Below are positions 1 to 64,000 of a DNA stretch of 64,000 nucleotides, piece by piece. The notes under the pieces are model-generated. The model did no database searches and was not told where the DNA came from. It saw only the letters and a program-made list of their open reading frames with translations. Within the stretch, counting starts at the first letter, position 1, and every line of letters begins with the position of its first letter. The translations under genes were made by a program, and so were the position numbers. Source of the DNA: an uncultured Candidatus Saccharimonadales bacterium (GTDB lineage Bacteria > Patescibacteriota > Saccharimonadia > UBA4664); contig CAYXSN010000002.1 of the NCBI GenBank assembly GCA_964467655.1, forward strand, positions 27,327-91,326, in the 5' to 3' direction.

Positions 1-1
1 T

Positions 2-601
2 GTTGAGCGCACCTCGGTTTTGTTGCACCTTGTGGACGGTCTGGCCGCAGATGTAGTGGCCGACTGGGGGACGATAGCGGCGGAGCTCATATCTTATGGC
101 CGCGGCCTAGCCGACAAACCGCGCTTGACGATCCTCACCAAAAGCGATGGCTTGACGCCCTCAGATCTTGAGGCTAAACTCCAGGCCTTAACCACAGCGA
201 CGGGCGGGCAGGTATACACCATGAGCGCCCAGGCTCATCGCGGTCTCGATGAAATTCTAGACGCCGTCTGGCCGCTGGTAGAAACCGATAGAGCAGCCCG
301 TGAAGCCCACATTGCTGAAGCCGCCGCTACTATCACGCTGTCAGACCTCCCCGGTGCGGCTGAACGCTGGTCGGTGGTGAGTGAAGGTGAGCGGGCCTGG
401 CGTCTGCACGGTGAAAAGCTTGAGGGTTTCGCGCGCCGCACCAACTTTGAGTCAGAAGACGCAGTCCGCCGACTGCAAGACATTTTGCACAAAACGGGTG
501 TCAGCCGCCAGCTCAAAAAACTCGGTGCCCAGGACGGCGATAGGGTGTTCGTGGGCGACCATGCCGTAGAATGGTCCGACAGGTTGCCCGGTACTCGCTA
601 G
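2..601 (+). CDS. obg: GTPase Obg/CgtA, C-terminal portion (gene starts upstream of window)
   Basis: G4-like LTILTKSD motif, then a C-terminal OCT/TGS-like tail (TNFESEDAVRRLQDIL...GDRVFVGDHAVEW). The reading frame is open to the window edge. Confidence 0.7.
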   Translation, partial: VERTSVLLHLVDGLAADVVADWGTIAAELISYGRGLADKPRLTILTKSDGLTPSDLEAKLQALTTATGGQVYTMSAQAHRGLDEILDAVWPLVETDRAAREAHIAEAAATITLSDLPGAAERWSVVSEGERAWRLHGEKLEGFARRTNFESEDAVRRLQDILHKTGVSRQLKKLGAQDGDRVFVGDHAVEWSDRLPGTR

Positions 602-610
602 TCGGCTACA

Positions 611-1159
611 ATGAAGCCCATGGTTTCAACAAAGTCAGTTGTGTTGGTCACAATCAGCGCTGTACTCGCGGCCTGTCTCACTGGTGGCGTGGTCTACGCC
701 GTGATGCATCAAAAAGCCACCACCGACCAAGAAGAGCAATCTACCACTATTGCCAGTCTACGCCGTCAATTAGCGGAAGCTCGAAGCACTCCGACGCCGG
801 CGGCCACCCTGACACCGGCACCAACAGCCACGCCTGCTAGTGATGCTGCTACTATCGCCACCCAAACCAAGGCGTTCACTGCCAAGCTGGGAACCAACAC
901 CGAAAGCACCGTTACGACCCTGTTTACCCCTGCCTTCCAGAAGACGTACCAAGACCAGCACAGCGGTTCGCTCGCCAAGTTGCTGGGCATTCAGGACACT
1001 CCCGATCAGGGGTACATCTATGGCACACCCGCTATCAAGGGATCGGCGGCTGATATAACAGTCGGCTTCAAGTACAGTGGCTCGGGCACCACAAATTACA
1101 AATTCAGCTTTCAAAAGACCGGCACCACCTGGCTGATCAGCGGTATCGCCAAACAATAA
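611..1159 (+). CDS. hypothetical membrane-anchored protein with Thr/Pro/Ala-rich linker
   Basis: N-terminal TM helix (VVLVTISAVLAACLTGGVVYAV), low-complexity TPTPAATLTPAPTATPA linker, globular C-terminus. Confidence 0.45.
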   Translation: MKPMVSTKSVVLVTISAVLAACLTGGVVYAVMHQKATTDQEEQSTTIASLRRQLAEARSTPTPAATLTPAPTATPASDAATIATQTKAFTAKLGTNTESTVTTLFTPAFQKTYQDQHSGSLAKLLGIQDTPDQGYIYGTPAIKGSAADITVGFKYSGSGTTNYKFSFQKTGTTWLISGIAKQ

Positions 1160-1175
1160 CCAAAAACAGTCCATC

Positions 1176-2984
1176 ATGAGAAGACCCAAAACACCTCGCC
1201 AAACCCTGGCGCTTTACTGGCGCGCGACCCTCGGATACCGGGGGTGGCTTGTCATGCACATCGCCACCGTCACGTCGGCGGTACTGGCCCAAAGCATCCT
1301 GTCGCCTTACCTAGTATCCCAAGGGATCAACATCTTGTCGGCCGCCGTGAGTCGTCCCCAGGTGTCGTTTTGGGCGACCTTTGGCACGATCATTAGCTGG
1401 TATCTGGCGGCCCAATTGATGTCCTGGACAGCTTGGCGGTTATCTGGTTGGGCGGTTGTGAAGTTCGAAATCGGTGTGATGGCTAAGCTCGATCAATTGA
1501 GCTTTGAACACCTAGCTGGCCTCAGCTACCGGTTTTACACAAGTGCTTTTACTGGCTCGCTCGTCAACCAGTCCAATCGTTTGGCCCGGTCGTTTGAACG
1601 ACTCTACGACGTGTTGGCGTTCGACATCCTGACTCTGTTCCTCAAAGTCGGTTTTACCTCAACCATCCTGTTTACCATCCAGCCGGTGATCGCTCTAGCC
1701 TTGTTGGCGTTCTTTGCCCTCTACGCCGCCGCAGCCGTTGGTTTGGCGCTGTGGAAAATGCCTGCCAGTGCCGCCGCCGCAGCCGCCTCCAGTCGTCAAA
1801 CCGGACAGCTGGCCGACAAGCTGACCAACATCTCGGCTATCAAGTACTTTGCCCGTGAACCCGACGAAATCACCAGCTATCGCCAAACGGTTGCAACGAC
1901 CAAACAGGCCTTCACACGCGACTGGGTGACGCAAGAAATTATTAACGCCGTTCAGGCGGTTTTGCTAATTGCCTTTAGCGCCGGCTTCTTCATTGGATCG
2001 CTATATCTGGTATCTCAGGGCCGGATCAACTTCGGTCAATTCATTTTGGTGCAATCCTATGTGATGGTCATCTTTGATGCCCTCTGGGGGATTGGCCGGA
2101 TTGCCCGCAATATCGAACGGTCGCTCGCTGATGCCGCCGAAATGACTACCATTATGTCAACGCCAGCCGAAGTGCAAGACCGGCCGGATGCCGCGGCTGT
2201 CACCATCAGCACCGGTCGAGTCGATTTCGAAAGGGTCACCTTCGGTTATGATGGCCAAAAACGGCATCGGGTGTTTCAGGGGCTCGATCTGCACATCGAG
2301 CCGGGCGAAAAAATCGGTCTCGTTGGTACTTCCGGTGGTGGTAAGACGACTATCACCAAACTGTTACTCAGATTGCTCGACATTCAGGACGGCAGCATCT
2401 TGATTGATGGATATGATATCGCCAAATTGCGCCAAGCTGATGTCCGTCGGGCTATCAGCTATGTGCCGCAAGAGCCCCTACTGTTTCACCGCAGCCTGCA
2501 AGAGAACATTGCCTACGGCCGGCCCGAAGCTACCGTCCGCCAGATCAAACAAGCCGCCGCTCGGGCGCACGCCGCCGAGTTCATCGAACAGTTGCCGGAC
2601 GGCTACCAGACGCTGGTGGGCGAACGGGGCATCAAGTTGTCTGGCGGCCAGCGCCAACGCATCGCCATAGCCCGGGCTATGCTCAAAGATGCCCCGATCC
2701 TTATGCTCGATGAGGCCACCAGTGCCCTTGATTCCGAATCAGAAAAGCTCATTCAAGCCGCACTGGCCGACCTCATGCAGGGCCGCACCGCCATCGTCAT
2801 CGCCCACCGCCTCAGTACTATCCAACGACTCGATCGCATCGTCGTTCTGGAAGCCGGCCAAATCGTCGAGCAAGGCAACCACGCCGAGCTTCTCAGACTT
2901 GGTGGTGTCTATGCGGGTCTGTGGGCTCATCAATCTGGCGGCTTTATCGCTGAGGCCAAGACGGAAACCGCCCGCTCAAAGTAG
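1176..2984 (+). CDS. ABC transporter, fused permease/ATPase exporter (MsbA-like)
   Basis: Six-TM N-terminal half; Walker A GTSGGGKTT, ABC signature LSGGQRQRIAIARA, Walker B ILMLDEATSALD, H-loop AHRLST. Confidence 0.9.
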   Translation: MRRPKTPRQTLALYWRATLGYRGWLVMHIATVTSAVLAQSILSPYLVSQGINILSAAVSRPQVSFWATFGTIISWYLAAQLMSWTAWRLSGWAVVKFEIGVMAKLDQLSFEHLAGLSYRFYTSAFTGSLVNQSNRLARSFERLYDVLAFDILTLFLKVGFTSTILFTIQPVIALALLAFFALYAAAAVGLALWKMPASAAAAAASSRQTGQLADKLTNISAIKYFAREPDEITSYRQTVATTKQAFTRDWVTQEIINAVQAVLLIAFSAGFFIGSLYLVSQGRINFGQFILVQSYVMVIFDALWGIGRIARNIERSLADAAEMTTIMSTPAEVQDRPDAAAVTISTGRVDFERVTFGYDGQKRHRVFQGLDLHIEPGEKIGLVGTSGGGKTTITKLLLRLLDIQDGSILIDGYDIAKLRQADVRRAISYVPQEPLLFHRSLQENIAYGRPEATVRQIKQAAARAHAAEFIEQLPDGYQTLVGERGIKLSGGQRQRIAIARAMLKDAPILMLDEATSALDSESEKLIQAALADLMQGRTAIVIAHRLSTIQRLDRIVVLEAGQIVEQGNHAELLRLGGVYAGLWAHQSGGFIAEAKTETARSK

Positions 2985-3026
2985 CCGAAAATCTGGCTAC
3001 CTCGAACGGGCGGTTAGTATCGGGAA

Positions 3027-3494
3027 TCAGGACGATTCAAGCGAAGGCCGGTGTAGGGCGTAACCCACAGCGCCCACGAGCGCCGCAAACTCTGCTACCA
3101 AGGGCAGCCAGATCGGCCAGCTGAAGGGCACGTTCCGTGCCAGATACATAGTCAGCCACATAGTTGGCACTATACCCAAGGCTGCCCAGCTCAACAGAAC
3201 GTTTTTCAGATCATACTGCGCACAGCGGCAGAGCACCTGTGTGCGACAATTTTGTGCCTCGTGCCGCTCCCAGAAGATGGGCTGGCCCTCGCTGGTCGTG
3301 TCAGTTACCCAAGCCACGTACAGTGCCAGCATGACGCCTGAGCTTGCAGCGACACCGAGCAATGTATCGGCCTGTGGCACGGCGTGGCGGAGGCAAGACC
3401 AGTTGAGTAAGGGGGTAACCACGAGGCCACCCAAGAATCCCGCCAGCCTCATGCGGTGAGTTCGAACCATGGTCCTGTGATAGGTACGGCGCAT
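3027..3494 (-). CDS. hypothetical polytopic membrane protein
   Basis: 155 aa with about four predicted hydrophobic helices; no recognisable motif. Confidence 0.4.
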   Translation of the reverse strand: MRRTYHRTMVRTHRMRLAGFLGGLVVTPLLNWSCLRHAVPQADTLLGVAASSGVMLALYVAWVTDTTSEGQPIFWERHEAQNCRTQVLCRCAQYDLKNVLLSWAALGIVPTMWLTMYLARNVPFSWPIWLPLVAEFAALVGAVGYALHRPSLESS

Positions 3495-3620
3495 CGTTCT
3501 CTCTATTCGCTCGAAGGAAGTTGCCGATCGCTAACCACTATAAAAACACAAAGCACGCAAAAAGTCCAATACAACTTGACGCTTCAGTCGAAGCTTGCCA
3601 CAATGAACCAGTCCATGCTT

Positions 3621-3696
3621 GGGGCTGTAGCTCATCCGGTAGAGCGCTGCATTCGCATTGCAGAGGTAAGGGGTTCGAGTCCCCTCAGCTCCACCA
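3621..3696 (+). tRNA. tRNA-Ala (anticodon CGC), CCA encoded
   Basis: Cloverleaf GGGGCTGTAGCTCATCCGGTAGAGCGCTGCATTCGCATTGCAGAGGTAAGGGGTTCGAGTCCCCTCAGCTCCACCA. Anticodon loop TTCGCAT. G3:U70 alanine identity pair. GGTTCGA T-loop. Confidence 0.9.
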
Positions 3697-3776
3697 TAAA
3701 GTACACAAACGCTTTTTTAGCTCAATTTTAACCTTGTCTGATCTGTCAGTAGGGTCATTTTTGATGGTTTGGTTAT

Positions 3777-4286
3777 TCATTTTTGGCCTCCAGTTAATTT
3801 CTTCGTTTCTACGACATTCTTGGCGATAATTCCCGTAAAATCTGTGTACCCAACAGATAGGGAGCTGCCGTCCAAGACCATATTCTGAAAAAGTTTGGTT
3901 ATTATCAGACGCTTTTGCTGCGGCGTGCGTTTGGCATAAATTTCGGCAGCCCGTTGTGACAACTCAAGCAGCACCAAAGTCTGGTCGAGCCGATTGCCAG
4001 CCGATTTATCAATGGTCTGTAATTGCTCGTGCAACTTGGCTTTCTGCTCACGGAACTCGCCATGCTTGGCCACGTACTTTTCCTGGGATATTTCACCTGC
4101 CAGCTTGTCGGGGTTGCCAGCACTTGTCATGTACTGAATACCGCCCATCACCAAAAAGAACACCGCCGCCAGCGATGCCAGCCCGCAGAGCGTAGCAATC
4201 GCGGGCGTGATGAAGCCCTGCATCACTGAGGCAGCCGAAGATGCGTTAGCTAGGAATATGAACGGCATATCTGGAGTGAATGCCAT
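3777..4286 (-). CDS. VirB2/TrbC-like pilin family protein with C-terminal extension
   Basis: N-terminal hydrophobic helix (LCGLASLAAVFFLVMGGIQYMTSAGNP) resembles the neighbouring paralogue and T4SS pilin TrbC/VirB2. About 100 aa of unassigned C-terminal sequence follow. Confidence 0.4.
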   Translation of the reverse strand: MAFTPDMPFIFLANASSAASVMQGFITPAIATLCGLASLAAVFFLVMGGIQYMTSAGNPDKLAGEISQEKYVAKHGEFREQKAKLHEQLQTIDKSAGNRLDQTLVLLELSQRAAEIYAKRTPQQKRLIITKLFQNMVLDGSSLSVGYTDFTGIIAKNVVETKKLTGGQK

Positions 4287-4289
4287 TCG

Positions 4290-4628
4290 TTACTTCCCAA
4301 ATGCGCTCGTTGCTAAGTCGGTCACAATGTTACTGATGACAAAAGCCGCAATGACAATTGCCAGCCCAACACCCGACCAAATGACGGTCTGCCTGGACTT
4401 CTCCAGCCGTTCCGGATTGCCCGAGCTCGTGATGTAGCCCAAGCCACCAACCACAAAGAAACCGGTAGCTACCAGTCCGGCGAGGCCGGCCACCACCTTG
4501 ATAATACTGCGGATAAATGTTTCAACTTGGGTTATATTTCCGTCCGACGCAAATACCGGATGAGCGAGAACGAGGGGAAGACCCAAACTTAGTACTGCCA
4601 TGAATTTTATTGCTTTGGATCTTTGCAC
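4290..4628 (-). CDS. VirB2/TrbC-like pilin (conjugative/T4SS-type pilin subunit)
   Basis: Signal peptide (MAVLSLGLPLVLAHPVFA), two hydrophobic helices separated by SSGNPERLEKSR, about 110 aa. Topology is typical of TrbC/VirB2-family pilins common in CPR genomes. Confidence 0.5.
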   Translation of the reverse strand: MQRSKAIKFMAVLSLGLPLVLAHPVFASDGNITQVETFIRSIIKVVAGLAGLVATGFFVVGGLGYITSSGNPERLEKSRQTVIWSGVGLAIVIAAFVISNIVTDLATSAFGK

Positions 4629-4742
4629 TTGATCGCTCCTACGCCTTTACAAACACTTTTCTTGCCTTAGATATAACAGATGCTTTACATTAAGCAAACA
4701 AGATGTTAGAGCATAAGCAACATTGCTCATGCTAAAATTGGA

Positions 4743-5189
4743 TTGATGTACAAGAGAATGACTGAGAAATTCAAAGCCCTGGAGCCGAATAAACGGCGGA
4801 TCATTATTGGTTCTAGCCTCGCCATTTTGGCGCTCGTCGCGGTCGTAGGATATCGCATGATGGTGCCTGAGCGATCGGTCAGTGCCTACTGCAAAACTTT
4901 TGCCAGTGAGAAAACCAGGCTCGCCAAATACCCAGGCAACACCTACCCATCCGGGGTGTTCAACGACTCGCTAAGCGATGCTGGTCAGTTTGCGACATCA
5001 TTTGGCCGGCTAGAGCGCGTTGCGCCCAGCGACATTAAGCCTGACGTAACAACACTCAAATCCCTCTATCAGAAAATGCACGATGATCCATCATCAAGTT
5101 TTGCGGCAAGCTTGAGTGGCATTGGCGCAGAGAACAGCGTGAAGCAATGGACGGACAGCCATTGCAGCTCCGTAGAAAACGCAAAATAA
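4743..5189 (+). CDS. hypothetical membrane-anchored protein
   Basis: Single N-terminal TM (IIIGSSLAILALVAVVGY) followed by a soluble domain. Confidence 0.4.
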   Translation: MMYKRMTEKFKALEPNKRRIIIGSSLAILALVAVVGYRMMVPERSVSAYCKTFASEKTRLAKYPGNTYPSGVFNDSLSDAGQFATSFGRLERVAPSDIKPDVTTLKSLYQKMHDDPSSSFAASLSGIGAENSVKQWTDSHCSSVENAK

Positions 5190-5214
5190 GTTATCAGAAC
5201 TGGAGACGCGTGAA

Positions 5215-5529
5215 GTGACGATTCAAGAAGCCCAACAACAAGCCCTAGCCATCGCCGAAAAATATCGACACCAAAACGCCGCCCAGGGCAAAGAAACATG
5301 GGACGCATCGGCATATATGGCAGGCTTCGTCGGTGACGTCGGCGATCTATCTAAACTGATCATGGCAAGAGCCGGCTATCGCGACATTGAAAATCACGAC
5401 GCCAAAATTGCCCATGAACTGAGCGATTGCCTCTGGTCGGTACTGGTGCTGGCTCATGAACTTGGGGTTGACCTTGAATCTGAGTTTGCGAACACCATGC
5501 GCGAGCTCGACAAACACCTGGCAGAATAA
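5215..5529 (+). CDS. MazG-like nucleoside triphosphate pyrophosphohydrolase domain protein (GTG start)
   Basis: All-alpha, about 100 aa. Motif pattern EL.D.LW.VLVLAHELGVDLE matches the MazG/NTP-PPase family. GGAGA RBS upstream of GTG. Confidence 0.55.
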   Translation: MTIQEAQQQALAIAEKYRHQNAAQGKETWDASAYMAGFVGDVGDLSKLIMARAGYRDIENHDAKIAHELSDCLWSVLVLAHELGVDLESEFANTMRELDKHLAE

Positions 5530-5555
5530 CCAAAGTCCGGTACAATCACTAGAGC

Positions 5556-6158
5556 ATGCAAACCGAAATCGAAGCCAAATTTATCAATATCAAGCCATCG
5601 GCCATCCGCGCTCGACTAGAGGCGCTTGGCGCTACCCTCGTGCAACCTGAGCGGTTGATGCGCCGCCGTACCTTTGACTTCGCGGACACCCGCCTCAACC
5701 AAACCGGCAGTTGGGCCCGGGTTCGTGATGAAGGCGACAAGATCACCATGAGCTTCAAGCAAAACAAGGACGACACATTACATGGTACCGTTGAAATTAA
5801 CCTAACCGTGGACGACTTTGATACCGCCGCTGACTTCCTGAAGGCGCTCGGTCTAGTACAAAAATCATACCAAGAAACCAAGCGCGAAGCCTGGCTCTTG
5901 GACGGCACCGAAATCACTATCGATACCTGGCCGTGGATTGCTCCCTTCGTCGAAGTTGAAGGCCATTCAGAACAGGCCGTCCGGGAAACCGCAAGCAAAC
6001 TCGGCTTTGACTGGGCCAAAGCTATGCATGGAAGTGTAACCCCCGTCTACCAGCTTGACTACAATGTGACGGCGGCCGAAGTGAACGGTTGGGAAACCAT
6101 AACCTTTGAGCCCGTTCCGGCCTGGCTCGAACAGCGCCGGAAGCCACGCCATGACTAG
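5556..6158 (+). CDS. CYTH-domain protein (triphosphate tunnel metalloenzyme / class IV adenylyl cyclase-like)
   Basis: N-terminal ExExK signature (EIEAKF); about 200 aa with alternating beta-strand pattern and C-terminal acidic residues. Confidence 0.6.
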   Translation: MQTEIEAKFINIKPSAIRARLEALGATLVQPERLMRRRTFDFADTRLNQTGSWARVRDEGDKITMSFKQNKDDTLHGTVEINLTVDDFDTAADFLKALGLVQKSYQETKREAWLLDGTEITIDTWPWIAPFVEVEGHSEQAVRETASKLGFDWAKAMHGSVTPVYQLDYNVTAAEVNGWETITFEPVPAWLEQRRKPRHD

Positions 6159-6606
6159 GCGGATATCGGTTCGTGGCATTGTCCTGCACAAGGGCAAATT
6201 ACTTTGTGTGCGCCTCGGGCCCAGTCCGTCAGAAGGTCGAGTAGGCCCGTCAGATTATTGGTGTCTGCCCGGCGGTGGTCTTGAAGAAGGTGAATCCCTG
6301 CACACTGGACTTGAGCGTGAGATGATTGAGGAAACAGGCGTAAAACCGGCCATTGGCCAGCTCATGTACGTTCAGCAGTTCTCGATTGGCGACAAAGAAT
6401 ATCTGGATTTCTTCTTCCACGTCGCGAACCACCAAGATTATGTGAATATAGATTTGTCCAATACAACGCATGGCGAGATCGAGCTGGCCGAAATCTCATT
6501 TATCGACCCTGCCAGTAGTCATGTTATGCCAGAGTTCCTCACTCAGGAAGATTTACGGCAATTCGTCGAGAGTATCCAACCAACACGTGTGATCTCAAGA
6601 CTTTAA
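6151..6606 (+). CDS. NUDIX hydrolase
   Basis: Perfect Nudix box GGLEEGESLHTGLEREMIEETGV. Start overlaps the upstream stop by 8 nt. Confidence 0.8.
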   Translation: MTRRISVRGIVLHKGKLLCVRLGPSPSEGRVGPSDYWCLPGGGLEEGESLHTGLEREMIEETGVKPAIGQLMYVQQFSIGDKEYLDFFFHVANHQDYVNIDLSNTTHGEIELAEISFIDPASSHVMPEFLTQEDLRQFVESIQPTRVISRL

Positions 6607-6649
6607 TTGTGGCCCGCTCATTGGTGCCAAGGCTTAGATAGGATTTACC

Positions 6650-7168
6650 ATGACAAATCACGAGAACCTTATGTCTGCACCTATTGAAACGGAAATGAAT
6701 TTAATCATCACTGATAAATCTGGCCTACTTGAGTTCTTAAAAACGCAAGCTGACGTTAAGAAATCGCAAATACAATTTGATTATTATGGTAAGCCGGGAG
6801 ATAAATCGTTTTACGTCCGCATCGAGCAACGAACCGATGCTGCCGGCAACGTCACGAGGTTCGTAACTGCCAAGGGTTCCTTCGCCAACAATGACGGTAT
6901 CAACCAAAGAAAAGAGGCAACTCTAGCCATTCCTGATAATGCAGTATCGGATTATAAAGACTTTCTTGAAGTTGTTCAGCTCCAGTCTCGTGATACCAAG
7001 ACTAAAACCCGGCACGCTTTTAAGATCGACGGCCTCGATGTGACTGTCGACGAATGGGATACCCCCGAGCTAGGTGATCGTCTTGAGATTGAAGGCACCG
7101 ATATGGCGAAGATCAAGGATTTTGCCTCACGCGTATCGGCCTATTGCCAGTCCGAGCCCTCAGAATAA
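6650..7168 (+). CDS. CYTH-like domain protein (divergent)
   Basis: N-terminal IETEMNL (ExE) and C-terminal LEIEGTD motifs resemble a CYTH fold. Low certainty. Confidence 0.35.
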   Translation: MTNHENLMSAPIETEMNLIITDKSGLLEFLKTQADVKKSQIQFDYYGKPGDKSFYVRIEQRTDAAGNVTRFVTAKGSFANNDGINQRKEATLAIPDNAVSDYKDFLEVVQLQSRDTKTKTRHAFKIDGLDVTVDEWDTPELGDRLEIEGTDMAKIKDFASRVSAYCQSEPSE

Positions 7169-7185
7169 ACAAGCGGGTATGTCCT

Positions 7186-7228
7186 AAAAAAGCTCAGCCC
7201 AGATGACCATAGCCTCTTTGAGCTTTTT
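7186..7228 (+). terminator. putative rho-independent terminator after the CYTH-like gene
   Basis: aaaaagctca ... tgagcttttt inverted repeat with a T-run. The loop is large, so this is moderate. Confidence 0.35.
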
Positions 7229-7538
7229 CTAGTATTCGTCATATGTAGGAAGTTTCTGGGCAAGCTCAATATAGCAAGACTTGACGGTCGTCGCGGTCAG
7301 TTCAATCTTATCAACCCAGCTGGGAGTACAACTCAGCCGACGAGCTTGCACACAGCAAGATCAGCAAGAGCAAGTTCGCCCTGCGGGTAGACTTCGACCC
7401 CGAGCTACACCCACTTGGTATTGGCGATGGGGGAATCAACGCGTCCACTCTGGTGCCAAACGGGGCTGCGGCCCTGAGTTTGGCTGCCAATGCGGCAAGA
7501 CGGTTGATGGCGGTTGCGGCTACACCTTGAATAGGGTT

Positions 7539-7721
7539 TCAAACGCCGTAGGCGTTACTCATCACATTGGCAAGAGCGGCCGTTCCCGCTAGGATTAGTC
7601 CGCCAGCTACAAATAGCCAGAAGACCCAGTTACCGTGGTCCTTGGAACTAGAGAATTTCCACGCTGACACCGCTACAGCGACTGCGGCAGAAATTAGTAG
7701 GACGATGTAGGCGCTAACCAT
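7539..7721 (-). CDS. small two-TM membrane protein
   Basis: 60 aa, two hydrophobic helices. Confidence 0.3.
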   Translation of the reverse strand: MVSAYIVLLISAAVAVAVSAWKFSSSKDHGNWVFWLFVAGGLILAGTAALANVMSNAYGV

Positions 7722-7784
7722 GAGCTTGCTCTTGTTATTGAAATGCTATTCTGCTCCACATGTTAGAGGCCTAGTTACTCTATG

Positions 7785-8225
7785 TCAATTAGCCAACGAC
7801 CTCTTTAGGATAAGCTGTTGCAGTTCTAGCTGACCGAGGATGTTGGGGTGGAAACTCTGCTGCGGCGGGAGGCTAACGGCGTTGAAGAATGGCCGCTTAG
7901 TACATAGTTCGTGGCCTTTGAAGGCGTCGTACATGGGGACATAGGTAAACCCTGCCGCCTCCGCTTTGCTCTTGATCTGCAAATCCATGTTGAGTGTCCG
8001 GCTGCAAAGACGCCCCAGGAGCTCCACCATAAGAAACGCGACAATGTACGCCTCCGAGCCAAACCCGTAGTTGACGAAGCCTGGTATGATAGACCTATGA
8101 CTATTACTGTTCTCCAATGGAATACCTGGTACCAAGAAAACGTCCATCACATCGCCGGCTTTTTGGCTGAGCATCCGGCTGACATCCTGACGCTCCAAGA
8201 GCTCACCATCGGTGACCGGCTTCAA
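7785..8225 (-). pseudogene. possible truncated SGNH/GDSL-hydrolase C-terminal fragment
   Basis: C-terminal ...FTYVPMYDAFKGHELCT...SFHPN... resembles block V (DxxHP) of SGNH hydrolases. The 5-prime part overlaps the EEP gene on the other strand, so the full ORF is unlikely. Confidence 0.25.
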
Positions 8226-8840
8226 GACGTGCCCAACTCGCCGGATTTCTTGGCAGCATCATTGGGATACCATGCCCATTATAAAGATATGCCCTACGAG
8301 ACTGCCGACGGCACGACTGTTACGCTGGCGAGTACCATCTTGAGCAAGCACCCAATCGCCACAACCAGGGCCGAATGGTTCAGCCAGCCGGCGCCCAGCG
8401 ATGCCATTGCCGACCACTATCGGGCCTACGTTGAAGCCACCATCGATTTGCCCGATGGCAGCCAGATCACTGTTGGAACGGCCGCCGCTAGTTATACTGA
8501 CAGCTTTACTAACTCTGTCGCCAAGGACGCCGAGACCGAAAGGCTCATCAATACCATGGGCGCTCACCAGCAACGGTATATTTTTGGCGGCGATCTGGGT
8601 GCCACCCCACCTAGCCACACGTACGAAGATTTCTGTCAGATGCTCGAACCACGCGGACCCAACCTCGTACAGCCCACCTGGACGACCAAGCCGTTTGGCC
8701 GTAACCAATACGATATTCACGAGCTAGCCTGGCGGCTTGATTACATATTTAGCACCCCTGACGTCAAACAAATTGACGCTGCCGTTCTGGAAACACCGTA
8801 TTCGAGCCATTTGCCGATCGCGGCAACGTTTGAAGTGTAA
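8097..8840 (+). CDS. endonuclease/exonuclease/phosphatase (EEP) family protein
   Basis: TVLQWNTWY...ILTLQE start typical of EEP; conserved C-terminal DYIF and SDHLPI-like motifs. Confidence 0.7.
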   Translation: MTITVLQWNTWYQENVHHIAGFLAEHPADILTLQELTIGDRLQDVPNSPDFLAASLGYHAHYKDMPYETADGTTVTLASTILSKHPIATTRAEWFSQPAPSDAIADHYRAYVEATIDLPDGSQITVGTAAASYTDSFTNSVAKDAETERLINTMGAHQQRYIFGGDLGATPPSHTYEDFCQMLEPRGPNLVQPTWTTKPFGRNQYDIHELAWRLDYIFSTPDVKQIDAAVLETPYSSHLPIAATFEV

Positions 8841-9011
8841 AAAAATAAGGTCATAATAATTTACTAAATAGTAAAAAATATGCTAATATACTGTATATTT
8901 GTGAGTGACTGGTCGGTCATGGTCTGAACTTACGCGATCGTTGAAAACCAAATATTGTACAAACAATTTGTTCAATACCAGATAGCAGAACCTAGCGGAA
9001 GGAGATGCATC

Positions 9012-11309
9012 ATGGCGGCACATCGCCAGGCAACGCTTCTATTTGAGGAGCAAAGCTCCAGTTCACCGGCTTGCGTCGGAGGCAAGGGAGCCGGTCTGGC
9101 AGCAATGGTAGCTCTCGGGCTACCAGTGCCACCAGGCTTCACCATCCACACGGGCGTTTGCCGCGCCTACCTGCAACACAGTCGGCTGCCACGGCGGCTC
9201 GCTTGGCAGGTGACGCGCAGTCTGGCAAAGCTTGAGCAGGAAACTGGCCGCGAGTTTGGCGATAGTGTCGACCCACTGCTGGTGTCGGTTCGTTCTGGCG
9301 CAGCCGTGTCGATGCCCGGCATGATGGATACAGTCCTCAACCTCGGAATCAATCCCGAAGTTGTGTCTGCCCTCAGCCGTAGGTATGGCGAATGGTTTGC
9401 GTACGATACTTTCAGACGATTCCTCGCCATGTACGGCGAAGTCGTTATGGGTGTCGATGCCGGACTACTCAAGCTGCCCCATGAATTGGCCAAGCTCGAC
9501 GCCGGCGGTAACGCCGTGAGCGCCGATGCCTTGGAGATTGTCTGCGTCGAGATGCTTGAGCTCATCGAAATGGAAACCGGTTCGCCTGTTCCCGTCGATC
9601 CTCGTGAGCAGCTCGACAATGCGATTACTGCTGTGTTCAGGTCTTGGAACAGTGAGCGGGCCATTGCCTATCGGCAGGCCCACGGACTCAACCATGCCGC
9701 CGGCACTGCAGTGAATGTGCAGGCCATGGTGTATGGCAACCGCGATGAAGCTTCGGCTTCCGGCGTGGTCTTTAGCTCAAACCCCACCACCGGCCAGCCA
9801 GGTCTCTTCGGAGAATTTCTGGTACAGGCGCAGGGTGAGGATGTCGTAGCTGGAGCCAGTAAGCCTTTGCCAATTAGTCACTTGGCAGACTGGAATCAGC
9901 AGATCAGCACCGAGCTAGCTGCTCACGTCAGCCACTTGGCGACCTTGCATGGCGAAGTTGTCGACGTTGAGTTTACCGTCGAGTCTGGGCGTCTCTACAT
10001 CCTGCAGGTCAGGGCCGCCAAGCAAACCTTGGTGGCTCGGGTAACCCAAGCTGTCCACCGCGTGTGGTCGGGCGAAATTGCCCGCGAAGACGCCGTAAGC
10101 CTTTTTACTGCTGACGAGTTCATGCAACTCAAAGTCGCTTGCGTTGATAAGGATACGTTGAAGGACGTCCTCGTCGTGCTTGGCAACGGGATAGCTGTGT
10201 CTCCTGGCGCTGCTACAGGCGTTGTGGTCGACTCATCAGCAGATGCATGTGAACTGGCAGCCACGGGGCAATCAGTGGTGCTCGTGCGTTGTGAAACGAG
10301 CCCCGATGATTTACCAGGCATGTTGGTAGCCAGCGCCATCGTCACTTTTGCCGGCGGCACTACCTGCCATGCAGCAGTGGTGGCCAGAGAAATCGGGCGC
10401 CCATGTGTGGTAAATGCTCAGCTTCATCGGAGACTGCGTCCGGGCATGGCAGTAACTGTCGACGGCACCTCGGGATCTATTTACCGGGGCCGTTTACCAC
10501 TCACCAATGCCCGGCCGACCAAAGAAGTGGCCATCCTCATGAAGTGGAAGCAAGGCACGGCCTACCAGCCGCGACTCAACTTCGACTTGATGAAAGAGCA
10601 CCATTCAGTGAACCGCATGGCGACAGACTTCTACTCGGTCGACGCCATGTGGCAATGTAGCCGCGGAACCGCACTGGAAGACCTCTGCTATCAGAAGCGT
10701 CAAAAGGTCCACATTGATGCCGCTGAATTTTTGGCCACGTATGTGGCTGTAGCGGTAGCTGGTGAACTACGCCATTACGCACGATCGAACGACAATGTTG
10801 ACCTGGAAGCGCATCCGCACATCAGTCATCTCCGGCAGAAGTTCGGGTTGATTGCCGTGTCTGAGTGCCTTGGTGATGAAAGGGCACACAAGCGGCAATA
10901 CGCGCAAGAGCAAATTGCTAGCGCTTTAAGAACCATGGACGTAGCAAGTCAGATAGAGTTCTTTGAAACCGCGGTTTTGGCCTTCGAATCCAGGTTATTC
11001 GGGGGATCGTACGGTGGCGAGATGTGGGCTCAAATTGCTCGCGCTGGAGCCATGTTCCTGCGGGGCGAAATGCCGCCAACAGTGGCGGCTGACCACATCT
11101 TCGACCTGCGGCACAACTGCGGCCGCATCTTCGATAAGCATCCTATGGCGAGCGATTTGACGCGTGAGGGCGATTTGGGCCATCAGCTTGATTACAAGCG
11201 ATCAGTTCCTGACATCAAAGAGCTGTGGTCAAAACTCAATTTCTATGGTCGTGCAAGCGACCAAATCACTGAACTGTGGCACCATGGTCAGAGTTCTGAT
11301 CTATGGTAA
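9012..11309 (+). CDS. PEP-utilising enzyme family protein: PPDK-type N-terminal ATP-binding domain + phospho-His swivel domain + unassigned about 280-aa C-terminal domain
   Basis: N-terminus VGGKGAGLAAM...PVPPGF (PEP synthase / pyruvate phosphate dikinase nucleotide-binding domain). Central GGTTCHAAVVAREIGRPCVV mobile His domain. GGAAGGAG RBS before the ATG at 9012. Confidence 0.75.
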   Translation: MAAHRQATLLFEEQSSSSPACVGGKGAGLAAMVALGLPVPPGFTIHTGVCRAYLQHSRLPRRLAWQVTRSLAKLEQETGREFGDSVDPLLVSVRSGAAVSMPGMMDTVLNLGINPEVVSALSRRYGEWFAYDTFRRFLAMYGEVVMGVDAGLLKLPHELAKLDAGGNAVSADALEIVCVEMLELIEMETGSPVPVDPREQLDNAITAVFRSWNSERAIAYRQAHGLNHAAGTAVNVQAMVYGNRDEASASGVVFSSNPTTGQPGLFGEFLVQAQGEDVVAGASKPLPISHLADWNQQISTELAAHVSHLATLHGEVVDVEFTVESGRLYILQVRAAKQTLVARVTQAVHRVWSGEIAREDAVSLFTADEFMQLKVACVDKDTLKDVLVVLGNGIAVSPGAATGVVVDSSADACELAATGQSVVLVRCETSPDDLPGMLVASAIVTFAGGTTCHAAVVAREIGRPCVVNAQLHRRLRPGMAVTVDGTSGSIYRGRLPLTNARPTKEVAILMKWKQGTAYQPRLNFDLMKEHHSVNRMATDFYSVDAMWQCSRGTALEDLCYQKRQKVHIDAAEFLATYVAVAVAGELRHYARSNDNVDLEAHPHISHLRQKFGLIAVSECLGDERAHKRQYAQEQIASALRTMDVASQIEFFETAVLAFESRLFGGSYGGEMWAQIARAGAMFLRGEMPPTVAADHIFDLRHNCGRIFDKHPMASDLTREGDLGHQLDYKRSVPDIKELWSKLNFYGRASDQITELWHHGQSSDLW

Positions 11310-11337
11310 AACCCATCAAGTCTGCTTGGAGGCAGCC

Positions 11338-11964
11338 ATGACGAACAGGCGACCGCGCAGCGGAAACAACACAAGAAGGCGGAGCGGACCCTATAGTACG
11401 GGTCAGGTTATGCCTCGTAGTGCGATTGCGGATCAGCTCCTCGCCCTTCACGGCTGGCGCGACCACGAACCGCATCTGGGAGATAAGCCCGTTAGTATTG
11501 GCGGTCGCCATATTTGGGCCGCCGGAACCACTTATGGGGCACAGATGACCGGAGGAAGGTTGCCGCACTTTGACGCGTATGTCGCACTTGACAACGTAAG
11601 TGTAGTAGGTCATAATGAGACAGTTCTGGCATTTCCGCTGACTGATTTCGGCGGTGTGCCCGAGGGTTGGCTTGACTTACTCATGGCGGATATCGTTCCA
11701 GATATGAGGAACGGCTATAGGCTGTGCGTGTTCTGCGTTGGCGGCCATGGTCGGACCGGCACGGTACTGGCGTCGCTGATCGCCATTCTGGAATCGGAGT
11801 TCGACACTCCTGACCCCATTCAGGCAATCCGCGAGCGCTACTGTTATCGGGCAGTCGAAACCCTGGAGCAGGCTGAGGGCATCTTCGCCCTCCGTGGCCA
11901 GCAGCTGCCTGAGCGCTGGAGGAAAAGCCTCATGCCTCGACAGTCAATGCTTCCTAGGTACTAA
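11338..11964 (+). CDS. protein-tyrosine / dual-specificity phosphatase-like protein
   Basis: CX5R P-loop FCVGGHGRTG with an upstream acidic loop. GGAGG RBS 5 nt before the ATG. Confidence 0.6.
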   Translation: MTNRRPRSGNNTRRRSGPYSTGQVMPRSAIADQLLALHGWRDHEPHLGDKPVSIGGRHIWAAGTTYGAQMTGGRLPHFDAYVALDNVSVVGHNETVLAFPLTDFGGVPEGWLDLLMADIVPDMRNGYRLCVFCVGGHGRTGTVLASLIAILESEFDTPDPIQAIRERYCYRAVETLEQAEGIFALRGQQLPERWRKSLMPRQSMLPRY

Positions 11965-12089
11965 GTAGATCAGTTCGACGAGAACTGACACCCAACGGCG
12001 CCCACGCGCCGAACGTTTCACCCCCGACCATGCGTGGGCAACTTGGTCACGACCAATCATGTACGTTCACAAATTGTGAGGAGTGTCGC

Positions 12090-12710
12090 ATGACCGCTCA
12101 GACATTCGAGAATCCGTGGTTGATGGCTGGTACCGAAGGTACCGACAAGTACTACGTAGTCATCGCCACCGGCACCAAGCGCGTTGGCATTCGGGAGTAC
12201 GCTCCCGGCTACTTCCGCGTTCGCGTGGAGGTAGGCGACAAGTACAAGGGCCTGAGCGAGCGCCTCACGCGCGACACCGGCTGGAAGCAGCCGGGTGACA
12301 GCGGTGAGCAGCGCTTCTCGAAGACGACCTGCGCCGACGGCCTCGCCGCTGTGCTGGCCGAGGTCTTCGGGGCACTCAAGATCCAGCTCAATCCCAGGCT
12401 GGTGCCGGCCCTGGCCGCCGCGGCCCACGCCAAGGCGTTTGGAGTGCCGGAGGCGGAGGTTTCCGAGCCTCAGCCTCTGGTCGCCGAACCGGCTGCACCT
12501 GCCGCCGACGAGGCTCCCACCGAGGAGTCCGAGGTCCAGGAGCCGGCCGCAGCCACGGAGGCCACGCAGCTCGACGAGCTCGTCGAGCGCATGCTCGAAG
12601 GTATGGCGGCTGTTGCCACCGAAGCAACCGCCACGGCCGCCATGGTGCAGGACGTCTACCGGGCTGCCGTTGCTGCCGCCAAGGAGCGGCTGGACGCCTA
12701 CCGTTTCTGA
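12090..12710 (+). CDS. hypothetical protein (high-GC, Ala/Glu/Pro-rich C-terminus)
   Basis: GAGGAG RBS. GC is clearly higher than the flanks, and long ORFs on both strands are a typical high-GC artefact. No recognisable domain. Confidence 0.4.
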   Translation: MTAQTFENPWLMAGTEGTDKYYVVIATGTKRVGIREYAPGYFRVRVEVGDKYKGLSERLTRDTGWKQPGDSGEQRFSKTTCADGLAAVLAEVFGALKIQLNPRLVPALAAAAHAKAFGVPEAEVSEPQPLVAEPAAPAADEAPTEESEVQEPAAATEATQLDELVERMLEGMAAVATEATATAAMVQDVYRAAVAAAKERLDAYRF

Positions 12711-13307
12711 CAACACCAACCCATCGGATCTAAGGAGGTAGTCATATGACTGCCATGATCAATGGTCGGGCGCCGCCGGTTATCCCGGCCGGACGGGTCG
12801 GTGTACACTAGCCGAAGCAGCCAGCTTGGCTACGTGGTACATCACCTGAAAGGTCTCGGGACCGGCACTTGCAGTCTGCAGGACCGGTTCACGGCCGCGG
12901 CGGAGAGTGGTCGATAGATACCCATGTGAGCAATGGGACTCCGAATGGTGCTCGCCCTACAGCGAGACGGTATCCTGATCCGTGATCAGGCGTTACGGAG
13001 CAACTGTCAAGCGCCGTAATGATAGGGTTTGGATGCTCAATTCAAACCCCAATGCACGGGACTGGTCCTGTGTGAACACAAGTGGCGCCTTGCCAGCGCC
13101 CGCGGTGACAGGCAACGTTGCCATAGTTGCTTACGGAAGGCATCTGGCAATGCAAGTGGCAATTGGCCAGCAGACATGGATTGTTTGCTAGGCGGTGGCG
13201 CGTGTAATACTGGACTAGCCGGGACGCCGGACCCAGTAGAAGCGCCTGCCGCGACAGCGGTCAATACGACATTCCGACTATACTAATAGAGGGCTTCGGC
13301 TCTCGCG

Positions 13308-13363
13308 CCCCTCCGATGGAGGGGCCGGGGGTGCTGGTTATGCCAGCACCCCCATTTCTTTAT
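13308..13363. terminator. tandem GC-rich hairpins with flanking T-tract (bidirectional terminator candidate)
   Basis: cccctccgatggagggg followed by gggggtgctggttatgccagcaccccc and then atttctttattc. Lies between the photolyase 3-prime end and the upstream plus-strand genes. Confidence 0.45.
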
Positions 13364-13372
13364 TCACAGTCT

Positions 13373-14824
13373 TTAGCTTACCCGATACCGTTCAATAGCT
13401 GCCTGCCGGGCTAAGGCGTGGTCCACCACTGGCGCCGGATAATCACGCCCAATCACACAACCGGCCGCCTGCTGCACCTCAAGTGGCATCTCCCACGGCC
13501 TGGCCAAATACGCTAAGGGCACCCGGGCCAGCTCTGGCACATAGCGTCGTACATAGGCTCCTGTCGGGTCGTAACGTTCCTGCTGGGTCATAGGATTGTA
13601 CAGCCGCCGGAACATGGGCGCCGGATCCACTCCCACCGAGGCAATCCATTGCCAATTGCCGTTGTTGTTGGCCGTATCGCCGTCAATCAAATGCCTCATG
13701 AAATGAGCCTCGCCAATGCGCCAATCCAGACCCAAATCTTTGGTGAGAAACGAACCCACAATCAGCCGAGCCCGGTTGTGCATGTAGGCTTCAGTCAACA
13801 ATTGCCGCATAGCAGCATCGACGATAGGATACCCTGTGCGGCCCTCGCGCCAGGCTTCTGCCAGCCCGTCATCGGTTTCCCAGGCTAGCCTACGGTAGCG
13901 CTCCTGAAATTCGAGCTGAGCGTTATCTGGAAAATGCCCCAGTACATAATGATAAAAATCCCGCCACGCCAGTTGCCGCCGGAACGCTACGGCGCCGTCG
14001 GTCTTGTGTGGGTTGGCACCCGCTTCGAGAACGGCAGCCTCTATTTCGCGCGCCGACAGTACCCCAAAATGCAAATCGGCGGACAAGCGCGAAGTGGCAT
14101 CGGCCGCCAAATCATCGTGAAGCTCATGATATCGGCCAATCCGTTGCTCCAGGAATTGCCGCAGTCGGGCTGCGGCTGCCTGCCGACCACCGGCCGCCTG
14201 CTTGGCCGGAGCGCTCGACCCGGTAGCCGGATGAAGTGCCTTCAGTTTGCTCATACTGGCTACAGCTGCCGTTTGCCACGCAGCCGGCAGGCGTGGGAGT
14301 GATGGAATCGAAAGGACCGGCCGGCGGGGCTGGTTGAGCCAGGACTTGTAAAACGGCGTAAACACCTGGTACGGTCGGCCACTGCCGCTCATGAGCAGTT
14401 CAGGCTGGTCCACTATGAGCCGGCCTGGTAACCACCGGATGCCACCACCCGTTGAGCGAACAGCAGTGGCCACCGCTTCATCGCGCCGACGGGCAAACGG
14501 CGTGAAATCAGTGGACGCCAACACAATCTGGGCGCCGGTTTGGTGCATGAGTTCCGGCAACACCGCAGCGGGCCGGCCACTTCTGATAATGAGTCCGCTC
14601 CCACATGCGGCTAGGGCCGTATGCAATTCAATCAGACATTGGCGCAAGCACCGGTTACGATTGGCACTGGCCGAGGGTCCGGTGACCAATCGTTCATCCA
14701 AGATGAACACCGGATAAACCTCGTCGCCCAGATCACAGGCAGCCGAGAGAGCCGGTTGGTCGGCTAGTCGTAAGTCGTTTCGAAACCACACTATCGTTTT
14801 GGTCATATGAGCCATTGTAGCCAA
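13373..14824 (-). CDS. phr: deoxyribodipyrimidine photolyase
   Basis: N-terminal VWFRNDLRL alpha/beta domain; FAD-binding domain with DGDTANNNGNWQW and WREFY-like motifs. Confidence 0.85.
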   Translation of the reverse strand: MATMAHMTKTIVWFRNDLRLADQPALSAACDLGDEVYPVFILDERLVTGPSASANRNRCLRQCLIELHTALAACGSGLIIRSGRPAAVLPELMHQTGAQIVLASTDFTPFARRRDEAVATAVRSTGGGIRWLPGRLIVDQPELLMSGSGRPYQVFTPFYKSWLNQPRRPVLSIPSLPRLPAAWQTAAVASMSKLKALHPATGSSAPAKQAAGGRQAAAARLRQFLEQRIGRYHELHDDLAADATSRLSADLHFGVLSAREIEAAVLEAGANPHKTDGAVAFRRQLAWRDFYHYVLGHFPDNAQLEFQERYRRLAWETDDGLAEAWREGRTGYPIVDAAMRQLLTEAYMHNRARLIVGSFLTKDLGLDWRIGEAHFMRHLIDGDTANNNGNWQWIASVGVDPAPMFRRLYNPMTQQERYDPTGAYVRRYVPELARVPLAYLARPWEMPLEVQQAAGCVIGRDYPAPVVDHALARQAAIERYRVS

Positions 14825-14853
14825 AGCCGACCGGGCTCACTATACTGATATGT

Positions 14854-16977
14854 ATGAAAATACGTTGGATAGTACCGGTAATATTGGTAGTGGTGTGGCT
14901 CGGACTCGGCGGCTATGGCGGCCCGACATTTGGTAAACTCAAGAGTATCTCGAGCAATGATGAAGCCACGTTTCTACCTCAAAGTGCCGAGTCAACCAAG
15001 GTGCAAGACATCCAGAAACTGTTTGTAGGCGAGCAGACTCTGCCCGCTATTGTTTTGTTTGAATCAAATGACCAGATAGGTCAGGAAGCAACCACCAAAT
15101 TAGCTGGACTGGCAGTCAAATTGGGCACGATTCCCGGCGTGAAACCGGCGGCCGGGCCGGCGGCACCCACCAGCGTAGTCGGGCCAATTCCGTCGGCCGA
15201 TGGCAAAGCCGCTCAGCTCATCGTGCCGATAACCAATACCGATGAAGTCGCAGTCGTCGTCAAGGCAATCAGAGAAACAGTGAAAACAGATACTCCCGCA
15301 GGCTTGAAGACCTATGTTGCCGGCCCGGCTGGGTTTCTAGCCGACCTCACAGGGGCGTTCGGCGGCATTGACGGGCTACTGCTCGTTATAGCCTTGGTAG
15401 CCGTGTTGGTCATCCTGATCGTAGTCTACCGATCAATCATCCTCCCGTTTCTTGTCTTGCTTACGGCTATATTCGCGCTCTGTGCAGCCATTATTGTCAT
15501 CTATGTCCTCGGAAAAGCCGGCGTCATTACGCTCAACGGTCAGAGCCAGGGTATTCTGTCGATCCTGGTGATTGGTGCCGCTACCGATTACGCGCTGCTA
15601 TTTGTCGCCCGGTTCCGTGAAGCCCTCCATCACACGCCATCAGGTTGGGAAGCAGTCCGTCGGGCATGGCGGGCAGCCTTTGAACCGGTGACCGCTTCAG
15701 CTGCCACGGTGGCCGCTGCGCTCTTGTGTCTGTTGTTCTCCGATCTTGGCTCAAACCGTAGCCTCGGTCCGGTTGGGGCTATTGGCATTGTGGCCGCTTG
15801 GTTGGCCGCCGTCACCTTCTTGCCAGCCCTGCTAGCATTGCTCGGCCGGTCGGCTTTTTGGCCGGTGCGACCCAAGCTCATCGATGCCAAGAGCCAGACC
15901 GACGCCATCACTCCATTCTGGCAACGAGTCGGCCGGCTAATCGAAACTCAGCCACGCCGTACCTGGGTGGCCACCCTCGTTATCTTGCTAGCCGCCGCAA
16001 CCGCCGCTCCCATGTTGAAGGCGTCGGGTGTACCTGAGACTAAGCTTCTGTTGGGTGCCTCGGAAGCGGTTGATGGCCAAAGTGCCTTGAGTCGCCACTT
16101 TGACGCTGGCTCAGGCACGCCGGTGGTAATTATTGCCACGAGCAATCGGGCTGAAGCGGTTCGATTAGCTACTGCCGGCACCACTGGTATCAGCCGAGCA
16201 GAACTCTATACCGGCGTCTCAGGACTACCGCCGGCCCTGGCCCAAACCCTGCCCCCGATCGAAAAAGACGGCCAGGTGTTCATCAACGCTACGCTGGCAG
16301 ATGCACCAGATTCAGATGCAGCTGAGGCCACCATCGGTCGCTTGCGCGCTAATCTGCGGGATGTCGATGCCAAAGTTTTAGTGGGTGGTCGCACCGCTAT
16401 TGCCACCGATACCAACGCCACAGCCCAACATGACCTCAAGCTCATCATTCCGATAGTGTTGGCGGTCATACTGGTCATCCTCATGCTTTTGCTGCGGGCG
16501 GTGATAGCCCCGGTCTTGCTGATTGGTACTGTGGTGGTGAGCTATCTGGCGACGCTTGGCGTGTCGGCGCTGGTATTCAATAATGTCTTGGGTCATCCAG
16601 GCGCCGACCCCACAGTACCGCTGTTTGGTTTCGTTTTTCTGGTAGCACTGGGTATTGATTACAATATCTTCCTGATGACCCGGGTCCGCGAAGAAGCCCA
16701 GGCGCACGGTACGTCAGATGGCATCATTCAGGGACTTGGCAAGACGGGTGGCGTCATCACTTCAGCCGGCGTCGTGCTGGCGGCCACCTTTGCGGCCCTC
16801 GGTGTGATCCCGATATTGTTCTTGGTCCAACTGGCCTTCATTGTGGCCTTTGGTGTGTTGCTCGACACCGTTCTAGTCCGGTCGCTGCTGGTGCCAGCCC
16901 TGAGCTACGACATCGGCCGCTTTATCTGGTGGCCGTCGCGTTTGTCGCGCCCTGTGGTACCATCAAAGAACAAGTAG
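14854..16977 (+). CDS. MmpL-family RND membrane transporter
   Basis: About 700 aa, 12-TM topology with two periplasmic loops; GxxxDYxxF-type motifs (GAATDYALLF, GIDYNIFL). Confidence 0.8.
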   Translation: MKIRWIVPVILVVVWLGLGGYGGPTFGKLKSISSNDEATFLPQSAESTKVQDIQKLFVGEQTLPAIVLFESNDQIGQEATTKLAGLAVKLGTIPGVKPAAGPAAPTSVVGPIPSADGKAAQLIVPITNTDEVAVVVKAIRETVKTDTPAGLKTYVAGPAGFLADLTGAFGGIDGLLLVIALVAVLVILIVVYRSIILPFLVLLTAIFALCAAIIVIYVLGKAGVITLNGQSQGILSILVIGAATDYALLFVARFREALHHTPSGWEAVRRAWRAAFEPVTASAATVAAALLCLLFSDLGSNRSLGPVGAIGIVAAWLAAVTFLPALLALLGRSAFWPVRPKLIDAKSQTDAITPFWQRVGRLIETQPRRTWVATLVILLAAATAAPMLKASGVPETKLLLGASEAVDGQSALSRHFDAGSGTPVVIIATSNRAEAVRLATAGTTGISRAELYTGVSGLPPALAQTLPPIEKDGQVFINATLADAPDSDAAEATIGRLRANLRDVDAKVLVGGRTAIATDTNATAQHDLKLIIPIVLAVILVILMLLLRAVIAPVLLIGTVVVSYLATLGVSALVFNNVLGHPGADPTVPLFGFVFLVALGIDYNIFLMTRVREEAQAHGTSDGIIQGLGKTGGVITSAGVVLAATFAALGVIPILFLVQLAFIVAFGVLLDTVLVRSLLVPALSYDIGRFIWWPSRLSRPVVPSKNK

Positions 16978-16998
16978 CATAAGGATTTTAATAAACCA

Positions 16999-17256
16999 AT
17001 GGCTGACACGACTGAGTCGATGGAAAGTACCGCAACCGCTGTACCGGTAAATACCAAAACCAAAGCCAAACCAAAGCCCAAGTTTGAAGCCGAAGACAAT
17101 TTTCTATCTGAGGCCATAGCCCCGCCCCGCAAGCATCTCACGTATCAGGATGGTTTCAGGCTCGGCGTCGGCATGACGATAGGCTTTCTGTTTATCGCAG
17201 TCATCTTGGGCGGGCTGACGTTTGGGGCTGTCGTGGCACTACGTTTCTTGCAGTAA
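16999..17256 (+). CDS. small membrane protein downstream of mmpL
   Basis: 85 aa, Lys-rich N-terminus and one C-terminal TM helix. Confidence 0.35.
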   Translation: MADTTESMESTATAVPVNTKTKAKPKPKFEAEDNFLSEAIAPPRKHLTYQDGFRLGVGMTIGFLFIAVILGGLTFGAVVALRFLQ

Positions 17257-17308
17257 CCTTGCGCAACACTGGCAAATTTGCTAGATTATGTTCTGTTAGT
17301 TTCATTGC

Positions 17309-18921
<1,613 letters not shown>

Positions 18922-19250
18922 TCAATTCCTTCCAGATTGCAAACACAAACATTACCCATCACGCCGCTCCAAGTCGAGCTTTTTGCGCCTTTGGGCCTCA
19001 AACATGTCGAATAGCATGGCTGCTAGTTTATCGAGCGCCTGCTGTTCAGCCTCACTTACTTGTTTGGCGGCTTTACCGCTCAATTAGGATCTCCCAGCTA
19101 AGTGCTGTTCAATCCCTTCCAGAATGTTCCTATTATCTCAAGCTGTGCTTACTCGATCCAGCCTTGTATTTGTTTGCTGGCCTGGTGAAAAGATGTCGTT
19201 ATGCTACCACCTTGCCATCCTCCCCAACCTAAGCTAAAACACAACACGCT

Positions 19251-19673
19251 ATGCCTGAGGTTTACGAGAACACCAACAACATCGCCGCTTCGATTTGCTT
19301 TCGTCTACGGCCTATTTTGGGCCACGGCAGCGTGGTAATTGTGTGCGACGCGCCAGATAGGTTGATACCCGAAGTAAGGCGTTTGTGGGGTCGCCTGACG
19401 CGCCTGGAGCAGGATCAGCGCCGCCGTACCGACGACGTGTTGATGATCACAAAGCTCACCGATGAAATCGTAGCAATGCAGCATCTTTGGTTCGGGACTG
19501 ACGAGCTGGATTGCCCAGTGCGCTTCATGACCGTCGAGCAGTTTCGGGAGCAGCCATACCTAGCCCGCACTTTGTTTGTTGCGTGTGATCTGGATAGGGA
19601 AGCATTGGATGATCTAGTTGGGTACATGCCGCCGAAGTCACTCGTCGTAGCCTTTGGTGCGCGACGTGGCTAG
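19251..19673 (+). CDS. hypothetical protein (element-encoded)
   Basis: 140 aa, no motif recognised. Confidence 0.35.
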   Translation: MPEVYENTNNIAASICFRLRPILGHGSVVIVCDAPDRLIPEVRRLWGRLTRLEQDQRRRTDDVLMITKLTDEIVAMQHLWFGTDELDCPVRFMTVEQFREQPYLARTLFVACDLDREALDDLVGYMPPKSLVVAFGARRG

Positions 19674-20101
19674 TGAAGCCGCCCCATCAAAAGATCGGAT
19701 AAAGCTGGCTCGGAAACTAGCTGCCGTATATGTGGCGGCTGTAGCATTACAATCGGCTCTTGAAGAAGTTGAAGGCCAAATGCCGGATGTTTCAGTCGAA
19801 CTTAAGGGCAGTACATTTAGCGTTCGGGCTGGGAATATTCGTTATGGCAGCAAGTTTGATGGGATATAACACATGGAAATAAGACTCACCAAGAAAGAAC
19901 TCGACCTCCTCCGGCTCGGTCTATCTTGCATCTCAATCGTCTCCACGAACTGGACGGCGGCCGAGAAACTCTCCGCGAAATTGCTCAAAGCCAAACAATC
20001 AGGTGTCACTAATAAGCGACGCGCATCCGAATCTGAGGCGAAACTTTGATTTGGCCCTATATGGGGCTAGAATGTCATTATTTACTGGAAGGATACTCAT
20101 A

Positions 20102-20632
20102 ATGCCTGAAACTACACCGGAACCTGTTAAGAAGAAAAGCTGGTTTGCCCGTCATAAAGTACTCACAGTTCTCGGAGCGCTCTTCATCATCGGAATTATT
20201 GGCAATATGGGCAATAAAGATGCCACTAAAACAGCCTCAAATGCGACTCCCGCACCCAGCGCTGCTGTAGCTGGAGCAGCTACTCAGTCGGCCCAAACCC
20301 CAACCGCAACCCCTACACCCAAAGTCCCCGCCGAATATGTATCCGCTCTGGCTCAAGCTGAGACTTACTCAGGCACGATGCACCTATCTAAGGCTGGCAT
20401 TTACGATCAACTCACCTCGGAATATGGCGGCAAGTTCACCGCTCCTGCAGCCCAATACGCAATCGACACCGTGAAGGCTGATTGGAAGGCAAACGCGCTG
20501 GCTCAGGCGAAGACTTACCAGAATACTATGCACTTATCGCCAGCCGCTGTTCGCGATCAACTGGTATCCGATGCCGGTGGTAAATTCTTGCCAGCCGAGG
20601 CGGACTACGCAGTCGCTCACCTTAACGATTAG
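20102..20632 (+). CDS. Ltp-family host-cell-surface lipoprotein (superinfection exclusion-like), two Ltp repeats
   Basis: N-terminal TM/signal anchor. Two repeats: A..AQAETYSGTMHLSKAGIYDQLTSEYGGKFTAPAAQYAIDTV and ALAQAKTYQNTMHLSPAAVRDQLVSDAGGKFLPAEADYAVAHL. GGAAGGA RBS. Confidence 0.6.
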   Translation: MPETTPEPVKKKSWFARHKVLTVLGALFIIGIIGNMGNKDATKTASNATPAPSAAVAGAATQSAQTPTATPTPKVPAEYVSALAQAETYSGTMHLSKAGIYDQLTSEYGGKFTAPAAQYAIDTVKADWKANALAQAKTYQNTMHLSPAAVRDQLVSDAGGKFLPAEADYAVAHLND

Positions 20633-20643
20633 AGGAGGTCGCT

Positions 20644-20919
20644 ATGAATTGGATACTCTCACTCCTGATCGGAATAGGTGTCGGCTGGTTCGTTGCCTGG
20701 CAATACTACACTCGCAAAACCGCAGAGCTGCTCGGTGATGGGTTCAAGGAAATGACCGAGGATTTCTTCAGCGCTCATCAGGAATGGGCTGAGCAAGAGG
20801 CTGACACGGTTTTACTCCGCCAGAGTCGGCCTGACTTGTCATTTCGTCCACATGAGCTACACGCTCAGGCGTTCGTTAATGCAGCCGCCAAAGCTCGGCA
20901 TCGGCGCGAGAACGGCTAG
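20644..20919 (+). CDS. small membrane protein
   Basis: N-terminal TM (ILSLLIGIGVGWFVAWQYY); 91 aa. Confidence 0.35.
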   Translation: MNWILSLLIGIGVGWFVAWQYYTRKTAELLGDGFKEMTEDFFSAHQEWAEQEADTVLLRQSRPDLSFRPHELHAQAFVNAAAKARHRRENG

Positions 20920-20959
20920 AGTTACTGGACATTAGCTGTATACCGCTTAAGATAGGGGC

Positions 20960-21331
20960 ATGAAGAAACCCAACTCATGGCTTGCGCTCTGCCGCCGCCT
21001 CGGAACACCGCCAAATGGCTTCCAACTTGCCTGGAGCCGTCATGTCGTGTTTAACGATGACCTGATCTGGTTTGCGAATTGTCTCTGGGGGCTATTTGAT
21101 ATCAATTTGTCCGAGGGCAAGAACGAAATGGTGCTGCGCGATATGGTCGCCAGCCACGGCAAAGTTCGAACTGCTCAGTTTTTTGTTTGGTGGCGCGATA
21201 ATCTAGGTGATCGCACAAGTCTTGAGCAAATGCAGGGTTCCGGCTTTATCGAGCATTTCGACGGCCGAGACGCATTAACGCTTGATTCCGATGAAGAACT
21301 GGCCAACATTCTGGCCTCGCACGGAATGTAG
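20960..21331 (+). CDS. hypothetical protein
   Basis: 123 aa; no motif. Confidence 0.35.
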   Translation: MKKPNSWLALCRRLGTPPNGFQLAWSRHVVFNDDLIWFANCLWGLFDINLSEGKNEMVLRDMVASHGKVRTAQFFVWWRDNLGDRTSLEQMQGSGFIEHFDGRDALTLDSDEELANILASHGM

Positions 21332-21359
21332 GTTTATGGCTATTAGCCAACAGATATAA

Positions 21360-21640
21360 ACGCGTTGATTTGAACCTAATTTGAGCGTAAGCTTGATATA
21401 AGACTTCCGAAGACCTATAACATCTCGGAGTCAGATCATTACTACTAAATATCTGACATCGCAGCGGGTACGTACCGCTTTATAAATCGGCTTGGAGTAA
21501 CAGACACAAGTAAAAACTGGCAGGTGTCGCTGACTTGAGAGAACTAATGTTCGAAGCTATAATGGAATAGTTATAGGTCTTCGGACAAAAGTCGTCTCAA
21601 TGAGGCGGCTTTTTCGTTTAGCCGCCTCGGAAGGAAATCC
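21360..21640. promoter_or_regulatory. AT-rich intergenic control region with multiple dyad symmetries
   Basis: 14-bp perfect inverted repeat CCGAAGACCTATAA (21407) / TTATAGGTCTTCGG (21575). Internal hairpin gtcagat...atctgac. Palindrome GGTACGTACC. Confidence 0.3.
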
Positions 21641-21645
21641 GAGCA

Positions 21646-22560
21646 ATGTCCGACACGACCAACAGCCTGGCGAGTTTCACGCCAGTCACTATCACTGCCG
21701 AAACAATCGGCATTCTGCGCCAGCAAAAACACTTCGCCGACCTGTTGGCGCTCTATATGGCCTACGCAGAAGTCTCCGTATGGCAGAAGACTACCACCGT
21801 AAGATCTACAACTGGATTCATGGCGGATCGTATGGGCTGGGAGGAGAAGAAGCTCCGCAGCCGGAAGGCTGAGCTGCGTGAGTTAGGCCTGATTAAAGAC
21901 GTCACTCGCTATGACGATAAGCGTCGCGCGACTGGCTGGTACGTCCAAGTGAACTATGTCGTTAATCCCGAGAATATCCACCCCTCCGATTTTGGTGTGG
22001 GTGGAAATAGCCACAGGGTGGAATCTCCTACCCCAAGTGCTGTTAATACAAGTTTAAGTACTGTTGATTCAAAGCTAAGTACTGAACCTTCAGATAAATC
22101 TGAAGTATTACCTAAAGTAACCTCGCCAATCGCTGCGCGATCTGTCGAGGACACTCATTGGAATGATGGTGACGATATCTTTGAGCTTCGCCCTAATGAC
22201 GTCGCATATGCGCAGCGCACTCTTGAACGGATTTTCGGATTCGGGATCATCGAGGCGGATTCGGATATCGCTTTGCTCCGCACCTTAGTGGCCAGACATG
22301 GGCGCAAGGCAGTATTGGCAGGGTTCCGTGCCGTCAGGAAAGATGGAGCCGAATTTGACCTGTCCGCGTTCGTAGGCGAATGCGATAGAGATTGTGGGCA
22401 AGGCGGTAATGGTGAGGGGTGTTTCTTCACTGACACGCAGGGGAGCAGCAATGGTGACGAAGCATGGGCGATGGAAGCGGCTGCGGAGATATTGGCCGAG
22501 CTTGATGCCAATAAGGGGGCGCGGCACGTAAGTGCAGGCGTACAGGCTAATGTGTATTGA
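21646..22560 (+). CDS. hypothetical protein, possible replication/DNA-binding function (winged-helix-like N-terminus)
   Basis: 304 aa; conserved-looking N-terminal 120 aa, then a low-complexity Ser/Thr linker and an acidic C-terminus. Function inferred only from position after the control region. Confidence 0.3.
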   Translation: MSDTTNSLASFTPVTITAETIGILRQQKHFADLLALYMAYAEVSVWQKTTTVRSTTGFMADRMGWEEKKLRSRKAELRELGLIKDVTRYDDKRRATGWYVQVNYVVNPENIHPSDFGVGGNSHRVESPTPSAVNTSLSTVDSKLSTEPSDKSEVLPKVTSPIAARSVEDTHWNDGDDIFELRPNDVAYAQRTLERIFGFGIIEADSDIALLRTLVARHGRKAVLAGFRAVRKDGAEFDLSAFVGECDRDCGQGGNGEGCFFTDTQGSSNGDEAWAMEAAAEILAELDANKGARHVSAGVQANVY

Positions 22561-22639
22561 GGCGACGTTCCATCCGAGTAATCTTCTAATTTTATATCTG
22601 GTGCTACAATCCGCTTAAGATTGTTTGTGAGGTTAAACA

Positions 22640-23119
22640 ATGGCGAGTCGAAACTCGACTAATACACGTGATCTAGCGTCATTCTCCGTACTTAATGGCC
22701 CGGATAGATTAGCGGTAATGCTAAAAGCCGAAGGCAAAAGCGCCGAGCAAATCGCTACGGGCATATATTCCGAATTTGGCACCACACGTTCGAAACGGAC
22801 AGTTCAAGAATGGTTTATACCTGGCGGGCGGCTCGAACAGGCCTATCTCGAGTGGTCAGAAGTTTTGGCCAGCGAGAGTGTGCGTGATGCTCAAATTCTG
22901 GCGCGCCGTGCTGCTCGGGGTGCGGTCGGTAAGCTGATCTCATTGTCCGAGCGAGCTGATGACGCAATAGCTTTACGCGCTGCTACGGCTCTCGCAGCTA
23001 AGTACCTCGCCCCCGGCAAGTCAGGTGGCGGCTTCGAGGAAGAAGAATTGCCTCCGCAGCTTGAAGACGATGTGCTGATTTCGATTGATTTTGAGCTTGG
23101 AAAGATGCGGGGTGAGTAG
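22640..23119 (+). CDS. putative HTH DNA-binding protein (small-terminase-like or regulator)
   Basis: N-terminal helix-turn-helix-like KSAEQIATGIYSEF...RTVQEW; 159 aa. Confidence 0.3.
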   Translation: MASRNSTNTRDLASFSVLNGPDRLAVMLKAEGKSAEQIATGIYSEFGTTRSKRTVQEWFIPGGRLEQAYLEWSEVLASESVRDAQILARRAARGAVGKLISLSERADDAIALRAATALAAKYLAPGKSGGGFEEEELPPQLEDDVLISIDFELGKMRGE

Positions 23120-23263
23120 TGACCACAGAGGAACAGCTGCGACGATGCTTACCGATGCACGAGATTCTCTGCCCAATTTTTCGCGGCAAGGAGTGTGATT
23201 GTGGCCGGGAGCAATTACGGGCGAACATTTTGAAGCTGATTAAGGACGTGAGAAAAGAAGAAC

Positions 23264-23536
23264 GTGGACGATATTATTCATGACGAAGATGAAAAGGGTT
23301 TAGATTTAGGCCCAGAGTTCGAGGTTGAGGTTAGTGACGAACCGAAAACCAAAGATCTGACCTGGAGCGAAATGGGTACGGCGATGTTCAACCCAAATAC
23401 CCGCCAGAAGAAGGCTCCGCCCGAAGATTTCAGCATGCCAAAGCCGGGGGTATTCGGCTCCCCATTCAGGCCAAGCATCGGGCCAAATGGTGAGCTGATC
23501 CCAGCTATCGTCCCCTTAGAAGGGAAGAAGCGATGA
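23264..23536 (+). CDS. hypothetical protein
   Basis: 90 aa, acidic N-terminus. Confidence 0.3.
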   Translation: MDDIIHDEDEKGLDLGPEFEVEVSDEPKTKDLTWSEMGTAMFNPNTRQKKAPPEDFSMPKPGVFGSPFRPSIGPNGELIPAIVPLEGKKR

Positions 23537-23904
23537 AGGCCATTCCGCAGTTCACGCCGCGCAAAGCTGACGACTATACACCTCTCTGGGGCGAGTGCCG
23601 TATTGTAGGTTTTTGCTTGCCGGATTGCGGATTATGCGCCTCAATAGCGGAGAGCTATTCGTTAAGCCAGAAAGCGGTTCAACAGACGGAGCCTCGGAAG
23701 TTTTCGCAGTTGCGTCCTGATCAGCAATTAACCATTCGTATGTTTCATGACGGCTGCGCATACGATGAGATATCTGCAGCGCTTGCCGAAATCGGGGTCG
23801 CCAGATCCCGGCGCGGAATCCAACTTATGATGAGCAATCCATTCGTCAAACATGCATTAGCCGAGTACAAAGCCACAAATGAGACCCCCGGAGTTACTAA
23901 ATAG
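23533..23904 (+). CDS. hypothetical protein with C-terminal sigma-region-4/LuxR-like HTH
   Basis: LTIRMFHDGCAYDEISAALAEIGVARSRRGIQ resembles region-4-type HTH. Start overlaps the upstream stop (ATGA). Confidence 0.3.
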   Translation: MKAIPQFTPRKADDYTPLWGECRIVGFCLPDCGLCASIAESYSLSQKAVQQTEPRKFSQLRPDQQLTIRMFHDGCAYDEISAALAEIGVARSRRGIQLMMSNPFVKHALAEYKATNETPGVTK

Positions 23905-24096
23905 TTACTCTGTAACAATATACTTGATACGTCAAGCATTACCAGATATAGTGGACTCAGATTAAGGGGGAGACTCTCATGACACAGCCAGGACTAGAAC
24001 TTCTGATTCGGAAGCTATCGAATGATGTTGAGCAATTGCAGCTCGGATTAAAAATGCTTAACGAGCATCTAGCTGAGTTGATGGTGGAGGCGGATC

Positions 24097-24738
24097 GTGG
24101 TTAGCCCTACCGTTTTCGAACCAAGCGATGACTTTCAGGCAAAGCGTCAAAACGACCGCGACCGCGCCCAAGACGACCGCCTACGCGAAGAGTCAGGCAA
24201 AGTCCAGTTGCCGCGTTATAACGGGCTGCCATTCGATGCCACCGAGCTACCGACCGAAGTTAATGGCATGCGTGTCGAGGTTACCGACAAACCTGAGCTG
24301 ACTGTGAAGGCGTTTTATCGTTCGCAACTTCGTGATCCTGAATTTTACCGAGCCAATAAGCCAGCGATTCTGGAGGCTCAGCGCCACAATCTGATCATCG
24401 ATGATGTCACTGACCCAAAGGTGGCAGAAGCGCTCAAAGCTCAGCGTAAAGAAGCCGAGAACGCGCTCAGCGCCAGCAACGAAGCCATCATGCTGCCAAT
24501 CGCCTTGCGCGACGCTCGGGCCGAAGCCGACAAGCTGTATGTAGCGTACAAGGCAGCCGAAGCCGAGAACCAACGTTATCTGTCCACGCATGGAATCATG
24601 GGTGACGATGAGGTGCGCCGGGCAACTGCTCGCGTCGTCTTCAAAGCCAAAGAAGATTGGGAGGCTGCATCGGCTCGCATCCAGGAGCTGGTTCAGAAGA
24701 ACAACGAAATGTGTCAGCGTCGGGCGCAAGGTAAATAG
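24097..24738 (+). CDS. hypothetical coiled-coil protein
   Basis: 213 aa, charged heptad-rich C-terminal half. Confidence 0.35.
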   Translation: MVSPTVFEPSDDFQAKRQNDRDRAQDDRLREESGKVQLPRYNGLPFDATELPTEVNGMRVEVTDKPELTVKAFYRSQLRDPEFYRANKPAILEAQRHNLIIDDVTDPKVAEALKAQRKEAENALSASNEAIMLPIALRDARAEADKLYVAYKAAEAENQRYLSTHGIMGDDEVRRATARVVFKAKEDWEAASARIQELVQKNNEMCQRRAQGK

Positions 24739-24747
24739 GAGTCCATC

Positions 24748-24945
24748 ATGCCCGCTACGAATAATCAAACAATAATCTTGCAAATTAACCTTGACGCTGC
24801 AAATAGCGGGAAGGCTCTGCTAAGCCGAGACACTGAAGGCTTTACTCGTATAGTTGAACTCATCAAGGAAGGTTACGAGATTGATTACATTATCAGCGAT
24901 GGCTTCAGCTCAATAGCCGTATCTGTAATTCGCGAGTCGAACTAG
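24748..24945 (+). CDS. small hypothetical protein
   Basis: 65 aa. Confidence 0.25.
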   Translation: MPATNNQTIILQINLDAANSGKALLSRDTEGFTRIVELIKEGYEIDYIISDGFSSIAVSVIRESN

Positions 24946-25099
24946 CCGCTCCCCGGCGGCTTCGGACGGCTGTAACCCCCTTATGGCTGTCCGAAGCTGC
25001 TTAGGCAGCAACCCCCTCCTTACACGCATGGGTTTACGGTCCCCATGCGTTCTATCCCGGCCGGAAGCGGTCGGGGCGCAATTATTAGAGAAATATCAA

Positions 25100-25900
25100 A
25101 TGCCAGCAAACAACCCACCAGCAGATTTTCCAACTTCGCTACATGAGCGCACAAATGTTGTCGCCTTTAACGGTACGCCACTAGGCGATTCAACCCCAAC
25201 ACAGACCGATATCATGGGTAAAGTTGAAGAAGAGATTTACCAAATCCAGCGCAAGATTGGGATCGGTGAATCGTCTGCGGAATCTGCTCTTGCTGGCGAA
25301 ATTTGGACTGCTGATGGTCTTGGCGGCTCTAGCTGGCAAGCTCCTGGCGCTCCCGGCGACATTGATGCCGGTATCTTGGAAGCTCTAACCGAGAAAGTCG
25401 GTGGCGGCACACCAACAACGCCTAACGCTGGCGAGTTCCTGGTTGGCACCGACACCGGCGAGTCGGCCTGGCGCGCAGCAACATCGGCCGATGTCGGCCT
25501 TGATCAGGTGGACAATACCGCCGACGCCGATAAGCCCATTAGTGACGCCACGCAAACCGCCCTCGACGGCAAAGAGGATGTCGCAACCCCCGTAACCCTG
25601 ACCGATGCCGCCACAATCGCCGTAAACGCCGCACTCGGCCGTGAATTCCGAGTGACGCTCACAGCCTCCCGCACGATGGGCAATCCATCCAATCTTGTTG
25701 ACGGCCAGCGCCTCTTATTCCGCATTGAGCAAGGCGGTTCAGGCTCATACACGGTCACATGGTCGAGCAAATACCGCTTCAGCACCGATGTCCCATCGCC
25801 GACACTTTCAACGACGGTCGGGGCCGCTGACTTTGTATTCTTCAACTACAACGCCGGTGACGACAAGCTCGACTGCTTGGGCTGGGCGCGGGGCTACTAA
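25100..25900 (+). CDS. putative tail fibre / receptor-binding protein
   Basis: GLDQVDNTADADKPISDATQTALDGK motif, which I recall from prophage tail-fibre proteins of Gram-positive hosts (from memory, not checked). Immediately precedes the Gly-rich fibre gene. True start probably the internal Met (ORF opens at 24983). Confidence 0.4.
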   Translation: MPANNPPADFPTSLHERTNVVAFNGTPLGDSTPTQTDIMGKVEEEIYQIQRKIGIGESSAESALAGEIWTADGLGGSSWQAPGAPGDIDAGILEALTEKVGGGTPTTPNAGEFLVGTDTGESAWRAATSADVGLDQVDNTADADKPISDATQTALDGKEDVATPVTLTDAATIAVNAALGREFRVTLTASRTMGNPSNLVDGQRLLFRIEQGGSGSYTVTWSSKYRFSTDVPSPTLSTTVGAADFVFFNYNAGDDKLDCLGWARGY

Positions 25901-26583
25901 TGCCAACCGATACCTTCACAGCTTCCGGCTCATGGGTTTGCCCGGCTAGCGTCGTAAGCGTTGATGTTGAGTGCTGGGGCGCAGGAGGTGGCGGCGGCGG
26001 AGCTTTATACGATGGCATTAACGGCCACGGCGGTGGTGGAGGTGGCGGTGGCGCTTATAGCAAGAAAACCCAAATCGCCGTCACTCCCGGCAGTTCGTAT
26101 ACCGTAACAGTCGGCACCGGCGGTTCTGCTGGCGCCAGTGGCGGTGGCTCTGGAACCGCTGGCGGTGATTCGTCATTTATAAACTCATCGACCGTCATGG
26201 CTAAAGGCGGATCGCCGGGTGGCACCAGCGGCAAAGGTACGGGCGGCGCTGCCGCTTCAGGTGTTGGAAGCATCAAGTTCTCTGGTGGTGATGGTGGTAA
26301 CGGCCAGCCAAACGCAGCGGGCATTGGCGGCGGGGGAGGCGGCGGAGCCGGAACAACGGCCGCAGGCGGCAATGGCTCCAGCGCAACGGCCGGAACCGGA
26401 GGCAGCGTCGGCGGCGGGAATGGTGGTACTGGCGGCTCATCAACGGGTTCGGCGGGCAATACAATCGGCGGTGGCGCGTCAGGTGGTGGAGCTAGTGGCG
26501 GCAACTCTGCCGGTGGTGTCGGCGCTCGTGGTGAGGTTCGGATATCGTACATTCGCGTGTCGTCACTCGTCGGCCTGTTTTAG
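25900..26583 (+). CDS. glycine-rich domain protein (phage tail-fibre associated)
   Basis: N-terminus FTASGSWVCPASVVSVDVECWGAGGGGGG is the signature start of the glycine-rich-domain family seen in phage fibres; long GGxGG tracts. Confidence 0.55.
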   Translation: MPTDTFTASGSWVCPASVVSVDVECWGAGGGGGGALYDGINGHGGGGGGGGAYSKKTQIAVTPGSSYTVTVGTGGSAGASGGGSGTAGGDSSFINSSTVMAKGGSPGGTSGKGTGGAAASGVGSIKFSGGDGGNGQPNAAGIGGGGGGGAGTTAAGGNGSSATAGTGGSVGGGNGGTGGSSTGSAGNTIGGGASGGGASGGNSAGGVGARGEVRISYIRVSSLVGLF

Positions 26584-26831
26584 TCGCAAAATCATCTTGC
26601 TTAACGCCCAAAACCTTACGGAACTGGGCGTTTTTGCGTTTGGCTGAAAATAAAGGCTTGGCAGCGCTAACGTCGCAAGCCATATAATGTGCGACTGATT
26701 GCGTCGAATACTGCACTTTTTCGCTTCACGAGGTCATAAAGTTGCAATGAGAGTTACTTTTATGTTATAAACTTATTTCACGCAATCCCGCGTGAGAAGT
26801 ACCTCACATCTCGACCAGGACGGATCTATTC

Positions 26832-27479
26832 ATGCCGCGCGACCACGAGCTTGACCGGCTCCGCACCGAAATGAACGGTGCATGGGATGCCATGAAGTAC
26901 GCCGAGCAGCAGATGAACGATGCATGGGAGGAGCTTCAGCGGCTTCAAGACCGCTACGGCCCCCAGATCGACAGTCTCAAGGCAGAACACCAGCGGTTGT
27001 ACGACCGCACCCAAGACCTGTCACGAGACATCGACAGCGCGTTCAACTACGGCAACCGCGACGAAGGCTTCCGCCTCATCGAAGAGGTCAAGGAAGTCCG
27101 TGCGGAGATGGCCGACCTGCCTCCTCAGTGGCGGAGCATGATCGACGAGATCAACCCCGCCAGAGAGCGCTGGTCGTACGCCCGCGACATCTACAAGGAC
27201 AAGAAGCACGAGCATCGCCTCGCAAAGGAGCGATTCGACGACCGTAAGGCCGAACTCGAAGGCGCTCGGCGCGATTCCGCCATCCGTGCCGGTGTTCCGG
27301 CGCACTACGGCGACGAGGTGAAGGTCGTGAACGAGCCTGGCGGCAACACCAGCGTCTACTTCGGAGGCGTTGGCAAGCCGGACGGCCCCGGCCATGCCCA
27401 CTACGTTGTCGACCAGTTCGGCAATCTGACCTGGCGGCGTGAGCCGTTCGAGGATCGCGGGCCGCACAACGCTCGCTGA
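26832..27479 (+). CDS. hypothetical protein (high-GC moron)
   Basis: 215 aa; coiled-coil N-terminus; C-terminus VYFGGVGKPDGPGHAHYVVDQFGNLTW. GC well above the rest of the element. Confidence 0.4.
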   Translation: MPRDHELDRLRTEMNGAWDAMKYAEQQMNDAWEELQRLQDRYGPQIDSLKAEHQRLYDRTQDLSRDIDSAFNYGNRDEGFRLIEEVKEVRAEMADLPPQWRSMIDEINPARERWSYARDIYKDKKHEHRLAKERFDDRKAELEGARRDSAIRAGVPAHYGDEVKVVNEPGGNTSVYFGGVGKPDGPGHAHYVVDQFGNLTWRREPFEDRGPHNAR

Positions 27480-27554
27480 GTTCAACCTGTTCATGTTGCG
27501 GGGGCTGGCATTCGCTGGCCCTCGCAACGACACGGATTTATTATTAGAAGTATT

Positions 27555-27911
27555 ATGGCAACCAACCGACATCAGGCGAATCTACCTATCCGACCAGAGC
27601 TTCAGGGCATTTTAGACGCGCCTAAAGCAGACAAGCCGCGCTTGTTCTTTGAATACTGCCGTAAAGTGATCAAAGACAAAAATAGGGGCGAAATCACGCT
27701 TGAAGATGCTGGCTATCAAATTGCTGGTGCTATGTTCATTCATGAACTCGATGAGCCATTGTTCGAGGAAATTACCCTGCTTGCTGGTAGACTAGAGCTG
27801 CCGAGTCATGTACTGGGTACCGATCCCACTACCGAGTGGAAGCAACTTGTCGCCCTAGTTGAAGAGTACGGGGCAATGGTCAGATCAAACAAACCTGACA
27901 GCTCAAGCTGA
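27555..27911 (+). CDS. hypothetical protein
   Basis: 118 aa. Confidence 0.3.
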   Translation: MATNRHQANLPIRPELQGILDAPKADKPRLFFEYCRKVIKDKNRGEITLEDAGYQIAGAMFIHELDEPLFEEITLLAGRLELPSHVLGTDPTTEWKQLVALVEEYGAMVRSNKPDSSS

Positions 27912-27951
27912 CCGAAGCACCAGCCATCGTCGAGTCTCTCGGAGGTATAAA

Positions 27952-28329
27952 ATGCCGAGCAACACGCCCTTGTCTACCGAGACGATGACCGCCGGTCATC
28001 GTCTCTACCAAGTGCTGTATGGCCCAGTCAGCGAAGGGGTGAGGCTGACCATCGCTCAAGTTCAAGCGGAGATCGACCTGCTGACATCTCAGGAAATTCC
28101 GAGGCGTGACCTCATCCGTGCGGCAATGGCACAGGCCGACTATCGCTTCCGTGAGGCCTATGACGACGAGAGGTCGCAAACGGCCGAGGACGCCATTGCG
28201 GAGCCTGCGGGCCGGATGAATGCCAACGCCGATGTGGTGAGCCTACTTCAGGACACCCAAATCGAATACTGGAATGTCCAGGCCGCACAATGGGATGCCG
28301 AAGACGCACTTCGCGCGGCTTCCCTGTAG
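27952..28329 (+). CDS. hypothetical protein
   Basis: GGAGG RBS before the ATG at 27952; 125 aa. Confidence 0.3.
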   Translation: MPSNTPLSTETMTAGHRLYQVLYGPVSEGVRLTIAQVQAEIDLLTSQEIPRRDLIRAAMAQADYRFREAYDDERSQTAEDAIAEPAGRMNANADVVSLLQDTQIEYWNVQAAQWDAEDALRAASL

Positions 28330-28533
28330 TACCCGCCCCCGGTTGGCCACGTGCTTGACCGGGGGCAAGCCATATCTGGTTTTAATTACACCTGTGCGGA
28401 AATTATCCGTAATAGCCACGCTGCGCCAGCCGCTGAAGAAGTTTTGGAAATAACTCCACCACGGTGCCGCATCCCGCACATTGATAGCACCGGCGGCCTG
28501 TCACTACACGAGCTAGCTGGCCGGACGCATCGA

Positions 28534-29004
28534 TTAATCAATCGTAATCCCATGAGTGATAGTGAGCGTGTCGTTGCTAGTCTTGGTTCGAGAGATATTG
28601 AGCCTAGCGTACAACGTACCCGAGTCCACAACAGCATCTGCGCTATCGCCAAACAATCCGATTTCTCGCAGGACACCATTGGCTTCAGTCTGGTTGAAGA
28701 AGGTTTTGAATGAGGCCGTCTTGCCGGAGGAGCTACGAATAGAGACCTGTTTGCGGGCAATCTCGGTTTGAAGCTTTACGTCGCCCGCCGTTGGACTGGC
28801 TGAGCCAGTGCCGACCGCAGCAAAGGTAATAACGCCCCGACCGTTTTGTAGATTGCCGCGCAAGGCATCCGCAATAGCGGCCCTTCCGGAGTCCACGACC
28901 AAATTGCTGATCACATCGCGGCTTTTGAGTTTGCCGGTCAGCGCATCGTGAATTTCGACAATTACTTTGCCATAAACATTTACATGTTCGTTTGCGTGAG
29001 TCAT
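28534..29004 (-). CDS. phage tail component (downstream of tape-measure)
   Basis: 156 aa beta-rich protein immediately following the TMP gene, in a distal-tail-like position. Confidence 0.35.
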   Translation of the reverse strand: MTHANEHVNVYGKVIVEIHDALTGKLKSRDVISNLVVDSGRAAIADALRGNLQNGRGVITFAAVGTGSASPTAGDVKLQTEIARKQVSIRSSSGKTASFKTFFNQTEANGVLREIGLFGDSADAVVDSGTLYARLNISRTKTSNDTLTITHGITID

Positions 29005-29016
29005 TAGCGTATCCCC

Positions 29017-31173
29017 TTAGCGATTAATCCTGGTCTGGCCCATCAAGCGTCGGATGATCCCGTCACCGATCTGCTCGGCATATTTGTCCGCAACCAATGG
29101 GCTTGTGATGTTCGCGCCGTCTAGGTTGACGGTAACTTGTGTGCCGCCACCGCTACCAGCCGTGCTAACCCGGCCAGCCACCATCTTAGAAGTCTCGTAG
29201 GTGTTGTACACATTTGAGCCACTTGGCAACGAGATAAGCTCTGGCCCATGCTCACCGACCATAGCCAGACCTCCTGCGAAGCCACGAACACCCGATGCAA
29301 AGCCGGGGATATGCAGGTTGTGCAACAGGTTCGCATTTGGCAGGTTAAGTAATTTCGCACCATAATCCGCAATTTTGCCAATCAGACCGCTCCAGCTATT
29401 CGCGGAATCGTTCACCTTACGCTTAGATTCGTCGAGCTTGGCGTTCAGGTTGTTCTGAGCGTTGGCGACCTTGTCGGAAGAGTCCTTAACTTGGTTCTGA
29501 GCGTCTTTTACAGCGTTGTTGGCATCTTTTAGCCGGTTGTTGGCACCCTCGAGATTGTAGGCCGCCTGACGTGCTTCAAGGCTGGTAGGGCCATACTGAC
29601 GTACTGCTTCATTGTAGCTACGCTGAGCTTGTTCGACCGCCAGTGACGCACCCTGCTCGTCATATTGGGCATTCTTCAGCCTATCGCTGGCCTCTTTCGC
29701 CTCATCCATTGCGCGAGCTAAGTCACGCTTGGCATCAGCGGTCTGCTTGGCCTGCATTGCGTTGCTGAATAATGCCTGTGTCAGCGTACCAACCACGCCA
29801 ACTACCGGGTATGCGGCACCCAAGAATGTCACAACGCTCTTGCCCCACGTGTCCCAATGCTGGACTGCAAGCACCATGATCGCCACCAGCGCACCAATTG
29901 CCGCACCGATTGCCAATACCGGCCATGTCGCCGCAACAGTTGCCACTGCCGCAGGGATGGCAGCCGCCGCCCACGCGACGAAGGATGGTACGAGCGTTGA
30001 AAGAACGGCGGCGGCAAATGCACCGATTCCGGCTGCCAACGGGATAATGACCGCCTGTAAAACGTTCGCTTTATCGGCCATCAGTTTGATAATGGCACCC
30101 ACGGCGGCACCGGCGGCTATGAACGGGATGAGGGGAGCCAAAGCCGTCCAAACCGATACGCCTAGTGCTGCGAACGCGGGGACAAGACCACCGACTATTG
30201 CGCCGACGATGATGGGCGCGTTGTTCTTCATCCAGCCAAATGCCGCCATGATCTTTGGCTCCAGTTCGGAGAGCTTCTGGGTAATGACCGGGATCATTCG
30301 GCTCATCGAATCAAATAATCCACCCGGTTTGACGACTAAGCCAAGCTGCGGATCGACCTGAACGCCCAATAATCGACGGCCAAATTCCATCACGCTATCT
30401 TTTAGCGTACTTAGGCGGCCATTAAATGTCTCCGCCAGCTTAGTTGTACCTTGAAAGGCAAATTGACCGCTCTGGCCTGCTTTCTCGAACGCCTTATTGA
30501 ACACTTCAAGACTAATGCCTCCGCTTGCCCAGATGTCCTGTAGCTTGGAGGTGTCTACGCCGACGTTTTTAAGCATTTTGCCAATCGGCACCCCCATATC
30601 AATCAACTGGTTAAAGTTCTCGGCCTGCAAGCGTCCGGCACCAGTCACTTGGCCGAATACCACGGCTAGATTCTTCAACGGGCTTCCAGTGACGGCGGCG
30701 ATGTCGCCCAACTGTCGCATTTTGCCCATAACTAGATCTTCATTGATGCCGAATCCTAGTAGGTTTTTGCCAGCGGCTGCGATTTCCGGAAACTCAAAAG
30801 GCGTGTTATTAGCGTATGCAGCGAGCTGTCCGAATAATTTATTGGCTCGGTCGGTGTTGCCGATCAACACCTTGAACGAGTCGCTGGTCTGCTGCAGGTC
30901 GGCCGCACTCTTTACCGCAACGCCGCCCAGCGCTGCAGCCGAACCGACGACAACGGTTAAGATGCCTGCAAGCTTTTGGCTGCTATCGATTGCCGCCGCC
31001 ATGCTTTTCTGCATGTGAGCGGTTGCGCCCTCAACCTGATTCGCAAAATTCTGAACGGACGCTAGACCAGTTTTTAGTCCGTCTGTTTTTGCCACGAGCG
31101 AGACGATTATTGAACCTAAGTTGAACGCCATACTACACCTCCTGAAGCGGAGGAATTGAGCGCACAAACACAA
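29017..31173 (-). CDS. phage tail tape-measure protein
   Basis: About 700 aa. N-terminal TP901-type TMP core region. Central hydrophobic/Gly-Ala-rich segment. C-terminal coiled coil (NAVKDAQNQVKDSSDKVANAQNNLNAKLDESKRK). Likely true start is MAFNLGS at 31131. Confidence 0.8.
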   Translation of the reverse strand: MCLCAQFLRFRRCSMAFNLGSIIVSLVAKTDGLKTGLASVQNFANQVEGATAHMQKSMAAAIDSSQKLAGILTVVVGSAAALGGVAVKSAADLQQTSDSFKVLIGNTDRANKLFGQLAAYANNTPFEFPEIAAAGKNLLGFGINEDLVMGKMRQLGDIAAVTGSPLKNLAVVFGQVTGAGRLQAENFNQLIDMGVPIGKMLKNVGVDTSKLQDIWASGGISLEVFNKAFEKAGQSGQFAFQGTTKLAETFNGRLSTLKDSVMEFGRRLLGVQVDPQLGLVVKPGGLFDSMSRMIPVITQKLSELEPKIMAAFGWMKNNAPIIVGAIVGGLVPAFAALGVSVWTALAPLIPFIAAGAAVGAIIKLMADKANVLQAVIIPLAAGIGAFAAAVLSTLVPSFVAWAAAAIPAAVATVAATWPVLAIGAAIGALVAIMVLAVQHWDTWGKSVVTFLGAAYPVVGVVGTLTQALFSNAMQAKQTADAKRDLARAMDEAKEASDRLKNAQYDEQGASLAVEQAQRSYNEAVRQYGPTSLEARQAAYNLEGANNRLKDANNAVKDAQNQVKDSSDKVANAQNNLNAKLDESKRKVNDSANSWSGLIGKIADYGAKLLNLPNANLLHNLHIPGFASGVRGFAGGLAMVGEHGPELISLPSGSNVYNTYETSKMVAGRVSTAGSGGGTQVTVNLDGANITSPLVADKYAEQIGDGIIRRLMGQTRINR

Positions 31174-31253
31174 AGAAAGGCCTTGAGCGATGTGCGCTCA
31201 ATTCCTTCCAGATATATCTATTATACCGCTTTCGCTATCTGTTGGACAGGAGC

Positions 31254-31592
31254 TTAGTCAACCCGTTCGGCAGGGATGAGGTGGATCATGACCTCGCTCA
31301 CACGGTTTGTGAGAGTCGTATCGGCGTATATGGCGCTGCGGAATATCTCAAGGCCATCGTCAAGATCTAAACCTTGAGCTTCGGTGATAGTCATCCCCGT
31401 GACATTTGCAATCATTTCTGGCATCACCTCTAGGGCCGCCACGTATACATTGTTTAGGAAGCCCTCAAAGACCGTGCGGGTTGTCGGGTCGGAAAAGTCT
31501 GCGCGTTTTAGTTCACGATGAGGGTCGATCTTGGCCCCGGCCGAATGCAAGATCGTGGCTATCTCGGCTGCGTTAAATGGTCGTACTGTCAT
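31254..31592 (-). CDS. possible tail assembly chaperone
   Basis: 112 aa acidic protein immediately upstream of the TMP on the same strand. Confidence 0.3.
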   Translation of the reverse strand: MTVRPFNAAEIATILHSAGAKIDPHRELKRADFSDPTTRTVFEGFLNNVYVAALEVMPEMIANVTGMTITEAQGLDLDDGLEIFRSAIYADTTLTNRVSEVMIHLIPAERVD

Positions 31593-31676
31593 GCCATCCC
31601 CCTTGTTCTCTCAAACATACCCTGAAGTATGCCTCGCCATCTAGTGATTTCATCCATTAGAGTGTTCCAACTAATA

Positions 31677-31693
31677 CCCTGTAGCTCCACCAT
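31677..31693. repeat. attR core, CCCTGTAGCTCCACCAT
   Basis: Exact 17-bp copy of the tRNA-Ala(GGC) 3-prime end. Confidence 0.6.
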
Positions 31694-31909
31694 TTAGATA
31701 ATTCCTATACTAAGCCAAAAATAGCGCTCGTCTTATGAAAAAGATAGGCGCTATTTGCGAATTATGGCCCCGCAAAGGTAAAAAGCGCAGTTCGAATCCC
31801 TTTTGACCTACATCCGAAATTACATATTTAGGTTCATGGGAAATCGTAAGCCAGCCGTAGTAGGCTACGGCCAATCATCTGGACGGAGCACATCTGATAC
31901 AATTTACTT

Positions 31910-32875
31910 ATGACTGAATCTGAGCAATTCTCTCCCGATCATGCTAGATCCAATTTTGAATTATCGACGTCTGATATTCCACCTGAGGTGCATCCACAGG
32001 TGGAAGCTGTCGGCCCTAACCGTGATGTGACAGGTGGCCGAGAGGAAATGGCGCGGTCTTTTTTGACACAGATGAGGGAAAGTCGGGACGCGCTCGGGCA
32101 AATACCGGGTGAAATTGAAAAAACTCCTGAGCAAATTGCGGAAATCCTTCGTATTCACACTGCAGTCATCCAGCTTGGAGACGAACTAGGCGTAAACGTG
32201 CGAGACCGGCTTCCTGAAATAAGGCATTACCATCTCTTTGGCAGTCATGAGGCGTACGTACAAGGTGCGGGCATGGTTGGCAGTGAGCAGCCAACAGAGA
32301 CTGGTGGAATGTCCGATATATCGAGGGGCATATTTTGTGAGACAAGAGACGACCCCGTGCGCGATAGAACAGGCTTTGCGCACGAGATCACCCACTTTAT
32401 CGCTCGTGGCATCTTCTACCCCACAGTACACTACGATGAAGATGGTACTGGTCACCTGGGAGGCAATTACACACATGGCTTCAGCCCGCAGTCACATGCG
32501 CTAGAAGAGTGGACGAGTGACATCGGCATGCGAATAATTCTTAGGAGAGCTGGCTACGAGGACGGCGACTGGGGCGAAAGTTATCGTCCGCTAAACATGA
32601 TAGGGGACGCGCTGGTGGCTGAAACCGCGGCAGCCAACGCTGAAAGTATCGAGGCAGTAGAAAAACTATTGGTGCGAGGAAAGTTTACTGGCGATATGGA
32701 TGGGCCCCGATTAATGACCCGCGCGATTGGCCATGACCGGATGCAGCGATTTATGCAACTCCACGAGTGGTCCGATCCAGCTACTCTAGCCGAAGCCGCA
32801 ACCCAGATGTTACTGCCTGAGGTAGCCGAGAGGATTCGCACCATGTATCCCGATTCATCGTCGCACACGGAATAG
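31910..32875 (+). CDS. hypothetical protein with HExxH (FAHEITHF) zinc-metallopeptidase-like motif
   Basis: 321 aa. Single HEITH motif with a downstream Glu-rich region. Sits between attR and the third tRNA-like repeat. Confidence 0.35.
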   Translation: MTESEQFSPDHARSNFELSTSDIPPEVHPQVEAVGPNRDVTGGREEMARSFLTQMRESRDALGQIPGEIEKTPEQIAEILRIHTAVIQLGDELGVNVRDRLPEIRHYHLFGSHEAYVQGAGMVGSEQPTETGGMSDISRGIFCETRDDPVRDRTGFAHEITHFIARGIFYPTVHYDEDGTGHLGGNYTHGFSPQSHALEEWTSDIGMRIILRRAGYEDGDWGESYRPLNMIGDALVAETAAANAESIEAVEKLLVRGKFTGDMDGPRLMTRAIGHDRMQRFMQLHEWSDPATLAEAATQMLLPEVAERIRTMYPDSSSHTE

Positions 32876-32978
32876 ACCGGTAACGATAATATGGCCGGGG
32901 CAACCCGGCGGCACTAACGTTTGCGCATATATCGACGAAAGATGAATTAAAGAAACCCCTGCAATTTAACGAAATCTA

Positions 32979-33200
32979 TCATTTGCTGAGCCAACACTCA
33001 CGACTTCTCATTTTCTTGAAAATGGGAAGTAAACTAGCAACTCTGTTGCTAGTTATAAACGGGCTCTCGATTACGGCCTCATTCATGCAATTGTTTAGAT
33101 CTCGCATAAAGGCCTTATAAAACGTCCGCTCATCGTATAGTCGGGAGGTAAGCAAGTCTGACGAGCTTGTTTTGAAGCGATTGAAGAATCGGGGTATCAT
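32979..33200 (-). CDS. small hypothetical protein
   Basis: 73 aa, AT-rich context. Confidence 0.2.
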   Translation of the reverse strand: MIPRFFNRFKTSSSDLLTSRLYDERTFYKAFMRDLNNCMNEAVIESPFITSNRVASLLPIFKKMRSRECWLSK

Positions 33201-33305
33201 AACTTTGACTCCCCATCGTCTGCATTTTCGGATTCATCCAATAGCTCTCGGATTTCTTTGATTTCCCCCTCAGGGTCATCACTCAAAGTTACATTACCGT
33301 ACCTA

Positions 33306-33319
33306 CAGCTCCACCATAA
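33306..33319. repeat. third tRNA-Ala 3-prime-end-like repeat, CAGCTCCACCATAA
   Basis: Identical 14-mer to 3686..3699, the 3-prime end of tRNA-Ala(CGC) plus 3 nt. Also 15/17 identical to the attL/attR core. Confidence 0.45.
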
Positions 33320-33405
33320 TAAAAACCCGAATAATAACTGCCCTGCGAGTCAACAGAAGATCTTTTGACGAACTGAGTAACTCCATTGTAGGGTATTATG
33401 TTGTT

Positions 33406-34797
33406 ATGAAACTCAAATCAACGAATCCCGCCTGTAATTACGAACTGATCGGTTCAGTGGATGTGTCAACTGATGCTGAAATCGCCACCAAGGTGGCTCG
33501 CGCCCAGGCTGTCAAGACTGCCTGGAAAGAGCTTGGGGTGAGTGCCCGTGTTCAATTACTAACTCCGATTCGCGATGAATTCCTGGCTCGCTCACAGGAG
33601 TTCGCCGAGCTCATCAGCCGTGAAACTGGCAAAGCACTCGCCGAAAGTAAGTCGGAAATGGATCGGTATGTTGGTAGCGAACTCACATGGTTTCTAGAAA
33701 ATGGCGAACGAGCGTTGGCCGATCAAATCACAGTAAAAGACGACGAATCACTGCACCGCATAGTTTTTGAACCGTATGGCGTTGCGGCCGTTATTTCACC
33801 CTGGAATTTCCCGGTTGGCATGGCGGTTTGGGGTATATTCCCCAATTTAATAGCCGGCAATCCAGTAGTGTTTAAGACGTCTGAAGAATGTCCGCTCACC
33901 GGTAAGCTTATGGAAGAAGTGATCCTAAACCACAATCTGCCCGACGGAGTGTTCTCTGAGGTCTATGGCTCGGGGGATGTTGGACAAAAGCTGGCACAGA
34001 GCAATGTGAACATACTGTGGTTTACGGGTAGTACCGGCACAGGCAAAAAATTATACAAAATTGCCGCCGATAAGTTTATAAAAGCCGTGCTTGAGATGGG
34101 CGGCTCCAACCCGTGTATCGTATTTGATGATGTTGATATCGCTGCCTCAGTGCCGATTATATTTAACGGGCGATATCGCAACAATGGCCAGTTCTGTAGT
34201 GCTTTGAAGCGCCTTATTATTCACGAGGATATTGCTGAAGAGTTGATTGTCAAACTTAGTAAAATCATTGAAAGCCAAAATGTAACTGAACCATTTGATC
34301 CTCAAGCCGATCATGGTAGCCTTGTCGCGAAACGACAACTGGAGTTATTGCAGGGCCAATATCAAGATGCGCTCGATAAGGGCGCCGTTGTCAGGGCTCA
34401 GACGAAACTACGATCGGGGCTCAATGGAGCATACTTTCCGCCCACGTTATTGAGTAATATCTCCAAGGACATGCGGGTTTGGCATGAGGAAGTATTTGGT
34501 CCGGTGCTTCCAGTGATGACATTCAAGACCGAGGATGAGGCCATCAAACTGGCAAATGACACGCCATTTGGTCTGGGTGCACGTGTGATGTCGGGTAGTC
34601 GAACACGAGCGAATAGGATCGCCTCCAAGATCGACGCAGGGTCGATACTGCTCAATCTAGAGACACGTCTCATCGCTGCGAATCCATTTGGAGGGTATAA
34701 ACTGTCGGGCCTAGGGAGAGAGCGAGGCGTTCACGGACTACAGGAATTATGTCAGATTAAAGCCATTCAGGATCGATCCGACCCATTCTACGGCTAG
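33406..34797 (+). CDS. aldehyde dehydrogenase family protein
   Basis: ISPWNFP motif, Glu active site LEMGGSNP, catalytic Cys FNGRYRNNGQFCSA, GSTGTG NAD-binding motif. Confidence 0.85.
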   Translation: MKLKSTNPACNYELIGSVDVSTDAEIATKVARAQAVKTAWKELGVSARVQLLTPIRDEFLARSQEFAELISRETGKALAESKSEMDRYVGSELTWFLENGERALADQITVKDDESLHRIVFEPYGVAAVISPWNFPVGMAVWGIFPNLIAGNPVVFKTSEECPLTGKLMEEVILNHNLPDGVFSEVYGSGDVGQKLAQSNVNILWFTGSTGTGKKLYKIAADKFIKAVLEMGGSNPCIVFDDVDIAASVPIIFNGRYRNNGQFCSALKRLIIHEDIAEELIVKLSKIIESQNVTEPFDPQADHGSLVAKRQLELLQGQYQDALDKGAVVRAQTKLRSGLNGAYFPPTLLSNISKDMRVWHEEVFGPVLPVMTFKTEDEAIKLANDTPFGLGARVMSGSRTRANRIASKIDAGSILLNLETRLIAANPFGGYKLSGLGRERGVHGLQELCQIKAIQDRSDPFYG

Positions 34798-34835
34798 ATC
34801 TCTGGCTCTACTGTGCTAGACAATGCGCCCTAAGC

Positions 34836-36974
34836 TCATTCGCCCAAATTTGCCCGATCTACAAACCGCTTCACAAAGCCTGGTGCCCACCAATTAGCCC
34901 GGCCCAAAATCTCCATAGTTGCCGGCACGAGTATCATCCTCACAATCGTGGCGTCAATCAGTACTGCCGCCGCCAATCCGATGCCTACCTGCTGGATGAT
35001 CGAGATTTTACTGGTCGCAAACAGCCCGATAACCACCACCAACATAACGGCCGCCGAAGTAATGATGCCTGCGGTGTGCTCCACGCCCTCAGCCACAGCC
35101 GTAGCGTTGTTGCCGGTACGGTCGTAAGCTTCTTTGATGCGCGACAACAAAAATAGCTCGTAGTCCATGGCGAGCCCAAAAGCAATCGCAAAGATCAGCA
35201 CCGGCTGGTTGGCGTCTAGGGTGCCGGTAGCGTTCAAATGCAGCAGGCCGGCCAGATGCTTATCCTGAAACAGCCACACGAGCAGTCCAAAAGCCGCCGA
35301 CAATGACAGGACGTTCAAAATCATTGCCTTGATCGGTATAACCACGCTGCCCAACATGAGTACAAACAAGATAAATGTGGTTTCGGCGATGATCAGGAGA
35401 GCCCAAGGGAGCTGCCGCTGGGTACCGCTCAGGACATCCACCAGTTCGGCCGTGGGGCCGCCCACAAATAATTGCCAGCCTCCCGGCACCGGTAGGCCTC
35501 GTACGCGGGCAATGGTGTCACGAGCTGCTTGGGATTGGGCTTCGTTGGTCTCGGGCGCTTGGATGTATACATAGTTGCCCTCGACACCCGCAACCCGGGC
35601 CGTACCAATGCCGTCTACCGCCGACAGTTTATCGAGGTATTGGCTCAGTGGTTGCTGGCGGCTGGCGTCACGAGCGGCCCCATCGGCCTGCAGCACTACC
35701 GTGACGGCACTACCACCGCTCGAGTTGAAATTGTGTTGTAAGGCATCGGTAACATACCGACTCGATAAGTTGGTAGGTACGGCCGTGCCGCCGGGCAGAC
35801 TAAATTGCACCCTCAAGAATGAAGAGCCCACTGCCAGCAATAAGCCCAAAGCCAACACCAGCATAATGACCGGCCGCCTCATCACGATATGGCTGTAGCG
35901 GTACCAAAAACCGTGCTCCACTTGGCGCGACACATGAGCATGCAAACCCGGCAGGGCCCATGAGTTGATGCGCCGTCCCAGCAATCTGAGCACCGCCATC
36001 ATGAAGGTTAAGGCCAGTACCGCTGTGGCTGCCACCACGGCTGCGCCGCCGTAGCCCATGCTTTGGAGGAAATTCTGAGGAAAGACAGTCAGGCCGAGTA
36101 GGCACAAGATAACCGTCAGAGCGCTAAAGCCCACCGTCCGGCCAGCCGTGCGCAGTGTGGTCGTCGTGGCCACCGGAACCGTCGCCCCGCCTGCTAGCTC
36201 TTCCCGGAACCGGCTGACCAAAAACAGGCTATAATCAATGGCCAAGCCTAAGCCCATGAACGTAATCACATTGATGGCGTACACCGATACATCGGTCACC
36301 GTAGTAATCAGTCGGGTCAGAGCAAACGCTACCACAATGCTGAGCGCCCCCAGCCCCAGGGGCACCAGTGCCGCCACGACGCTCCTGAAGACCAGTACCA
36401 GGAGCACTGCCAATATTGGAAAACTCAAGACTTCCGCTTTCTTGAGGTCTTCAGAGATCTGATTACTAATCTGCTGGTTGATGGTAGTTGAGCCGCCGAA
36501 ATACAATTTGACGCCGGCAACATTGTCTGGCCAACGGTCCTGGAGTGCAGCGAGGGTTTTGAGCTGTTCGCCGTCCAGCGTCCCTGCCAGGGCCAGGGCA
36601 GCAAAGGTCTGCCGGCCGTCCTGAGACACAAAGAGCGGCGAGTTGGTCGAAAAGTAACTACTTACCCTGTCGACACCACTGGTTTTGGCCACCTCGTCTA
36701 AGATGCGCTGAGCAGTCTTGGCATTGTCGCCGGTTGTCATAGTCGACCCGCCGGCCGATTCAAGCAGCAATACAACATCGGTGCGCTGGCCGCCAAATTC
36801 GCGCTCCAAGATTTGTTGGGTTTGCCATGACTCCGAAGACGGGTCGGCATATCCGCCTGAGCTTAAGTGGTCAAACACTTGGAGGCCGTATATGGCGGCA
36901 ACGAGGGTCGCCACCAGACCCAGGCTGGCTGTGAGTGCCGGGAACCGGTTAACAACTTTAGCAATACTATTCAT
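34836..36974 (-). CDS. MmpL-family RND membrane transporter (second paralogue)
   Basis: 712 aa, same architecture as 14854..16977 (GLAIDYSLF, GLAMDYELF motifs). Confidence 0.8.
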   Translation of the reverse strand: MNSIAKVVNRFPALTASLGLVATLVAAIYGLQVFDHLSSGGYADPSSESWQTQQILEREFGGQRTDVVLLLESAGGSTMTTGDNAKTAQRILDEVAKTSGVDRVSSYFSTNSPLFVSQDGRQTFAALALAGTLDGEQLKTLAALQDRWPDNVAGVKLYFGGSTTINQQISNQISEDLKKAEVLSFPILAVLLVLVFRSVVAALVPLGLGALSIVVAFALTRLITTVTDVSVYAINVITFMGLGLAIDYSLFLVSRFREELAGGATVPVATTTTLRTAGRTVGFSALTVILCLLGLTVFPQNFLQSMGYGGAAVVAATAVLALTFMMAVLRLLGRRINSWALPGLHAHVSRQVEHGFWYRYSHIVMRRPVIMLVLALGLLLAVGSSFLRVQFSLPGGTAVPTNLSSRYVTDALQHNFNSSGGSAVTVVLQADGAARDASRQQPLSQYLDKLSAVDGIGTARVAGVEGNYVYIQAPETNEAQSQAARDTIARVRGLPVPGGWQLFVGGPTAELVDVLSGTQRQLPWALLIIAETTFILFVLMLGSVVIPIKAMILNVLSLSAAFGLLVWLFQDKHLAGLLHLNATGTLDANQPVLIFAIAFGLAMDYELFLLSRIKEAYDRTGNNATAVAEGVEHTAGIITSAAVMLVVVIGLFATSKISIIQQVGIGLAAAVLIDATIVRMILVPATMEILGRANWWAPGFVKRFVDRANLGE

Positions 36975-37071
36975 AGCGCCATCATAACCTGGGAGCCGCT
37001 ATCCGGCCAGCTTTACACAAGACGCGGCTTCAGGCACTATACCATTAAGCTAAACAGGAATATAACTTTCA

Positions 37072-37359
37072 GTGAATTACGTACGCAACCAACGCGGCGT
37101 TGCCTTCATCTTGGAGCTCGTCGCCGTAGCTGTGGTTCTGGTTGTGGTTGGGTTCGCCGTATACAACGCCGTATCCAATCGCCAGACCGCCAAAGATACC
37201 AGCCCGGCTGGCCTAGCCGCCACCGCCGGCAGTATTGCCGACCAAGACGCCACCGCTGACGCCGACGTCAGTACTGCCGCCGACAGCATTAGTGGCCAAG
37301 TGTTGGCGGCCGACGCTGATTTGAGTGATTTGGGGGGCACGAGCGATGTCGATTTCTAA
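37072..37359 (+). CDS. small secreted/pilin-like protein with acidic C-terminus
   Basis: N-terminus RNQRGVAFILELVAVAVVLVVVG resembles a class-III (type IV prepilin) signal, with Glu at about +6. C-terminal Asp/Ala-rich tail. Confidence 0.3.
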   Translation: MNYVRNQRGVAFILELVAVAVVLVVVGFAVYNAVSNRQTAKDTSPAGLAATAGSIADQDATADADVSTAADSISGQVLAADADLSDLGGTSDVDF

Positions 37360-38239
37360 GCAGCCTGTGTTCGGCAAATTGTTCCAAGCAATATCATTGG
37401 TAGCCGTCTTGCTCGTGCCGGCCACCAGTCTGGCGCAAGGTGGCAATAGCGGCCCCGGCGGTGGGGGATCAGATGATACGAAAGTAGAGTTCCGCACGCC
37501 TCGATTTGAGTCAATTGAGGCCACTCGCACGCCTCGGCCGAGCAAAAGCCCGCGCCCGACGGTGGCCACCGGCCAGTTTTGTAACCGCTTCACCGATGCC
37601 AACTCGACGCTCTCGGAGGACGTTACGAGCCGCTTCAACGATCTTCAATCCAAATTCAAAGAACGCTCAGATAAAATCAAATCCGATTTTACCGACGTCA
37701 CCGACACTCAAACGACCAACCGTAAAACTGCCGACGATAAGCTGAACGCCAAATTAACCGATCTGGCCGCCAAAGCCACTACCGACGATCAAAAAGCGGC
37801 CGTCACTGAGTTTGCCGCTGCCGTGAGAGCGGCTGTTTCCGTCCGCCGCACAGCCGTTGACGCCGCCAATGCGGCCTTCAAACAGGGCTTGCTCGAAGCC
37901 AACTCGGGTCGTCAGACCACCCTCAAAGCTGCCGCCGATGAGTACAAAGCAGCAGTCGCTACAGCTCTAGCGGCCGCCAAAACCTCCTGCGCCGCCGGTA
38001 CCGATTCGGCCGCCGTCAGGCAAGCCCTCAAAGCTGCCTTAGTCGACGCCAAAACCAAGCTTGAGACTGCCCGCAAGTCGGTCACTGGCCAAGATGCCAA
38101 AGTCCAACAGTTGAAGAGCACGCGCAAAGCCGCCGTCGAGGCTGCCAACGCCACCTTCAATGCCGCCATGAAAGCCGCCCTCGACAAATTCAAAAGTGTC
38201 GTTGGTACCCCGGCACCGACAGCCACTCCCTCAACCTAA
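37346..38239 (+). CDS. secreted Ala/Lys/Thr-rich amphipathic-helix repeat protein
   Basis: Signal peptide (VAVLLVPATSLAQG); repeated about 22-aa units such as KAAVEAANATFNAAMKAALDKFK. Confidence 0.45.
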   Translation: MSISKQPVFGKLFQAISLVAVLLVPATSLAQGGNSGPGGGGSDDTKVEFRTPRFESIEATRTPRPSKSPRPTVATGQFCNRFTDANSTLSEDVTSRFNDLQSKFKERSDKIKSDFTDVTDTQTTNRKTADDKLNAKLTDLAAKATTDDQKAAVTEFAAAVRAAVSVRRTAVDAANAAFKQGLLEANSGRQTTLKAAADEYKAAVATALAAAKTSCAAGTDSAAVRQALKAALVDAKTKLETARKSVTGQDAKVQQLKSTRKAAVEAANATFNAAMKAALDKFKSVVGTPAPTATPST

Positions 38240-38468
38240 AGTATCAAATTAAAAATATCCCGGACCAACTACCACTCAGGTGGTTGGTCCGGGATTGGCA
38301 TGACGCCACCAGTCTGACTCAGCCCAACGACTGTTGCCGGTATTCCTCGTTGATCTTGCGCAAGTGCCTGAATCCACCGGCTCCGATGTACCAGATCAGA
38401 CCAGCCGCTAGGCCGCTGACTGCTCCCAGCGCGAAAAGGCGTTTGTACATGTTGTGCTCCTTACATAG

Positions 38469-38825
38469 TCAGTGGCGACTCACCCAGGCCCGACAGCTTT
38501 GCCTAAACGCCTTGATCCTGGCGACGGGCCCAGTTCGAAGTGTTGCTGCTAGCTGGTCCACAAGATAGTTGCCATCAGCTGCTCTGATCGCTTGTACATG
38601 AACTACCAGGATATCTCCTGAGAGCAGCTTGATATGAAGAGTTGTCAAATCCTTGGGGGCTGTGCCAACCGCAGCATCCATAATTGCTACGAATGCCCCG
38701 AGAAACCAATTGATGATGGTGGTCTTATCTGGCGCTGTGCTGCCACTGGCAAAGCCATCGAGCCGCTCTGCAACAGTAGGCGTCAGTTGAATGGTGATCT
38801 CTTGATTACTCATTACCGCCCTCAT
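38469..38825 (-). CDS. hypothetical protein
   Basis: 118 aa; no motif. Confidence 0.3.
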   Translation of the reverse strand: MRAVMSNQEITIQLTPTVAERLDGFASGSTAPDKTTIINWFLGAFVAIMDAAVGTAPKDLTTLHIKLLSGDILVVHVQAIRAADGNYLVDQLAATLRTGPVARIKAFRQSCRAWVSRH

Positions 38826-38952
38826 CTCTCAGAGAATGAAGCTAGCCAGTAAATGACCATTACCTATTGTGGGCAGGCAACATATGATAGATAATAACGT
38901 ACTTTATTGACATACGTCAAATAAAGTACCACATCAAGCAATCATCTGAGCA

Positions 38953-40290
38953 TTACTCCAGCGTGAAGTCGGCGCCTAAAGCCCGCAACTTCTGCCACAA
39001 TCCTTCATACCCGCGCTCCAGGTGATGCACGCCGGTGAGTACGCTCTGGCCTTCCGCTACACATGCGGCAATCACTTGGGCCATGCCGGCCCTGATGTCG
39101 GGTACTTCAATCGTGGTCGCGACCAGCGGTGTCGGGCCCTTGATAACCGCCGAGTGCCGCAAACTCCTGTTACGCCAACGGCAAGGTATCTCGCCGAGGC
39201 ATTTGCTAAACACGCCAATATCGGCGCCCATGCGGTTGAGATCTTGAGTGTAGCCGAACCGGTCTTCGTACACCGATTCGTGGACTACCGACATGCCTTT
39301 AGCCTGCGTGAGTGTCACGACAGTTGGCTGCTGCCAGTCAGTCATAAATCCAGGATAGGTATCAGTTTCCAGCTCGATACCCTTGAGCCCGGCCGCCCCA
39401 CGCCGGAACGTAATGCCATCGTCATCGGCCGTAAAATCACCGCCCAGCCGTCGCACGGTGTTGAGGAATGTGCCCATATCTTGCTGGCGAGCGTCATCCA
39501 CTCGGATCTCGCCACCAGTGGCCAGCGCCATATTTGCCCACGAAGCTGCCTCCATGCGGTCGGGCATGACCCGGTACGTCACTCCATGGAGCCGCTCAAC
39601 GCCGTCAATCGTGATGATCCGGCCGGCACCAAACTCAATGATTGCTCCCATTTGCTGGAGCATCTTGACGATATCACCGATCTCCGGCTCGGTGGCGGCA
39701 TTTTCGATGCGAGTACGCCCTTTGGCCATCACGGCAGCAAAGATGATGTTCTCTGTGGCCCCCACCGATGGATAGGGGAGGGCAATGAGGGCACCGTGCA
39801 ACCCATGCTGCGCCGTGGCCTCATAAGTATGATCGCGCTCAACGATCTTGGCGCCCATTTGCTCAAGTGCTTGGATGTGAAAGTCGACGGGCCGCGGCCC
39901 GATGGCATCACCACCCACCCGTGGCACTTCGGCCTCGCCGTGGCGTTGCAACAGTGGTCCCAAGGCGAGAATTGAAATCCGGTTAGTCCGGCTCAATTTA
40001 CTCACCCGGGCCGAAATGATGCGTGGCGTCGTCAATCGCACTTTAGTGCCCTCGCGCGTGACATGAGCACCTACCGCGGCGCAGATCTCTGTGGTAATCG
40101 AAATCTCCTCAATATCCGGGCAATTCTCGAGCACCACCTCGTCAGCCGTCAAGAGGCTAGCAATCATCATCTTGGAAGCGGCGTTTTTGGCGCCGGCCAC
40201 CCGCACGGAGCCTGATAATGGTTTGCCGCCGCGAATCCGGACCAGTTTGGAACTCATGGAGATTTCATTTCCTGTTTCGTCCTTCATCAT
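38953..40290 (-). CDS. murA: UDP-N-acetylglucosamine 1-carboxyvinyltransferase
   Basis: EPSP-synthase fold signatures: N-terminal KLVRIRGGKPLSGSVRVAGAKNAA, catalytic-loop Cys region, C-terminal GADFTLE-like end. Confidence 0.8.
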   Translation of the reverse strand: MMKDETGNEISMSSKLVRIRGGKPLSGSVRVAGAKNAASKMMIASLLTADEVVLENCPDIEEISITTEICAAVGAHVTREGTKVRLTTPRIISARVSKLSRTNRISILALGPLLQRHGEAEVPRVGGDAIGPRPVDFHIQALEQMGAKIVERDHTYEATAQHGLHGALIALPYPSVGATENIIFAAVMAKGRTRIENAATEPEIGDIVKMLQQMGAIIEFGAGRIITIDGVERLHGVTYRVMPDRMEAASWANMALATGGEIRVDDARQQDMGTFLNTVRRLGGDFTADDDGITFRRGAAGLKGIELETDTYPGFMTDWQQPTVVTLTQAKGMSVVHESVYEDRFGYTQDLNRMGADIGVFSKCLGEIPCRWRNRSLRHSAVIKGPTPLVATTIEVPDIRAGMAQVIAACVAEGQSVLTGVHHLERGYEGLWQKLRALGADFTLE

Positions 40291-40314
40291 ACTACAATGA
40301 GGCTATGAAAGCTC

Positions 40315-41612
40315 AGTTTCGACGGCTTGTCGCCGGCTATTTCGAGTGGTTGACTGTCTATACCATCAAACGCTACCGCCTCAAGGTAGTGGCTATCGTG
40401 GGTTCAATTGGTAAAACTTCCACCAAAATGGCCGTCGCTGCAGTGCTGGGCCAAAAATATCGCGTACTGGTGCATCAAGGTAATTACAATTCCGAAATTG
40501 GCTTGCCGCTCTCGGTGTTTGAGTTAACAGTACCGCGTACACTCTTCAATCCGGTGGCTTGGCTCCTCAAAATGATTCAGGCCTGGTGGCGGTCGCGTCG
40601 GTACAAGTATGAGGTATTAGTGTTAGAGCTGGGTACCGACACGCCCGGCGACCTGGCCAAGTTCTGGCGATATCTACAACCCGATATCGGGGTTGTCACG
40701 GCTGTTGCGCCAGAACATATGGCCAATTTCCCTGACGGCCTTGATGAGGTGGCGGCCGAAGAATTGTCGATTGGCGATCATTGTGCCAGGCTCATAGCCG
40801 CCCACGACGAGATCCCCGAAACCTATCGCCGGCGTTACATTGCCCACCTTAAGCATCACACCTACTACGGCCAGAATGTTGAAAGTGGGTATAGTTACCG
40901 GTCCAAACTCACAGCCGAGGGTTCACAACTGTCGATTAAGGATAATGGTTCATTCGTCCTGCAGAACCACTCAGTGGCATTGTTGGGGCCAACTGCCGCC
41001 CAATCGTTGGTGGCTGCCTGGGCTGTCGGCCAGGCATTGGGGCTAACTCAACACCAGCTCACCAAGGGCCTAGCGACTGTACGGCCTGTGGCTGGCCGTC
41101 TCAATCCGCTGGCTGGCATCAACGATGCGCGCCTCATCGACGATACCTACAATTCAAGCCCACAGGCAGTCCGCGAAGCGCTTGCCCTCTTGGCGCTGTC
41201 GCCCGTCGCCGACGCCGGCCGGCGAATTGCAGTTTTGGGCTCCATGAATGAACTAGGCGCCAACGCCCACATGTATCACGAAGAAGTTGGACAGGAAGCA
41301 GCCGGCGTTGATCTGTTGGTGACCATCGGTGATCTGGCTGAGCGCTGGCTGGGTCCGGCAGCAGTGGCAGCCGGCCTCGACCCAACCCGCTATAAGCCGG
41401 CTGATTCACCATATGCGGCGGGTGCCTTCTTGCGGACGACATTGCGTGCTGGCGATGTTGTCCTGATCAAAGGCTCCCAAAACGGGGTCTTTGCCGAGGA
41501 ATGCACGAAGCTACTCTTGGCCGACCCCGCCGACGTCGCCCAGCTGGTACGCCAATCACCAGAGTGGTTACAGATCAAAAAACGCCAATTTACGGATCGA
41601 GTGAGCACATGA
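40315..41612 (+). CDS. murF: Mur ligase family protein, most likely UDP-MurNAc-tripeptide--D-Ala-D-Ala ligase
   Basis: Mur ligase P-loop GSIGKTSTK, central and C-terminal Mur ligase domains; divergent from murA. Confidence 0.6.
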
Positions 41613-42037
41613 ATTTGCCGATTGTGAATCGCAGCCATCATCCGCTACCGGCCTATCAGACGACCGGCGCTGCCGGGTTTGATCTAACGGCCAACCTTGA
41701 AACACCCATCAGCTTGGCGCCTCTCGAGCGAGCCGTGATAGACACGGGCCTGTACTTTGGTATTCCTGAAGGTTTTGAGCTTCAAATCCGACCCCGCAGC
41801 GGTCTGGCGGCCAAATTCGGCCTGACAGTCCTCAATGCGCCAGGTACTATCGATGCCGATTATCGTGGTGAACTCAAGGTTATCATGGTTAATCTGTCGG
41901 CTCAGGCCTACACCATTCATGATGGCGACAGAATTGCCCAGGCAGTGCTGGGGCCCTCCACCAGGGCCAACCTTACAGTAGTTGACACCCTCGACGAGAC
42001 TGTCAGAGGTGAGGGCAGATTCGGCCACACCGGCTAA
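41609..42037 (+). CDS. dut: dUTP diphosphatase
   Basis: dUTPase motifs AAGFDL, RPRSGLA, GTIDADYRGE, RGEGGFGHTG-like C-terminus. ATGA overlap with the murF stop. Confidence 0.85.
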   Translation: MNLPIVNRSHHPLPAYQTTGAAGFDLTANLETPISLAPLERAVIDTGLYFGIPEGFELQIRPRSGLAAKFGLTVLNAPGTIDADYRGELKVIMVNLSAQAYTIHDGDRIAQAVLGPSTRANLTVVDTLDETVRGEGRFGHTG

Positions 42038-42056
42038 ATCCTGATATGCTACTCCT

Positions 42057-42785
42057 ATGAAACGTACTCCTCTCCAGACCGCCCGCTCGGTTTCGCAACT
42101 ACTCCGCCGCCATTCCGATCCGTTGCGTGCCATACTCTCTGGGCGCTACTTCAAAACCGGTCCCGGACAGTATGCCGAAGGCGATAGGTTTATAGGTGTT
42201 ACCGTTCCCAGGCAACGCTTGGTGGCCGCCAAATACCGGCAGCTGCCACTCGCTGAGATCAAGCGATTGATCACCAGCAAGATTCACGAAGAGCGTTTGA
42301 CTGCACTGCTGGTATTAGTTTATCAGTACGAGAACGGTACACCCGAGGAACGCAACACCATCTATAAGTTTTATTTGCAGCACACGCACCACATTAATAA
42401 TTGGGATCTGGTTGATACCTCGGCGCCCTACATTATCGGGCCATGGCTGGAGCATGACCCCGAGGCACAGTCAAAACTGCAGAAACTGGCCGCCTCCAAG
42501 CTGATCTGGGAGCGGCGGATTGCTGTATTGGCGACGTTCTACTTCATCAAAGCCGGCCAGTACCGTATCTCGCTTGAGCTCGCCGAGCAACTATTGTCAG
42601 ATCCGCACGATCTCATCCACAAAGCCGTCGGTTGGATGCTCAGAGAGATCGGCAAACGCGACGTTACCACCTTGCGCCAATTTTTGGCCACCCACTATCG
42701 TAGGATGCCCCGAATCATGCTGCGTTATGCCATTGAACACTTTGAGGCGGCCGAGAGGCAACGTTATCTCAAAGGCCAGCTCTAA
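42057..42785 (+). CDS. DNA alkylation repair enzyme (AlkD/AlkC-like HEAT-repeat glycosylase family)
   Basis: Family pattern W.RR.AV......KAVGWMLREIGKRD. Confidence 0.6.
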   Translation: MKRTPLQTARSVSQLLRRHSDPLRAILSGRYFKTGPGQYAEGDRFIGVTVPRQRLVAAKYRQLPLAEIKRLITSKIHEERLTALLVLVYQYENGTPEERNTIYKFYLQHTHHINNWDLVDTSAPYIIGPWLEHDPEAQSKLQKLAASKLIWERRIAVLATFYFIKAGQYRISLELAEQLLSDPHDLIHKAVGWMLREIGKRDVTTLRQFLATHYRRMPRIMLRYAIEHFEAAERQRYLKGQL

Positions 42786-43133
42786 AGATATCAGTACAAA
42801 AAATGCCCGTTCTCGATTTGCGATGGATCGAGAACGGGCAGGGTGGGCTACACTTCATTGAGAGTGTGCCGCCGTGGGTCATGCCACGTTACTCCCGGCG
42901 CCGTCTGCGTCGGCCCATATAGCGCAGGTGGCCGAGCACGTCTCGGGCTGCCTCGGTATTACCGGCGTCCAAGGCTTTCCGCATATCCCTGAGGACCTCA
43001 TCGCCCTCCTGCTTGCCAAGGCCGGCTAGGCCAATCTCTTCATCGGTAGGCTCCGGCTCTGGCTTCCATCCGCGCATCGCACCACTGCCTTTCTTTGACT
43101 GGTTGGCTGAGGGTTCGTTGGTATAATGGGCTT

Positions 43134-43466
43134 ATGGCCACATCTCAGGACACAATCGATTTTCTGCTCGAACAGCTGGCGGAGCTGTCAGACCGTCTGA
43201 CTACCTGTCGGATGTTTGGCGAATATTGCCTGTATGTAGACGGCAAACCGACGGCATTCATTTGTGACGATCAGCTATTTTTGAAAATCACGACCGTCAG
43301 CCGCCAATATCTCGACGAGTCGTATAACGGTCAGGCCTACCCGGGTTCGAAGCCCTATCTGCGAATCACTCAAGATATATGGGAAGATCGGGATTGGCTG
43401 ACCAAAGTAGTAGCCGGTACTGCCGATAGCCTGCCCGCGCCAAAGCCCAAGCCGGGCCGGCGCTAG
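43134..43466 (+). CDS. TfoX/Sxy N-terminal-domain-like protein
   Basis: TIDFLLEQLAELSDRLTTCRMFGEYCLYVDGKPTAFICDDQLFLK matches the TfoX N-domain pattern. Confidence 0.4.
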   Translation: MATSQDTIDFLLEQLAELSDRLTTCRMFGEYCLYVDGKPTAFICDDQLFLKITTVSRQYLDESYNGQAYPGSKPYLRITQDIWEDRDWLTKVVAGTADSLPAPKPKPGRR

Positions 43467-43705
43467 TCCAACTTCCCCCACGACCATAGCCACCAGGCCA
43501 GGCCGACGAAACTGATGACGAGGCCCCATCCGCCGATAAAGAGTCCTACGACAAACAGGACCGGGCCTAGAAAGACGAGAGCCAAGCCGACGAGACCGAT
43601 CAGGAACTCATCAATATCCATGATGCTGTCCTCTCAAGGTACAGTGACACCGAAGCATCATTAAACCACAAACAAGTCAGATTGGCTAGATCGGCATCTA
43701 ATCAG

Positions 43706-43765
43706 CCTCAACTATGAACAAATATGATCCTCACGCCCTCGAACCCAAACGGCAGCAAGTTTGGG
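43706..43765 (+). repeat. copy A of leuS promoter-proximal / 5-prime coding segment
   Basis: About 90% identical over 60 bp to 46474..46533. Encodes MNKYDPHALEPK..., a truncated LeuS N-terminus ending after 35 codons. Confidence 0.6.
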
Positions 43766-43813
43766 TTAGCTCAGTTTTGACGACCATCTATCCTTCGTCT
43801 AGACTGGAAGAAC

Positions 43814-44134
43814 ATGAGTGAAATGACCTCGCCGCCAGACTTTCGAGAACAAGAGATTGGTTCTTCGGATTTGGTTGTGCCAGGCAATCCTGAGCGGCCA
43901 TTAAATATATCTGAACCGCGTACACTTGAGGATGTTCCCCCGCCAGATGGTTTTATAGTCACCGATTCTGGCTTGGTTGCACCCAAACCGCCATCAACCA
44001 ATGAATCGCCAGAAGATCCGCCAAAACACCTCATCTTACCAGGCGCATCGGATGTGAGGCGGGTCACTGGCACGGTAGAGGCAGAGCCGACTTACGATGC
44101 GGCATATCTGTGGCTTGTCCACTTGCAGGTTTGA
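43814..44134 (+). CDS. hypothetical protein (possibly 5-prime part of a frameshifted gene with 44110..45636)
   Basis: 106 aa, Pro-rich; overlaps the next ORF in another frame. Confidence 0.25.
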   Translation: MSEMTSPPDFREQEIGSSDLVVPGNPERPLNISEPRTLEDVPPPDGFIVTDSGLVAPKPPSTNESPEDPPKHLILPGASDVRRVTGTVEAEPTYDAAYLWLVHLQV

Positions 44135-45636
44135 ACCGTTCGGTTGCCCATGCAAGTTTGGATCATCTCAGGGCAACCTTCGGAGATTTGCATCGCTATA
44201 CTGAAAACGACCCCGAATCGCGCGATGCAGTACTTGAGACCGTAAGGAGTATTTGCTCACCCGAAGAAACGCAAGCACTTCTGGCAGAATTCCATAAATT
44301 GACTGAGACTCTATCTGAGACGTTACCCGACAAAGCTATAGACGATGCGACGTTGTGGTCGTCACTAACCCTCATAGCAGACACAATTAGTATCAACCAA
44401 GATATGGCCGATATACCGCAGACAGAAGGATTACATCAGCTTTGCTTACGCGCTCTTAGTCACGAAGCCCCGTCTACTCAGGTTCTAGATTTTATATCTC
44501 GTTGCGAAATTACGAATGAGTTAGCCGACGCCTTGCTCGACAGAATAGATATCCATCCGAGTCATCCTCTTTACTGGATAGTGGCCGATAAGCGACCTGC
44601 CCATCCCAGGGTTCAGCGCCAGCGAGAGATGGTTCTACGGCTACAAGATCAAGACTCGTTCAGGCCAACCATGGATGACATCTATGAGTTTGGAAAACTT
44701 GTCCCACTGGGAAGCCTAATGAGCAGGCAATGGCCCCGATCTGGCTTAGAGATTGAGACAACGGTTTTTGGTGGGCCGGCAAAAGTACCCGATGGAGCCG
44801 TTATGGGTACAGATGTAGCTCGTCATGGAAATATCCTAGAACTACGCCTCGACCATGGAGGGCATCCCGAAGTGCTCACCTATGACGCAGCATGGCGGCG
44901 GAGGTATTTTGAGATCTGGCGTTGGGGGCGTGTCTCGAGGAGCGTGAATACTTCGATTCACTTGCATTCTGAAGGTGTTCTCAAGATAGGAAACGCCCAA
45001 GTGATGTTTGGCAGCGACACTGATGATTGCCGAATCAATAATCATGGGACAATCGAAGTACGAACTGTCCTCGAGGGCTACAAAGGCGGACAGGGCTATC
45101 CGGAGCTTCCTTCACCAATACTATTGGAGTTGCTACATAGCCTTGATATGTCTGACCCGGTGCTGCCACGCATCGCCGAGATGTACCTAAAAACAGGCGT
45201 GTATGGAAGCCGACTCAGTAGATCTACCAACGAGCTTGTTACCGCTCGTGACGGCTTAGCGTATTTACTGGAACGCGGCAGTGAGCACGAGCTTGAGACT
45301 TTGGCATATAATCTGGCAACGATCCCAGCCGAACATCAAGCCGAGGTGATAACTGTGATACTGAAACGCGGCAGTGATTCCGGACTCGAGGCGCTGGCTC
45401 GCAATCTGGCAACGATCCCAGCCGAGCATCAAACAAGGGTGATAACTGCGTTGTTGGAAAGAGACAACTCGCGTGGACTTGAGGTGCTGGCTCGCAATCT
45501 GGCAACGATCCCAGCCGAACATCAAGCCAGGGTAGTAGCCGCAGTATCGGAACGGGGATGTATTGTACCTGAATTATACAATTCTTCTAGGCGTTCACTA
45601 ACTATCGGAGCTAGCTCCAAAAATGGCGTTGCATGA
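44110..45636 (+). CDS. hypothetical protein with three C-terminal 31-aa HEAT-like tandem repeats
   Basis: Repeats LE.LA.NLATIPAEHQ..VI. encoded by three 93-bp tandem DNA repeats. Confidence 0.4.
   Translation: MACPLAGLNRSVAHASLDHLRATFGDLHRYTENDPESRDAVLETVRSICSPEETQALLAEFHKLTETLSETLPDKAIDDATLWSSLTLIADTISINQDMADIPQTEGLHQLCLRALSHEAPSTQVLDFISRCEITNELADALLDRIDIHPSHPLYWIVADKRPAHPRVQRQREMVLRLQDQDSFRPTMDDIYEFGKLVPLGSLMSRQWPRSGLEIETTVFGGPAKVPDGAVMGTDVARHGNILELRLDHGGHPEVLTYDAAWRRRYFEIWRWGRVSRSVNTSIHLHSEGVLKIGNAQVMFGSDTDDCRINNHGTIEVRTVLEGYKGGQGYPELPSPILLELLHSLDMSDPVLPRIAEMYLKTGVYGSRLSRSTNELVTARDGLAYLLERGSEHELETLAYNLATIPAEHQAEVITVILKRGSDSGLEALARNLATIPAEHQTRVITALLERDNSRGLEVLARNLATIPAEHQARVVAAVSERGCIVPELYNSSRRSLTIGASSKNGVA
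45271..45549 (+). repeat. 3 x 93-bp tandem repeat inside the 44110..45636 CDS
   Basis: Units beginning gaacgcggcagtga / aaacgcggcagtga / gaaagagacaactc all share ctggctcgcaatctggcaacgatcccagccga.catcaa. Confidence 0.6.
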
Positions 45637-45777
45637 AATCATTCATCCCTCATTTGTCTACATAAACAACTTCGCTTATGGACGTGTCAGTTAGGCGACC
45701 TGTCTCCAAGATCTAGCCAATCCTCGATATGTTTTTCTACTCTAGCCCTATATCTGATAGCGGGTTATAATTGAGGC

Positions 45778-45816
45778 CAACTATGAACAAATATGATCCT
45801 CACGCCCTCGAGGCCG
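45778..45816 (+). repeat. copy B of leuS promoter-proximal / 5-prime coding segment
   Basis: ccaactatgaacaaatatgatcctcacgccctcgagg preceded by a TATAAT box, as at leuS. Encodes a 29-codon MNKYDPHALE... peptide. Confidence 0.6.
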
Positions 45817-45825
45817 AGACGATCA

Positions 45826-46389
45826 TTAATCCTCGGCAGTATCTCCATGCGGCTGCATATCGTGGGCGGTAAGAACCTGATCGAGAATCCGCCTTCCGCC
45901 AGCAGTTGGTGGCCGTACGCCCATCTGGACGCTGTGAGGGTCATAACCACTAGTCCAGGGTATAATAATGGCCTCAACGCGATCATTCGTTGTGCCAAGC
46001 GGCGAGACCCAGGGCTCACCAATAGTCACATCAAACAGGGGACTAGCCAATTGCTCCGGAGTGAGGAGGCCGCTTCTCTGCTGTACTAAATCAGCAATCG
46101 CTTCAGAATCAAATACAATCTGACCAGGATGACCAGAAGCATCGCTTCTTTCTGTCTGTATCACGACTGATCCTATCTCATGGGCTAAAGGATCAGCTAT
46201 AGCGCGCGCTAGCGCCTCCATCGACGCAGTCCCGGATCTAAATATGCGTTCAACCTGACCATCGGGATATTGACGTAGCTCCTCTTGACCAAGCGGTGGA
46301 CTCAGTCGATTAAGATCTGTACGATCAGGGTCTACAATCTCAACTGGTGGTCGATTGTTATCTGGTTGATACTGCTCTATGTAGCTCAT
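45826..46389 (-). CDS. hypothetical protein
   Basis: 187 aa; no motif. Confidence 0.35.
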   Translation of the reverse strand: MSYIEQYQPDNNRPPVEIVDPDRTDLNRLSPPLGQEELRQYPDGQVERIFRSGTASMEALARAIADPLAHEIGSVVIQTERSDASGHPGQIVFDSEAIADLVQQRSGLLTPEQLASPLFDVTIGEPWVSPLGTTNDRVEAIIIPWTSGYDPHSVQMGVRPPTAGGRRILDQVLTAHDMQPHGDTAED

Positions 46390-46481
46390 GCGAATAGTTT
46401 ACCACATGTCTACAGCTATAAACTACGAGTCTACACTGTGCTAGCCCACTATCTCATATGGCGCTATAATACAGCTCAACT

Positions 46482-49400
46482 ATGAACAAATACGATCCTC
46501 ACGCCCTCGAGCCTAAATGGCAGCAAGTTTGGGCCGACACCAACCTGTACGCCGCCACCGATGACGACCACACCCGCCAAAAATACTACTACCTAGTGGA
46601 GTTTCCGTACCCCAGCGGCGACGGTCTGCATGTCGGCCACGTCCTTAGCTACACGGCGCTCGACATCATGGCCCGCCACAAGCGCATGCAAGGCTACAAC
46701 GTGCTCTACCCCATGGGCTTCGACGAATTTGGCTTGCCCACCGAAAACTATGCCATCAAACACAAAATTGCCCCCCAGGTTGCCACGCAAGCAAATGTGG
46801 CCAACTTCCGCCGCCAACTAAAGTCACTTGGCCTAAGCTTCGACTGGAACCGCGAAGTGCGCACTTCCGACCCCAACTATTACAAGTGGACGCAGTGGAT
46901 CTTCCTCAAGCTGCTCGAAAAAGGCCTAGCTTATCAGGCCGAGCTGCCCATCAACTGGTGCCCGTTCTGTAAAACTGGCCTGGCGAATGAAGAAGTGGTT
47001 GACGGCAAGCACGAGCGCTGTGGCACCCCAGTCGAAAAGAAGCTGCTCACCCAGTGGATGCTTAAAATTACCGCCTACGCCGACCGCCTGGCCGAAGACC
47101 TCAAAACCGTCGATTACCTCGACAGGATCGCTACCCAGCAGATCAACTGGATCGGGCGAAGCGAAGGGGCGGAGATTGACTTTACGCTAGCCGATCACGA
47201 TTACGACGTGGCCGACAGCCTGAAGTTCACGCCTGAGCTGACCAAACTAGTACAGGCTGGCACCAAGACTAACACCATCCGGCTTGAGCCCAAGAATCTC
47301 AAGGTTGGCGATTATACCCGCCTCATCACCCGCTATGATGCTGATCGCACACAAAGCTTTGCCATCGCCAAGATCACCAAGGTTGAAAAGCACGCGTTAT
47401 CTGATATTCCCGTTGATTTGGGTGGTCACGAGCCGTTCGCCAACAAGGCCGAGCAACTTGCCAGCTACCGCAAATACTACGGCGACGCCGTTACCGCCGA
47501 AACTGAATTCACCATTTATTACTTTGAAACTGTTGCCAATACCGTTACCGTCTACACCACCCGCCCCGATACCATCTTTGGCGCTACCTTCCTGGTGGTG
47601 TCGCCCGAAGTGGCCAAAACCTGGATCGACAGCGGTTGGAAAGCCCCCAAACCGGCCGCCGAGTACATCGATGCCGCTCTCAAGGCCAGCGAGCTGTCGC
47701 GCCAGGAAGAGTCAAAAGTCAAAACCGGTGTCGATACCGGCATCACAGCCATCCATCCACTGACCGGCAATCCAGTGCCCGTCTGGGTGGCCGATTACGT
47801 CCTAGGCTCCTATGGCACCGGCGCCATCATGGCCGTGCCCGCCCACGACGAACGCGATTACGAGTTTGCCAAGGCCTTTGATTTACCTGTCACATATGTA
47901 GTTGAGCCTCGTACGGGCACCGGCCCCGATGCGCCTGTACAGCGGCCCAGCATCGTTGCCGTACTACTTGATCAATCTGGTGAACGGGTAGTAAGTATGG
48001 ACCACCACGGACGCCATGATAATTGGGGCGGCCATTTACTCATTGGCGGTGGCATAGACCAGGGTGAACAGCCAATTGACACGGCCCGTCGCGAAATAAT
48101 CGAAGAAACCGGCTACACTGATTTTGAGCTGGTCGAACAAGCTCCATTTCAGATCCATCATCAGTATTTCTCGGCTGAGAAGAAGATCAATCGGCTGGCG
48201 GTTACAACCGGTTTTCTCTTCAAGCTTACCAGTGACCAAAGAGCTGAGCTAAAGCTGACAGACAGCGAAAAACGCAATAGCGTTGAACCGGTCTGGCTGC
48301 CCATTACCGATGCTTTAACGAGCGTAAAAGACGAAATGCATTCGTTGTGGCTACGCTTTTTCACACAAGGCACAAGCTTTGCTGCCAACGGCCCCCTCAT
48401 CAACTCCGGCGAGTTCAACGGCTTGTCTGGCACCGAGGCCAAGCGCGCCATCATCAAGGCATTGTTCGACAAAGGCGCTGGCCGCGGCGCCACCAAATAC
48501 CGCCTGCGCGACTGGATCTTTAGCCGCCAGCACTACTGGGGTGAGCCGATCCCGGTGGTGCATTGCCCCAAAGACGGCGTCGTACCCGTACCCGTCGACC
48601 AACTACCCATCGAGCTGCCCAAAGTCGACCACTACGAGCCGACAGACACCGGCGAGTCGCCGCTGGCCGCCATCACCGACTGGGTGAACACCACGTGCCC
48701 CAAGTGTGGTGGGCCCGCCAAGCGCGAAACCGACACCATGCCCAACTGGGCCGGTTCAAGTTGGTACTTCTTGCGCTACACCGACCCGCACAACGCCAAA
48801 GAGTTTGCGAGTGCCGAAAACCTCAAGTACTGGACCCCTGTCGACCTCTACAACGGCGGCATGGAGCACACCACGCTCCACTTGCTCTACAGCCGCTTCT
48901 GGCACAAATTCCTCTACGACGAAGGCCTCGTGCCCACATCAGAGCCCTACGCCCGGCGCCGCAGTCACGGCATGATACTCGGACCCGACGGCCAAAAGAT
49001 GAGCAAATCCAAGGGCAACGTGATTAATCCAGACAGCGTGGTAGCGCAGTACGGCGCCGACACCATCAGGCTCTACGAAATGTTTATGGGCCCGTTTGAT
49101 GAGGTCAAAGCCTGGAGCGAAGACCATCTCAATGGTGTATCGCGCTTCATGTACCGGGTCTGGACCTGGCTGGACGACCTCACCGACGACGCCGAAACTC
49201 TTGCCGGATCAGTCGGCTACGAAAACGACCTTGGCGCCTTTACCGTGGCCACCGACAGGATCGTCCACAAAACGCTCAAGAAAGTGCACCACGACATCGA
49301 AGACATGCATTTCAACACCGCCGTGTCGGCCATGATGGAGCTGGTCAATTATCTAACGAGCGCCGACGTCAAACGCAAACTCCGCCAGGCCAATGCCGCC

Positions 49401-49748
49401 GACCTCAGGGCGCGCACGGTCCGCACCCTCGTGCTCATGCTGGCGCCCTTCGTGCCGCATCTGGCCGAAGAAATCTGGCACGAGCGACTGGGCCAAGAGG
49501 GGAGTGTCCACCGAGCACCATGGCCCAAATATGATCCAGAACTCATCAAAGACAACATTGTTACGGTAATCGTGCAGATCAATGGTAAATTGCGCGGTGA
49601 GCTGGTGGTGGCAGCCGATGCCACCGAGGACGACGTCAAGCAAGCCGCCCAAACCGATCCCAATGTGGCGCAGCACCTCGAAGGCAAAACCATTAGCAAG
49701 ACCATTGTGGTGCCCCGTAAGATCGTCAACTTTGTGGTGAAGCCCTAG
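46482..49748 (+). CDS. leuS: leucine--tRNA ligase with inserted ASCH/PUA-like and NUDIX domains
   Basis: Class-I HIGH (PYPSGDGLHVGHV) and KMSKS motifs; CP1 editing domain (TRPDTIFGATF, AHDERDYEFA); anticodon-binding C-terminus. 1088 aa versus the usual roughly 800-860. TATAAT 13 nt upstream. Confidence 0.9.
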   Translation: MNKYDPHALEPKWQQVWADTNLYAATDDDHTRQKYYYLVEFPYPSGDGLHVGHVLSYTALDIMARHKRMQGYNVLYPMGFDEFGLPTENYAIKHKIAPQVATQANVANFRRQLKSLGLSFDWNREVRTSDPNYYKWTQWIFLKLLEKGLAYQAELPINWCPFCKTGLANEEVVDGKHERCGTPVEKKLLTQWMLKITAYADRLAEDLKTVDYLDRIATQQINWIGRSEGAEIDFTLADHDYDVADSLKFTPELTKLVQAGTKTNTIRLEPKNLKVGDYTRLITRYDADRTQSFAIAKITKVEKHALSDIPVDLGGHEPFANKAEQLASYRKYYGDAVTAETEFTIYYFETVANTVTVYTTRPDTIFGATFLVVSPEVAKTWIDSGWKAPKPAAEYIDAALKASELSRQEESKVKTGVDTGITAIHPLTGNPVPVWVADYVLGSYGTGAIMAVPAHDERDYEFAKAFDLPVTYVVEPRTGTGPDAPVQRPSIVAVLLDQSGERVVSMDHHGRHDNWGGHLLIGGGIDQGEQPIDTARREIIEETGYTDFELVEQAPFQIHHQYFSAEKKINRLAVTTGFLFKLTSDQRAELKLTDSEKRNSVEPVWLPITDALTSVKDEMHSLWLRFFTQGTSFAANGPLINSGEFNGLSGTEAKRAIIKALFDKGAGRGATKYRLRDWIFSRQHYWGEPIPVVHCPKDGVVPVPVDQLPIELPKVDHYEPTDTGESPLAAITDWVNTTCPKCGGPAKRETDTMPNWAGSSWYFLRYTDPHNAKEFASAENLKYWTPVDLYNGGMEHTTLHLLYSRFWHKFLYDEGLVPTSEPYARRRSHGMILGPDGQKMSKSKGNVINPDSVVAQYGADTIRLYEMFMGPFDEVKAWSEDHLNGVSRFMYRVWTWLDDLTDDAETLAGSVGYENDLGAFTVATDRIVHKTLKKVHHDIEDMHFNTAVSAMMELVNYLTSADVKRKLRQANAADLRARTVRTLVLMLAPFVPHLAEEIWHERLGQEGSVHRAPWPKYDPELIKDNIVTVIVQINGKLRGELVVAADATEDDVKQAAQTDPNVAQHLEGKTISKTIVVPRKIVNFVVKP

Positions 49749-49753
49749 CTAAC

Positions 49754-50353
49754 ATGACGCGCCACGAAACACCAGATCCCCGAGAAGTTGATGGATTCGA
49801 AGCCGCCCAAAAACAAGGCCTCCTGCCATTAGTTTCGGACACAGCACCCACGCTAGAAATCCAGCCTCCAGCCGGTGCCATGCTAGATACTCACATTATT
49901 TCATCAGTAATTGGTTTTTTTGCTTGCGTCGTCGGTATCTTACTGATTGATAAATTTCTAAAACCACCTGACATCGTTTTTATAGGTCAGGTGGTGATTA
50001 CAGGCTCATTGATGTTCTGGTATTGGCTATGGAAAACAGCCAAAATCGGCGAAGTGGCCGTCAGTGAATTCAGTCGAGGCTATACCACTATTCAGAGATT
50101 AGTATTCGGTAACTTTTGGCTTGGATCATCCCGGACATCATGGTGGAATGATGATCGGATAGGATGGGACTTTACCGGTTTGTGGCGACTTGATCCCAAG
50201 AGTGGAGCTGTAATAGCAGCACCCAACAGAACTGTAACACCTCCCGGATTCTATCCATCACCATTCAAATCGGGCAAGTTTCAGCAATGGACAGGCAGTG
50301 AGTGGATATCAGTGTACCGTGACGCCAATAAAAAAATGGGAGAGTCCTTCTAG
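49754..50353 (+). CDS. membrane protein with C-terminal DUF2510-like motif
   Basis: Two TM helices; C-terminal PPGFYPSPFKSGKFQQWTGSEW resembles the GWYPDP...RWWDG..WT motif. Confidence 0.35.
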   Translation: MTRHETPDPREVDGFEAAQKQGLLPLVSDTAPTLEIQPPAGAMLDTHIISSVIGFFACVVGILLIDKFLKPPDIVFIGQVVITGSLMFWYWLWKTAKIGEVAVSEFSRGYTTIQRLVFGNFWLGSSRTSWWNDDRIGWDFTGLWRLDPKSGAVIAAPNRTVTPPGFYPSPFKSGKFQQWTGSEWISVYRDANKKMGESF

Positions 50354-50400
50354 CCTGCCGGGCGATTGAACCACACAAAGTCACTCTCGATCTTACGGTA

Positions 50401-50949
50401 GTGATCGGCTATTATAGCGATACATGCGGCGAGAGTGTCAGCGTCAAACTTCACTTACGACAAGCGGCAGCATATTCATTTCGAGTAGCCGTGGCCGGAA
50501 TCCCTGGAGATAACTGGCTTAGCTTAGCCCTACTGGTGGGGCGCGCTGCCAACTGGTGCGACGACATGCGCATCGTCTTCGACCCGCAGATAGTGAGTGA
50601 AGTGCTGCGTGCGCGCGGTTTTCTGCCCCTTCAACCGGGCGAAACCATGCCAGAAGAAGGCTACCTCGAGAAGCTAGCCTATGTAATTCGTTTTGCAGCT
50701 CATGGCGGTGAATGCGGCTACCTGCATCCCGACACCGGCATGACCGTCGCATCCATCGCTCAAGATCACAGAGTACAGCCACTTGTCGGACGATTCTATC
50801 AGGATGGTGAACTCAATCCGGGGTCGAATGATGTAGTGCTGAACTTGTTATTTGTGCAAACTGCGCAGGTGGAAGACGCCCAGCGCAATGAGGAGTGCCA
50901 TTACGGCAGCTGCCCCAAAGAACACATACATAGCGTACTGAGCGATTAG
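50401..50949 (+). CDS. hypothetical protein
   Basis: 182 aa; its 3-prime 100 nt overlap the convergent ORF 50848..51402, so one of the two may be shorter or spurious. Confidence 0.3.
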   Translation: MIGYYSDTCGESVSVKLHLRQAAAYSFRVAVAGIPGDNWLSLALLVGRAANWCDDMRIVFDPQIVSEVLRARGFLPLQPGETMPEEGYLEKLAYVIRFAAHGGECGYLHPDTGMTVASIAQDHRVQPLVGRFYQDGELNPGSNDVVLNLLFVQTAQVEDAQRNEECHYGSCPKEHIHSVLSD

Positions 50950-51402
50950 GCCAAAGCGCGAAAAGGCATAGGCAGTAAGCAAGCTCGACCTGAGCATATC
51001 ACCCTGGAATAAGGTGGTTTTCTGGCCAGCCAGCTTCTGGTCGGTCGGGTTGGCCCGGGACAGCTCACTCACTTCGGAATAAGTTTTACCGTCGGCGATC
51101 TTCATCATGTGCACCCAAATGAATTCATCGGCATAGGCTTTGGCCTTATCGCCGTTATCCACTTGCTGGCCGGCATATTTTTGGAGGCCAGGGAACTCTT
51201 TGGGGTCAAGCGCAGCGCTCCCGGCTGGCGGGAAGAACACCTTTTCCTGGACAAGCTGACTCTTAATCTGGTCATCGGCAAACCGGTTAGCCCATTGCGC
51301 CAGAAAGCCACCACCGGTAAGGGCGACAAACACAATGACGCCGAGTCCTATTAATACCTTATCAAGCTGTTTACGACTGCTTTGCTTCACGTTGCGTTCC
51401 AA
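50848..51402 (-). CDS. hypothetical membrane protein (N- and C-terminal TM helices)
   Basis: 184 aa; TM helices at both ends. Confidence 0.4.
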   Translation of the reverse strand: MERNVKQSSRKQLDKVLIGLGVIVFVALTGGGFLAQWANRFADDQIKSQLVQEKVFFPPAGSAALDPKEFPGLQKYAGQQVDNGDKAKAYADEFIWVHMMKIADGKTYSEVSELSRANPTDQKLAGQKTTLFQGDMLRSSLLTAYAFSRFGLIAQYAMYVFFGAAAVMALLIALGVFHLRSLHK

Positions 51403-51456
51403 TTTTTATATACCTATTTCATAGCATAAGCAGTATAAAATAGCTATCATACTACT

Positions 51457-52140
51457 ATGCCTATTGGCCACGACGACCCCTTTATCGATTATTATCATGT
51501 ATTAGGTGTGCCTCCGGCAGCCTCAGGCGAGGAGGTCAAACAGGCTTATCGCCAAGCCGCCAAAAAAGCCCATCCAGATGCGGGCGGCAGCTCGGCAGCC
51601 ATGGATAGCCTCAACCAGGCCTATGCCGTACTGGGTGATCCAGCCAAGCGGGCGATATTTGATCAAGAGCGCCAGCTTCATGATGCCCCGCCGCCGGTCC
51701 AGCCATCTGCGTCTGCTGCCGCATCTTCGCCGGTCCAATCCGACGCTCAGCTCCACGCCGCCCGCCAGGAATTGCGTCGCCTCAGGGTGGCCTACGCCCG
51801 CCATTCAGGCCTGGAAATCATTCGGTGGTCGCTGGTAGCCGGCGCCGGCCTGGGAGCCCTGATGTGGCTGTTTGGCGGCTTGATTACCGGTGGTGTTGTC
51901 CGGGCAATACTCTTGGTGGGCTTGGGCGGCAGTGGCTTTGGCCTGGTCTTTGGCATCACCTGTCTGACGGATCCCGATCACCGTTTGGTATTGTTCGACC
52001 TGTCTTGGCGGCACCGTCAATTTCCGGACAGGCAGTGGTGGCTCATCACGGCAGCCCAGTTTGTGACAGGAGTTTTACTTGGCGCTGGTCTTGGCTGGTG
52101 GCTATTGTCTCAGGCTCCTTCCAGTCTTTTTGGAGCTTGA
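51457..52140 (+). CDS. DnaJ (J-domain) membrane protein
   Basis: J domain DYYHVLGV...AYRQAAKKAHPD with HPD tripeptide; Ala/Pro linker; C-terminal TM helices. Confidence 0.65.
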   Translation: MPIGHDDPFIDYYHVLGVPPAASGEEVKQAYRQAAKKAHPDAGGSSAAMDSLNQAYAVLGDPAKRAIFDQERQLHDAPPPVQPSASAAASSPVQSDAQLHAARQELRRLRVAYARHSGLEIIRWSLVAGAGLGALMWLFGGLITGGVVRAILLVGLGGSGFGLVFGITCLTDPDHRLVLFDLSWRHRQFPDRQWWLITAAQFVTGVLLGAGLGWWLLSQAPSSLFGA

Positions 52141-52192
52141 GCGGGTTGCATATCCAAGAGGCATCTGGCAATGTAAGACCAGTCGGTACCTT

Positions 52193-53332
52193 ATGCCTCA
52201 TTCCAAAGTCCTCGTCATCCTTCCTACCTATAACGAAGCCAGGAATGTCGAACCGCTCCTTGCCCAGATCTTTGCCATCGGCGATACCATGCCCGGTTGG
52301 CACTTTGATGTCCTGGTCATGGACGACACGTCACCTGACGGCACCGCCCGGATTGTCCGCCGATTAGCCGACAATCAATACCCGGGACGGCTGTTTCTTC
52401 AGTCTGGCCCAAAAGAGGGGCTGGGCCGGGCCTTGCAACGGGCGTTTGACGAAGCCCTCAAGCGCGACCACGATGTCGTGCTGACGATGGATGCCGACTT
52501 TTCTCATAGCCCCCAAGACATCCCGGCTCTCATGGCCGCCGTCGACAGCGGTGCCGATGTCGCCGTGGGCTCACGTTATGTTGAGGGTGGCCTCATCCCC
52601 GGTAACTGGCCGCTGCGCCTCATCATCCGCACCCGGTTGGCCACAGCCATGGCCCACTGGCTGGGCGGCGTCAGTCATGACCTGCATGAGCTCACAACCA
52701 ACTTTCGCGCCATCCGCCGGCCGGTCTTGGAGGCCATCCCGTACAACCAAATCCAGGCCAATGGTTATGGTATCCAGATCTTTCTAGCAAATGCCATCAC
52801 CGACGGGCCTTATAAGGTCGCCGAGGTCCCCATTACCTTCAGGAGCCGGGCTCATGGCAATTCCAAAGCCAAACTCGGTGATGTTATCGAATTCTTGCGT
52901 ATAGCCTATCAGCTCAATCCTGATTCGCCGGCCAAACAAGCCCTGAGGTTTGTGGCTGTGGGTACGAGTGGCACCATAGTGAACTTGCTGGCCCTGTGGC
53001 AGTTTCAGAAGCTCACAGGTAGTACGCTGCCGTATATCTCATTGATGGCCATCCAGGTCAGTGTTATCTGGAACTTTCTATTGCATAACTTATTTACGTT
53101 CCGTGAGCCGTCGGGCCGGCACCATCAATCAAACGTCATCATGAGGTTTTTTAAATACGAAGGAGCTGTTCTATTATCGCAAACGCTCATGCTTGGCATG
53201 TATAGTTTGCTCACCTGGTTTGGGCTACAATTTCTGGTCGCCCAGCTGATCGGCATTGTAACGGCCTTTGTCGTCAACTATCATCTGTCGATTACGTATA
53301 TTTGGAACAAACCAGGTGATCATGCTGAGTGA
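52193..53332 (+). CDS. polyprenol-phosphate sugar synthase (GT2, DPM1/GtrB-like) fused to GtrA-like flippase domain
   Basis: ILPTYNEARN, MDDTSPDGT and TMDADFSH (DxD) motifs of Dpm1/GtrB-type GT2. C-terminal about 120 aa with GtrA-family pattern (FVAVGTSGTIVNLLALW...NFLLHNLFTF). Confidence 0.75.
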   Translation: MPHSKVLVILPTYNEARNVEPLLAQIFAIGDTMPGWHFDVLVMDDTSPDGTARIVRRLADNQYPGRLFLQSGPKEGLGRALQRAFDEALKRDHDVVLTMDADFSHSPQDIPALMAAVDSGADVAVGSRYVEGGLIPGNWPLRLIIRTRLATAMAHWLGGVSHDLHELTTNFRAIRRPVLEAIPYNQIQANGYGIQIFLANAITDGPYKVAEVPITFRSRAHGNSKAKLGDVIEFLRIAYQLNPDSPAKQALRFVAVGTSGTIVNLLALWQFQKLTGSTLPYISLMAIQVSVIWNFLLHNLFTFREPSGRHHQSNVIMRFFKYEGAVLLSQTLMLGMYSLLTWFGLQFLVAQLIGIVTAFVVNYHLSITYIWNKPGDHAE

Positions 53333-54593
53333 CTTACAGACATGGCTGCTGACCGTCTTTGCTGCCATGCTGACGGTACATGGTTTTGTAAACTTATATT
53401 TAACGCTGTATGCTTGGGCGGATCCAGCCCGTATCGACCAGGCCCGTGCACCCAAGACCTTCAGGCCGCCGTTGTTTGGCTTTAGCCTGTTGCTGCCAAG
53501 TCGCCACGAGCACCAGGTGATTGGCGAAACGCTCCGCCGGTTGGCGACGATCAACTATCCCGTCCACAAATTCGAGCTCATCGTCCTGTGTACACCTGAC
53601 GATCAGGCGACGATCAACGCCGCCCGAGCCAGTATTGCGCGTTACCGCATTGGCAACGCCCGCGTGGTTGTCTTCGATCCTCCCAGCGGCAAAGCCCGGG
53701 CCATGAATATCGGCTTGGCAGCCGCTCGCCATGAACTGGTCACAATTTTTGATGCCGAAGACGATGTCAGCCCCGATATCCTCAATATTGCCAACACGCT
53801 GTATCATAATCAGGCTATTGATATCCTCCAGGGCGGAGTTCAGTTGATGAACTTTGACAGCCAGTGGTTTAGTGCTGCCAACGTGCTGGAATATTTCTTT
53901 TGGTTTAAGTCACGGATGCACTATTACGCCCGATCAGGCATCGTGCCCTTGGGAGGCAATACGGTATTTTTTAAAAAGCGCGATGTATTGCACGTTGGCG
54001 GTTGGGACGAGAAGTGTCTAACCGAAGATGCCGACATTGGCATCCGTCTGAGTCTGGCCGGTAAGCGGTTTGGCGTGATGTATGATGCCGCTCATGTCAC
54101 CAGAGAGGAAACGCCGGCCACCGTGGCTGCCTTCATCAAGCAACGGACTCGCTGGAACCAGGGATTTCTACAGATCACCGGCAAAGGCGACTGGCGACGG
54201 TTATCCAGGATCAAACAGATCAGTCTGGTACTGTATATCCTAGAGAGTCCTAGTTTTATGGCCTGGGTGCTCGCTTTGGCGCCGGTTACCTTGTTTCTTG
54301 GTTGGTACGTGCAAGCCAACATCCTGGTAAGCCTGTTGTCATTCATGCCATTAATCCTCAGCGTGCTCAATATAGTAGTGAGCCTGGTCGGCCTCTATGA
54401 ATTTGGTCAAGAGCAAGTGTGTCGCATCAGATGGCGCCATTACTTCAAATTCTTACTGGCCTACCTGCCGTATCAGTTGATGCTAGCTGCTGCCTCCTGG
54501 AGAGCCCTCTGGCGGCATTATCGAGGCCAGCATGCTTGGGAAAAAACTGCCCACTTCGGGGCGCATCGACCGGCCGGAGGGAGTTCGCTATGA
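53322..54593 (+). CDS. processive family-2 glycosyltransferase (cellulose/chitin-synthase-like)
   Basis: DAEDDV (DxD), TED, and Q(R)TRWNQG QxxRW motif; N- and C-terminal TM helices. Confidence 0.75.
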   Translation: MLSDLQTWLLTVFAAMLTVHGFVNLYLTLYAWADPARIDQARAPKTFRPPLFGFSLLLPSRHEHQVIGETLRRLATINYPVHKFELIVLCTPDDQATINAARASIARYRIGNARVVVFDPPSGKARAMNIGLAAARHELVTIFDAEDDVSPDILNIANTLYHNQAIDILQGGVQLMNFDSQWFSAANVLEYFFWFKSRMHYYARSGIVPLGGNTVFFKKRDVLHVGGWDEKCLTEDADIGIRLSLAGKRFGVMYDAAHVTREETPATVAAFIKQRTRWNQGFLQITGKGDWRRLSRIKQISLVLYILESPSFMAWVLALAPVTLFLGWYVQANILVSLLSFMPLILSVLNIVVSLVGLYEFGQEQVCRIRWRHYFKFLLAYLPYQLMLAAASWRALWRHYRGQHAWEKTAHFGAHRPAGGSSL

Positions 54594-57184
54594 AGCGGCT
54601 GGTAAGCCTACTCAAGCGCCCTGAGACCTGGCTGGTGGTAGGACTGTTGGTGGTAGCTGGCCTGATACAAGGCTGGAATCTATCAGGTTACCCCTACATC
54701 GAAAACGATGAAGCCACCTATGTCTCTCGAGGATGGCATTTTATCACCACCGGCCAGCTTGATGTTTATACGTACCGCTATGATCACGCCCCCTTGGGTT
54801 GGATGACAATCGGCGCCTGGCTCTGGCTGACAGGGGGGACCAACAATTGGTTTGGTTCACTCGTGATGAGCGGCCGGGTGTTTATGCTGGTCATCCATGT
54901 ATTGTCGTGCCTGCTTTTATACAGCGTAACGAAGCGGCTCACTCACGGCAGCCGGGCCGCGGCAGCCGGCGCCGTCATCATCTTCAGCCTGACGCCTCTG
55001 GGGATCTACTTCCAGAGACGGGTGCTGCTGGATAACCTGATGACATGTTGGGTGCTCCTGAGCCTGTGGTGGGCCACCCGACCGGCACACCAGCTCAAAC
55101 ATTATATCTGGAGCGCAGTCTGGCTGGGTATAGCGGTGCTCACCAAACTCAACGCCATCTTTTTTGTACCGGCTTTCTGGTTTCTCATCTGGAAGAAGGC
55201 CGACCCCGGTCACCGGCTGCACGCCTTGCTGTATTGGACATTTGTGGTCGGAGCCATTATTTTCAATTTCTTCCTCTATGCCACCCTCAAAGGCGAACTC
55301 TTGCCGGCACCTCACGACGCGGCCGGCAACCCCACTCACGTGAGCGTGGTGGAGACCTTCCAGCTACAATTGGGGCGCGGTGATTTTGCTTGGCCATGGC
55401 AGCCCCAAAGTAGTTTTTGGCAAAATATCCAGGGCTGGGGTCTCAAAGACCCGTTCTTGTTGTTGGCGGGAGCCTTAGGTTTGACTGGTTTGAGCGTACT
55501 GGCCATCTGGCGCCGCCGGCACTACCCGTATTTACTAACCCTGGTACTGGCCACCTGGCTCTATATAGCATTTCTGGCTCGTGGCAAAATCGTGATTGAC
55601 CTGTACATTGTGCCACTTGTGCCGTTGCTTGCGGCCACAGTAGCCGGTTTTTGGGCTGTGCTCGGTCAAACGCTCTGGCCCCGCCGCTGGCGCTTCTTCA
55701 GGTGGCTGCACTTGGCCGTCGGGCTGGCGTTGTGTCTTACCACTGTCTGGGGGATGGGCGCCAAACCGTACACCGTCAACGAAACGCATAACCAGCTGGC
55801 GGCGCTTGATTGGGTGAAAGCTCGGTTGCCCAAAAACTCGCAGATCGTCACCGACAATTACGCCTACCCGTACCTGGCACAGGAGCAAGGCTACCAAAAC
55901 GTCAATTATTTCTTTAATGCCGAATACGACCCTGAAGTCAGGCGCATCTATGGAGATGACTGGCGCAATCTCAATTACCTGGTGCTCAGTCACGAGATTG
56001 TCAGTCAGATCAAAGCCGGTACCACGCCGCGCCTCAAGCAGATTCTCGACCATAGCCGATTAATAGCCGATTTTAGTGATCGCACTACAAGCTTTGTCGA
56101 CCTCAAGAATTACATTTCCACAAATGGTGACTGGGTACAGGTCTATCAGATAAAAGACCGCAACGAGATAGTATTACAAGATGCGTGGACTTATTTCAAG
56201 CAACATTTCATCACAGGGTACGGCCAGGTGATCGATCCGAACAACCAGGGGCTGACCACTTCGACAGCCCAGACCCAAACCATGGCCAGAGCGGTGGCCG
56301 AAAATGATCAGAAGACCTTCGAGGGAGTGTGGCAATGGACGCAGGATCATTTGAGGCATCGCCAGAGTGACGTGCTGCTGTCATGGAAATGGACTGCCTC
56401 GGTGAGTGGTAGCTACAGTCTAGCTGACGCCAATAACGTCTGCGCAGCCGATCAACAAGCCGCCGCTGCCCTCTATGCCGCCAATGACAAATGGCCGGGC
56501 TTTGGCTATCATATCGCCGCCGCCCGTCAGACAGCTGATTGGTGGGCCAAATGCGTTTTTAAAGCCGGCGGCCGGTATTTTGTTGATTCTTCAGCCGACG
56601 GCAGCCGCAATCCGCATCTGGTGAATCCGGGATACTTCGACCCTGCCTTATATGCTTATCTGGCCACCAAACAACCTTCATACGAATGGTCCCAGCTGAT
56701 GAGCGACGGCTACCAAACTACCAGCAGTCTATTGGATAAGGGCCCTCTACCCGACTGGATACTTGTGAGTGCCAACGGTGAAGTTACTTCAGCCCGCAGT
56801 GTTATGGGAGCGACGGCCGATGCCTTTGGGTATGATAGTCTCGACCTGGTCTACCACTTAGCTCAAGAAAGCCTGGCGGCCGATGAGCTGAGGGCTGCCG
56901 CCGCCCGTCAGGTGCTCGACCGGCTGGCCGCGCCATTACGAGAATTCAGAACTCGGACCGACTCGCCGCCCGCCGATATCGCCTGGCTGATACACGCCCA
57001 GACAGCGCAGCCAGCAGACAAACAGCAGCTTCAAACCCTGTACGCCTACGAAATATTTGACCAGTACCATCAGGGAGAAGGGTTCTGGGGGGATGGGCGC
57101 AGCTATCAGGACCAACTGTGGTACTGGCAATGGCATGATTTGCAGAGACATCTGCCGGCGGCCTCTCGATTGGAGCTTAAGTGA
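54590..57184 (+). CDS. GT-C-fold glycosyltransferase (PMT/GT39- or ArnT-like) fused to C-terminal GH8-like (alpha/alpha)6 domain
   Basis: N-terminal about 470 aa polytopic with loop-1 ENDEATY (DE motif) as in PMT/ArnT. The C-terminal about 400 aa soluble domain resembles BcsZ-type GH8 proteins (assignment is inference). ATGA overlap with the upstream gene. Confidence 0.5.
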   Translation: MKRLVSLLKRPETWLVVGLLVVAGLIQGWNLSGYPYIENDEATYVSRGWHFITTGQLDVYTYRYDHAPLGWMTIGAWLWLTGGTNNWFGSLVMSGRVFMLVIHVLSCLLLYSVTKRLTHGSRAAAAGAVIIFSLTPLGIYFQRRVLLDNLMTCWVLLSLWWATRPAHQLKHYIWSAVWLGIAVLTKLNAIFFVPAFWFLIWKKADPGHRLHALLYWTFVVGAIIFNFFLYATLKGELLPAPHDAAGNPTHVSVVETFQLQLGRGDFAWPWQPQSSFWQNIQGWGLKDPFLLLAGALGLTGLSVLAIWRRRHYPYLLTLVLATWLYIAFLARGKIVIDLYIVPLVPLLAATVAGFWAVLGQTLWPRRWRFFRWLHLAVGLALCLTTVWGMGAKPYTVNETHNQLAALDWVKARLPKNSQIVTDNYAYPYLAQEQGYQNVNYFFNAEYDPEVRRIYGDDWRNLNYLVLSHEIVSQIKAGTTPRLKQILDHSRLIADFSDRTTSFVDLKNYISTNGDWVQVYQIKDRNEIVLQDAWTYFKQHFITGYGQVIDPNNQGLTTSTAQTQTMARAVAENDQKTFEGVWQWTQDHLRHRQSDVLLSWKWTASVSGSYSLADANNVCAADQQAAAALYAANDKWPGFGYHIAAARQTADWWAKCVFKAGGRYFVDSSADGSRNPHLVNPGYFDPALYAYLATKQPSYEWSQLMSDGYQTTSSLLDKGPLPDWILVSANGEVTSARSVMGATADAFGYDSLDLVYHLAQESLAADELRAAAARQVLDRLAAPLREFRTRTDSPPADIAWLIHAQTAQPADKQQLQTLYAYEIFDQYHQGEGFWGDGRSYQDQLWYWQWHDLQRHLPAASRLELK

Positions 57185-58341
57185 TTAAAAACTGTTGCTC
57201 GTTACGAACCTGGCTCTGGCTGGCAGCTCTCGGGGCTACTATTGCCCTCGGTGGCACGGTTCTGCTACTGAGTCAGCTCGAAGGCACTGACTGGCTGCCA
57301 CAGCCAGCCAGTCCCCGGGTCAGCAATGAGGTCGAAAGAATTGCCGTGAACCAGCTCGATGATTATCTACGCTGGTTAACCGAAAACCAGGCCTCGGGTT
57401 ACATCGGCGAAACCGGCTGGCCTGTTGGCACCGATCATTCCCGCTGGAACGCTGTGGCTGATGTCTGGTTTCAGGCAGCCAAACCACACGACATCTGGGT
57501 GACAGGCTGGGCGGCCGGCAGCCATTGGGGTGACTACCAATTATTACTCTATGGCTCCCGTAATGGCCATAGCCTCGACACTGCCAGTCCAGCCGCCGGC
57601 AGTCTGGAGGCTGCTCTGCGCCAGCCCCACCAGGGACGCTATGGCGTCAACCTAGCCGGCCTGGAGTTTGGTAATGCTACCAGCCAAAATCCTGGCCAGC
57701 CCGGTGTCGACTATTTTCCTGAACCGGCCGCCAGCTACAACTATCTGGCAAGTCGGGGCATTAAGCTAATCCGTTTGCCGGTGCGGTGGGAGCGACTCCA
57801 GCCTGAGCTAGGTGAGCCGCTCAAGGGTACTGAAGTGGCTGCCCTACGAACTCAACTTGACCAGGCCGCCGCCGCCGGTTTGTCTGTGGTGCTCGACTTG
57901 CACAACTATGGTCGCTACCGTACCGGCGCAAATGAATTAGTACTAGGCACCAGTCAACTGACTGCCGGCCATGTAAGCGATTTTTGGATCAGGCTGACGC
58001 AAGAATTGGGTAACCATCAGGCGGTTATCGCCATAGGACTCATGAATGAACCACATGATCTGCCGGCCGCCGAGGGCTCCACCAGCGCCCAAACCTGGGA
58101 AGATATCAGCCAGACAGTGGTCAACGAGGTACGCCGATCAGGATTTCATAAGACCATCACGGTGGCCGGCTACGATTGGTCAAGCCTGGCCCGCTGGCGC
58201 TCAAATCATCCTCGGGCCTGGATCCAAGATCCCGATGCCAATATCAGGTATGAAGCCCATCATTATTGGGATGCCGATGGCAGTGGCAAGTATATCCAGT
58301 CGTTCGACGGAGAACTATCGGCCTCCAGTCTGCGGCAATAA
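57181..58341 (+). CDS. glycoside hydrolase family 5 (cellulase-like), membrane anchored
   Basis: N-terminal TM; LIRLPVRWERLQP and catalytic NEP (IGLMNEPHD) motifs of GH5. Confidence 0.7.
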   Translation: MIKNCCSLRTWLWLAALGATIALGGTVLLLSQLEGTDWLPQPASPRVSNEVERIAVNQLDDYLRWLTENQASGYIGETGWPVGTDHSRWNAVADVWFQAAKPHDIWVTGWAAGSHWGDYQLLLYGSRNGHSLDTASPAAGSLEAALRQPHQGRYGVNLAGLEFGNATSQNPGQPGVDYFPEPAASYNYLASRGIKLIRLPVRWERLQPELGEPLKGTEVAALRTQLDQAAAAGLSVVLDLHNYGRYRTGANELVLGTSQLTAGHVSDFWIRLTQELGNHQAVIAIGLMNEPHDLPAAEGSTSAQTWEDISQTVVNEVRRSGFHKTITVAGYDWSSLARWRSNHPRAWIQDPDANIRYEAHHYWDADGSGKYIQSFDGELSASSLRQ

Positions 58342-58431
58342 AGACGTCGAGCCCGCCGTCTCGCCGCGCCCACTCGCGCTACAGGTTGCCAAAGAGTCAT
58401 CGGATCTGGTATAATCTGCTCCAAGAGTGCG

Positions 58432-58827
58432 ATGCACATCAATGTACGAGACATTTTAGCGCAGGATATCGGCTACCGCCGGGCCTTTACTATATCAGAT
58501 GAACATCCTGATTTGGTTGAAGTTGACCTGGTAGAGCCAATCAGCGGATCGCTTACCCTGACGAAAACGGCCGCCCAGGCTGTGGCTGCCAAAGGAGTAA
58601 TCCAAACTGTTATCAAGCTAGAATGTCACAGGTGCTTGCGCCCTTTTGACCATCAGGTGAACGTATCGATCAAACAGGTCTACGCGACAAAACCTGTAGA
58701 TGATGAGCAGGCTATCGTCAAAGACGAGATCAGCCTCGATGAAGTTATCCAGCAGGAAATCGTGCTGAGTTTACCCATCAAAATTCTCGATCGTCCCGAT
58801 TGCCCTGGCCTTGATTGGTCAAATTAA
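58432..58827 (+). CDS. yceD: YceD/DUF177 family protein (23S rRNA accumulation protein)
   Basis: CHRCLRP...DCPG cysteine pattern; conserved position immediately upstream of rpmF. Confidence 0.7.
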   Translation: MHINVRDILAQDIGYRRAFTISDEHPDLVEVDLVEPISGSLTLTKTAAQAVAAKGVIQTVIKLECHRCLRPFDHQVNVSIKQVYATKPVDDEQAIVKDEISLDEVIQQEIVLSLPIKILDRPDCPGLDWSN

Positions 58828-58857
58828 GCCACTAGCTCTAACGAAAGGTAACATATC

Positions 58858-59016
58858 ATGGCAGTACCCAAAAAACGCACCACTCGTGGCGCGCAAGGCC
58901 AGCGCCGGTCGCATCTAGCGCTCAAAGCCGCCCAACTCGTGCGCACCACAGCTGGTGGCCTGGTCCCACGTCGGCTCAAAAAGGCGGTTGAGCTGGGACT
59001 TATCAAGCGTGGCTAG
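58858..59016 (+). CDS. rpmF: 50S ribosomal protein L32
   Basis: [19 protein letters not shown]..., 52 aa; AAAGG RBS. Confidence 0.85.
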
Positions 59017-59497
59017 CAATCGCCATCTTGGCCGCATCGTGGCTATGCAGACGCTGTACGAACATGATTTCCGGGGCGGTGAAGCCTCAGGACTCAAGTT
59101 ACCGGCTATCCTCGAGCGCAACCTTGATGAGTTTAGGTCAAACATCGAAGACACCAATTTTGTCCAAGATGTAGTTGATGGTGTGTCGGCTCACCAAGCG
59201 GACATCGACGCCATTATCGGCCCGGCGGCCCCCGAATGGCCGGTCGATCAAATTGCCAAGATCGATAAAATCATTCTGAGGATCGGCGTGTACGAACTGA
59301 TTATCAAGCGCGAAGTACCTCCCAAAGTAGCTATCAACGAAGCCGTCGAACTGGCCAAAACCTTTGGCGGCGAAAACTCAAGTAAATTTATCAATGGTGT
59401 CTTGGGCACCATTTACCGCTCAAGCGATTTTTATGAACCAGAACCAGACCCCGAATCCCAACCAACCGAAAACCCAACGGAAGCCAATCAAGCGTAA
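59009..59497 (+). CDS. nusB: transcription antitermination factor NusB (with acidic C-terminal tail)
   Basis: [18 protein letters not shown]-terminus and NusB helical core. Start uncertain: GTG at 59009 or ATG at 59039. Confidence 0.7.
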
Positions 59498-60014
59498 GCA
59501 GTTCCATCGCCCCGGAGGTAAAAATAGTAAAACTCCCGGCCGCATCAGGGCGACCAGGGAGTATACGGCCGGTGGCGTGGTATTTCGAAGACAAGCAGAT
59601 AGTATCGAGATCCTCATGATTCAGGACCGTCAGGGCCGCTGGAGTATCCCCAAAGGCCATGTCGAGCCAGGTGAATCTATCGAGCAGACAGCCGTGCGCG
59701 AGGTCGCCGAAGAAACCGGCTTGAATCATTTGAAACTGGGTGACAAGTTGGACAAACTGCACTTTTTCTACCGTCGCGAGGGCAAGCTTATTTTTATGAC
59801 GACCCATGTTTTTCTGATGGAAGCCTTGGGCGACACCGATAACATCGTAGCCGAAAATTCGGAAGGTATTGTTGACGCCCGGTGGTTTGACGCGAGCAAA
59901 GCCTTGGGCTTGATCGAATACCGGGATACCGAAAGGCTGTTCAGGATGGCCTTGGGCAGGCTAAACCATCCTCTGGAAACTGCTGCGCGAAGCGGCAAAA
60001 CTGGAGTATCATAA
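59433..60014 (+). CDS. NUDIX hydrolase (start uncertain)
   Basis: Nudix box [23 protein letters not shown]. No in-frame ATG/GTG between the nusB stop and the first beta-strand, despite a GGAGG at 59512. The annotated start at 59433 overlaps nusB. Confidence 0.65.
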
Positions 60015-60022
60015 GTACTAAG

Positions 60023-60724
60023 ATGTCGGATGCCACGAATTTACAAGATTTTCAAAACCAGATTAGGTTTACATTTCGCGACCAGTCGCTGCTCGAGCGA
60101 GCGTTTATCCATAGGTCATACCTCAATGAGCACAGCGGCCACGGTTTAGAGCACAACGAAAGGCTTGAGTTTTTGGGTGACGCCGTTTTGGAGTTGGCCG
60201 TCACCGACCATTTGTACCGTCACTACCCCAATCCCGAAGGCGACCTCACAAACTGGCGCTCGGCGCTCGTTAAAACTGAATCACTGGCTGAGGTAGCCGC
60301 TCGCCTAGGTATCGCCCAGTTTTTCAAACTGTCTCGGGGAGAAGCCAAGGGGAACGCCCGGTCCCACGCGCTCATCTCAGCCAATGCTGTGGAAGCGCTC
60401 ATTGGGGCAATTTACCTCGACCAGGGCTACGCACCCGCCAGGCAGTTTATTGCCGATCATATCATTGCCCGCCTCGATAGCATTTTGGCGGACGGCAGCT
60501 GGATGGATGCCAAAAGCCGGTTCCAGGAAATGGCCCAAGAGCAATTTGGCCTGACCCCCGTCTACAAGGTATTAGCCGAAGAAGGTCCCGATCACGACAA
60601 AACATTCACCATTGGTGCGTTTGTCGGCGATAAGCAATTTGGCAGCGGTATGGGCTCAAGCAAACAAGCCGGCCAACAAGCCGCCGCCGCTGATGCCTTG
60701 ATGCAACTGCAAGCTGCGGCTTAG
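60023..60724 (+). CDS. rnc: ribonuclease III
   Basis: ERLEFLGDAVL catalytic signature; C-terminal dsRBD. Confidence 0.9.
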   Translation: MSDATNLQDFQNQIRFTFRDQSLLERAFIHRSYLNEHSGHGLEHNERLEFLGDAVLELAVTDHLYRHYPNPEGDLTNWRSALVKTESLAEVAARLGIAQFFKLSRGEAKGNARSHALISANAVEALIGAIYLDQGYAPARQFIADHIIARLDSILADGSWMDAKSRFQEMAQEQFGLTPVYKVLAEEGPDHDKTFTIGAFVGDKQFGSGMGSSKQAGQQAAAADALMQLQAAA

Positions 60725-61377
60725 CGCTTAATTTCGACACCACCCATGATGACAGTACCGTCTAGGTAGATCACTGGAGCTTTCACGGCATCGGCCGGGT
60801 TAGTTTTGTCTTCAACGCCGCCAAGGATGCAAACAGCCTTCGATTTAACGATAACGTTTTCAGGTACCCTGAGTTCCAGCCCGCCCATGAGGACAAATAC
60901 GTCGATGACAGCCTCGTGAGCTACGGTGGCCTTGCTTAAGTCGAGCTCCACGCCGCCCATGACAGCTGTGAGCTCACAACCCCGGTAATCGTCGCTGGTA
61001 TTGCGATGGGTCACGCCCGACAGTACGGCCGTAATATCCTCATTCGACGACTGGACTCCCGCCGTCCGTAATCGGTTCCTCATGAGTACCGAGGTGCCAA
61101 TGGCAATAATAACACCGGGCACAATCAGGTCACCGACATCCACCTGGGCAATATTGAGGGTCTTGAGGAGGAGCACCGTACCAATACCGGTCACCAGAAA
61201 AGCCCACACGTAGTTGCGGCTATCGTTGAGATATAAGAGCAGGCCGGTGACAATCACAATGATTGGCCACCAGCTCGCCAGCAATCCTTGCATACCCCAG
61301 ATATTGAGGTTGGCCAGTAATAAAACAATACCGAGCAAGACCAGGGCTGTGCCAGTGAGTGTGCGATTCATAGCTGC
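60721..61377 (-). CDS. LiaF-like / DUF2154 cell-envelope stress membrane protein
   Basis: N-terminal TM helices, then repeated beta-strand units VMGGVELDL / VLMGGLELRV / VIMGGVEIK. The ORF's upstream extension to 61734 overlaps the smc start region and is rejected. Confidence 0.45.
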   Translation of the reverse strand, partial: AAMNRTLTGTALVLLGIVLLLANLNIWGMQGLLASWWPIIVIVTGLLLYLNDSRNYVWAFLVTGIGTVLLLKTLNIAQVDVGDLIVPGVIIAIGTSVLMRNRLRTAGVQSSNEDITAVLSGVTHRNTSDDYRGCELTAVMGGVELDLSKATVAHEAVIDVFVLMGGLELRVPENVIVKSKAVCILGGVEDKTNPADAVKAPVIYLDGTVIMGGVEIKR

Positions 61378-61423
61378 ATAGTACTCCCATCGCGAGAGTA
61401 ATTCTAGTAGCCTGATACAATAG

Positions 61424-63907
61424 GTGACAATGATTAAGCGCCTGACGGTTACCGGATTTAAATCATTTGCCAAGCAAACCTCTCTCGAATTTACCGCTGG
61501 GTTGACGGCTGTAGTTGGGCCCAACGGTTCTGGCAAGAGCAACTTGGCTGATGCCATGAGGTGGGTCATGGGCGAGCAAAGCAAGGCCAAGCTGAGGTTA
61601 GACGAGCGCGACGACATCATTTTTGCTGGTGCTGACGGCCGGCCGCGGGCGGGCGTCGCGGAGGTGACAATGGTGCTCTCGGGTTTGCCCGAAAGTCTCA
61701 TGCAAGGCCGCGCTGAGCTGGCAATTACCCGCAAGCTATACCGTGACGGCGGGTCTCAGTATCTGGTTTCAGGCCAAGTAGTTAAGTTAGCAGATCTGCA
61801 AGTACTCTTGGCGGCGGCTGCCATTAGCGCCGGAGGCTACAGTGTAATTGGCCAAGGTGCTATCGACGAACTGCTTATGGCTTCGCCGTCGGATCGTAAA
61901 AGTTTGTTTGCCGACGCCGCCGGTATCCGGGAGCCCGAACTCAGCCGGGCATCGGCTTTGCGTCAATTGGAGCAGGCCCGTCAAAATTGTGACCGCCTGC
62001 AAGATATTGCAACAGAGTTGGAGCCACGCTTGCAGAGCTTGGCCAAAACTGTCGCGGCGGCCCAAGCTGCCGTAAACCTGCAAAGCCAAAGAGCCACATT
62101 GCGCCAGCAGCTTGTGGATGCCCGGACAGTTGCCGCCACAACTGCTTTACGGGAGGCCCGCCAGAGACAAACTGAACTCCAACAAGCACAGCAGTCGCTC
62201 GAACAATCTATAGCCCAAACCGAAGCCCAATTGGTTGCTGGTCGGCGGCACAGGCAGGAGATAGCCAGTCGTCGCGACCAGCTTGAGGCCGACATTGCCG
62301 CGAGCTTATCCAAACAGCGCAGTCAAATGGCCCAAGTCCATGAAACCAAGTTGAAGCTTGAGGCCACCCAGCAATACCTCGCCGCTCTCGAAGATGTGCG
62401 CAAAGCTCAAAAGACTCTCGAACAAAAACAAGCGGCCGCCAAACAGCTACTTGAAAGCCTCAGGGCCGATCAGGCGGCCGCACAAGCCGCTGCCACTCGG
62501 GCGGCTGACACGCTTGTCGAAACCGCTCAGTCAGTTGCCGCAGCCCAGGAAATTCTCAAAAAGCTGCGCCGATCCCAGGCGGAAGGTACCAGGGATCAGT
62601 ATGTGAATCACGCCCTCGACGTCATGAGAACGCTGGCGAGCGGTTTACACAAGCGGGACCTGCCGGCCGATCAAGTAAAGTTGCTCGTTCATAAGGCCGG
62701 CCGCCTACTCAGTCACGCGGCCAGCCGCCAATCTGGCAGCATCATAGCCCAGCTCCAGGCGGCCCAAACAACGCTTGAAACGGCCATGCACCGGCGCGAA
62801 ACCGCCACCGAGCACCAGACCAACATCACCATTACACTCAGATCTTTGGAAATTGATCTCAAACACCAAACCGAACTCGTGAAGCAATATCAGGCTGAGT
62901 TGACACAGCTTGAAGAGACGCAAACTAAACTGCAGTCACAAACCGAGAAACTCGATCAATATACACGACACCATACTGAGGCCACCAGAAGGTTGGCTCA
63001 GTTTGACGAAGAGCTCAAAGCTTTGCGAACAAAACTGGCGACTCCCGACAGCCTGAATGATGACCAAGCCGAAACCACGGCTGCCGTAGCTCTAGCCAAG
63101 CTTGAAGGTCGGCTCCAGACGGTCAGTGCTAGTCTGCCAGCGGTAGCCACCAGCTTCGCCCAGGCCGAGCAGGATTTGGCCGACGCCAGGGTGCTGGCTG
63201 CATCCTGGGGCCTACGTCTCAACTCGGAAGCTGAGCCGGCTGATGCGGCCGCCATTGCCACCGAACTCACCGCCACTGAGGCCAAGCTTGAGGCCCTGGT
63301 GCAAATATCATCTGATCGTCAGGCTGAATATGAGGAAGTCAGTACTCGATACCATCAATTAACAGGCCAGATTACTGATCTAACCCAGGCCCAATCTGAC
63401 CTGACGAAATTGATTGACCGCCTCGACGGCCTGATTCGCCGGCGATTCCAACAAAACTTTGGCGTCTTGGCCGACCAGTTTGCCCTCACCTGTCAGAAGT
63501 TGCTGTCCGGCTCACAAGGTCGCCTATCGCTAAAAGCTGATGGAGCAGATTATGGCGTCGATATCACGGTCGCACCCCGAGGCGGCCGCCCGGTCGGTAT
63601 TCAGGCTCTATCTGGCGGTGAGCGTACCTTGGCCGGTATTGCCTTATTGGGCGCCATAATTCAGACAAATCCCAGCCCATTTGTCGTACTAGACGAAATT
63701 GATGCGGCGCTTGATGAAACCAACTCAGGAGTGGTAGCTACTATGCTGGAAGAGTTGGCAACCCACAGCCAAGTAATCATTGTCACCCACAACCGTCAAA
63801 CCATGCAGGCGGCTAACACGCTTTACGGGGTAACGCTCACCGGTACCCATCTGTCGACTGTTGTGTCGATGCGACTAGAGCAAGCCACGGCGTTAGCCGC
63901 CCGGTAA
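61424..63907 (+). CDS. smc: SMC-family chromosome partition ATPase, unusually short (827 aa)
   Basis: N-terminus [13 protein letters not shown]...[24 protein letters not shown] (Walker A). C-terminus [14 protein letters not shown] signature and [11 protein letters not shown] Walker B. Long Gln/Ala-rich coiled coil with no obvious globular hinge. Confidence 0.7.
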   Translation: [827 protein letters not shown]

Positions 63908-64000
63908 AAGTTGACATTTCTGCTATAAAAAGCTACACTCTAATCCGTTGTAATAACTTATTATCAGGAATCTTCCATTGCTCGTACTGCGATTGGCCCG

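What the first reader, a model, noticed from the sequence alone, without database searches (positions are those of the whole stretch)
5215..7168. Compact MazG - CYTH - NUDIX - CYTH-like cluster (four nucleotide / polyphosphate hydrolases in a row)
Seen in the sequence: four consecutive same-strand genes encode:
- a MazG-like NTP pyrophosphohydrolase domain;
- a CYTH triphosphate-tunnel protein with an ExExK start (EIEAKF);
- a canonical NUDIX hydrolase, overlapping the CYTH stop;
- a second, divergent CYTH-like protein.

A terminator follows.

Inference: these are four house-cleaning or signalling nucleotide hydrolases in one transcription unit next to the pilin genes. That would fit a nucleotide-salvaging episymbiont that cannot synthesise nucleotides de novo.

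The cluster could also be a signalling-nucleotide or (p)ppGpp / alarmone / modified-dNTP degradation module, possibly an anti-defence or anti-phage nucleotide-depletion function.
Basis: partly seen in the sequence, partly recalled or inferred. Interest (0 to 1): 0.55.

Follow-up and report, generated by a model that had tools for sequence, protein, structure and literature searches.

The report
Four nucleotide hydrolase genes, recently juxtaposed
Four intact genes for phosphate-cleaving nucleotide enzymes do sit in a row in this probable Saccharibacteria genome, but the row is specific to this lineage and partly created by a recent 3-kb deletion, so it is not a conserved four-enzyme machine.

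Summary
- g1 is a MazG-like all-alpha NTP pyrophosphohydrolase of the DCTPP1/YpjD/iMazG type.
- g2 is a CYTH/TTM enzyme with EIEAK.
- g3 is a canonical Nudix whose ATG overlaps the g2 stop by 8 nt.
- g4 is a divergent CYTH.

All are under purifying selection (dN/dS 0.07-0.12).

The "module" reading does not hold.
- The sister contig L001 has four extra genes (285 aa, 113 aa, methyltransferase, NDK) between g3 and g4. The window has a ~3.15-kb deletion that fused the RBS and first three codons of the 285-aa gene onto g4.
- g4's older partners are NDK, a TMK-like kinase and an RGP-like gene. Only a 43-codon RGP stub survives (7187-7315).
- Among 80 species genomes carrying g2, none has g1 or g4 within 6 kb. 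A Nudix abuts g2 in 8.
- In the six neighbourhoods read for g1 homologues, g1-g3 adjacency occurs only in the two with more than 80% identity.

Two side results are new.
- The g2 family is annotated "class IV adenylate cyclase" but lacks the cyclase motifs. It has the ExExK+WxRxR+ExE signature of thiamine triphosphatases.
- g4 defines a rare CYTH subfamily with ExExN+YxRxE.

I found no defence or phage link.

The parts
4758..5189 (+). g0: 143-aa protein with an N-terminal membrane anchor and no known domain. It is the conserved upstream partner of g1.
   Evidence: No Pfam or NCBIfam hit. Orthologues lie directly upstream of g1 in L001 (90% aa identity) and L097 (71%). dN/dS 0.095. Gene call 4758-5189 is inferred from L087.
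5215..5529 (+). g1: single-domain MazG-like all-alpha NTP pyrophosphohydrolase (YpjD/iMazG/DCTPP1 type). Its metal ligands appear as D41xxD44 ... E68xxD71.
   Evidence: The family has 2794 clusters, which sources name Saccharimonadales NTP pyrophosphatase/MazG.
5556..6158 (+). g2: CYTH / triphosphate-tunnel metalloenzyme. It carries ExExK (E4,E6,K8), W53xR55xR57 and E133xE135, and has no HF motif.
   Evidence: The family is about 60% identical across Patescibacteria.
6151..6606 (+). g3: canonical Nudix hydrolase. Its start overlaps the g2 stop by 8 nt.
   Evidence: Orthologues are found in L001 (82%) and L097 (64%).
6607..6670 (+). Deletion junction. The intergenic DNA, the RBS (AGGATTTAC) and ATGACAAAT derive from the 5' end of a 285-aa gene. 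From CACGAGAACC (6659) onward the sequence is g4.
   Evidence: Alignment of the window with both L001 segments, plus blastn and tblastn. About 3147 bp of L001 (roughly 1978-5124) are absent. The flanks form an imperfect 19-nt repeat, GACAAATTTCGAGAGACTT / GATAAAACACGAGAACCTT.
6650..7168 (+). g4: divergent CYTH of a rare subfamily with ExExN (E13,E15,N17), Y55xR57xE59 and E146xE148. The likely native start is ATG 6671 (MSAPIETEMN).
   Evidence: dN/dS 0.088.
7187..7228 (.). A-run/T-run hairpin between g4 and the convergent RGP remnant. It could be a bidirectional terminator, but it is not statistically distinctive.
   Evidence: Fold -17.5 kcal/mol, z=-0.59. Not called by the terminator scan.
7187..7315 (-). 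Remnant (last 43 codons) of an RGP-family (PF03214) gene that is intact in relatives. It marks the second breakpoint flanking g4.
   Evidence: tblastn gives 93% identity to residues 277-319 of the L001 RGP gene, and nothing upstream of that. The gene is intact downstream of g4 in L001, L002, L104 and L107.

Best explanation
**Overall reading**
The four genes are real, intact and selectively maintained phosphohydrolases of a probable Saccharibacteria genome. They form a lineage-specific mosaic, not a dedicated four-step system.

**Shown**
- The stable core is g0-g1-g3 (membrane protein, MazG-like, Nudix).
- g2 sits between g1 and g3 only in this species and its sister.
- g4 originally lay about 3 kb downstream, translationally overlapped with NDK and followed by an RGP-like gene and a TMK-like kinase.
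- A ~3.15-kb deletion between short imperfect repeats removed four genes, including NDK. It fused the ribosome-binding site and first three codons of the first deleted gene onto g4.
- A second event truncated the RGP gene.

**Inferred**
- Each enzyme works on its own substrate in nucleotide or organic-polyphosphate upkeep.
- g1 splits (d)NTPs, probably non-canonical ones, into NMP and PPi on a four-helix-bundle metal site.
- g2 removes the terminal phosphate of an organic triphosphate. Its W53 platform is expected to stack an aromatic ring (thiamine triphosphate or an NTP). It is not a cyclase.
- g3 cleaves a nucleoside-diphosphate-X bond.
- g4 has lost two basic tunnel residues (K to N, R to E). 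It probably handles a less negatively charged ligand or binds metal differently.
- Such genes tend to collect in loose 'nucleotide islands' in these reduced genomes. Genome streamlining pushed them together here.
For: **Family assignments**
- See (g1; g2; g3; g4).

**Deletion and ancestral g4 context**
- L001 order is g0-g1-g2-g3-285aa-113aa-MTase-NDK-g4-RGP(-)-TMKlike-GT1.
- L002, whose g4 is 62% identical, also has NDK-g4-RGP.
- The RGP stub is shown.

**The arrangement is fixed in this species**
- Four independent assemblies show the same order.

**Gene order is not conserved**
- In 80 species genomes carrying g2, g1 is nearby in 0/80, g4 in 0/80, and a Nudix abuts g2 in 8/80 against about 3-4.5 expected.
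- L097 has g0-g1-g3 with no g2, followed by IMPase and an unrelated CYTH.
- g1 at 63-68% identity has other neighbours.

**Islands**
- L107: IMPase, 2 Nudix, HD_4, HD, g4, HD_3, GT1, TMK-like, NDK-like, RGP.
- L112: CYTH-Nudix-kinase-HD-GNAT-g4.
- L097: beside RNR, TMK, UDG and ThyA.

**Selection and motifs**
- dN/dS is 0.07-0.12 for all five genes.
- Motif logic comes from Vogt et al. 2021 (PMC8233210).
Against: - CYTH followed by Nudix with overlapping stop and start recurs with different family members (window; L026, L049; L112). Nudix abuts g2 more often than expected (8/80, P about 0.01-0.08). Some functional coupling of those two is therefore possible.
- g4 stayed intact and acquired a good RBS after the deletion. 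That could mean selection for co-expression with g1-g3.
- Two CYTH paralogues plus Nudix also co-occur near g4 homologues in L112 and L118.
- No substrate has been tested for any of the four families.
- The motif rules are empirical.
- THTPA's catalytic Tyr39 is not conserved in g2 (T39).
Confidence: 0.6

Rival explanations
1. The cluster, or at least the g2-g3 pair, is a co-selected pathway. The CYTH enzyme would remove the gamma-phosphate from a 5'-triphosphorylated substrate (NTP, thiamine triphosphate or the 5' end of RNA). The translationally coupled Nudix would then cleave the resulting diphosphate. g1 and g4 would widen the substrate range.
For: - g2 and g3 overlap by 8 nt.
- Nudix abuts g2 orthologues in 8/80 species, 7 of them on the same strand and often overlapping.
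- An unrelated CYTH-Nudix pair with a 1-nt overlap occurs in L112.
- E. coli RppH prefers diphosphorylated RNA, and the triphosphatase that makes that substrate is unidentified (PMC8565310).
- g3's weak best matches include RNA pyrophosphohydrolases.
Against: - 90% of g2 orthologues have no adjacent Nudix, and where one is present it can be upstream or downstream.
- L097 keeps g1-g3 without g2.
- g3 scores far below every RppH model cut-off (28.7 vs 116 bits).
Confidence: 0.2
2. g4 is a decaying remnant. After losing NDK and its glycan/nucleotide neighbours it is no longer needed, and it only looks intact because the deletion is recent.
For: - Both flanks of g4 were deleted or truncated.
- Its N-terminus is chimeric.
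- dN/dS against L001 cannot separate the branch before the deletion from the branch after it.
Against: - The ORF is full length and all 13 family-invariant residues are retained.
- dN/dS is 0.088.
- The same allele is present in at least four samples.
- The captured RBS and ATG keep it translatable.
Confidence: 0.08
3. Second-messenger signalling module. g2 and/or g4 would be class IV adenylate cyclases, as databases annotate g2. MazG and Nudix would degrade cyclic or alarmone nucleotides.
For: - Source annotations read 'adenylate cyclase class 2 / class IV'.
- NCBIfam cyaB gives E=1.4e-7, but this is below its cut-off.
- E. coli MazG is linked to the stringent response. This point is from my own knowledge.
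Against: - The AC-IV hallmarks are HFxxxxExExK, a small residue in place of the first Arg, and ExA (PMC8233210). g2 has none of them: HF is present in 0/120 sequences, WxRxR in 115/120, and ExE is invariant.
- g4 also has ExE and no HF.
Confidence: 0.04
4. Anti-phage defence or anti-defence nucleotide-depletion module, possibly mobile.
For: - The region is variable between close relatives, and its GC content is slightly low (0.50-0.51 against about 0.545).
- A prophage-like element lies 10 kb away.
- g3 hits the PADLOC candidate PDC-S07.
Against: - The PADLOC hit is a generic Nudix match, and the other five proteins tested (g0, g1, g2, g4 and the EEP-family gene) hit nothing.
- PHROGs gives only generic MazG/Nudix matches.
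- No relative of g1, g2 or g4 was found in 2.9 M viral contigs.
- The g1 and g2 families are broadly and vertically distributed in CPR.
- There is no integrase or other mobile-element gene in 3.0-9.0 kb.
Confidence: 0.03

Closest known systems
Single-domain tetrameric MazG-like NTP pyrophosphohydrolases: Bacillus-conserved MazG (PDB 5ie9), B. subtilis YpjD (2gta), integron iMazG (2q73), mammalian DCTPP1/RS21-C6 (6sqw, 2oie)
   Same: g1 has the same size (about 105 aa) and the same four-helix bundle (TM 0.7-0.75). Profile similarity is E 2e-5 to 1e-3. It has two acidic pairs on helices 2 and 3.
   Different: Helix-2 ligands are Asp (GDVGD) instead of the usual EExxE, and an invariant His67 precedes E68. 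g1 itself scores below Pfam's MazG cut-off. The substrate is unknown.
Inorganic/nucleoside triphosphatases of the TTM family: SaTTM Saci_0718 (7ns8), Pfu-838710 (1yem), NeuTTM, CthTTM
   Same: g2 has ExExK, the basic tunnel residues and ExE. Its best PDB relative by profile is SaTTM (7e-8).
   Different: These TTMs have a small residue (AxRxR) where the g2 family has an invariant Trp (WxRxR).
Metazoan 25-kDa thiamine triphosphatase (THTPA; 3tvl, 5a64)
   Same: g2 shares the motif triple ExExK + W53xR55xR57 + ExE. hhalign places W53, R55 and R57 in the same columns (27% identity over 107 columns, E 4e-5).
   Different: g2 is not an orthologue (70% hhalign probability). THTPA's catalytic Tyr39 is Thr or variable in g2. 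ThTPase activity in CYTH proteins is known only from animals (PMC8615392). Activity is untested here.
Arabidopsis TTM1/TTM2 (CYTH proteins lacking ExExK, pyrophosphate-preferring)
   Same: g4 also lacks the Lys of ExExK and has an aromatic residue in the W/YxRxR position.
   Different: g4 keeps both N-terminal Glu residues and the C-terminal ExE. It replaces the second Arg with Glu. It is a single domain of about 160 aa with no uridine-kinase domain, and it is bacterial.
MutT/RppH-type Nudix hydrolases (e.g. 3id9, BdRppH 3ees, MutT2 5zrc)
   Same: g3 has a canonical Nudix box and fold-level similarity, E 2e-6 to 1e-4.
   Different: g3 reaches no NCBIfam equivalog cut-off. No specificity motif was identified.

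Membership tests
MazG / all-alpha NTP pyrophosphohydrolase superfamily (g1) | Four-helix-bundle fold | tested here: met
   The AF2 model has pLDDT 96 and four helices. All top 50 Foldseek PDB hits are MazG-like, TM up to 0.75.
MazG / all-alpha NTP pyrophosphohydrolase superfamily (g1) | Acidic metal-binding pairs ExxE ... ExxD on helices 2 and 3 | tested here: met
   D41xxD44 and E68xxD71 are present. D41 and E68 are invariant, and D44 and D71 are at least 90% conserved, in 34 family members. They align to EEvGEL / EElyD of iMazG. Asp replaces Glu on helix 2.
MazG / all-alpha NTP pyrophosphohydrolase superfamily (g1) | Pfam PF03819 gathering score | tested here: not met
   20.6 bits against a cut-off of 22. 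Some family members do carry PF03819.
CYTH / TTM (g2) | Pfam PF01928 above cut-off; ExExK; C-terminal ExE | tested here: met
   51.4 bits against 23.2. E4, E6, E133 and E135 are invariant and K8 is at least 90% conserved. ExExK is present in 113/120 sequences.
Class IV adenylate cyclase (CyaB) (g2, as annotated in databases) | HFxxxxExExK; first Arg of xRxR replaced by a small residue; ExA instead of ExE (PMC8233210) | tested here: not met
   HF is present in 0/120 sequences. ExExK starts at residue 4 in 100/120, which leaves no room for HF. WxRxR is present in 115/120. ExE is invariant. TIGR00318 scores 31.5 against a cut-off of 57.95.
Thiamine triphosphatase-type CYTH (g2) | Motif triple ExExK + WxRxR + ExE | tested here: met
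   The columns align with human THTPA W53/R55/R57.
Thiamine triphosphatase-type CYTH (g2) | Orthology to THTPA, catalytic Tyr39/Lys65 dyad, and ThTP hydrolysis | tested here: inconclusive
   hhalign gives only 70% probability. Tyr39 aligns to Thr39, and the Lys65 region is poorly aligned. Enzyme activity cannot be tested with these tools.
CYTH / TTM (g4) | Eight-stranded tunnel fold and profile homology | tested here: met
   The top Foldseek hits are 2een, 7ns9, 1yem, AtTTM3 and YpAC-IV, E 1e-9 to 1e-7. hhalign to the g2 family gives 98.1% probability.
CYTH / TTM (g4) | Hallmark ExExK motif | tested here: not met
   The motif is ExExN family-wide: N in 14 of 16 sequences, and S or D in the other two. 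The Pfam score of 13.2 is below the cut-off of 23.2.
Nudix hydrolases (g3) | Nudix box GX5EX7REUXEEXGU and Pfam PF00293 | tested here: met
   The Nudix box is GGGLEEGESLHTGLEREMIEETGV. The score is 45 bits against a cut-off of 21.1.
Conserved four-gene operon / module | Same gene order in related genomes | tested here: not met
   The order is found only in the same species (L087-L090). The sister contig L001 has four genes between g3 and g4. None of 80 species genomes has g1 or g4 near g2.
Anti-phage defence / anti-defence systems | Match to known defence models, or presence in phage genomes | tested here: not met
   PADLOC gives only a generic Nudix hit to PDC-S07. No relatives were found in the viral contigs.

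The most novel reading that the evidence does not exclude
**The reading**
- The g2 family comprises thousands of Patescibacteria proteins now labelled 'class IV adenylate cyclase'. I propose it is a prokaryotic CYTH enzyme specialised for an organic triphosphate.
- It uses the Trp platform so far known only from animal thiamine triphosphatases.
- Its recurrent translational coupling to a Nudix gene would reflect a two-step removal of a 5'-triphosphate: gamma-phosphate by CYTH, then beta-phosphate by Nudix.

**Candidate substrates**
- If the substrate is RNA, g2 would be a candidate for the bacterial RNA triphosphatase that feeds RppH-type enzymes. That enzyme is still unidentified in E. coli (PMC8565310).
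- If the substrate is thiamine triphosphate, g2 would be the first bacterial ThTPase.

**g4**
- g4 (ExExN/YxRxE) would be a second, rarer specialisation of the tunnel for a less charged ligand.
Probability: 0.12. Interest if true: 0.7.

Novelty: new variant of a known kind. Interest (0 to 1): 0.33.

Why it matters
**As a gene cluster, this is ordinary.**
- It consists of housekeeping phosphohydrolases of known superfamilies in a reduced genome.
- Their adjacency is an accident of recent deletions.
- This is a caution against reading compact gene rows in streamlined CPR genomes as operons without checking sister genomes.

**Three by-products are useful.**
1. The deletion junction is cleanly resolved and shows start-codon and RBS capture.
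2. It corrects a widespread annotation. The CPR-wide g2 family is not a class IV adenylate cyclase, and it carries the ThTPase-type WxRxR signature, which gives a testable substrate hypothesis.
3. It defines a rare CYTH subfamily (31 matches at E<=0.001 among 1.84 billion cluster representatives). In this subfamily two hallmark basic residues are replaced throughout. In close relatives its gene lies next to NDK, and in more distant ones within about 3 kb of NDK-like and TMK-like kinase genes.

Tried and rejected
- **Adenylate-cyclase reading of g2.** Rejected on the three motif rules of Vogt et al. 2021.
- **Defence or phage origin.**
  - PADLOC, PHROGs and three viral-contig scans gave nothing specific.
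- **Riboswitch or other RNA element near the cluster.**
  - I looked in particular for a TPP riboswitch, to support the thiamine idea.
  - Rfam found nothing in 4300-8000 at E<=1. Across the whole window it found only two tRNAs.
- **Terminator after g4.** The hairpin is not better than shuffled sequence.
- **Sigma-70-like sites, including one before g2 (5518-5546).** The count is no higher than in shuffles.
- **NDK elsewhere in the window.** None was found by tblastn. The rest of the genome could not be searched.
- **A dTMP-kinase-like polyphosphate kinase (PPK3, PMC12995831) as partner of g4.**
  - I noted this only as a lead from the TMK-like neighbour. I did not test it.
- **Technical dead ends.**
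  - The search for related loci with the 16-sequence g4 alignment failed for lack of conserved stretches. It worked with 7 sequences.
Full report
**Observation**

The window holds four consecutive + strand ORFs at the stated coordinates.
- g1: 5215-5529, 104 aa.
- g2: 5556-6158, 200 aa, starting MQTEIEAKF.
- g3: 151 aa from ATG 6151 to 6606. Its start overlaps the g2 stop by 8 nt.
- g4: 6650-7168, 172 aa.

A fifth gene, g0 (4758-5189), lies 25 nt upstream on the same strand. It has an N-terminal membrane anchor and no known domain. T4SS-type (TrbC/VirB2-like) pilin genes diverge from it on the minus strand.

**Family assignments**

- Pfam supports g2 (CYTH, E=1.5e-13) and g3 (NUDIX, E=1.3e-11) outright. 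g1 (MazG, 20.6 vs 22 bits) and g4 (CYTH, E=0.083) fall below the curated cut-offs.
- Deeper tests confirm g1.
  - A 34-member family profile hits Bacillus MazG 5ie9 (2e-5), iMazG, YpjD and DCTPP1.
  - The AlphaFold model is a four-helix bundle with pLDDT 96.
  - Its 50 best PDB fold matches are all MazG-like.
  - The metal-binding acidic pairs are conserved as D41xxD44 / E68xxD71.
- Deeper tests also confirm g4.
  - The model (pLDDT 87.9) matches only triphosphate-tunnel enzymes at the top (E 1e-9 to 1e-7).
  - hhalign of the g4 family against the g2 family gives 98.1% probability, E 1e-13.
- The claimed terminator is weak. An A-run/T-run hairpin at 7187-7228 folds no better than shuffles (z=-0.59) and was not called by the scan.

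**Whose genome**

- g2's closest genome hit is a Candidatus Saccharibacteria MAG (65%). The family spans Patescibacteria at about 55-65% identity.
- Sources name g1's relatives Candidatus Saccharimonadales NTP pyrophosphatases.
- The exact g1, g2, g3 and g4 proteins occur in public assemblies.
- The same g0-g1-g2-g3-g4 order is seen in four independent assemblies (L087-L090). The arrangement is real and fixed in this species.

**How the row arose**

- The sister contig L001 is 83-90% identical in nucleotides. It carries g0-g1-g2-g3, then four further genes, and only then g4.
  - The four extra genes are a 285-aa protein with a weak sulfotransferase-like hit, a 113-aa protein, a SAM methyltransferase and NDK.
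  - In L001 the called g4 gene overlaps the NDK stop.
- L002, with g4 only 62% identical, also has NDK overlapping g4, followed by a convergent RGP-family gene. NDK-g4-RGP is therefore the older state.
- The junction alignment shows what happened.
  - Window 6590-6658 matches the end of the L001 Nudix gene, the intergenic DNA, and the RBS and first three codons (ATGACAAAT) of the 285-aa gene.
  - From CACGAGAACC onward it matches L001 g4.
  - The two flanks form an imperfect 19-nt direct repeat.
  - About 3147 bp are missing.
- g4 thus acquired a foreign RBS and start. Its probable native start, ATG 6671 (MSAPIETEMN), is retained 7 codons downstream. This point is inferred from family N-termini.
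- Downstream, only the last 43 codons of the RGP gene survive (7187-7315, minus strand, 93% identity). g4 is therefore flanked by two rearrangement scars.
- All five genes show strong purifying selection against L001: dN/dS 0.095, 0.074, 0.069, 0.121 and 0.088.

**Conservation of order**

- I examined 80 species-representative genomes that carry a g2 orthologue, with 6 kb on each side.
  - None has a g1-family gene, by a family HMM.
  - None has a g4-family gene.
  - A Nudix gene abuts g2 in 8. Seven are on the same strand, three downstream and four upstream, and several overlap.
  - About 3-4.5 such cases are expected by chance, P about 0.01-0.08.
- L097 comes from the same sample as L001, with g1 83% identical.
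  - It has g0-g1-g3 directly joined, with no g2.
  - An inositol-monophosphatase-family gene and a CYTH gene unrelated to g2 and g4 follow.
  - The island lies beside RNR, thymidylate kinase, GreA-like, UDG and ThyA.
- g1 homologues at 63-68% identity have unrelated neighbours.
- The stable unit is therefore g0-g1-g3 within a narrow clade. g2's position is shared only with L001, and g4's position is unique to this species.

**g4's own family and context**

- An exhaustive profile search of 1.84 billion cluster representatives found only 31 with E<=1e-3.
- The family has invariant E13, E15, R57, E59, T73, K75, E89, K117, K119, E146 and E148.
- Homologues at 41-51% identity lie in varied islands rich in nucleotide enzymes.
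  - L106 and L107 have an HD_3 (YfbR-like) gene, GT1, a TMK/dNK-like kinase and an NDK-like gene. L107 also has RGP. All of these lie downstream of g4.
  - L107 also has IMPase, two Nudix genes, HD_4 and HD upstream.
  - L112 has a further CYTH type overlapping a Nudix gene by 1 nt, then a P-loop kinase, HD, GNAT and g4.
  - L118 has Nudix, g4, an APH-like kinase and the same extra CYTH type as L112.
- Phosphohydrolase genes therefore do tend to gather loosely. The members and their order change from genome to genome.

**What the enzymes probably do (inference)**

Vogt et al. 2021 (PMC8233210) give three motif rules for CYTH proteins.
- Class IV cyclases have HFxxxxExExK, a small residue for the first Arg of xRxR, and ExA.
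- Triphosphatases have ExExK + AxRxR + ExE.
- Thiamine triphosphatases have ExExK + WxRxR + ExE.
- The pyrophosphate-preferring AtTTM1/2 lack ExExK and ExE but keep Y/WxRxR.

Applying these rules to g2:
- The family has ExExK in 113/120 sequences and WxRxR in 115/120. None has HF, and most have only three residues before the motif. ExE is invariant.
- hhalign places g2 W53, R55 and R57 on human THTPA W53, R55 and R57 (27% identity over 107 columns, E 4e-5, 70% probability).
- THTPA's Tyr39 is not conserved in g2.
- The database label 'class IV adenylate cyclase' is therefore not supported.
- I predict a gamma-phosphate hydrolase for an aromatic organic triphosphate, either ThTP or an NTP.
- ThTPase activity in this superfamily is known only in animals (PMC8615392).

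Applying them to the other three:
- g4 has ExExN and YxRxE. Two tunnel-lining basic residues are replaced, and both acidic metal motifs are kept. This suggests a less negatively charged ligand or altered metal handling.
- g1 resembles house-cleaning dNTP pyrophosphohydrolases.
- g3 is a generic Nudix. It reaches no equivalog cut-off.

**Alternatives**

- No defence or phage link was found.
- No riboswitch or other Rfam element lies in or near the cluster.
- The most interesting surviving alternative is functional coupling of CYTH and Nudix. It could be a two-step removal of a 5'-triphosphate. That would echo the unidentified RNA triphosphatase acting before RppH in E. coli (PMC8565310). I rate it as unlikely because 90% of g2 orthologues have no adjacent Nudix.

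**Verdict**

- The interpretation as a four-enzyme module is not supported.
- The cluster is an ordinary set of housekeeping hydrolases brought together by genome streamlining.
- Two family-level curiosities deserve a bench test: the g2 WxRxR signature and the g4 ExExN/YxRxE signature.

Noticed in passing
window 46482-49748 (+): The 1088-aa leucyl-tRNA synthetase carries an extra ASCH domain (aa 247-349, E=4e-7) and an extra NUDIX domain (aa 488-612, E=2e-13). They flank the editing domain (aa 350-482). This is an unusual insertion in an aminoacyl-tRNA synthetase.
   Followed up: no
window 17309-18921 and 29017-31173: A serine recombinase gene (17320-18921, minus strand) overlaps tRNA-Ala(GGC) at 17309-17384, and a tape-measure protein gene lies at 29017-31173. 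Together they suggest an integrated phage-like element.
   Followed up: no
window 7187-7315 (-): Only the last 43 codons of an RGP-family (PF03214) gene remain. The gene is intact in L001, L002, L104 and L107. Synteny with L001 ends at 7315.
   Followed up: yes
window 8955-11309 (+): A 784-aa protein has PPDK_N and PEP-utilizers mobile domains, but no C-terminal PEP-utilizers TIM-barrel domain was detected at E<=1e-5.
   Followed up: no
window 59331-60011 (+): My iterated Nudix HMM found a third Nudix-domain ORF in the window, in addition to g3 and the LeuRS insert.
   Followed up: no
L097:69-6882: A related genome from the same sample as L001 has g0, MazG-like, Nudix, IMPase and an unrelated CYTH (ExExR, SxRxR type). 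They lie next to RNR large subunit, thymidylate kinase, GreA-like, UDG and ThyA, forming a nucleotide-metabolism island.
   Followed up: partly
L032 and L033 (contig CAIOLF010000046.1, 26039-38626 and 70449-83036): One Buchananbacteria contig carries two copies of the g2-type CYTH gene about 44 kb apart, with identical scores. This could be a duplication or an assembly repeat.
   Followed up: no
L005 / L006 (g2 homologue P0011, 63% identity): Here the g2-type CYTH sits directly upstream of a cytochrome oxidase operon (COX2, COX1, COX3, COX4, UbiA). This is unexpected for a family otherwise seen in fermentative CPR genomes.
   Followed up: no
L001:6702-7280; L107:7332-8406: Divergent thymidylate-kinase-like and NDK-like genes accompany g4 homologues. 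A 2026 paper shows that dTMP-kinase paralogues can be polyphosphate kinases (PPK3, PMC12995831). I did not test whether these are such enzymes.
   Followed up: no

Follow-up and report, generated by a model that had tools for sequence, protein, structure and literature searches.

A pyruvate, phosphate dikinase-like protein with a helical C-terminal domain, and its phosphatase and ORF3 partners, in Saccharimonadales and other uncultured bacteria

The window analyzed here, a stretch of 64,000 nucleotides from an uncultured Candidatus Saccharimonadales bacterium, contains three consecutive genes on the forward strand (Table 1), located where a first-pass annotation made from the sequence alone had placed them. 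GGAAGGAG precedes the ATG of ORF1, the GGAGG named in that annotation precedes the one of ORF2, and GAGGAG precedes the one of ORF3. Gene callers give the same ORF1 product on identical contigs elsewhere. The intergenic stretch upstream of ORF1 is AT-rich, as had been stated, and is a possible promoter region; a sigma-70-like search of the stretch gives a single match (8830–8857, 9/12), which is not above the expectation from shuffles. The hairpin downstream of ORF3 is the probable end of the transcription unit, common to the convergent photolyase gene. Elevated GC content had been taken as a sign of horizontally acquired cargo, but ORF1 (0.567) and ORF2 (0.577) equal housekeeping genes of the window such as LeuRS (0.567) and SMC (0.563), and ORF3 alone is rich (0.673); horizontal transfer is not supported by GC content. 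None of the three proteins matches the defence-system models of PADLOC-DB 2.0 at E ≤ 1.

Table 1. Features of the dikinase locus, with positions in the window
Feature	Position	Strand	Protein coordinates	Description
AT-rich intergenic stretch	8840..8955			GC 0.29; upstream of ORF1; possible promoter region
ORF1	9012..11309	+	765 aa	PPDK-like dikinase with novel C-terminal domain
PPDK-type half	9012..10553	+	ORF1 aa 1–514	ATP-grasp nucleotide-binding domain, linker, phospho-histidine swivel
Catalytic His453 codon	10368..10370	+	ORF1 aa 453	Motif GGTTCHAAVVAREIG, aa 448–462, nt 10353–10397
CT domain	10554..11306	+	ORF1 aa 515–765 (251 aa)	All-alpha, at the position of the PEP/pyruvate barrel
ORF2	11338..11964	+	208 aa	Minimal Cys-based PTP/DSP phosphatase
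P-loop	11731..11760	+	ORF2 aa 132–141	FCVGGHGRTG; Cys133, Arg139
ORF3	12090..12710	+		Conserved N-domain and lineage-specific tail
O3N domain	12090..12374	+	ORF3 aa 1–95	Arg-rich; conserved across 35 aligned sequences of dikinase loci
ORF3 tail	12375..12710	+	ORF3 aa 96–206	Ala/Glu/Pro-rich linker, then C-terminal helices; GC 0.70
Terminator-like hairpin	13327..13353	+		12 bp (9 GC), then T-run

The PPDK-type half of ORF1 has its domains in the order found in PPDK (EC 2.7.9.1; C. symbiosum 1KBL, T. brucei 2X0S), and matches PF01326 (PPDK_N, E 3.1e-43) and PF00391 (PEP-utilizers, aa 421–488, E 3.5e-21). PPDK structures align with aa 10–514 only (E 1e-103 to 1e-108); over this range the identity with real PPDKs is ~45%, and the catalytic His and the ATP-grasp motifs are kept. 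His453 lies inside GGTTCHAAVVAR, its motif aligns with GGMTSHAAVVARGMG of T. brucei PPDK, and at least 90% of 114 family members keep the catalytic His. There are ~83 full-length homologs of ORF1, with 39%–49% identity. In the place of the ~340-aa TIM barrel of PPDK (PF02896, for which the profile finds no match in ORF1), there is a 250-aa all-alpha domain. The match to TIGR01828 is below the cut-off (519.5 bits versus 843.45) and covers positions 5–524 of the 865 in the model. ORF1 does pass the cut-off of NF004531 (469.2 bits versus 456), which covers aa 5–511 and leaves the extra 250-aa domain outside. This model of a truncated PPDK (534 positions; PRK05878), typified by the mycobacterial ppdK, also lacks the barrel, whereas ORF1 adds to it the conserved C-terminal domain and fixed PTP and ORF3 partners. 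It would label ORF1 "pyruvate, phosphate dikinase," a misleading name. That name and the phage counterparts described below had both escaped the first-pass annotation.

A conventional PPDK or PEP synthase whose barrel has degenerated and whose neighbors are unrelated would agree with the NF004531 match and with the publication of the phage homologs as PPDK metabolic genes (PMC12038007). Yet it is extremely improbable in view of the unmatched PF02896, of an alignment to TIGR01828 that ends at model position 524, of a C-terminus lacking strands, and of neighbors that are conserved and fused. ORF1 is most likely an "X, phosphate (or water) dikinase" and not a pyruvate, phosphate dikinase.

The C-terminal domain of ORF1 (CT) is a previously undescribed helical domain standing in for the pyruvate-binding barrel, and it sits exactly where PF02896 would be in PPDK. 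A family profile search with these 251 residues finds no family match. The domain is all-helical and has a confident, conserved fold, with Y577, E585, W672, D694, H701, N702, and K709 invariant. It is not a barrel, even a degenerate one, and the architecture first described for ORF1 (ATP-grasp, His swivel, no TIM barrel, helical C-terminus without family) stands. CT and the PPDK half are fused in most of 430 representative clusters, and in bacterial proteins CT nearly always follows the swivel domain within one chain.

In PPDK, PEPS, glucan-water dikinase (GWD), rifampin phosphotransferase (Rph), and phenylphosphate synthase, the phosphate of His~P is handed to an acceptor on a separate domain. 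Rph (NF041857), with which an analogy had been drawn in the first pass, resembles the enzyme proposed for ORF1 in using an ATP-grasp domain and a swivel His to phosphorylate a hydroxyl of a non-pyruvate substrate, but its swivel is C-terminal, its substrate domain is inserted, and it has no partner phosphatase. The Rph models give ORF1 57.3 bits (versus 999, NF041857) and 31.7 bits (versus 1700, NF000283), and the only part of ORF1 that they align is the swivel segment (aa 392–490), to the C-terminus of the model. Inactivation of an antibiotic or another xenobiotic, suggested in the same first pass, would be consistent with the common superfamily, whose chemistry reaches small-molecule hydroxyls, and with these weak matches via common domains. 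Besides the score far below the cut-off and the different domain order, however, a co-conserved phosphatase would reverse the inactivation, lytic phages have the module adjoining DNA polymerase, and no resistance-gene context is found in the loci inspected. The analogy is not supported, and such a function is very improbable indeed. Enzyme I of the PTS is similar in that the His of a PEP-utilizer swivel phosphorylates a partner, HPr, docked on a helical domain, but it is charged from PEP via the TIM barrel that ORF1 does not have (TIGR01417, 17 bits versus a cut-off of 341).

ORF2 is a fully equipped, minimal Cys phosphatase similar to SsoPTP and DUSP23, and is predicted from its sequence to be active; its CX5R signature and the operon reading had been correctly recognized. 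It has the ~150-aa core and the D...CX5R...Q set of SsoPTP, human DUSP23 (VHZ), PTP-SAK (PF22784), and Tc-R-P (PF22785), with a marginal pass for PF22784 (27.6 bits versus a cut-off of 27). The family profile matches the solved PTPs 25xa (a DSP), 2i6i, and 4erc, SsoPTP and DUSP23 being among these (E 1e-12 to 5e-12). The general acid D103 (in DFGGVP) and Q178 align with the IPDGGVP and Q-loop segments of SsoPTP. D103, C133, R139, E174, and Q178 are invariant in 31 homologs, including the catalytic Cys and Arg whose possible lack of conservation had been raised as a ground for doubt. The family has in addition an N-terminal H-x-G-x-x-V-x-V-G motif and a C-terminal DPIxAVRxRHCxxAVET segment, and its members always adjoin dikinase or helical-domain genes.

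ORF3 matches no family, and its N-terminal domain has no relative in Pfam or the PDB. The earlier description of a GC-rich protein of unknown type is right as to composition and the lack of a family, but the N-terminal 95 residues are a conserved, system-specific domain (O3N), which is confined to dikinase neighborhoods; BLASTP of ORF3 against dikinase-neighbor genes finds counterparts at 1e-19 (L001) and 8e-18 (L003). The 35-sequence alignment shows the motifs GTEGT, RVRVE, WKQPGD, and RFS, with R43, R45, E47, W65, R75, and S77 invariant, Thr15 and Tyr21 nearly so, and no invariant His. The tails of ORF3-type proteins vary from lineage to lineage, and that of ORF3 gives only a weak match, with DUF7945 (E 0.084).

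The cassette recurs in ~50 uncultured bacteria; its loci belong to Obscuribacterales/Melainabacteria, Saccharibacteria, and further Patescibacteria. In 38 of 45 independent bacterial loci, the dikinase has the phosphatase, the ORF3 domain, or both at its side (both in 22–23, the ORF3 domain only in 9–10, the PTP only in 6), and neither is found in 7; the ORF3 domain is lacking in 13. With flanking genes that differ among loci, the trio looks like a portable unit. Fusions of the PTP with the ORF3 domain exist in both orders (L016 and L027), and a triple fusion of dikinase, helical domain, and PTP forms a protein of 935 aa (P0229). The kinase/phosphatase pairing proposed in the first pass, conserved in ~50 loci and in gene fusions, is far better supported than a single sequence could show. 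Hence, the trio is a genuine unit, predicted to be a phosphorylation system and not a metabolic PPDK.

The triple fusion and the tight operon coupling might also suggest a phosphorelay, in which the phosphate passes from the His of ORF1 to Cys133 of ORF2, a Cys~P carrier similar to PTS EIIB, and then to a final acceptor bound to the helical domain or to ORF3. The PTS has Cys~P carriers with a PTP-like fold. This is nevertheless very unlikely for ORF2, where Asp103 and the Q-loop Gln178, both invariant, are the signature of a hydrolytic PTP; the Q-loop disfavors transfer to acceptors other than water.

Alternatively, ORF3 could itself be the acceptor of a protein switch, for example at the invariant Ser77 or the near-invariant Thr15 or Tyr21, with the helical domain docking ORF3, as the helical subdomain of PTS Enzyme I does for HPr, and ORF2 resetting the switch. 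The restriction of O3N to the vicinity of these dikinases, its conserved hydroxyl residues, and the 9–10 loci with dikinase and ORF3 domain but no PTP are consistent with this, as are the nearest solved relatives of ORF2, SsoPTP and DUSP23, which are protein phosphatases. Operons of a kinase, a phosphatase, and their substrate are frequent. On the other hand, phages retain the dikinase, helical domain, and PTP without the ORF3 domain, which is also missing from the 13 bacterial loci and which occurs fused on either side of the phosphatase, a pattern usual for targeting domains rather than substrates. O3N also lacks the invariant His expected of an HPr-like carrier. We therefore consider the switch unlikely.

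A writer and an eraser also meet in the plant and animal pair of GWD and the DSP glucan phosphatases SEX4, LSF2, and laforin, where a phosphomonoester is introduced by a His~P dikinase and removed by a dual-specificity Cys phosphatase, sometimes fused to a targeting domain. The trio resembles this pair in having a putative writer dikinase and eraser phosphatase, without membership being claimed; in GWD the CBM and the His domain precede the nucleotide domain, and no CBM is detected in the trio. A bacterial analog acting on a glycan or glyco-conjugate, with a CBM-like ORF3 domain, would agree with the gene order of a Melainabacteria sub-clade (L009, L028, L036, L039, L047, L049, and L050), where an alpha/beta-hydrolase gene is directly upstream of the dikinase with operon-like spacing. 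Between the two, L009, L036, L039, and L047 have a gene of the PIG-L GlcNAc-deacetylase family; a fifth gene of the PIG-L cluster, in L050, is truncated where the contig ends. The fusions of PTP and ORF3 domain mirror the DSP and CBM architecture of laforin and SEX4, and the invariant Trp and near-invariant Tyr of ORF3 point the same way. Yet no CBM family is found in the three proteins and ten ORF3-type homologs at E ≤ 1, nor any other carbohydrate-related family in ORF1–3, and the four invariant or near-invariant Arg of the ORF3 domain are atypical for CBMs. Moreover, the PIG-L synteny is restricted to related genomes, and the phage versions lie among replication and packaging genes. A glycan substrate is thus quite unlikely.

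Siphophages of Vibrio, Stenotrophomonas, and Rhodobacter contain the three core parts as separate genes adjoining DNA polymerase. The "pyruvate phosphate dikinase" genes of Vibrio phages Ares1 and vB_VneS_J26, Stenotrophomonas phages DLP3 and DLP5, and Rhodobacter phage RcZahn are homologous to the PPDK-like half of ORF1 (38% identity, aa 22–505). The block, located between terminase and DNA polymerase/portal, also has one or more PTP-SAK phosphatases and a helical-domain protein (HMM E 1e-26 to 1e-54), the latter encoded in Ares1, DLP5, and RcZahn by its own gene beside the PPDK-like and PTP genes. The phage version differs from the bacterial one in its separate polypeptides, in a PPDK-like protein that ends in a different ~180-aa region, in the absence of the ORF3 domain, and in an extra conserved gene of 255–285 aa without assigned function.

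On viral contigs, of which 16 kb each were inspected, the helical domain also occurs without a nearby PPDK-like gene, in tandem arrays of 5–6 paralogs, and inside proteins of 3,300–3,800 aa. Its stand-alone occurrence implies that it may have an activity of its own and not merely be the acceptor site of His~P. It might then be an independent enzyme or interaction module whose true partner is the PTP, the PPDK half merely regulating or energizing it. Consistent with this, L075, L079, and L089 have the helical domain and PTP with no PPDK-like gene within 8 kb, the arrays are followed by a DSP (L062) or stand alone (L071), and copies are embedded in giant phage proteins. However, the bacterial domain is nearly always fused after the swivel, where PPDK has its second active site, and in the viral contigs a PPDK-like gene may lie outside the 16 kb. 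This makes such independence improbable.

The interpretation we favor, at somewhat less than an even chance, is that the three genes work together as a self-contained phosphorylation/dephosphorylation module of dikinase, CT acceptor domain, eraser phosphatase, and targeting subunit. The PPDK-type ATP-grasp domain would pyrophosphorylate the swivelling His453 from ATP, and the gamma-phosphate would be discarded to Pi or water, leaving AMP together with PPi or Pi. The His~P that remains would swing over to CT, where E585, D694, H701, N702, and K709, on a Gly-rich H-N-G-G loop, may bind Mg2+ and the phosphate and activate a hydroxyl on the acceptor. As eraser or proofreader, ORF2 would hydrolyze the phosphomonoester that ORF1 produces. 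The Arg/Trp/Tyr-rich N-domain of ORF3 may be a targeting or phospho-ligand-reading subunit working with both enzymes, its lineage-specific tail presumably setting localization. Against the module count the 7 of 45 loci with neither partner nearby, and the futile cycle to be expected, barring regulation, when kinase and eraser share an operon, with no regulator evident. Because phages keep the dikinase, the helical domain, and the phosphatase but not ORF3, the acceptor of such a module should be a ubiquitous component of the cell or phage. The leading guess, a tentative one, is that the target is a nucleotide or something associated with nucleic acid.

The product of ORF1, the first gene of the cassette, begins as a pyruvate phosphate dikinase (PPDK) and ends as something else. 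Its only Pfam matches are PPDK_N (3.1e-43) and the PEP-utilizers swivel domain (3.5e-21, aa 421–488), and the solved structures of PPDK match it at E values of 1e-103 to 1e-108, with the alignment confined to aa 10–514. Conservation extends to the ATP-grasp motifs and to the catalytic His; the latter, His453, lies within GGTTCHAAVVAREIG, which aligns to GGMTSHAAVVARGMG, and is present in at least 90% of the 114 family members. Judged by its sequence, this part of the protein is an intact machine for passing phosphate from ATP to histidine (His~P). The full-length PPDK equivalog TIGR01828 reaches 519 bits, short of its cut-off of 843, and its alignment ends at model position 524 of 865. ORF1 passes the NCBI model for truncated PPDK-like proteins, NF004531 (469 versus 456 bits), and hence an automatic pipeline would label it "pyruvate, phosphate dikinase." The first-pass annotation had likened it to rifampin phosphotransferase, an analogy that is not supported, the models giving 57 and 32 bits versus cut-offs of 999 and 1700. 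As identities for ORF1, PPDK, PEP synthase, rifampin phosphotransferase, and PTS Enzyme I each fail a tested defining feature. The PADLOC defence models match none of ORF1–ORF3.

The C-terminal domain (aa 515–765) occupies the very position at which the second substrate is bound in PPDK. That it lacks the PEP/pyruvate TIM barrel had been proposed from the sequence, and the possibility of a degenerate barrel was checked. The AlphaFold2 model, built with 114 homologues (mean pLDDT 94.3, pTM 0.92), has twelve helices and no strands. Foldseek found no match to this model in the PDB at E ≤ 1e-3 (TM below 0.3), the family HMM matched no PDB sequence, and the domain has no Pfam match. Because the model is all-helical and has no relatives in these databases, the domain is not a degenerate barrel. 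Its sole library match is phrog_20946 (2e-11), which has no assigned function, and its matches in BFVD are four unnamed phage proteins. An exhaustive HMMER scan places it in at least 430 representative clusters, mostly proteins of 700–800 aa with the same PPDK-like front. Invariant residues include E585, D694, H701, N702, K709, Y577, W672, and a GG pair, and fall in the motifs AVxGExRH, GGxxWAxIA, and FVDHVFDLRHNGGxxFxKH. Such conservation is more in keeping with an active site or ligand site than with a scaffold. A di-iron site (ExxH/DxxH) was considered and rejected, as H588 is not conserved and no ferritin-like fold was matched.

ORF2 had been read as a CX5R phosphatase, and the conservation of its catalytic residues bears this out. 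Cys133 and Arg139 of the CX5R loop are invariant in an alignment of 31 sequences, as are D103 (in DFGGVP), E174, and Q178. The family profile matches the dual-specificity phosphatase 25xa, Sulfolobus SsoPTP, and human DUSP23 at about 1e-12, with the Asp loop, P-loop, and Q-loop all aligned. Because of this invariant set and these aligned loops, ORF2 is predicted to be a catalytically complete hydrolytic phosphatase. The closest Pfam models are PTP-SAK, reportedly defined in a 2023 paper by Burroughs and Aravind, and Tc-R-P.

The three genes co-occur well beyond Saccharibacteria. About 83 full-length homologues of ORF1 (39–49% identity) rank ahead of ordinary PPDKs in the match list. Scanning a single genome per species gave 50 dikinase loci, the majority in Obscuribacterales/Melainabacteria and others in Saccharibacteria and further Patescibacteria (Nomura-, Magasanik-, Moranii-, and Adlerbacteria), with a few in Gammaproteobacteria and Chloroflexota MAGs. 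ORF2 and residues 1–95 of ORF3 were used to seed profiles, with which all ORFs of these loci were searched. Most loci have a phosphatase homologue directly 3′ of the dikinase and a gene with the ORF3 domain adjoining the phosphatase. Partner genes were counted in the 45 distinct loci whose sequence extends at least 2 kb downstream: 22–23 have both, 9–10 only the ORF3 domain, 6 only the phosphatase, and 7 neither. In the loci L001 and L003 of other genomes, the downstream genes are 46% and 43% identical to ORF2, and neighbouring genes are 46% and 44% identical to the N-terminal domain of ORF3. Fusions of phosphatase and ORF3 domain exist in both orders (L016, L027), and a single 935-aa protein (P0229) unites dikinase, helical domain, and phosphatase. 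The trio is a conserved, portable three-part system. No further neighbour is conserved across lineages, and flanking genes vary from locus to locus. The exception is a sub-clade of Melainabacteria in which the dikinase gene is preceded by an alpha/beta-hydrolase gene, and a gene of the PIG-L family (GlcNAc deacetylases) usually separates the two; these loci often lack the ORF3 domain or the phosphatase. Copy number also varies. One Obscuribacterales locus (L027) has two tandem dikinase paralogues with a phosphatase gene between them and an ORF3-domain–phosphatase fusion ahead, and several genomes have two or three separate dikinase loci, such as Obscuribacter MP5IB2 (L011, L029, L043). Such multiplication of paralogues is characteristic of regulatory or conflict systems.

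The ORF3 domain was encountered solely beside these dikinases. Its homologues were collected from neighbouring ORFs of dikinase loci, because word-indexed searches with full-length ORF3 and with the N-terminal domain returned only the query itself. ORF3 had been described as a GC-rich protein of no known family; it is GC-rich, and its N-terminal domain, which indeed has no relatives in Pfam or the PDB, is nonetheless conserved beside dikinases. R43, R45, E47, W65, R75, and S77 are invariant and G14, T15, G17, Y21, and R35 nearly so, within the motifs GTEGT, RVRVE(P), WKQPGD, and RFS. A single-sequence AF2 model of the domain was unusable (pLDDT 50.8). The tails beyond it are lineage-specific. 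In the window, the tail is an Ala/Glu/Pro-rich linker followed by helices. In Melainabacteria a repeat of about 34 aa, xERxxLIAxVRxLKVPGANxASRWSLxTLRAKLA, occurs once or twice in the tail; its G, W, L, and K are invariant. In Saccharibacteria the tails are short and basic, with KRGRP in two. Profile searches of Pfam and the PDB gave no support to reading the tails as DNA-binding HeH (helix-extended-loop-helix)/SAP or AT-hook elements.

Phages carry a split but syntenic version of the module. Vibrio phage Ares1 has the parts as separate genes next to one another. One, annotated "pyruvate phosphate dikinase" (691 aa), contains only PPDK_N and PEP-utilizers and is 38% identical to ORF1 aa 22–505. 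The others are a gene for a PTP-SAK phosphatase, one for a protein of 337 aa homologous to the helical domain over its full length, and a conserved 285-aa gene of no known function. The block then continues with DNA polymerase I and portal genes. Stenotrophomonas phage DLP5 and Rhodobacter phage RcZahn have the same type of block with two phosphatase paralogues, and their "hypothetical" genes of 338–357 aa match the helical-domain HMM at 1e-26 to 1e-54. The ORF3-type domain is absent from all three phages. In DLP5, two RefSeq "thymidylate synthase" genes encode phosphatase-domain proteins (profile E values of 1e-17 and 3e-20), and this erroneous name is probably the origin of the phrog_17568 label. 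The phage PPDK-like gene has been described as a carbon-metabolism auxiliary gene (PMC12038007, PMC7326821), and a 168-residue "TIM barrel" with docked PEP was modelled for the phage protein (PMC12038007). This reading is disfavoured because the phage protein lacks PF02896, the PEP/pyruvate barrel of PPDK.

Settings are more varied in IMG/VR contigs, where the helical domain was found in 34 loci. It occurs there as five or six tandem paralogues (in one such array, L062, genes for a 447-aa DSP phosphatase and a tail sheath come next), as single copies within proteins of 3,300–3,800 aa, and in helical-domain–phosphatase pairs between terminase and DNA polymerase genes. It is also found in viral contigs without a nearby PPDK-like gene, which is the main unexplained observation and leaves some probability to the alternative that the helical domain has an activity of its own, and does not just serve as the acceptor site for His~P.

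In the window, all three ORFs are present where the first-pass annotation had placed them. The longest frame of ORF1 starts at TTG 8955; ATG 9012 lies 8 nt after GGAAGGAG, and independent gene calls on identical contigs also give the 765-aa product. The upstream stretch 8840–8955 is AT-rich as claimed (GC 0.29); its promoter-like character found no support, the single sigma-70-like match being no better than those in shuffled sequences. Elevated GC had been taken as a sign of horizontal acquisition. This argument fails for ORF1 (0.567) and ORF2 (0.577) because their GC equals that of other window genes (LeuRS 0.567, SMC 0.563, ABC transporter 0.566); ORF3 is the only GC-unusual member of the trio (GC 0.673, GC3 0.81). 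The 660-nt stretch after ORF3 has a 21-codon ORF (ATG 12746) near its start, and it has no Rfam match and no similarity to sequences in other dikinase loci.

The surroundings are those of a bacterial chromosome, with LeuRS, Mur ligase, and SMC. A large serine recombinase gene overlaps the 3′ end of tRNA-Ala(GGC), a tape-measure protein is encoded farther on, and this region, starting right of the tRNA, is probably an integrated prophage. The cassette lies outside the phage-like element, its neighbours being photolyase and MMPL genes with the element just right of them. Directly upstream of the cassette is a same-strand run of genes of phosphate/nucleotide-hydrolase type; a NUDIX gene precedes the dikinase in L001 too, and the run is otherwise not conserved across loci. 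Farther upstream is a gene of the TrbC/T4SS-pilin family, annotated from the identical contig L004 (2201–2539, offset +2089 to the window). The window LeuRS (1088 aa) has an unusual architecture, with ASCH (aa 247–349) and NUDIX (aa 488–612, 1.8e-13) domains inserted around the editing domain.

Positions of features in the window and in loci (L) of other genomes, phages, and viral contigs
Feature	Position	Strand	Remark
ORF1, dikinase	9012–11309	+	
ORF2, phosphatase	11338–11964	+	ATG 11338 preceded by GGAGG
ORF3	12090–12710	+	ATG 12090 preceded by GAGGAG
Stretch with no long ORF	12711–13372		660 nt; strong AAGGAGG box at start, hairpin at end
Terminator-like hairpin	13327–13353		12 bp, GC-rich, T-run; sole terminator-like site 3′ of cassette
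TrbC/T4SS-pilin family gene	~4290–4628	-	~4.5 kb upstream of cassette
Upstream run	5215–8840	+	
CYTH gene	5556–6158	+	upstream run
NUDIX gene	6106–6606	+	upstream run
172-aa uncharacterised protein	6650–7168	+	upstream run
Endonuclease/exonuclease/phosphatase gene	7911–8840	+	upstream run
Region of probable prophage	17309–31173		
tRNA-Ala(GGC)	17309–17384		
Large serine recombinase	17320–18921	-	
Tape-measure protein	29017–31173		
LeuRS	46482–49748	+	
Hydrolase/PIG-L sub-clade	L009:4612–6392, L036:1825–4473, L039, L047, L049, L028, L050		operon-like spacing
Tandem dikinase paralogues	L027:2461–8910		
ORF3 homologues with ~34-aa repeat	among L011–L054, e.g., L026:10167–10772, L012:6794–7435		
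DLP5 "thymidylate synthases"	L092:4128–4598, 5653–6441		
Viral arrays or giant-protein copies of helical domain	L062:885–10404, L071:1944–9809, L068:24–11558, L087:717–10634		

A mechanism can be proposed because the logic of PEP-utilising and dikinase enzymes is established (PPDK, PEP synthase, glucan-water dikinase, rifampin phosphotransferase, phenylphosphate synthase). By analogy, His453 would deliver the β-phosphate of ATP to an acceptor held in the helical domain, whose E/D/H/N/K cluster and Gly-rich loop would serve to bind Mg2+ and phosphate and to activate a hydroxyl of the acceptor. ORF2 would take the phosphate off again, and the ORF3 domain would target or read the phosphorylated ligand. 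For ORF3, a role as putative adaptor or reader ranks above one as substrate, because phages without it keep the other three parts and because it is fused to the phosphatase in either order. As for the acceptor, the phage context of DNA polymerase, terminase, and helicase genes and the basic tails hint at a nucleotide or nucleic-acid-associated target, and the PIG-L/hydrolase operons hint as faintly at a GlcNAc-type substrate. The nearest solved relatives of ORF2 are protein phosphatases. The module probably acts on a universal target, because phages that infect Proteobacteria have it in common with uncultured Saccharibacteria and Melainabacteria and because it adjoins the phage DNA polymerase.

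The pairing of a dikinase with a dual-specificity phosphatase resembles the glucan-water dikinase and SEX4-laforin pair. The cassette is not a member of that group, because no CBM was found in the trio and the domain order differs. What is known here is the phosphotransfer engine and the phosphatase class; what is new is their combination with two undescribed domains, the helical (250 aa) and the Arg-rich (95 aa, in ORF3), neither of which has a counterpart in Pfam, the PDB, or PADLOC. The searchable literature yielded only descriptive phage-genome papers and no functional study of the module; an earlier computational description of the association may exist.

These results correct a spreading annotation, as the NCBI truncated-PPDK model and several phage papers give these proteins the name pyruvate-phosphate dikinase and take them for products of carbon-metabolism auxiliary genes, and none of them has the pyruvate/PEP site. 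The helical domain may represent a new enzyme fold. The most far-reaching reading, which we consider unlikely, is that a dikinase acting through phospho-histidine, with an acceptor domain of a new fold, and a Cys-phosphatase dedicated to it form a new writer/eraser that marks DNA, RNA, or nucleotides with phosphate and removes the mark, common to Patescibacteria, Melainabacteria, and one lineage of 80–100-kb siphophages (there co-encoded with DNA polymerase), with the helical domain as a new enzyme family. If true, it could account for a hitherto uncharacterised DNA or nucleotide modification in those siphophages, and the new family would be one that phages have expanded into paralogue arrays and giant proteins. 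Identification of the target could bring to light a phospho-modification, or a chemistry of host takeover or defence, that is new.

Follow-up and report, generated by a model that had tools for sequence, protein, structure and literature searches.

Two small, foreign-looking cassettes between copies of the leuS promoter and start in a Saccharimonadia genome

Composite SCC islands of staphylococci occupy the 3′ end of rlmH (orfX), where Ccr serine recombinases act on a short core, and some of their segments carry no recombinase genes and rely on enzymes supplied in trans. Tycheposons of Prochlorococcus, a defined family of elements whose recombinases are known, have tRNA genes as their targets. 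When integrative elements enter coding genes, the target is usually preserved by a gene fragment carried in attP, and repeated integration at the restored core produces tandem arrays; the calling of such elements requires a length of 2–200 kb and at least one integrase gene (PMC7192596). CIMEs are decayed elements, occurring in arrays, that have lost the genes for integration and transfer but retain attL and attR, and their accretion at the fda locus of Streptococcus thermophilus is thought to proceed by decay followed by new integration (PMC5704250). Here, we describe a locus at the 5′ end of leuS in a member of the Saccharimonadia (CPR) at which copies of the leuS promoter and start flank inserted DNA, the trace usually left when DNA integrates at the end of a gene. 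Literature searches brought up no relevant case of leuS serving as an attB, and the main text of PMC7192596 does not mention leuS.

The leuS start copies and the two cassettes

Within the 64-kb window (the whole stretch of DNA that was analysed), a 34-nt core spanning the leuS start codon, CAACTATGAACAAATATGATCCTCACGCCCTCGA, occurs in three direct copies, and the window holds no other dispersed repeat except two tRNA-Ala genes. In 100 dinucleotide-preserving shuffles, the core was matched 0 times. The features of the locus are as follows.

43134–43466, + strand: gene with a TfoX_N domain (Pfam PF04993), the conserved left flank, syntenic in the sister species
43463–43621, − strand: 52-aa hydrophobic ORF, the last conserved gene before the site
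43684–43765, + strand: copy A, the decayed native leuS promoter with codons 1–17, an attL-like joint (CTAG box 43684–43689; TCTAAT 43697–43702; ATG 43714)
43709–43742, + strand: core in copy A, exact
43714–43821, + strand: truncated LeuS-like ORF of 35 codons, opened by copy A
43766–45741, + strand: cassette 1, 1976 bp, with one gene at 43814–45636
45266–45544: tandem repeats, 3 × 93 nt, within the cassette-1 gene
45742–45812, + strand: copy B, intact promoter and 10 leuS codons, a chimera (CTAGCC 45742–45747; TATAAT 45766–45771; ATG 45783)
45778–45811, + strand: core in copy B, exact
45783–45872, + strand: truncated LeuS-like ORF of 29 codons, antisense to the 3′ end of the 187-aa gene
45813–46440, − strand: cassette 2, 628 bp, with one 187-aa ORFan gene at 45826–46389
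46441–46533, + strand: copy C, working leuS promoter with codons 1–17, an attR-like joint (CTAGCC 46441–46446; TATAAT 46465–46470; ATG 46482)
46477–46510, + strand: core in copy C, 1 mismatch
46482–49748, + strand: leuS, 1088 aa, intact, assigned from homologues and Pfam, with ASCH and NUDIX insert domains

This arrangement bears out much of an earlier, sequence-only reading, which had claimed that the leuS promoter/start segment is present three times in direct orientation (here, with cores starting at 43709, 45778 and 46477), that it opens two truncated LeuS-like ORFs of 35 and 29 codons, that the repeats bracket two cassettes (here, two single-gene segments), that the first cassette contains three 93-bp tandem repeats, and that a 187-aa gene lies on the opposite strand between copies B and C. 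Two of its details fell: copy A had been given a TATAAT box, which in fact reads TCTAAT, and the segment had been given a ribosome-binding region, for which the 11 nt between TATAAT and ATG are all there is.

Those 11 nt (ACAGCTCAACT) form part of a leuS expression module with the layout CTAGCC-18-TATAAT-11-ATGAACAAATA, in which a Shine-Dalgarno region is absent; given so short a gap, leuS looks leaderless or nearly so. Copies A and C are identical at 55 of 59 positions (43707–43765 versus 46475–46533), copies B and C at 83% (45742–45812 versus 46441–46511), and copies A and B throughout from −5 to +29 relative to the leuS start. Copy A, however, has a spacer of 7 nt instead of 18 between the CTAG box and the −10 box, 11 nt having been lost, and with its altered −10 box its promoter is broken and the native leuS start now dead, copy C driving leuS in its place. 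Relaxed selection would give such decay after copy C had taken over. Three of the four coding differences between A and C are synonymous (TAT/TAC, GAA/GAG, CCC/CCT), which hints that both arms derive from working leuS alleles. The left edge of the repeat is the conserved CTAGCC box, that is, the edge of the promoter, a coincidence that would be needed if an incoming segment kept the essential, apparently leaderless leuS expressed. The core showed no obvious inverted binding sites, and inverted repeats, looked for at the four cassette boundaries, were found at none of them.

The inserted DNA has a GC content of 47–52%, as against 53–60% in the flanks, and its cargo looks foreign. Cassette 1 carries a promoter-like TTGACG-17-TAGACT at 43777–43805, and the ATG of its gene overlaps the stop of the 35-codon ORF (ATGAGTGA). 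A 1-nt deletion at 44117/44118 breaks this gene, at a point across which a homologue (P0122) is continuous ('LWLDPVAGLNR'). Two ORFs, 43814–44134 and 44110–45636, had been read here earlier; both frames are indeed present on the + strand, but comparison with P0122 makes them one frameshifted gene rather than two separate ones, and a pseudogene. Its protein family is rare (28 clusters). Foldseek searches with an AF2 model of the protein (pLDDT 86) returned only generic HEAT/ARM repeat matches from the PDB; the top 25 matches from BFVD included four phage 'amidoligase' proteins, with non-significant E values of 0.6–1.1, while a family profile had no match among PDB sequences and Pfam. The 187-aa protein of cassette 2, encoded in the opposite orientation to the cassette-1 gene, has itself as its sole database match, and its AF2 model (pLDDT 38) was unusable. 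Pfam, PADLOC and PHROGs assigned no family above threshold to the ORFs of either cassette.

Elsewhere, a cassette-1 homologue (locus L085) has a frameshifted IS481-like transposase gene beside it and is flanked by two diverged copies of a gene for a GNAT acetyltransferase, an ambiguous arrangement since these copies may be an old tandem paralogue pair. A third homologue (L101/L102) sits upstream of rpsL, with no flanking repeats. A separate insertion 3′ of leuS, at 49750–51479 of the window, is likewise free of flanking repeats.

The site in relatives and in other samples

The closest relative found is the sister species, represented by CP064960 and three more contigs. Its leuS, with a single promoter/start, directly follows the TfoX gene and the 52-aa ORF, and the ~2.7 kb that separate copies A and C in the window are missing from it, the DNA of cassette 1 included. 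The 52-aa ORF is called there at the same position, with tblastn matching its C-terminal 16 aa. A stretch of ~83 nt from this species (L083, 9960–10042) aligns both to copy A, through 43755, and to copy C, from 46441, and the left flank of copy A is colinear with the intergenic region of the sister species up to +42; the sister species has the empty site, and copy A is the native joint. The locus thus shows two properties looked for in integrative elements: the insert is precisely absent from a relative with an uninterrupted attB, and its end repeats contain a fragment of the target gene, which is itself preserved as an intact leuS. Insertion at the leuS 5′ end, as claimed earlier, is upheld by this comparison of empty and filled sites and by the lower GC of the insert, as is the claim that a tRNA gene plays no part, none being involved at the site. 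An Rfam scan of 43000–47000 gave no match. Immediately 5′ of leuS, two relatives at a greater distance have different ORFans, specific to their lineages, which makes the site variable in several lineages.

Copy B has split affinities. From −45 to −1 it matches the sister species at 39 of 45 positions and copy C at only 31, whereas from +1 to +31 it matches A and C at 29 of 31 positions and the sister species at 23. Its promoter half also resembles that of a more distant relative (spacer TGAGGCCAAC) more closely than it does A or C, and its coding half shares with both of these copies the codons for DPHALE (CCTCACGCCCTC), the sister species having DPKAIE instead. The switch maps to CAACTATGAACAAATA, a stretch identical in all four sequences. 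Copy B is therefore a recombinant, and its split affinities indicate that the repeats are joints of resident and incoming leuS-like segments and not copies made on the spot. This runs counter to the sequence-only reading, in which each event had duplicated its target.

The same arrangement was found in contigs from at least 12 other samples, at 99.9–100% identity. All three copies are held by four contigs from three assemblies (ERZ27248706, ERZ27248701 and ERZ27309394), and both outer junctions are reproduced by contigs L081 (ERZ724513) and L082 (ERZ724505). A 109-kb contig of ERZ27309394 (k141_171448) reaches about 55 kb past the window, and samples with the organism include SRR20074300–302, SRR6747781–82, SRR14234036/050/078, SRR21798915, SRR30654310 and the runs behind the ERZ272xxxxx assemblies. 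Logan contigs end at 43738 and 45782, breaks that result from a k=31 graph meeting a 34-nt exact repeat. The within-species look-up for empty alleles, made with the exact TfoX protein and the 187-aa protein, showed no empty, excised or rearranged allele in these at least 12 samples, all contigs being filled or ending at the repeat, with the proviso that k=31 contigs cannot resolve recombinants across the 34-nt core. The locus is apparently fixed and inactive, in one species.

Possible origin of the array

Neither cassette encodes an integrase or transposase, and among the ~56 largest ORFs of the window a Pfam search detected none except the large serine recombinase of a prophage at 17320–18921, 25 kb away. 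Large serine recombinases need only a 2-bp crossover and leave no long direct repeats, on which ground this enzyme was rejected as the agent. A transposon or insertion sequence was also rejected: there is no transposase and there are no terminal inverted repeats, and the repeats are 59–71 nt long and diverged. The site-specific integration system proposed in the earlier reading is consequently unproven. Searched against viral contigs with exact and shortened patterns, the core had no match, and these contigs yielded no related element, leuS-like attP or homologue of the cassette proteins; among metagenome contigs, the core matched only two short ones from the same organism. Repeats of the leuS start were seen at 0 of 88 other leuS loci, namely 80 GTDB loci among the matches listed for a LeuS N-terminus query, three of them from Patescibacteria, and eight further relatives.

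In our judgement, the chances are about even that Campbell-type recombination at the leuS 5′ end brought in two small foreign segments, which now form a tandem array that is fixed and decaying. What we infer in this best explanation is that the crossover was reciprocal, how many events there were and in what order, and which enzyme acted. Incoming molecules would each have brought a leuS module consisting of a −35-like CTAGCC, an 18-nt spacer, TATAAT, 11 nt, ATG and 10–17 codons, and a crossover inside this module near the start codon would have placed the cargo ahead of leuS. The surrogate promoter and start (copy C) would then have taken over the essential gene, with the original pair left stranded upstream as copy A, while copy B could stem either from a second event at one joint or from the import of a ready-made array. 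The catalyst would most likely be a site-specific tyrosine-type integrase, since lost or acting from elsewhere in the genome, which would make the segments integrase-less remnants comparable to cis-mobilizable elements. Against this explanation, the two units, at 1976 and 628 bp (1.98 and 0.63 kb) and with no recombinase domain, fall below the 2-kb limit for integrative elements and carry no integrase gene (PMC7192596). Also against it, cassette-1 homologues occur elsewhere without such repeats, as in L101/L102.

Possible too, if somewhat doubtful, is host homologous recombination of the same Campbell geometry, with DNA of a related strain that carried a leuS start fragment beside foreign genes. 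Saccharibacteria are naturally competent (PMC10187176, PMC10633639); however, transformation brings in linear single strands, from which replacement would be expected rather than integration with duplication, so that the donor would have to be circular and double-stranded, and no such molecule is known here. The promoter half of copy B, with its closeness to the sister species, is what donor DNA from a relative should look like, and the chimera junction falls within a stretch of complete identity, but the shared segments (~70–100 nt, with perfect identity over at most 34 nt) are short for a RecA-dependent crossover, and two independent hits on one 100-nt segment are improbable for untargeted DNA. 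The missing integrase agrees with host recombination, as does the homologue between GNAT copies in L085, which gives no pointer to a leuS-specific enzyme, unless those copies are simply paralogues.

It seems improbable that the locus represents a cassette-type acquisition system of Saccharimonadia, in which single genes are captured serially at the leaderless promoter/start of an essential gene. Under this reading, the ~50–100-nt module would serve as both attachment site and portable promoter, functionally integron-like but built on the start of a housekeeping gene, and catalysis would fall either to the machinery of competence and recombination or to a recombinase whose gene lies elsewhere.

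Equally hard to favour is duplication of the leuS 5′ end on the spot, by a long target-site duplication or by replication template switching, followed by divergence. The 70–100 nt involved far exceed the target duplications made by transposases, terminal inverted repeats are absent, and although DPHALE in all three copies and the identity of A and B over 34 nt would suit local copying, a copy B promoter nearer to the sister species and to a distant relative is unexpected if it had been copied from A or C.

We regard as very unlikely the idea that the copies are retained as functional promoter/start modules that drive or regulate their neighbours. The stop/start overlap would suit translational coupling of the copy A ORF to cassette 1, yet the promoter of copy A is broken, the gene it would serve is frameshifted, and cassette 1 has a promoter-like site of its own. 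Just as unlikely is an antisense role for copy B, whose intact CTAGCC-18-TATAAT faces the 3′ end of the 187-aa gene; function of either kind would at most account for retention, not for origin. Finally, chance similarity or an assembly artefact, the latter a way in which the sequence-only reading had allowed that it might fail, can practically be dismissed in view of the shuffles and of independent contigs from at least 12 other samples, four of these contigs holding all copies.

Significance and comparison with described systems

Gene gain in the small, streamlined genomes of CPR/Patescibacteria is little understood, and the locus allows a filled site to be compared cleanly with an empty one. 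Foreign genes would here have entered an essential gene at its 5′ end, with replacement of its promoter and start, and the aftermath is visible in a native promoter that is now dead and in the frameshift of a cargo gene. Should there be a dedicated recombinase, the site at which it attaches could be of use in engineering Saccharibacteria; if recombination by the host is responsible, the locus would illustrate what competence can achieve in nature.

Integron arrays resemble the locus in that single-gene cassettes are stacked at one site and separated by a recurring sequence that looks like a recombination site. The leuS array, in contrast, has no adjacent intI, attI or Pc (upstream lie the TfoX gene and the 52-aa ORF), its cassettes have opposite orientations, and its repeat copies the start of a host gene instead of forming an attC-type imperfect palindrome. 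Tycheposons share with it the tandem cargo beside a conserved gene, the partial gene copies in between and the presence of some integrase-less units, but they have tRNA genes as targets and known recombinases, neither of which applies to leuS. Composite SCC islands come closer, with three direct repeats and two cargo segments placed serially at the end of a housekeeping gene; the leuS site differs in having no recombinase and in lying at a 5′ end with its promoter.

Like CIMEs, the leuS segments are integrase-less, bounded by attL-like and attR-like repeats and arranged in tandem at one gene end. They differ in that the repeat is a whole promoter and start rather than a 3′ gene end, that excision is not seen and that the host belongs to the Saccharimonadia (CPR); nor is there a known functional parent using the same attachment site, no such relative having been found among viral contigs, metagenome contigs and the genome loci among the matches listed. 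Tandem arrays of the TIGER/Islander kind (PMC7192596) differ from the locus in unit content and target, the leuS units being integrase-less, 0.63 and 1.98 kb in size, and placed at a 5′ end that includes the promoter. In their overall structure the two are alike: the insertion is missing from a related genome, the end repeats hold a fragment of the target gene, the gene itself is intact, and an inner repeat divides two units.

The repeated leuS start and the empty site in a sister species

The leuS promoter and start segment occurs three times in direct orientation, as the sequence-only reading had proposed, in an uncultured host of the Saccharimonadia (CPR/Patescibacteria) whose best LeuS matches, among the matches listed, are Saccharimonadia MAGs. 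The copies, termed A, B and C, with C the genuine leuS start, share a 34-nt core that found no match in 100 shuffles and is the sole dispersed repeat in the 64-kb window besides two tRNA-Ala genes.

43709-43742, direct orientation: core of copy A, identical to the copy B core and spanning the leuS start codon
43766-45741: cassette 1, between copies A and B, one gene
45778-45811, direct orientation: core of copy B, identical to the copy A core
45813-46440, opposite strand: cassette 2, between copies B and C, almost all one 187-aa ORFan
46441-46484: leuS promoter (CTAGCC box, 18-nt spacer, TATAAT, 10-11 nt, ATG); in the sister species L083 at 9960-10003, in the more distant relative L084 at about 5340-5377
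46477-46510, direct orientation: core of copy C, one mismatch

Counted from the ATG, copies A and C are alike over -7 to +52 (55/59) and copies B and C over -41 to +30 (83%), the left border of the B/C similarity being a conserved CTAGCC box 18 nt upstream of TATAAT. The arrangement is not an assembly artefact, a concern raised with the original proposal: contigs assembled from no fewer than 12 further samples agree with the window at 99.9-100% identity, all three copies stand on four contigs (assemblies ERZ27248706, ERZ27248701 and ERZ27309394), and the outer junctions are seen again in two low-coverage contigs (ERZ724513, ERZ724505). Logan contigs end at 43738 or start at 45782, where a 34-nt exact repeat necessarily breaks a k=31 graph.

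The sequence-only reading had looked to related genomes for an empty leuS site, and one is present in the closest relative among the matches listed (CP064960, GCA_016699105.1, our L083; LeuS 88% identical in local amino-acid alignment over 45% of the query), as well as in three more contigs of this sister species. There the genes run murF, dut, alkD, a 62-aa ORF, the TfoX gene, a 52-aa ORF, leuS and dnaJ, with one leuS promoter/start 261 bp past the TfoX gene. By BLAST, the sister sequence aligns unbroken through copy A to 43755 and resumes at 46441, from copy C onward; sister bases 9960-10042 are thereby aligned twice, which makes the intervening 2.7 kb an insert when compared with the sister. 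Copy B matches sister bases 9956-10017 at 89%. The GC content of the insertion is 47-52% versus 53-60% in the flanks, and the contigs of the species from other samples included neither an empty nor a rearranged allele.

The DNA ahead of leuS varies in several lineages: in L084 and a further distant relative, L100, other lineage-specific ORFans directly precede the gene, and no repeats accompany them. Compared with the sister, the window has another insertion past the leuS stop, before dnaJ (49750-51479). It is low in GC, holds three ORFan ORFs (199, 182 and 184 aa) and lacks flanking repeats, so that lineage-specific DNA lies on both sides of leuS. The complete sister genome annotates LeuS as two ORFs (L083 10001-12948; 733 and 249 aa), whereas metagenome contigs of the species encode one 1150-aa protein; the split probably stems from a frameshift or an error of sequencing in that assembly.

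Promoter layout and make-up of the three copies

At leuS, TATAAT and ATG are only 11 nt apart and a Shine-Dalgarno sequence is absent, so the gene appears leaderless, with its entire expression signal seemingly within about 45 nt. The -10 box-to-ATG layout is the same in the window, L083 and L084; the CTAGCC box is present in the first two and was not seen in L084. In the protein (46482-49748), ASCH and NUDIX domains flank the CP1 editing domain (residues 247-349, 488-612; Pfam). Many Saccharimonadia/Patescibacteria LeuS homologues, one of them 1616 aa long, carry NUDIX, ASCH or alpha/beta-hydrolase inserts, and a literature search on LeuS, Nudix and Patescibacteria returned no match.

Copy A is joined to the native intergenic region; in its promoter the spacer that parts the CTAG box from the -10 box is 11 nt short (7 nt versus 18), and the -10 box is TCTAAT. 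Copy A is the original leuS start, stranded and decaying. Copy C, read from its sequence, retains an intact promoter that drives leuS, and three of the four coding-part differences between A and C are synonymous. Copy B is a chimera: over -45..-1 it agrees with the sister species at 39/45 positions but with copy C at just 31/45, the spacer between its TATAAT and ATG, TGAGGCCAACT, recurs unchanged in the sister, and L084 has the stretch TGAGGCCAAC in common with it. Between -5 and +29 it does not differ from copy A, and its lineage-specific codons there read DPHALE, against DPKAIE in the sister. These patterns fit joints from recombination between the resident leuS start and leuS-like arms on foreign DNA. 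Copying on the spot, with each event duplicating its target as had been suggested, fits poorly with a copy B promoter half closer to the sister and with derived bases at -7 and -6 that A and C share and B lacks.

Cassette contents and the search for a recombinase

The ORFs 43814-44134 and 44110-45636, previously taken as two, are one gene split by a 1-nt deletion at 44117/44118, across which a 51%-identical homologue (P0122) reads unbroken LWLDPVAGLNR; in other homologues the match begins near residue 75-90. The frameshift is in every contig covering its position, and a promoter-like site of the cassette's own (TTGACG-17-TAGACT) ends 8 nt ahead of the ATG. With 28 cluster representatives out of 1.84 billion the family is rare, and Pfam, PDB sequences, PADLOC and PHROGs gave no assignment for it. 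The AF2 model is confident (pLDDT 86) and has three parts: helices at the N-terminal end, a central alpha/beta domain (within 44110-45636; residues about 205-335) with invariant residues E216, E244, H284, H286 and E316 and invariant motifs GLELE, ILELRLD, SIHxHSEG, FGxDxDDCR and GTxEVRT, and three C-terminal helical-hairpin repeats. Structure searches with it gave only generic HEAT/ARM matches and non-significant BFVD matches to phage 'amidoligase' proteins. The motif pattern resembles that of GS-like amidoligases, and our guess is that the protein may be one.

Elsewhere, a 51%-identical homologue on contig L085 (8789-12803), with at least eight copies of the 93-nt repeat extending into two more ORFs, adjoins a frameshifted IS481-like transposase. 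It has a complete GNAT gene on one side and, on the other, a GNAT remnant of 41 codons, in which N-terminal codons join directly onto the last 31 and most differences are synonymous; this arrangement may reflect a mechanism related to the leuS site, or the two may be old tandem paralogues. In a ribosomal-protein/fusA region, a 743-aa homologue (L101 1607-3838; L102 2606-4837) has an uncharacterised partial gene as one neighbour and rpsL-rpsG as the other, with no flanking repeats. The cassette-2 ORFan was found in this organism only.

Neither cassette encodes a recombinase, and a Pfam scan of the roughly 56 largest non-overlapping ORFs of the window found a single one, a large serine recombinase (17320-18921) in a prophage about 25 kb away. 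Inverted repeats are absent from the cassette boundaries, neither the core nor the cargo has a match among viral contigs, and none of 88 other leuS loci among the matches listed has the repeat pattern. The probable prophage lies at about 17300-33000; its 533-aa recombinase (minus strand; PHROG integrase, E 3e-40) overlaps tRNA-Ala(GGC) (17309-17384) with its 3' end, and the region also holds an Ltp-like lipoprotein (20003-20632) and a tape-measure protein (29017-31173).

Origin of the array and its relation to known elements

The locus consists of an insertion between direct repeats of a target-gene end, with an internal third repeat parting two units. Since such a geometry marks integrative elements that sit in coding genes, as well as tandem arrays that grew by repeated integration at a restored core (PMC7192596), and since CIMEs are integrase-less remnants retaining both attachment sites (PMC5704250), we adopt a Campbell-type reading, in which reciprocal recombination at the leuS start would have brought in a surrogate fragment restoring leuS, followed by decay. 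We give about even chances to this course of events, with a lost or trans-acting site-specific integrase as the most likely catalyst. Host homologous recombination with DNA of related strains, the main rival, could yield the same geometry and gains plausibility from the natural competence of Saccharibacteria (PMC10633639) and from the sister-like promoter of copy B; however, the homology is short and a circular donor would be required twice at one site, and we regard it as rather unlikely. Less probable are an on-site duplication, selection for additional promoters and an artefact.

This is one locus in one species, fixed and apparently inactive. Its significance is modest because it is a single fixed locus, and would be greater if reads showed excision or the module adjoined a recombinase. 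The locus is neither an integron nor a transposon, and the lack of the defining integrase keeps it from being classed with the integrative elements. Following the Campbell-type reading, it behaves like a decayed tandem island array, resembling CIMEs and composite SCC islands; new here are the target (the leuS promoter and first codons), the group to which the host belongs, and how very small the units are, with one gene each.
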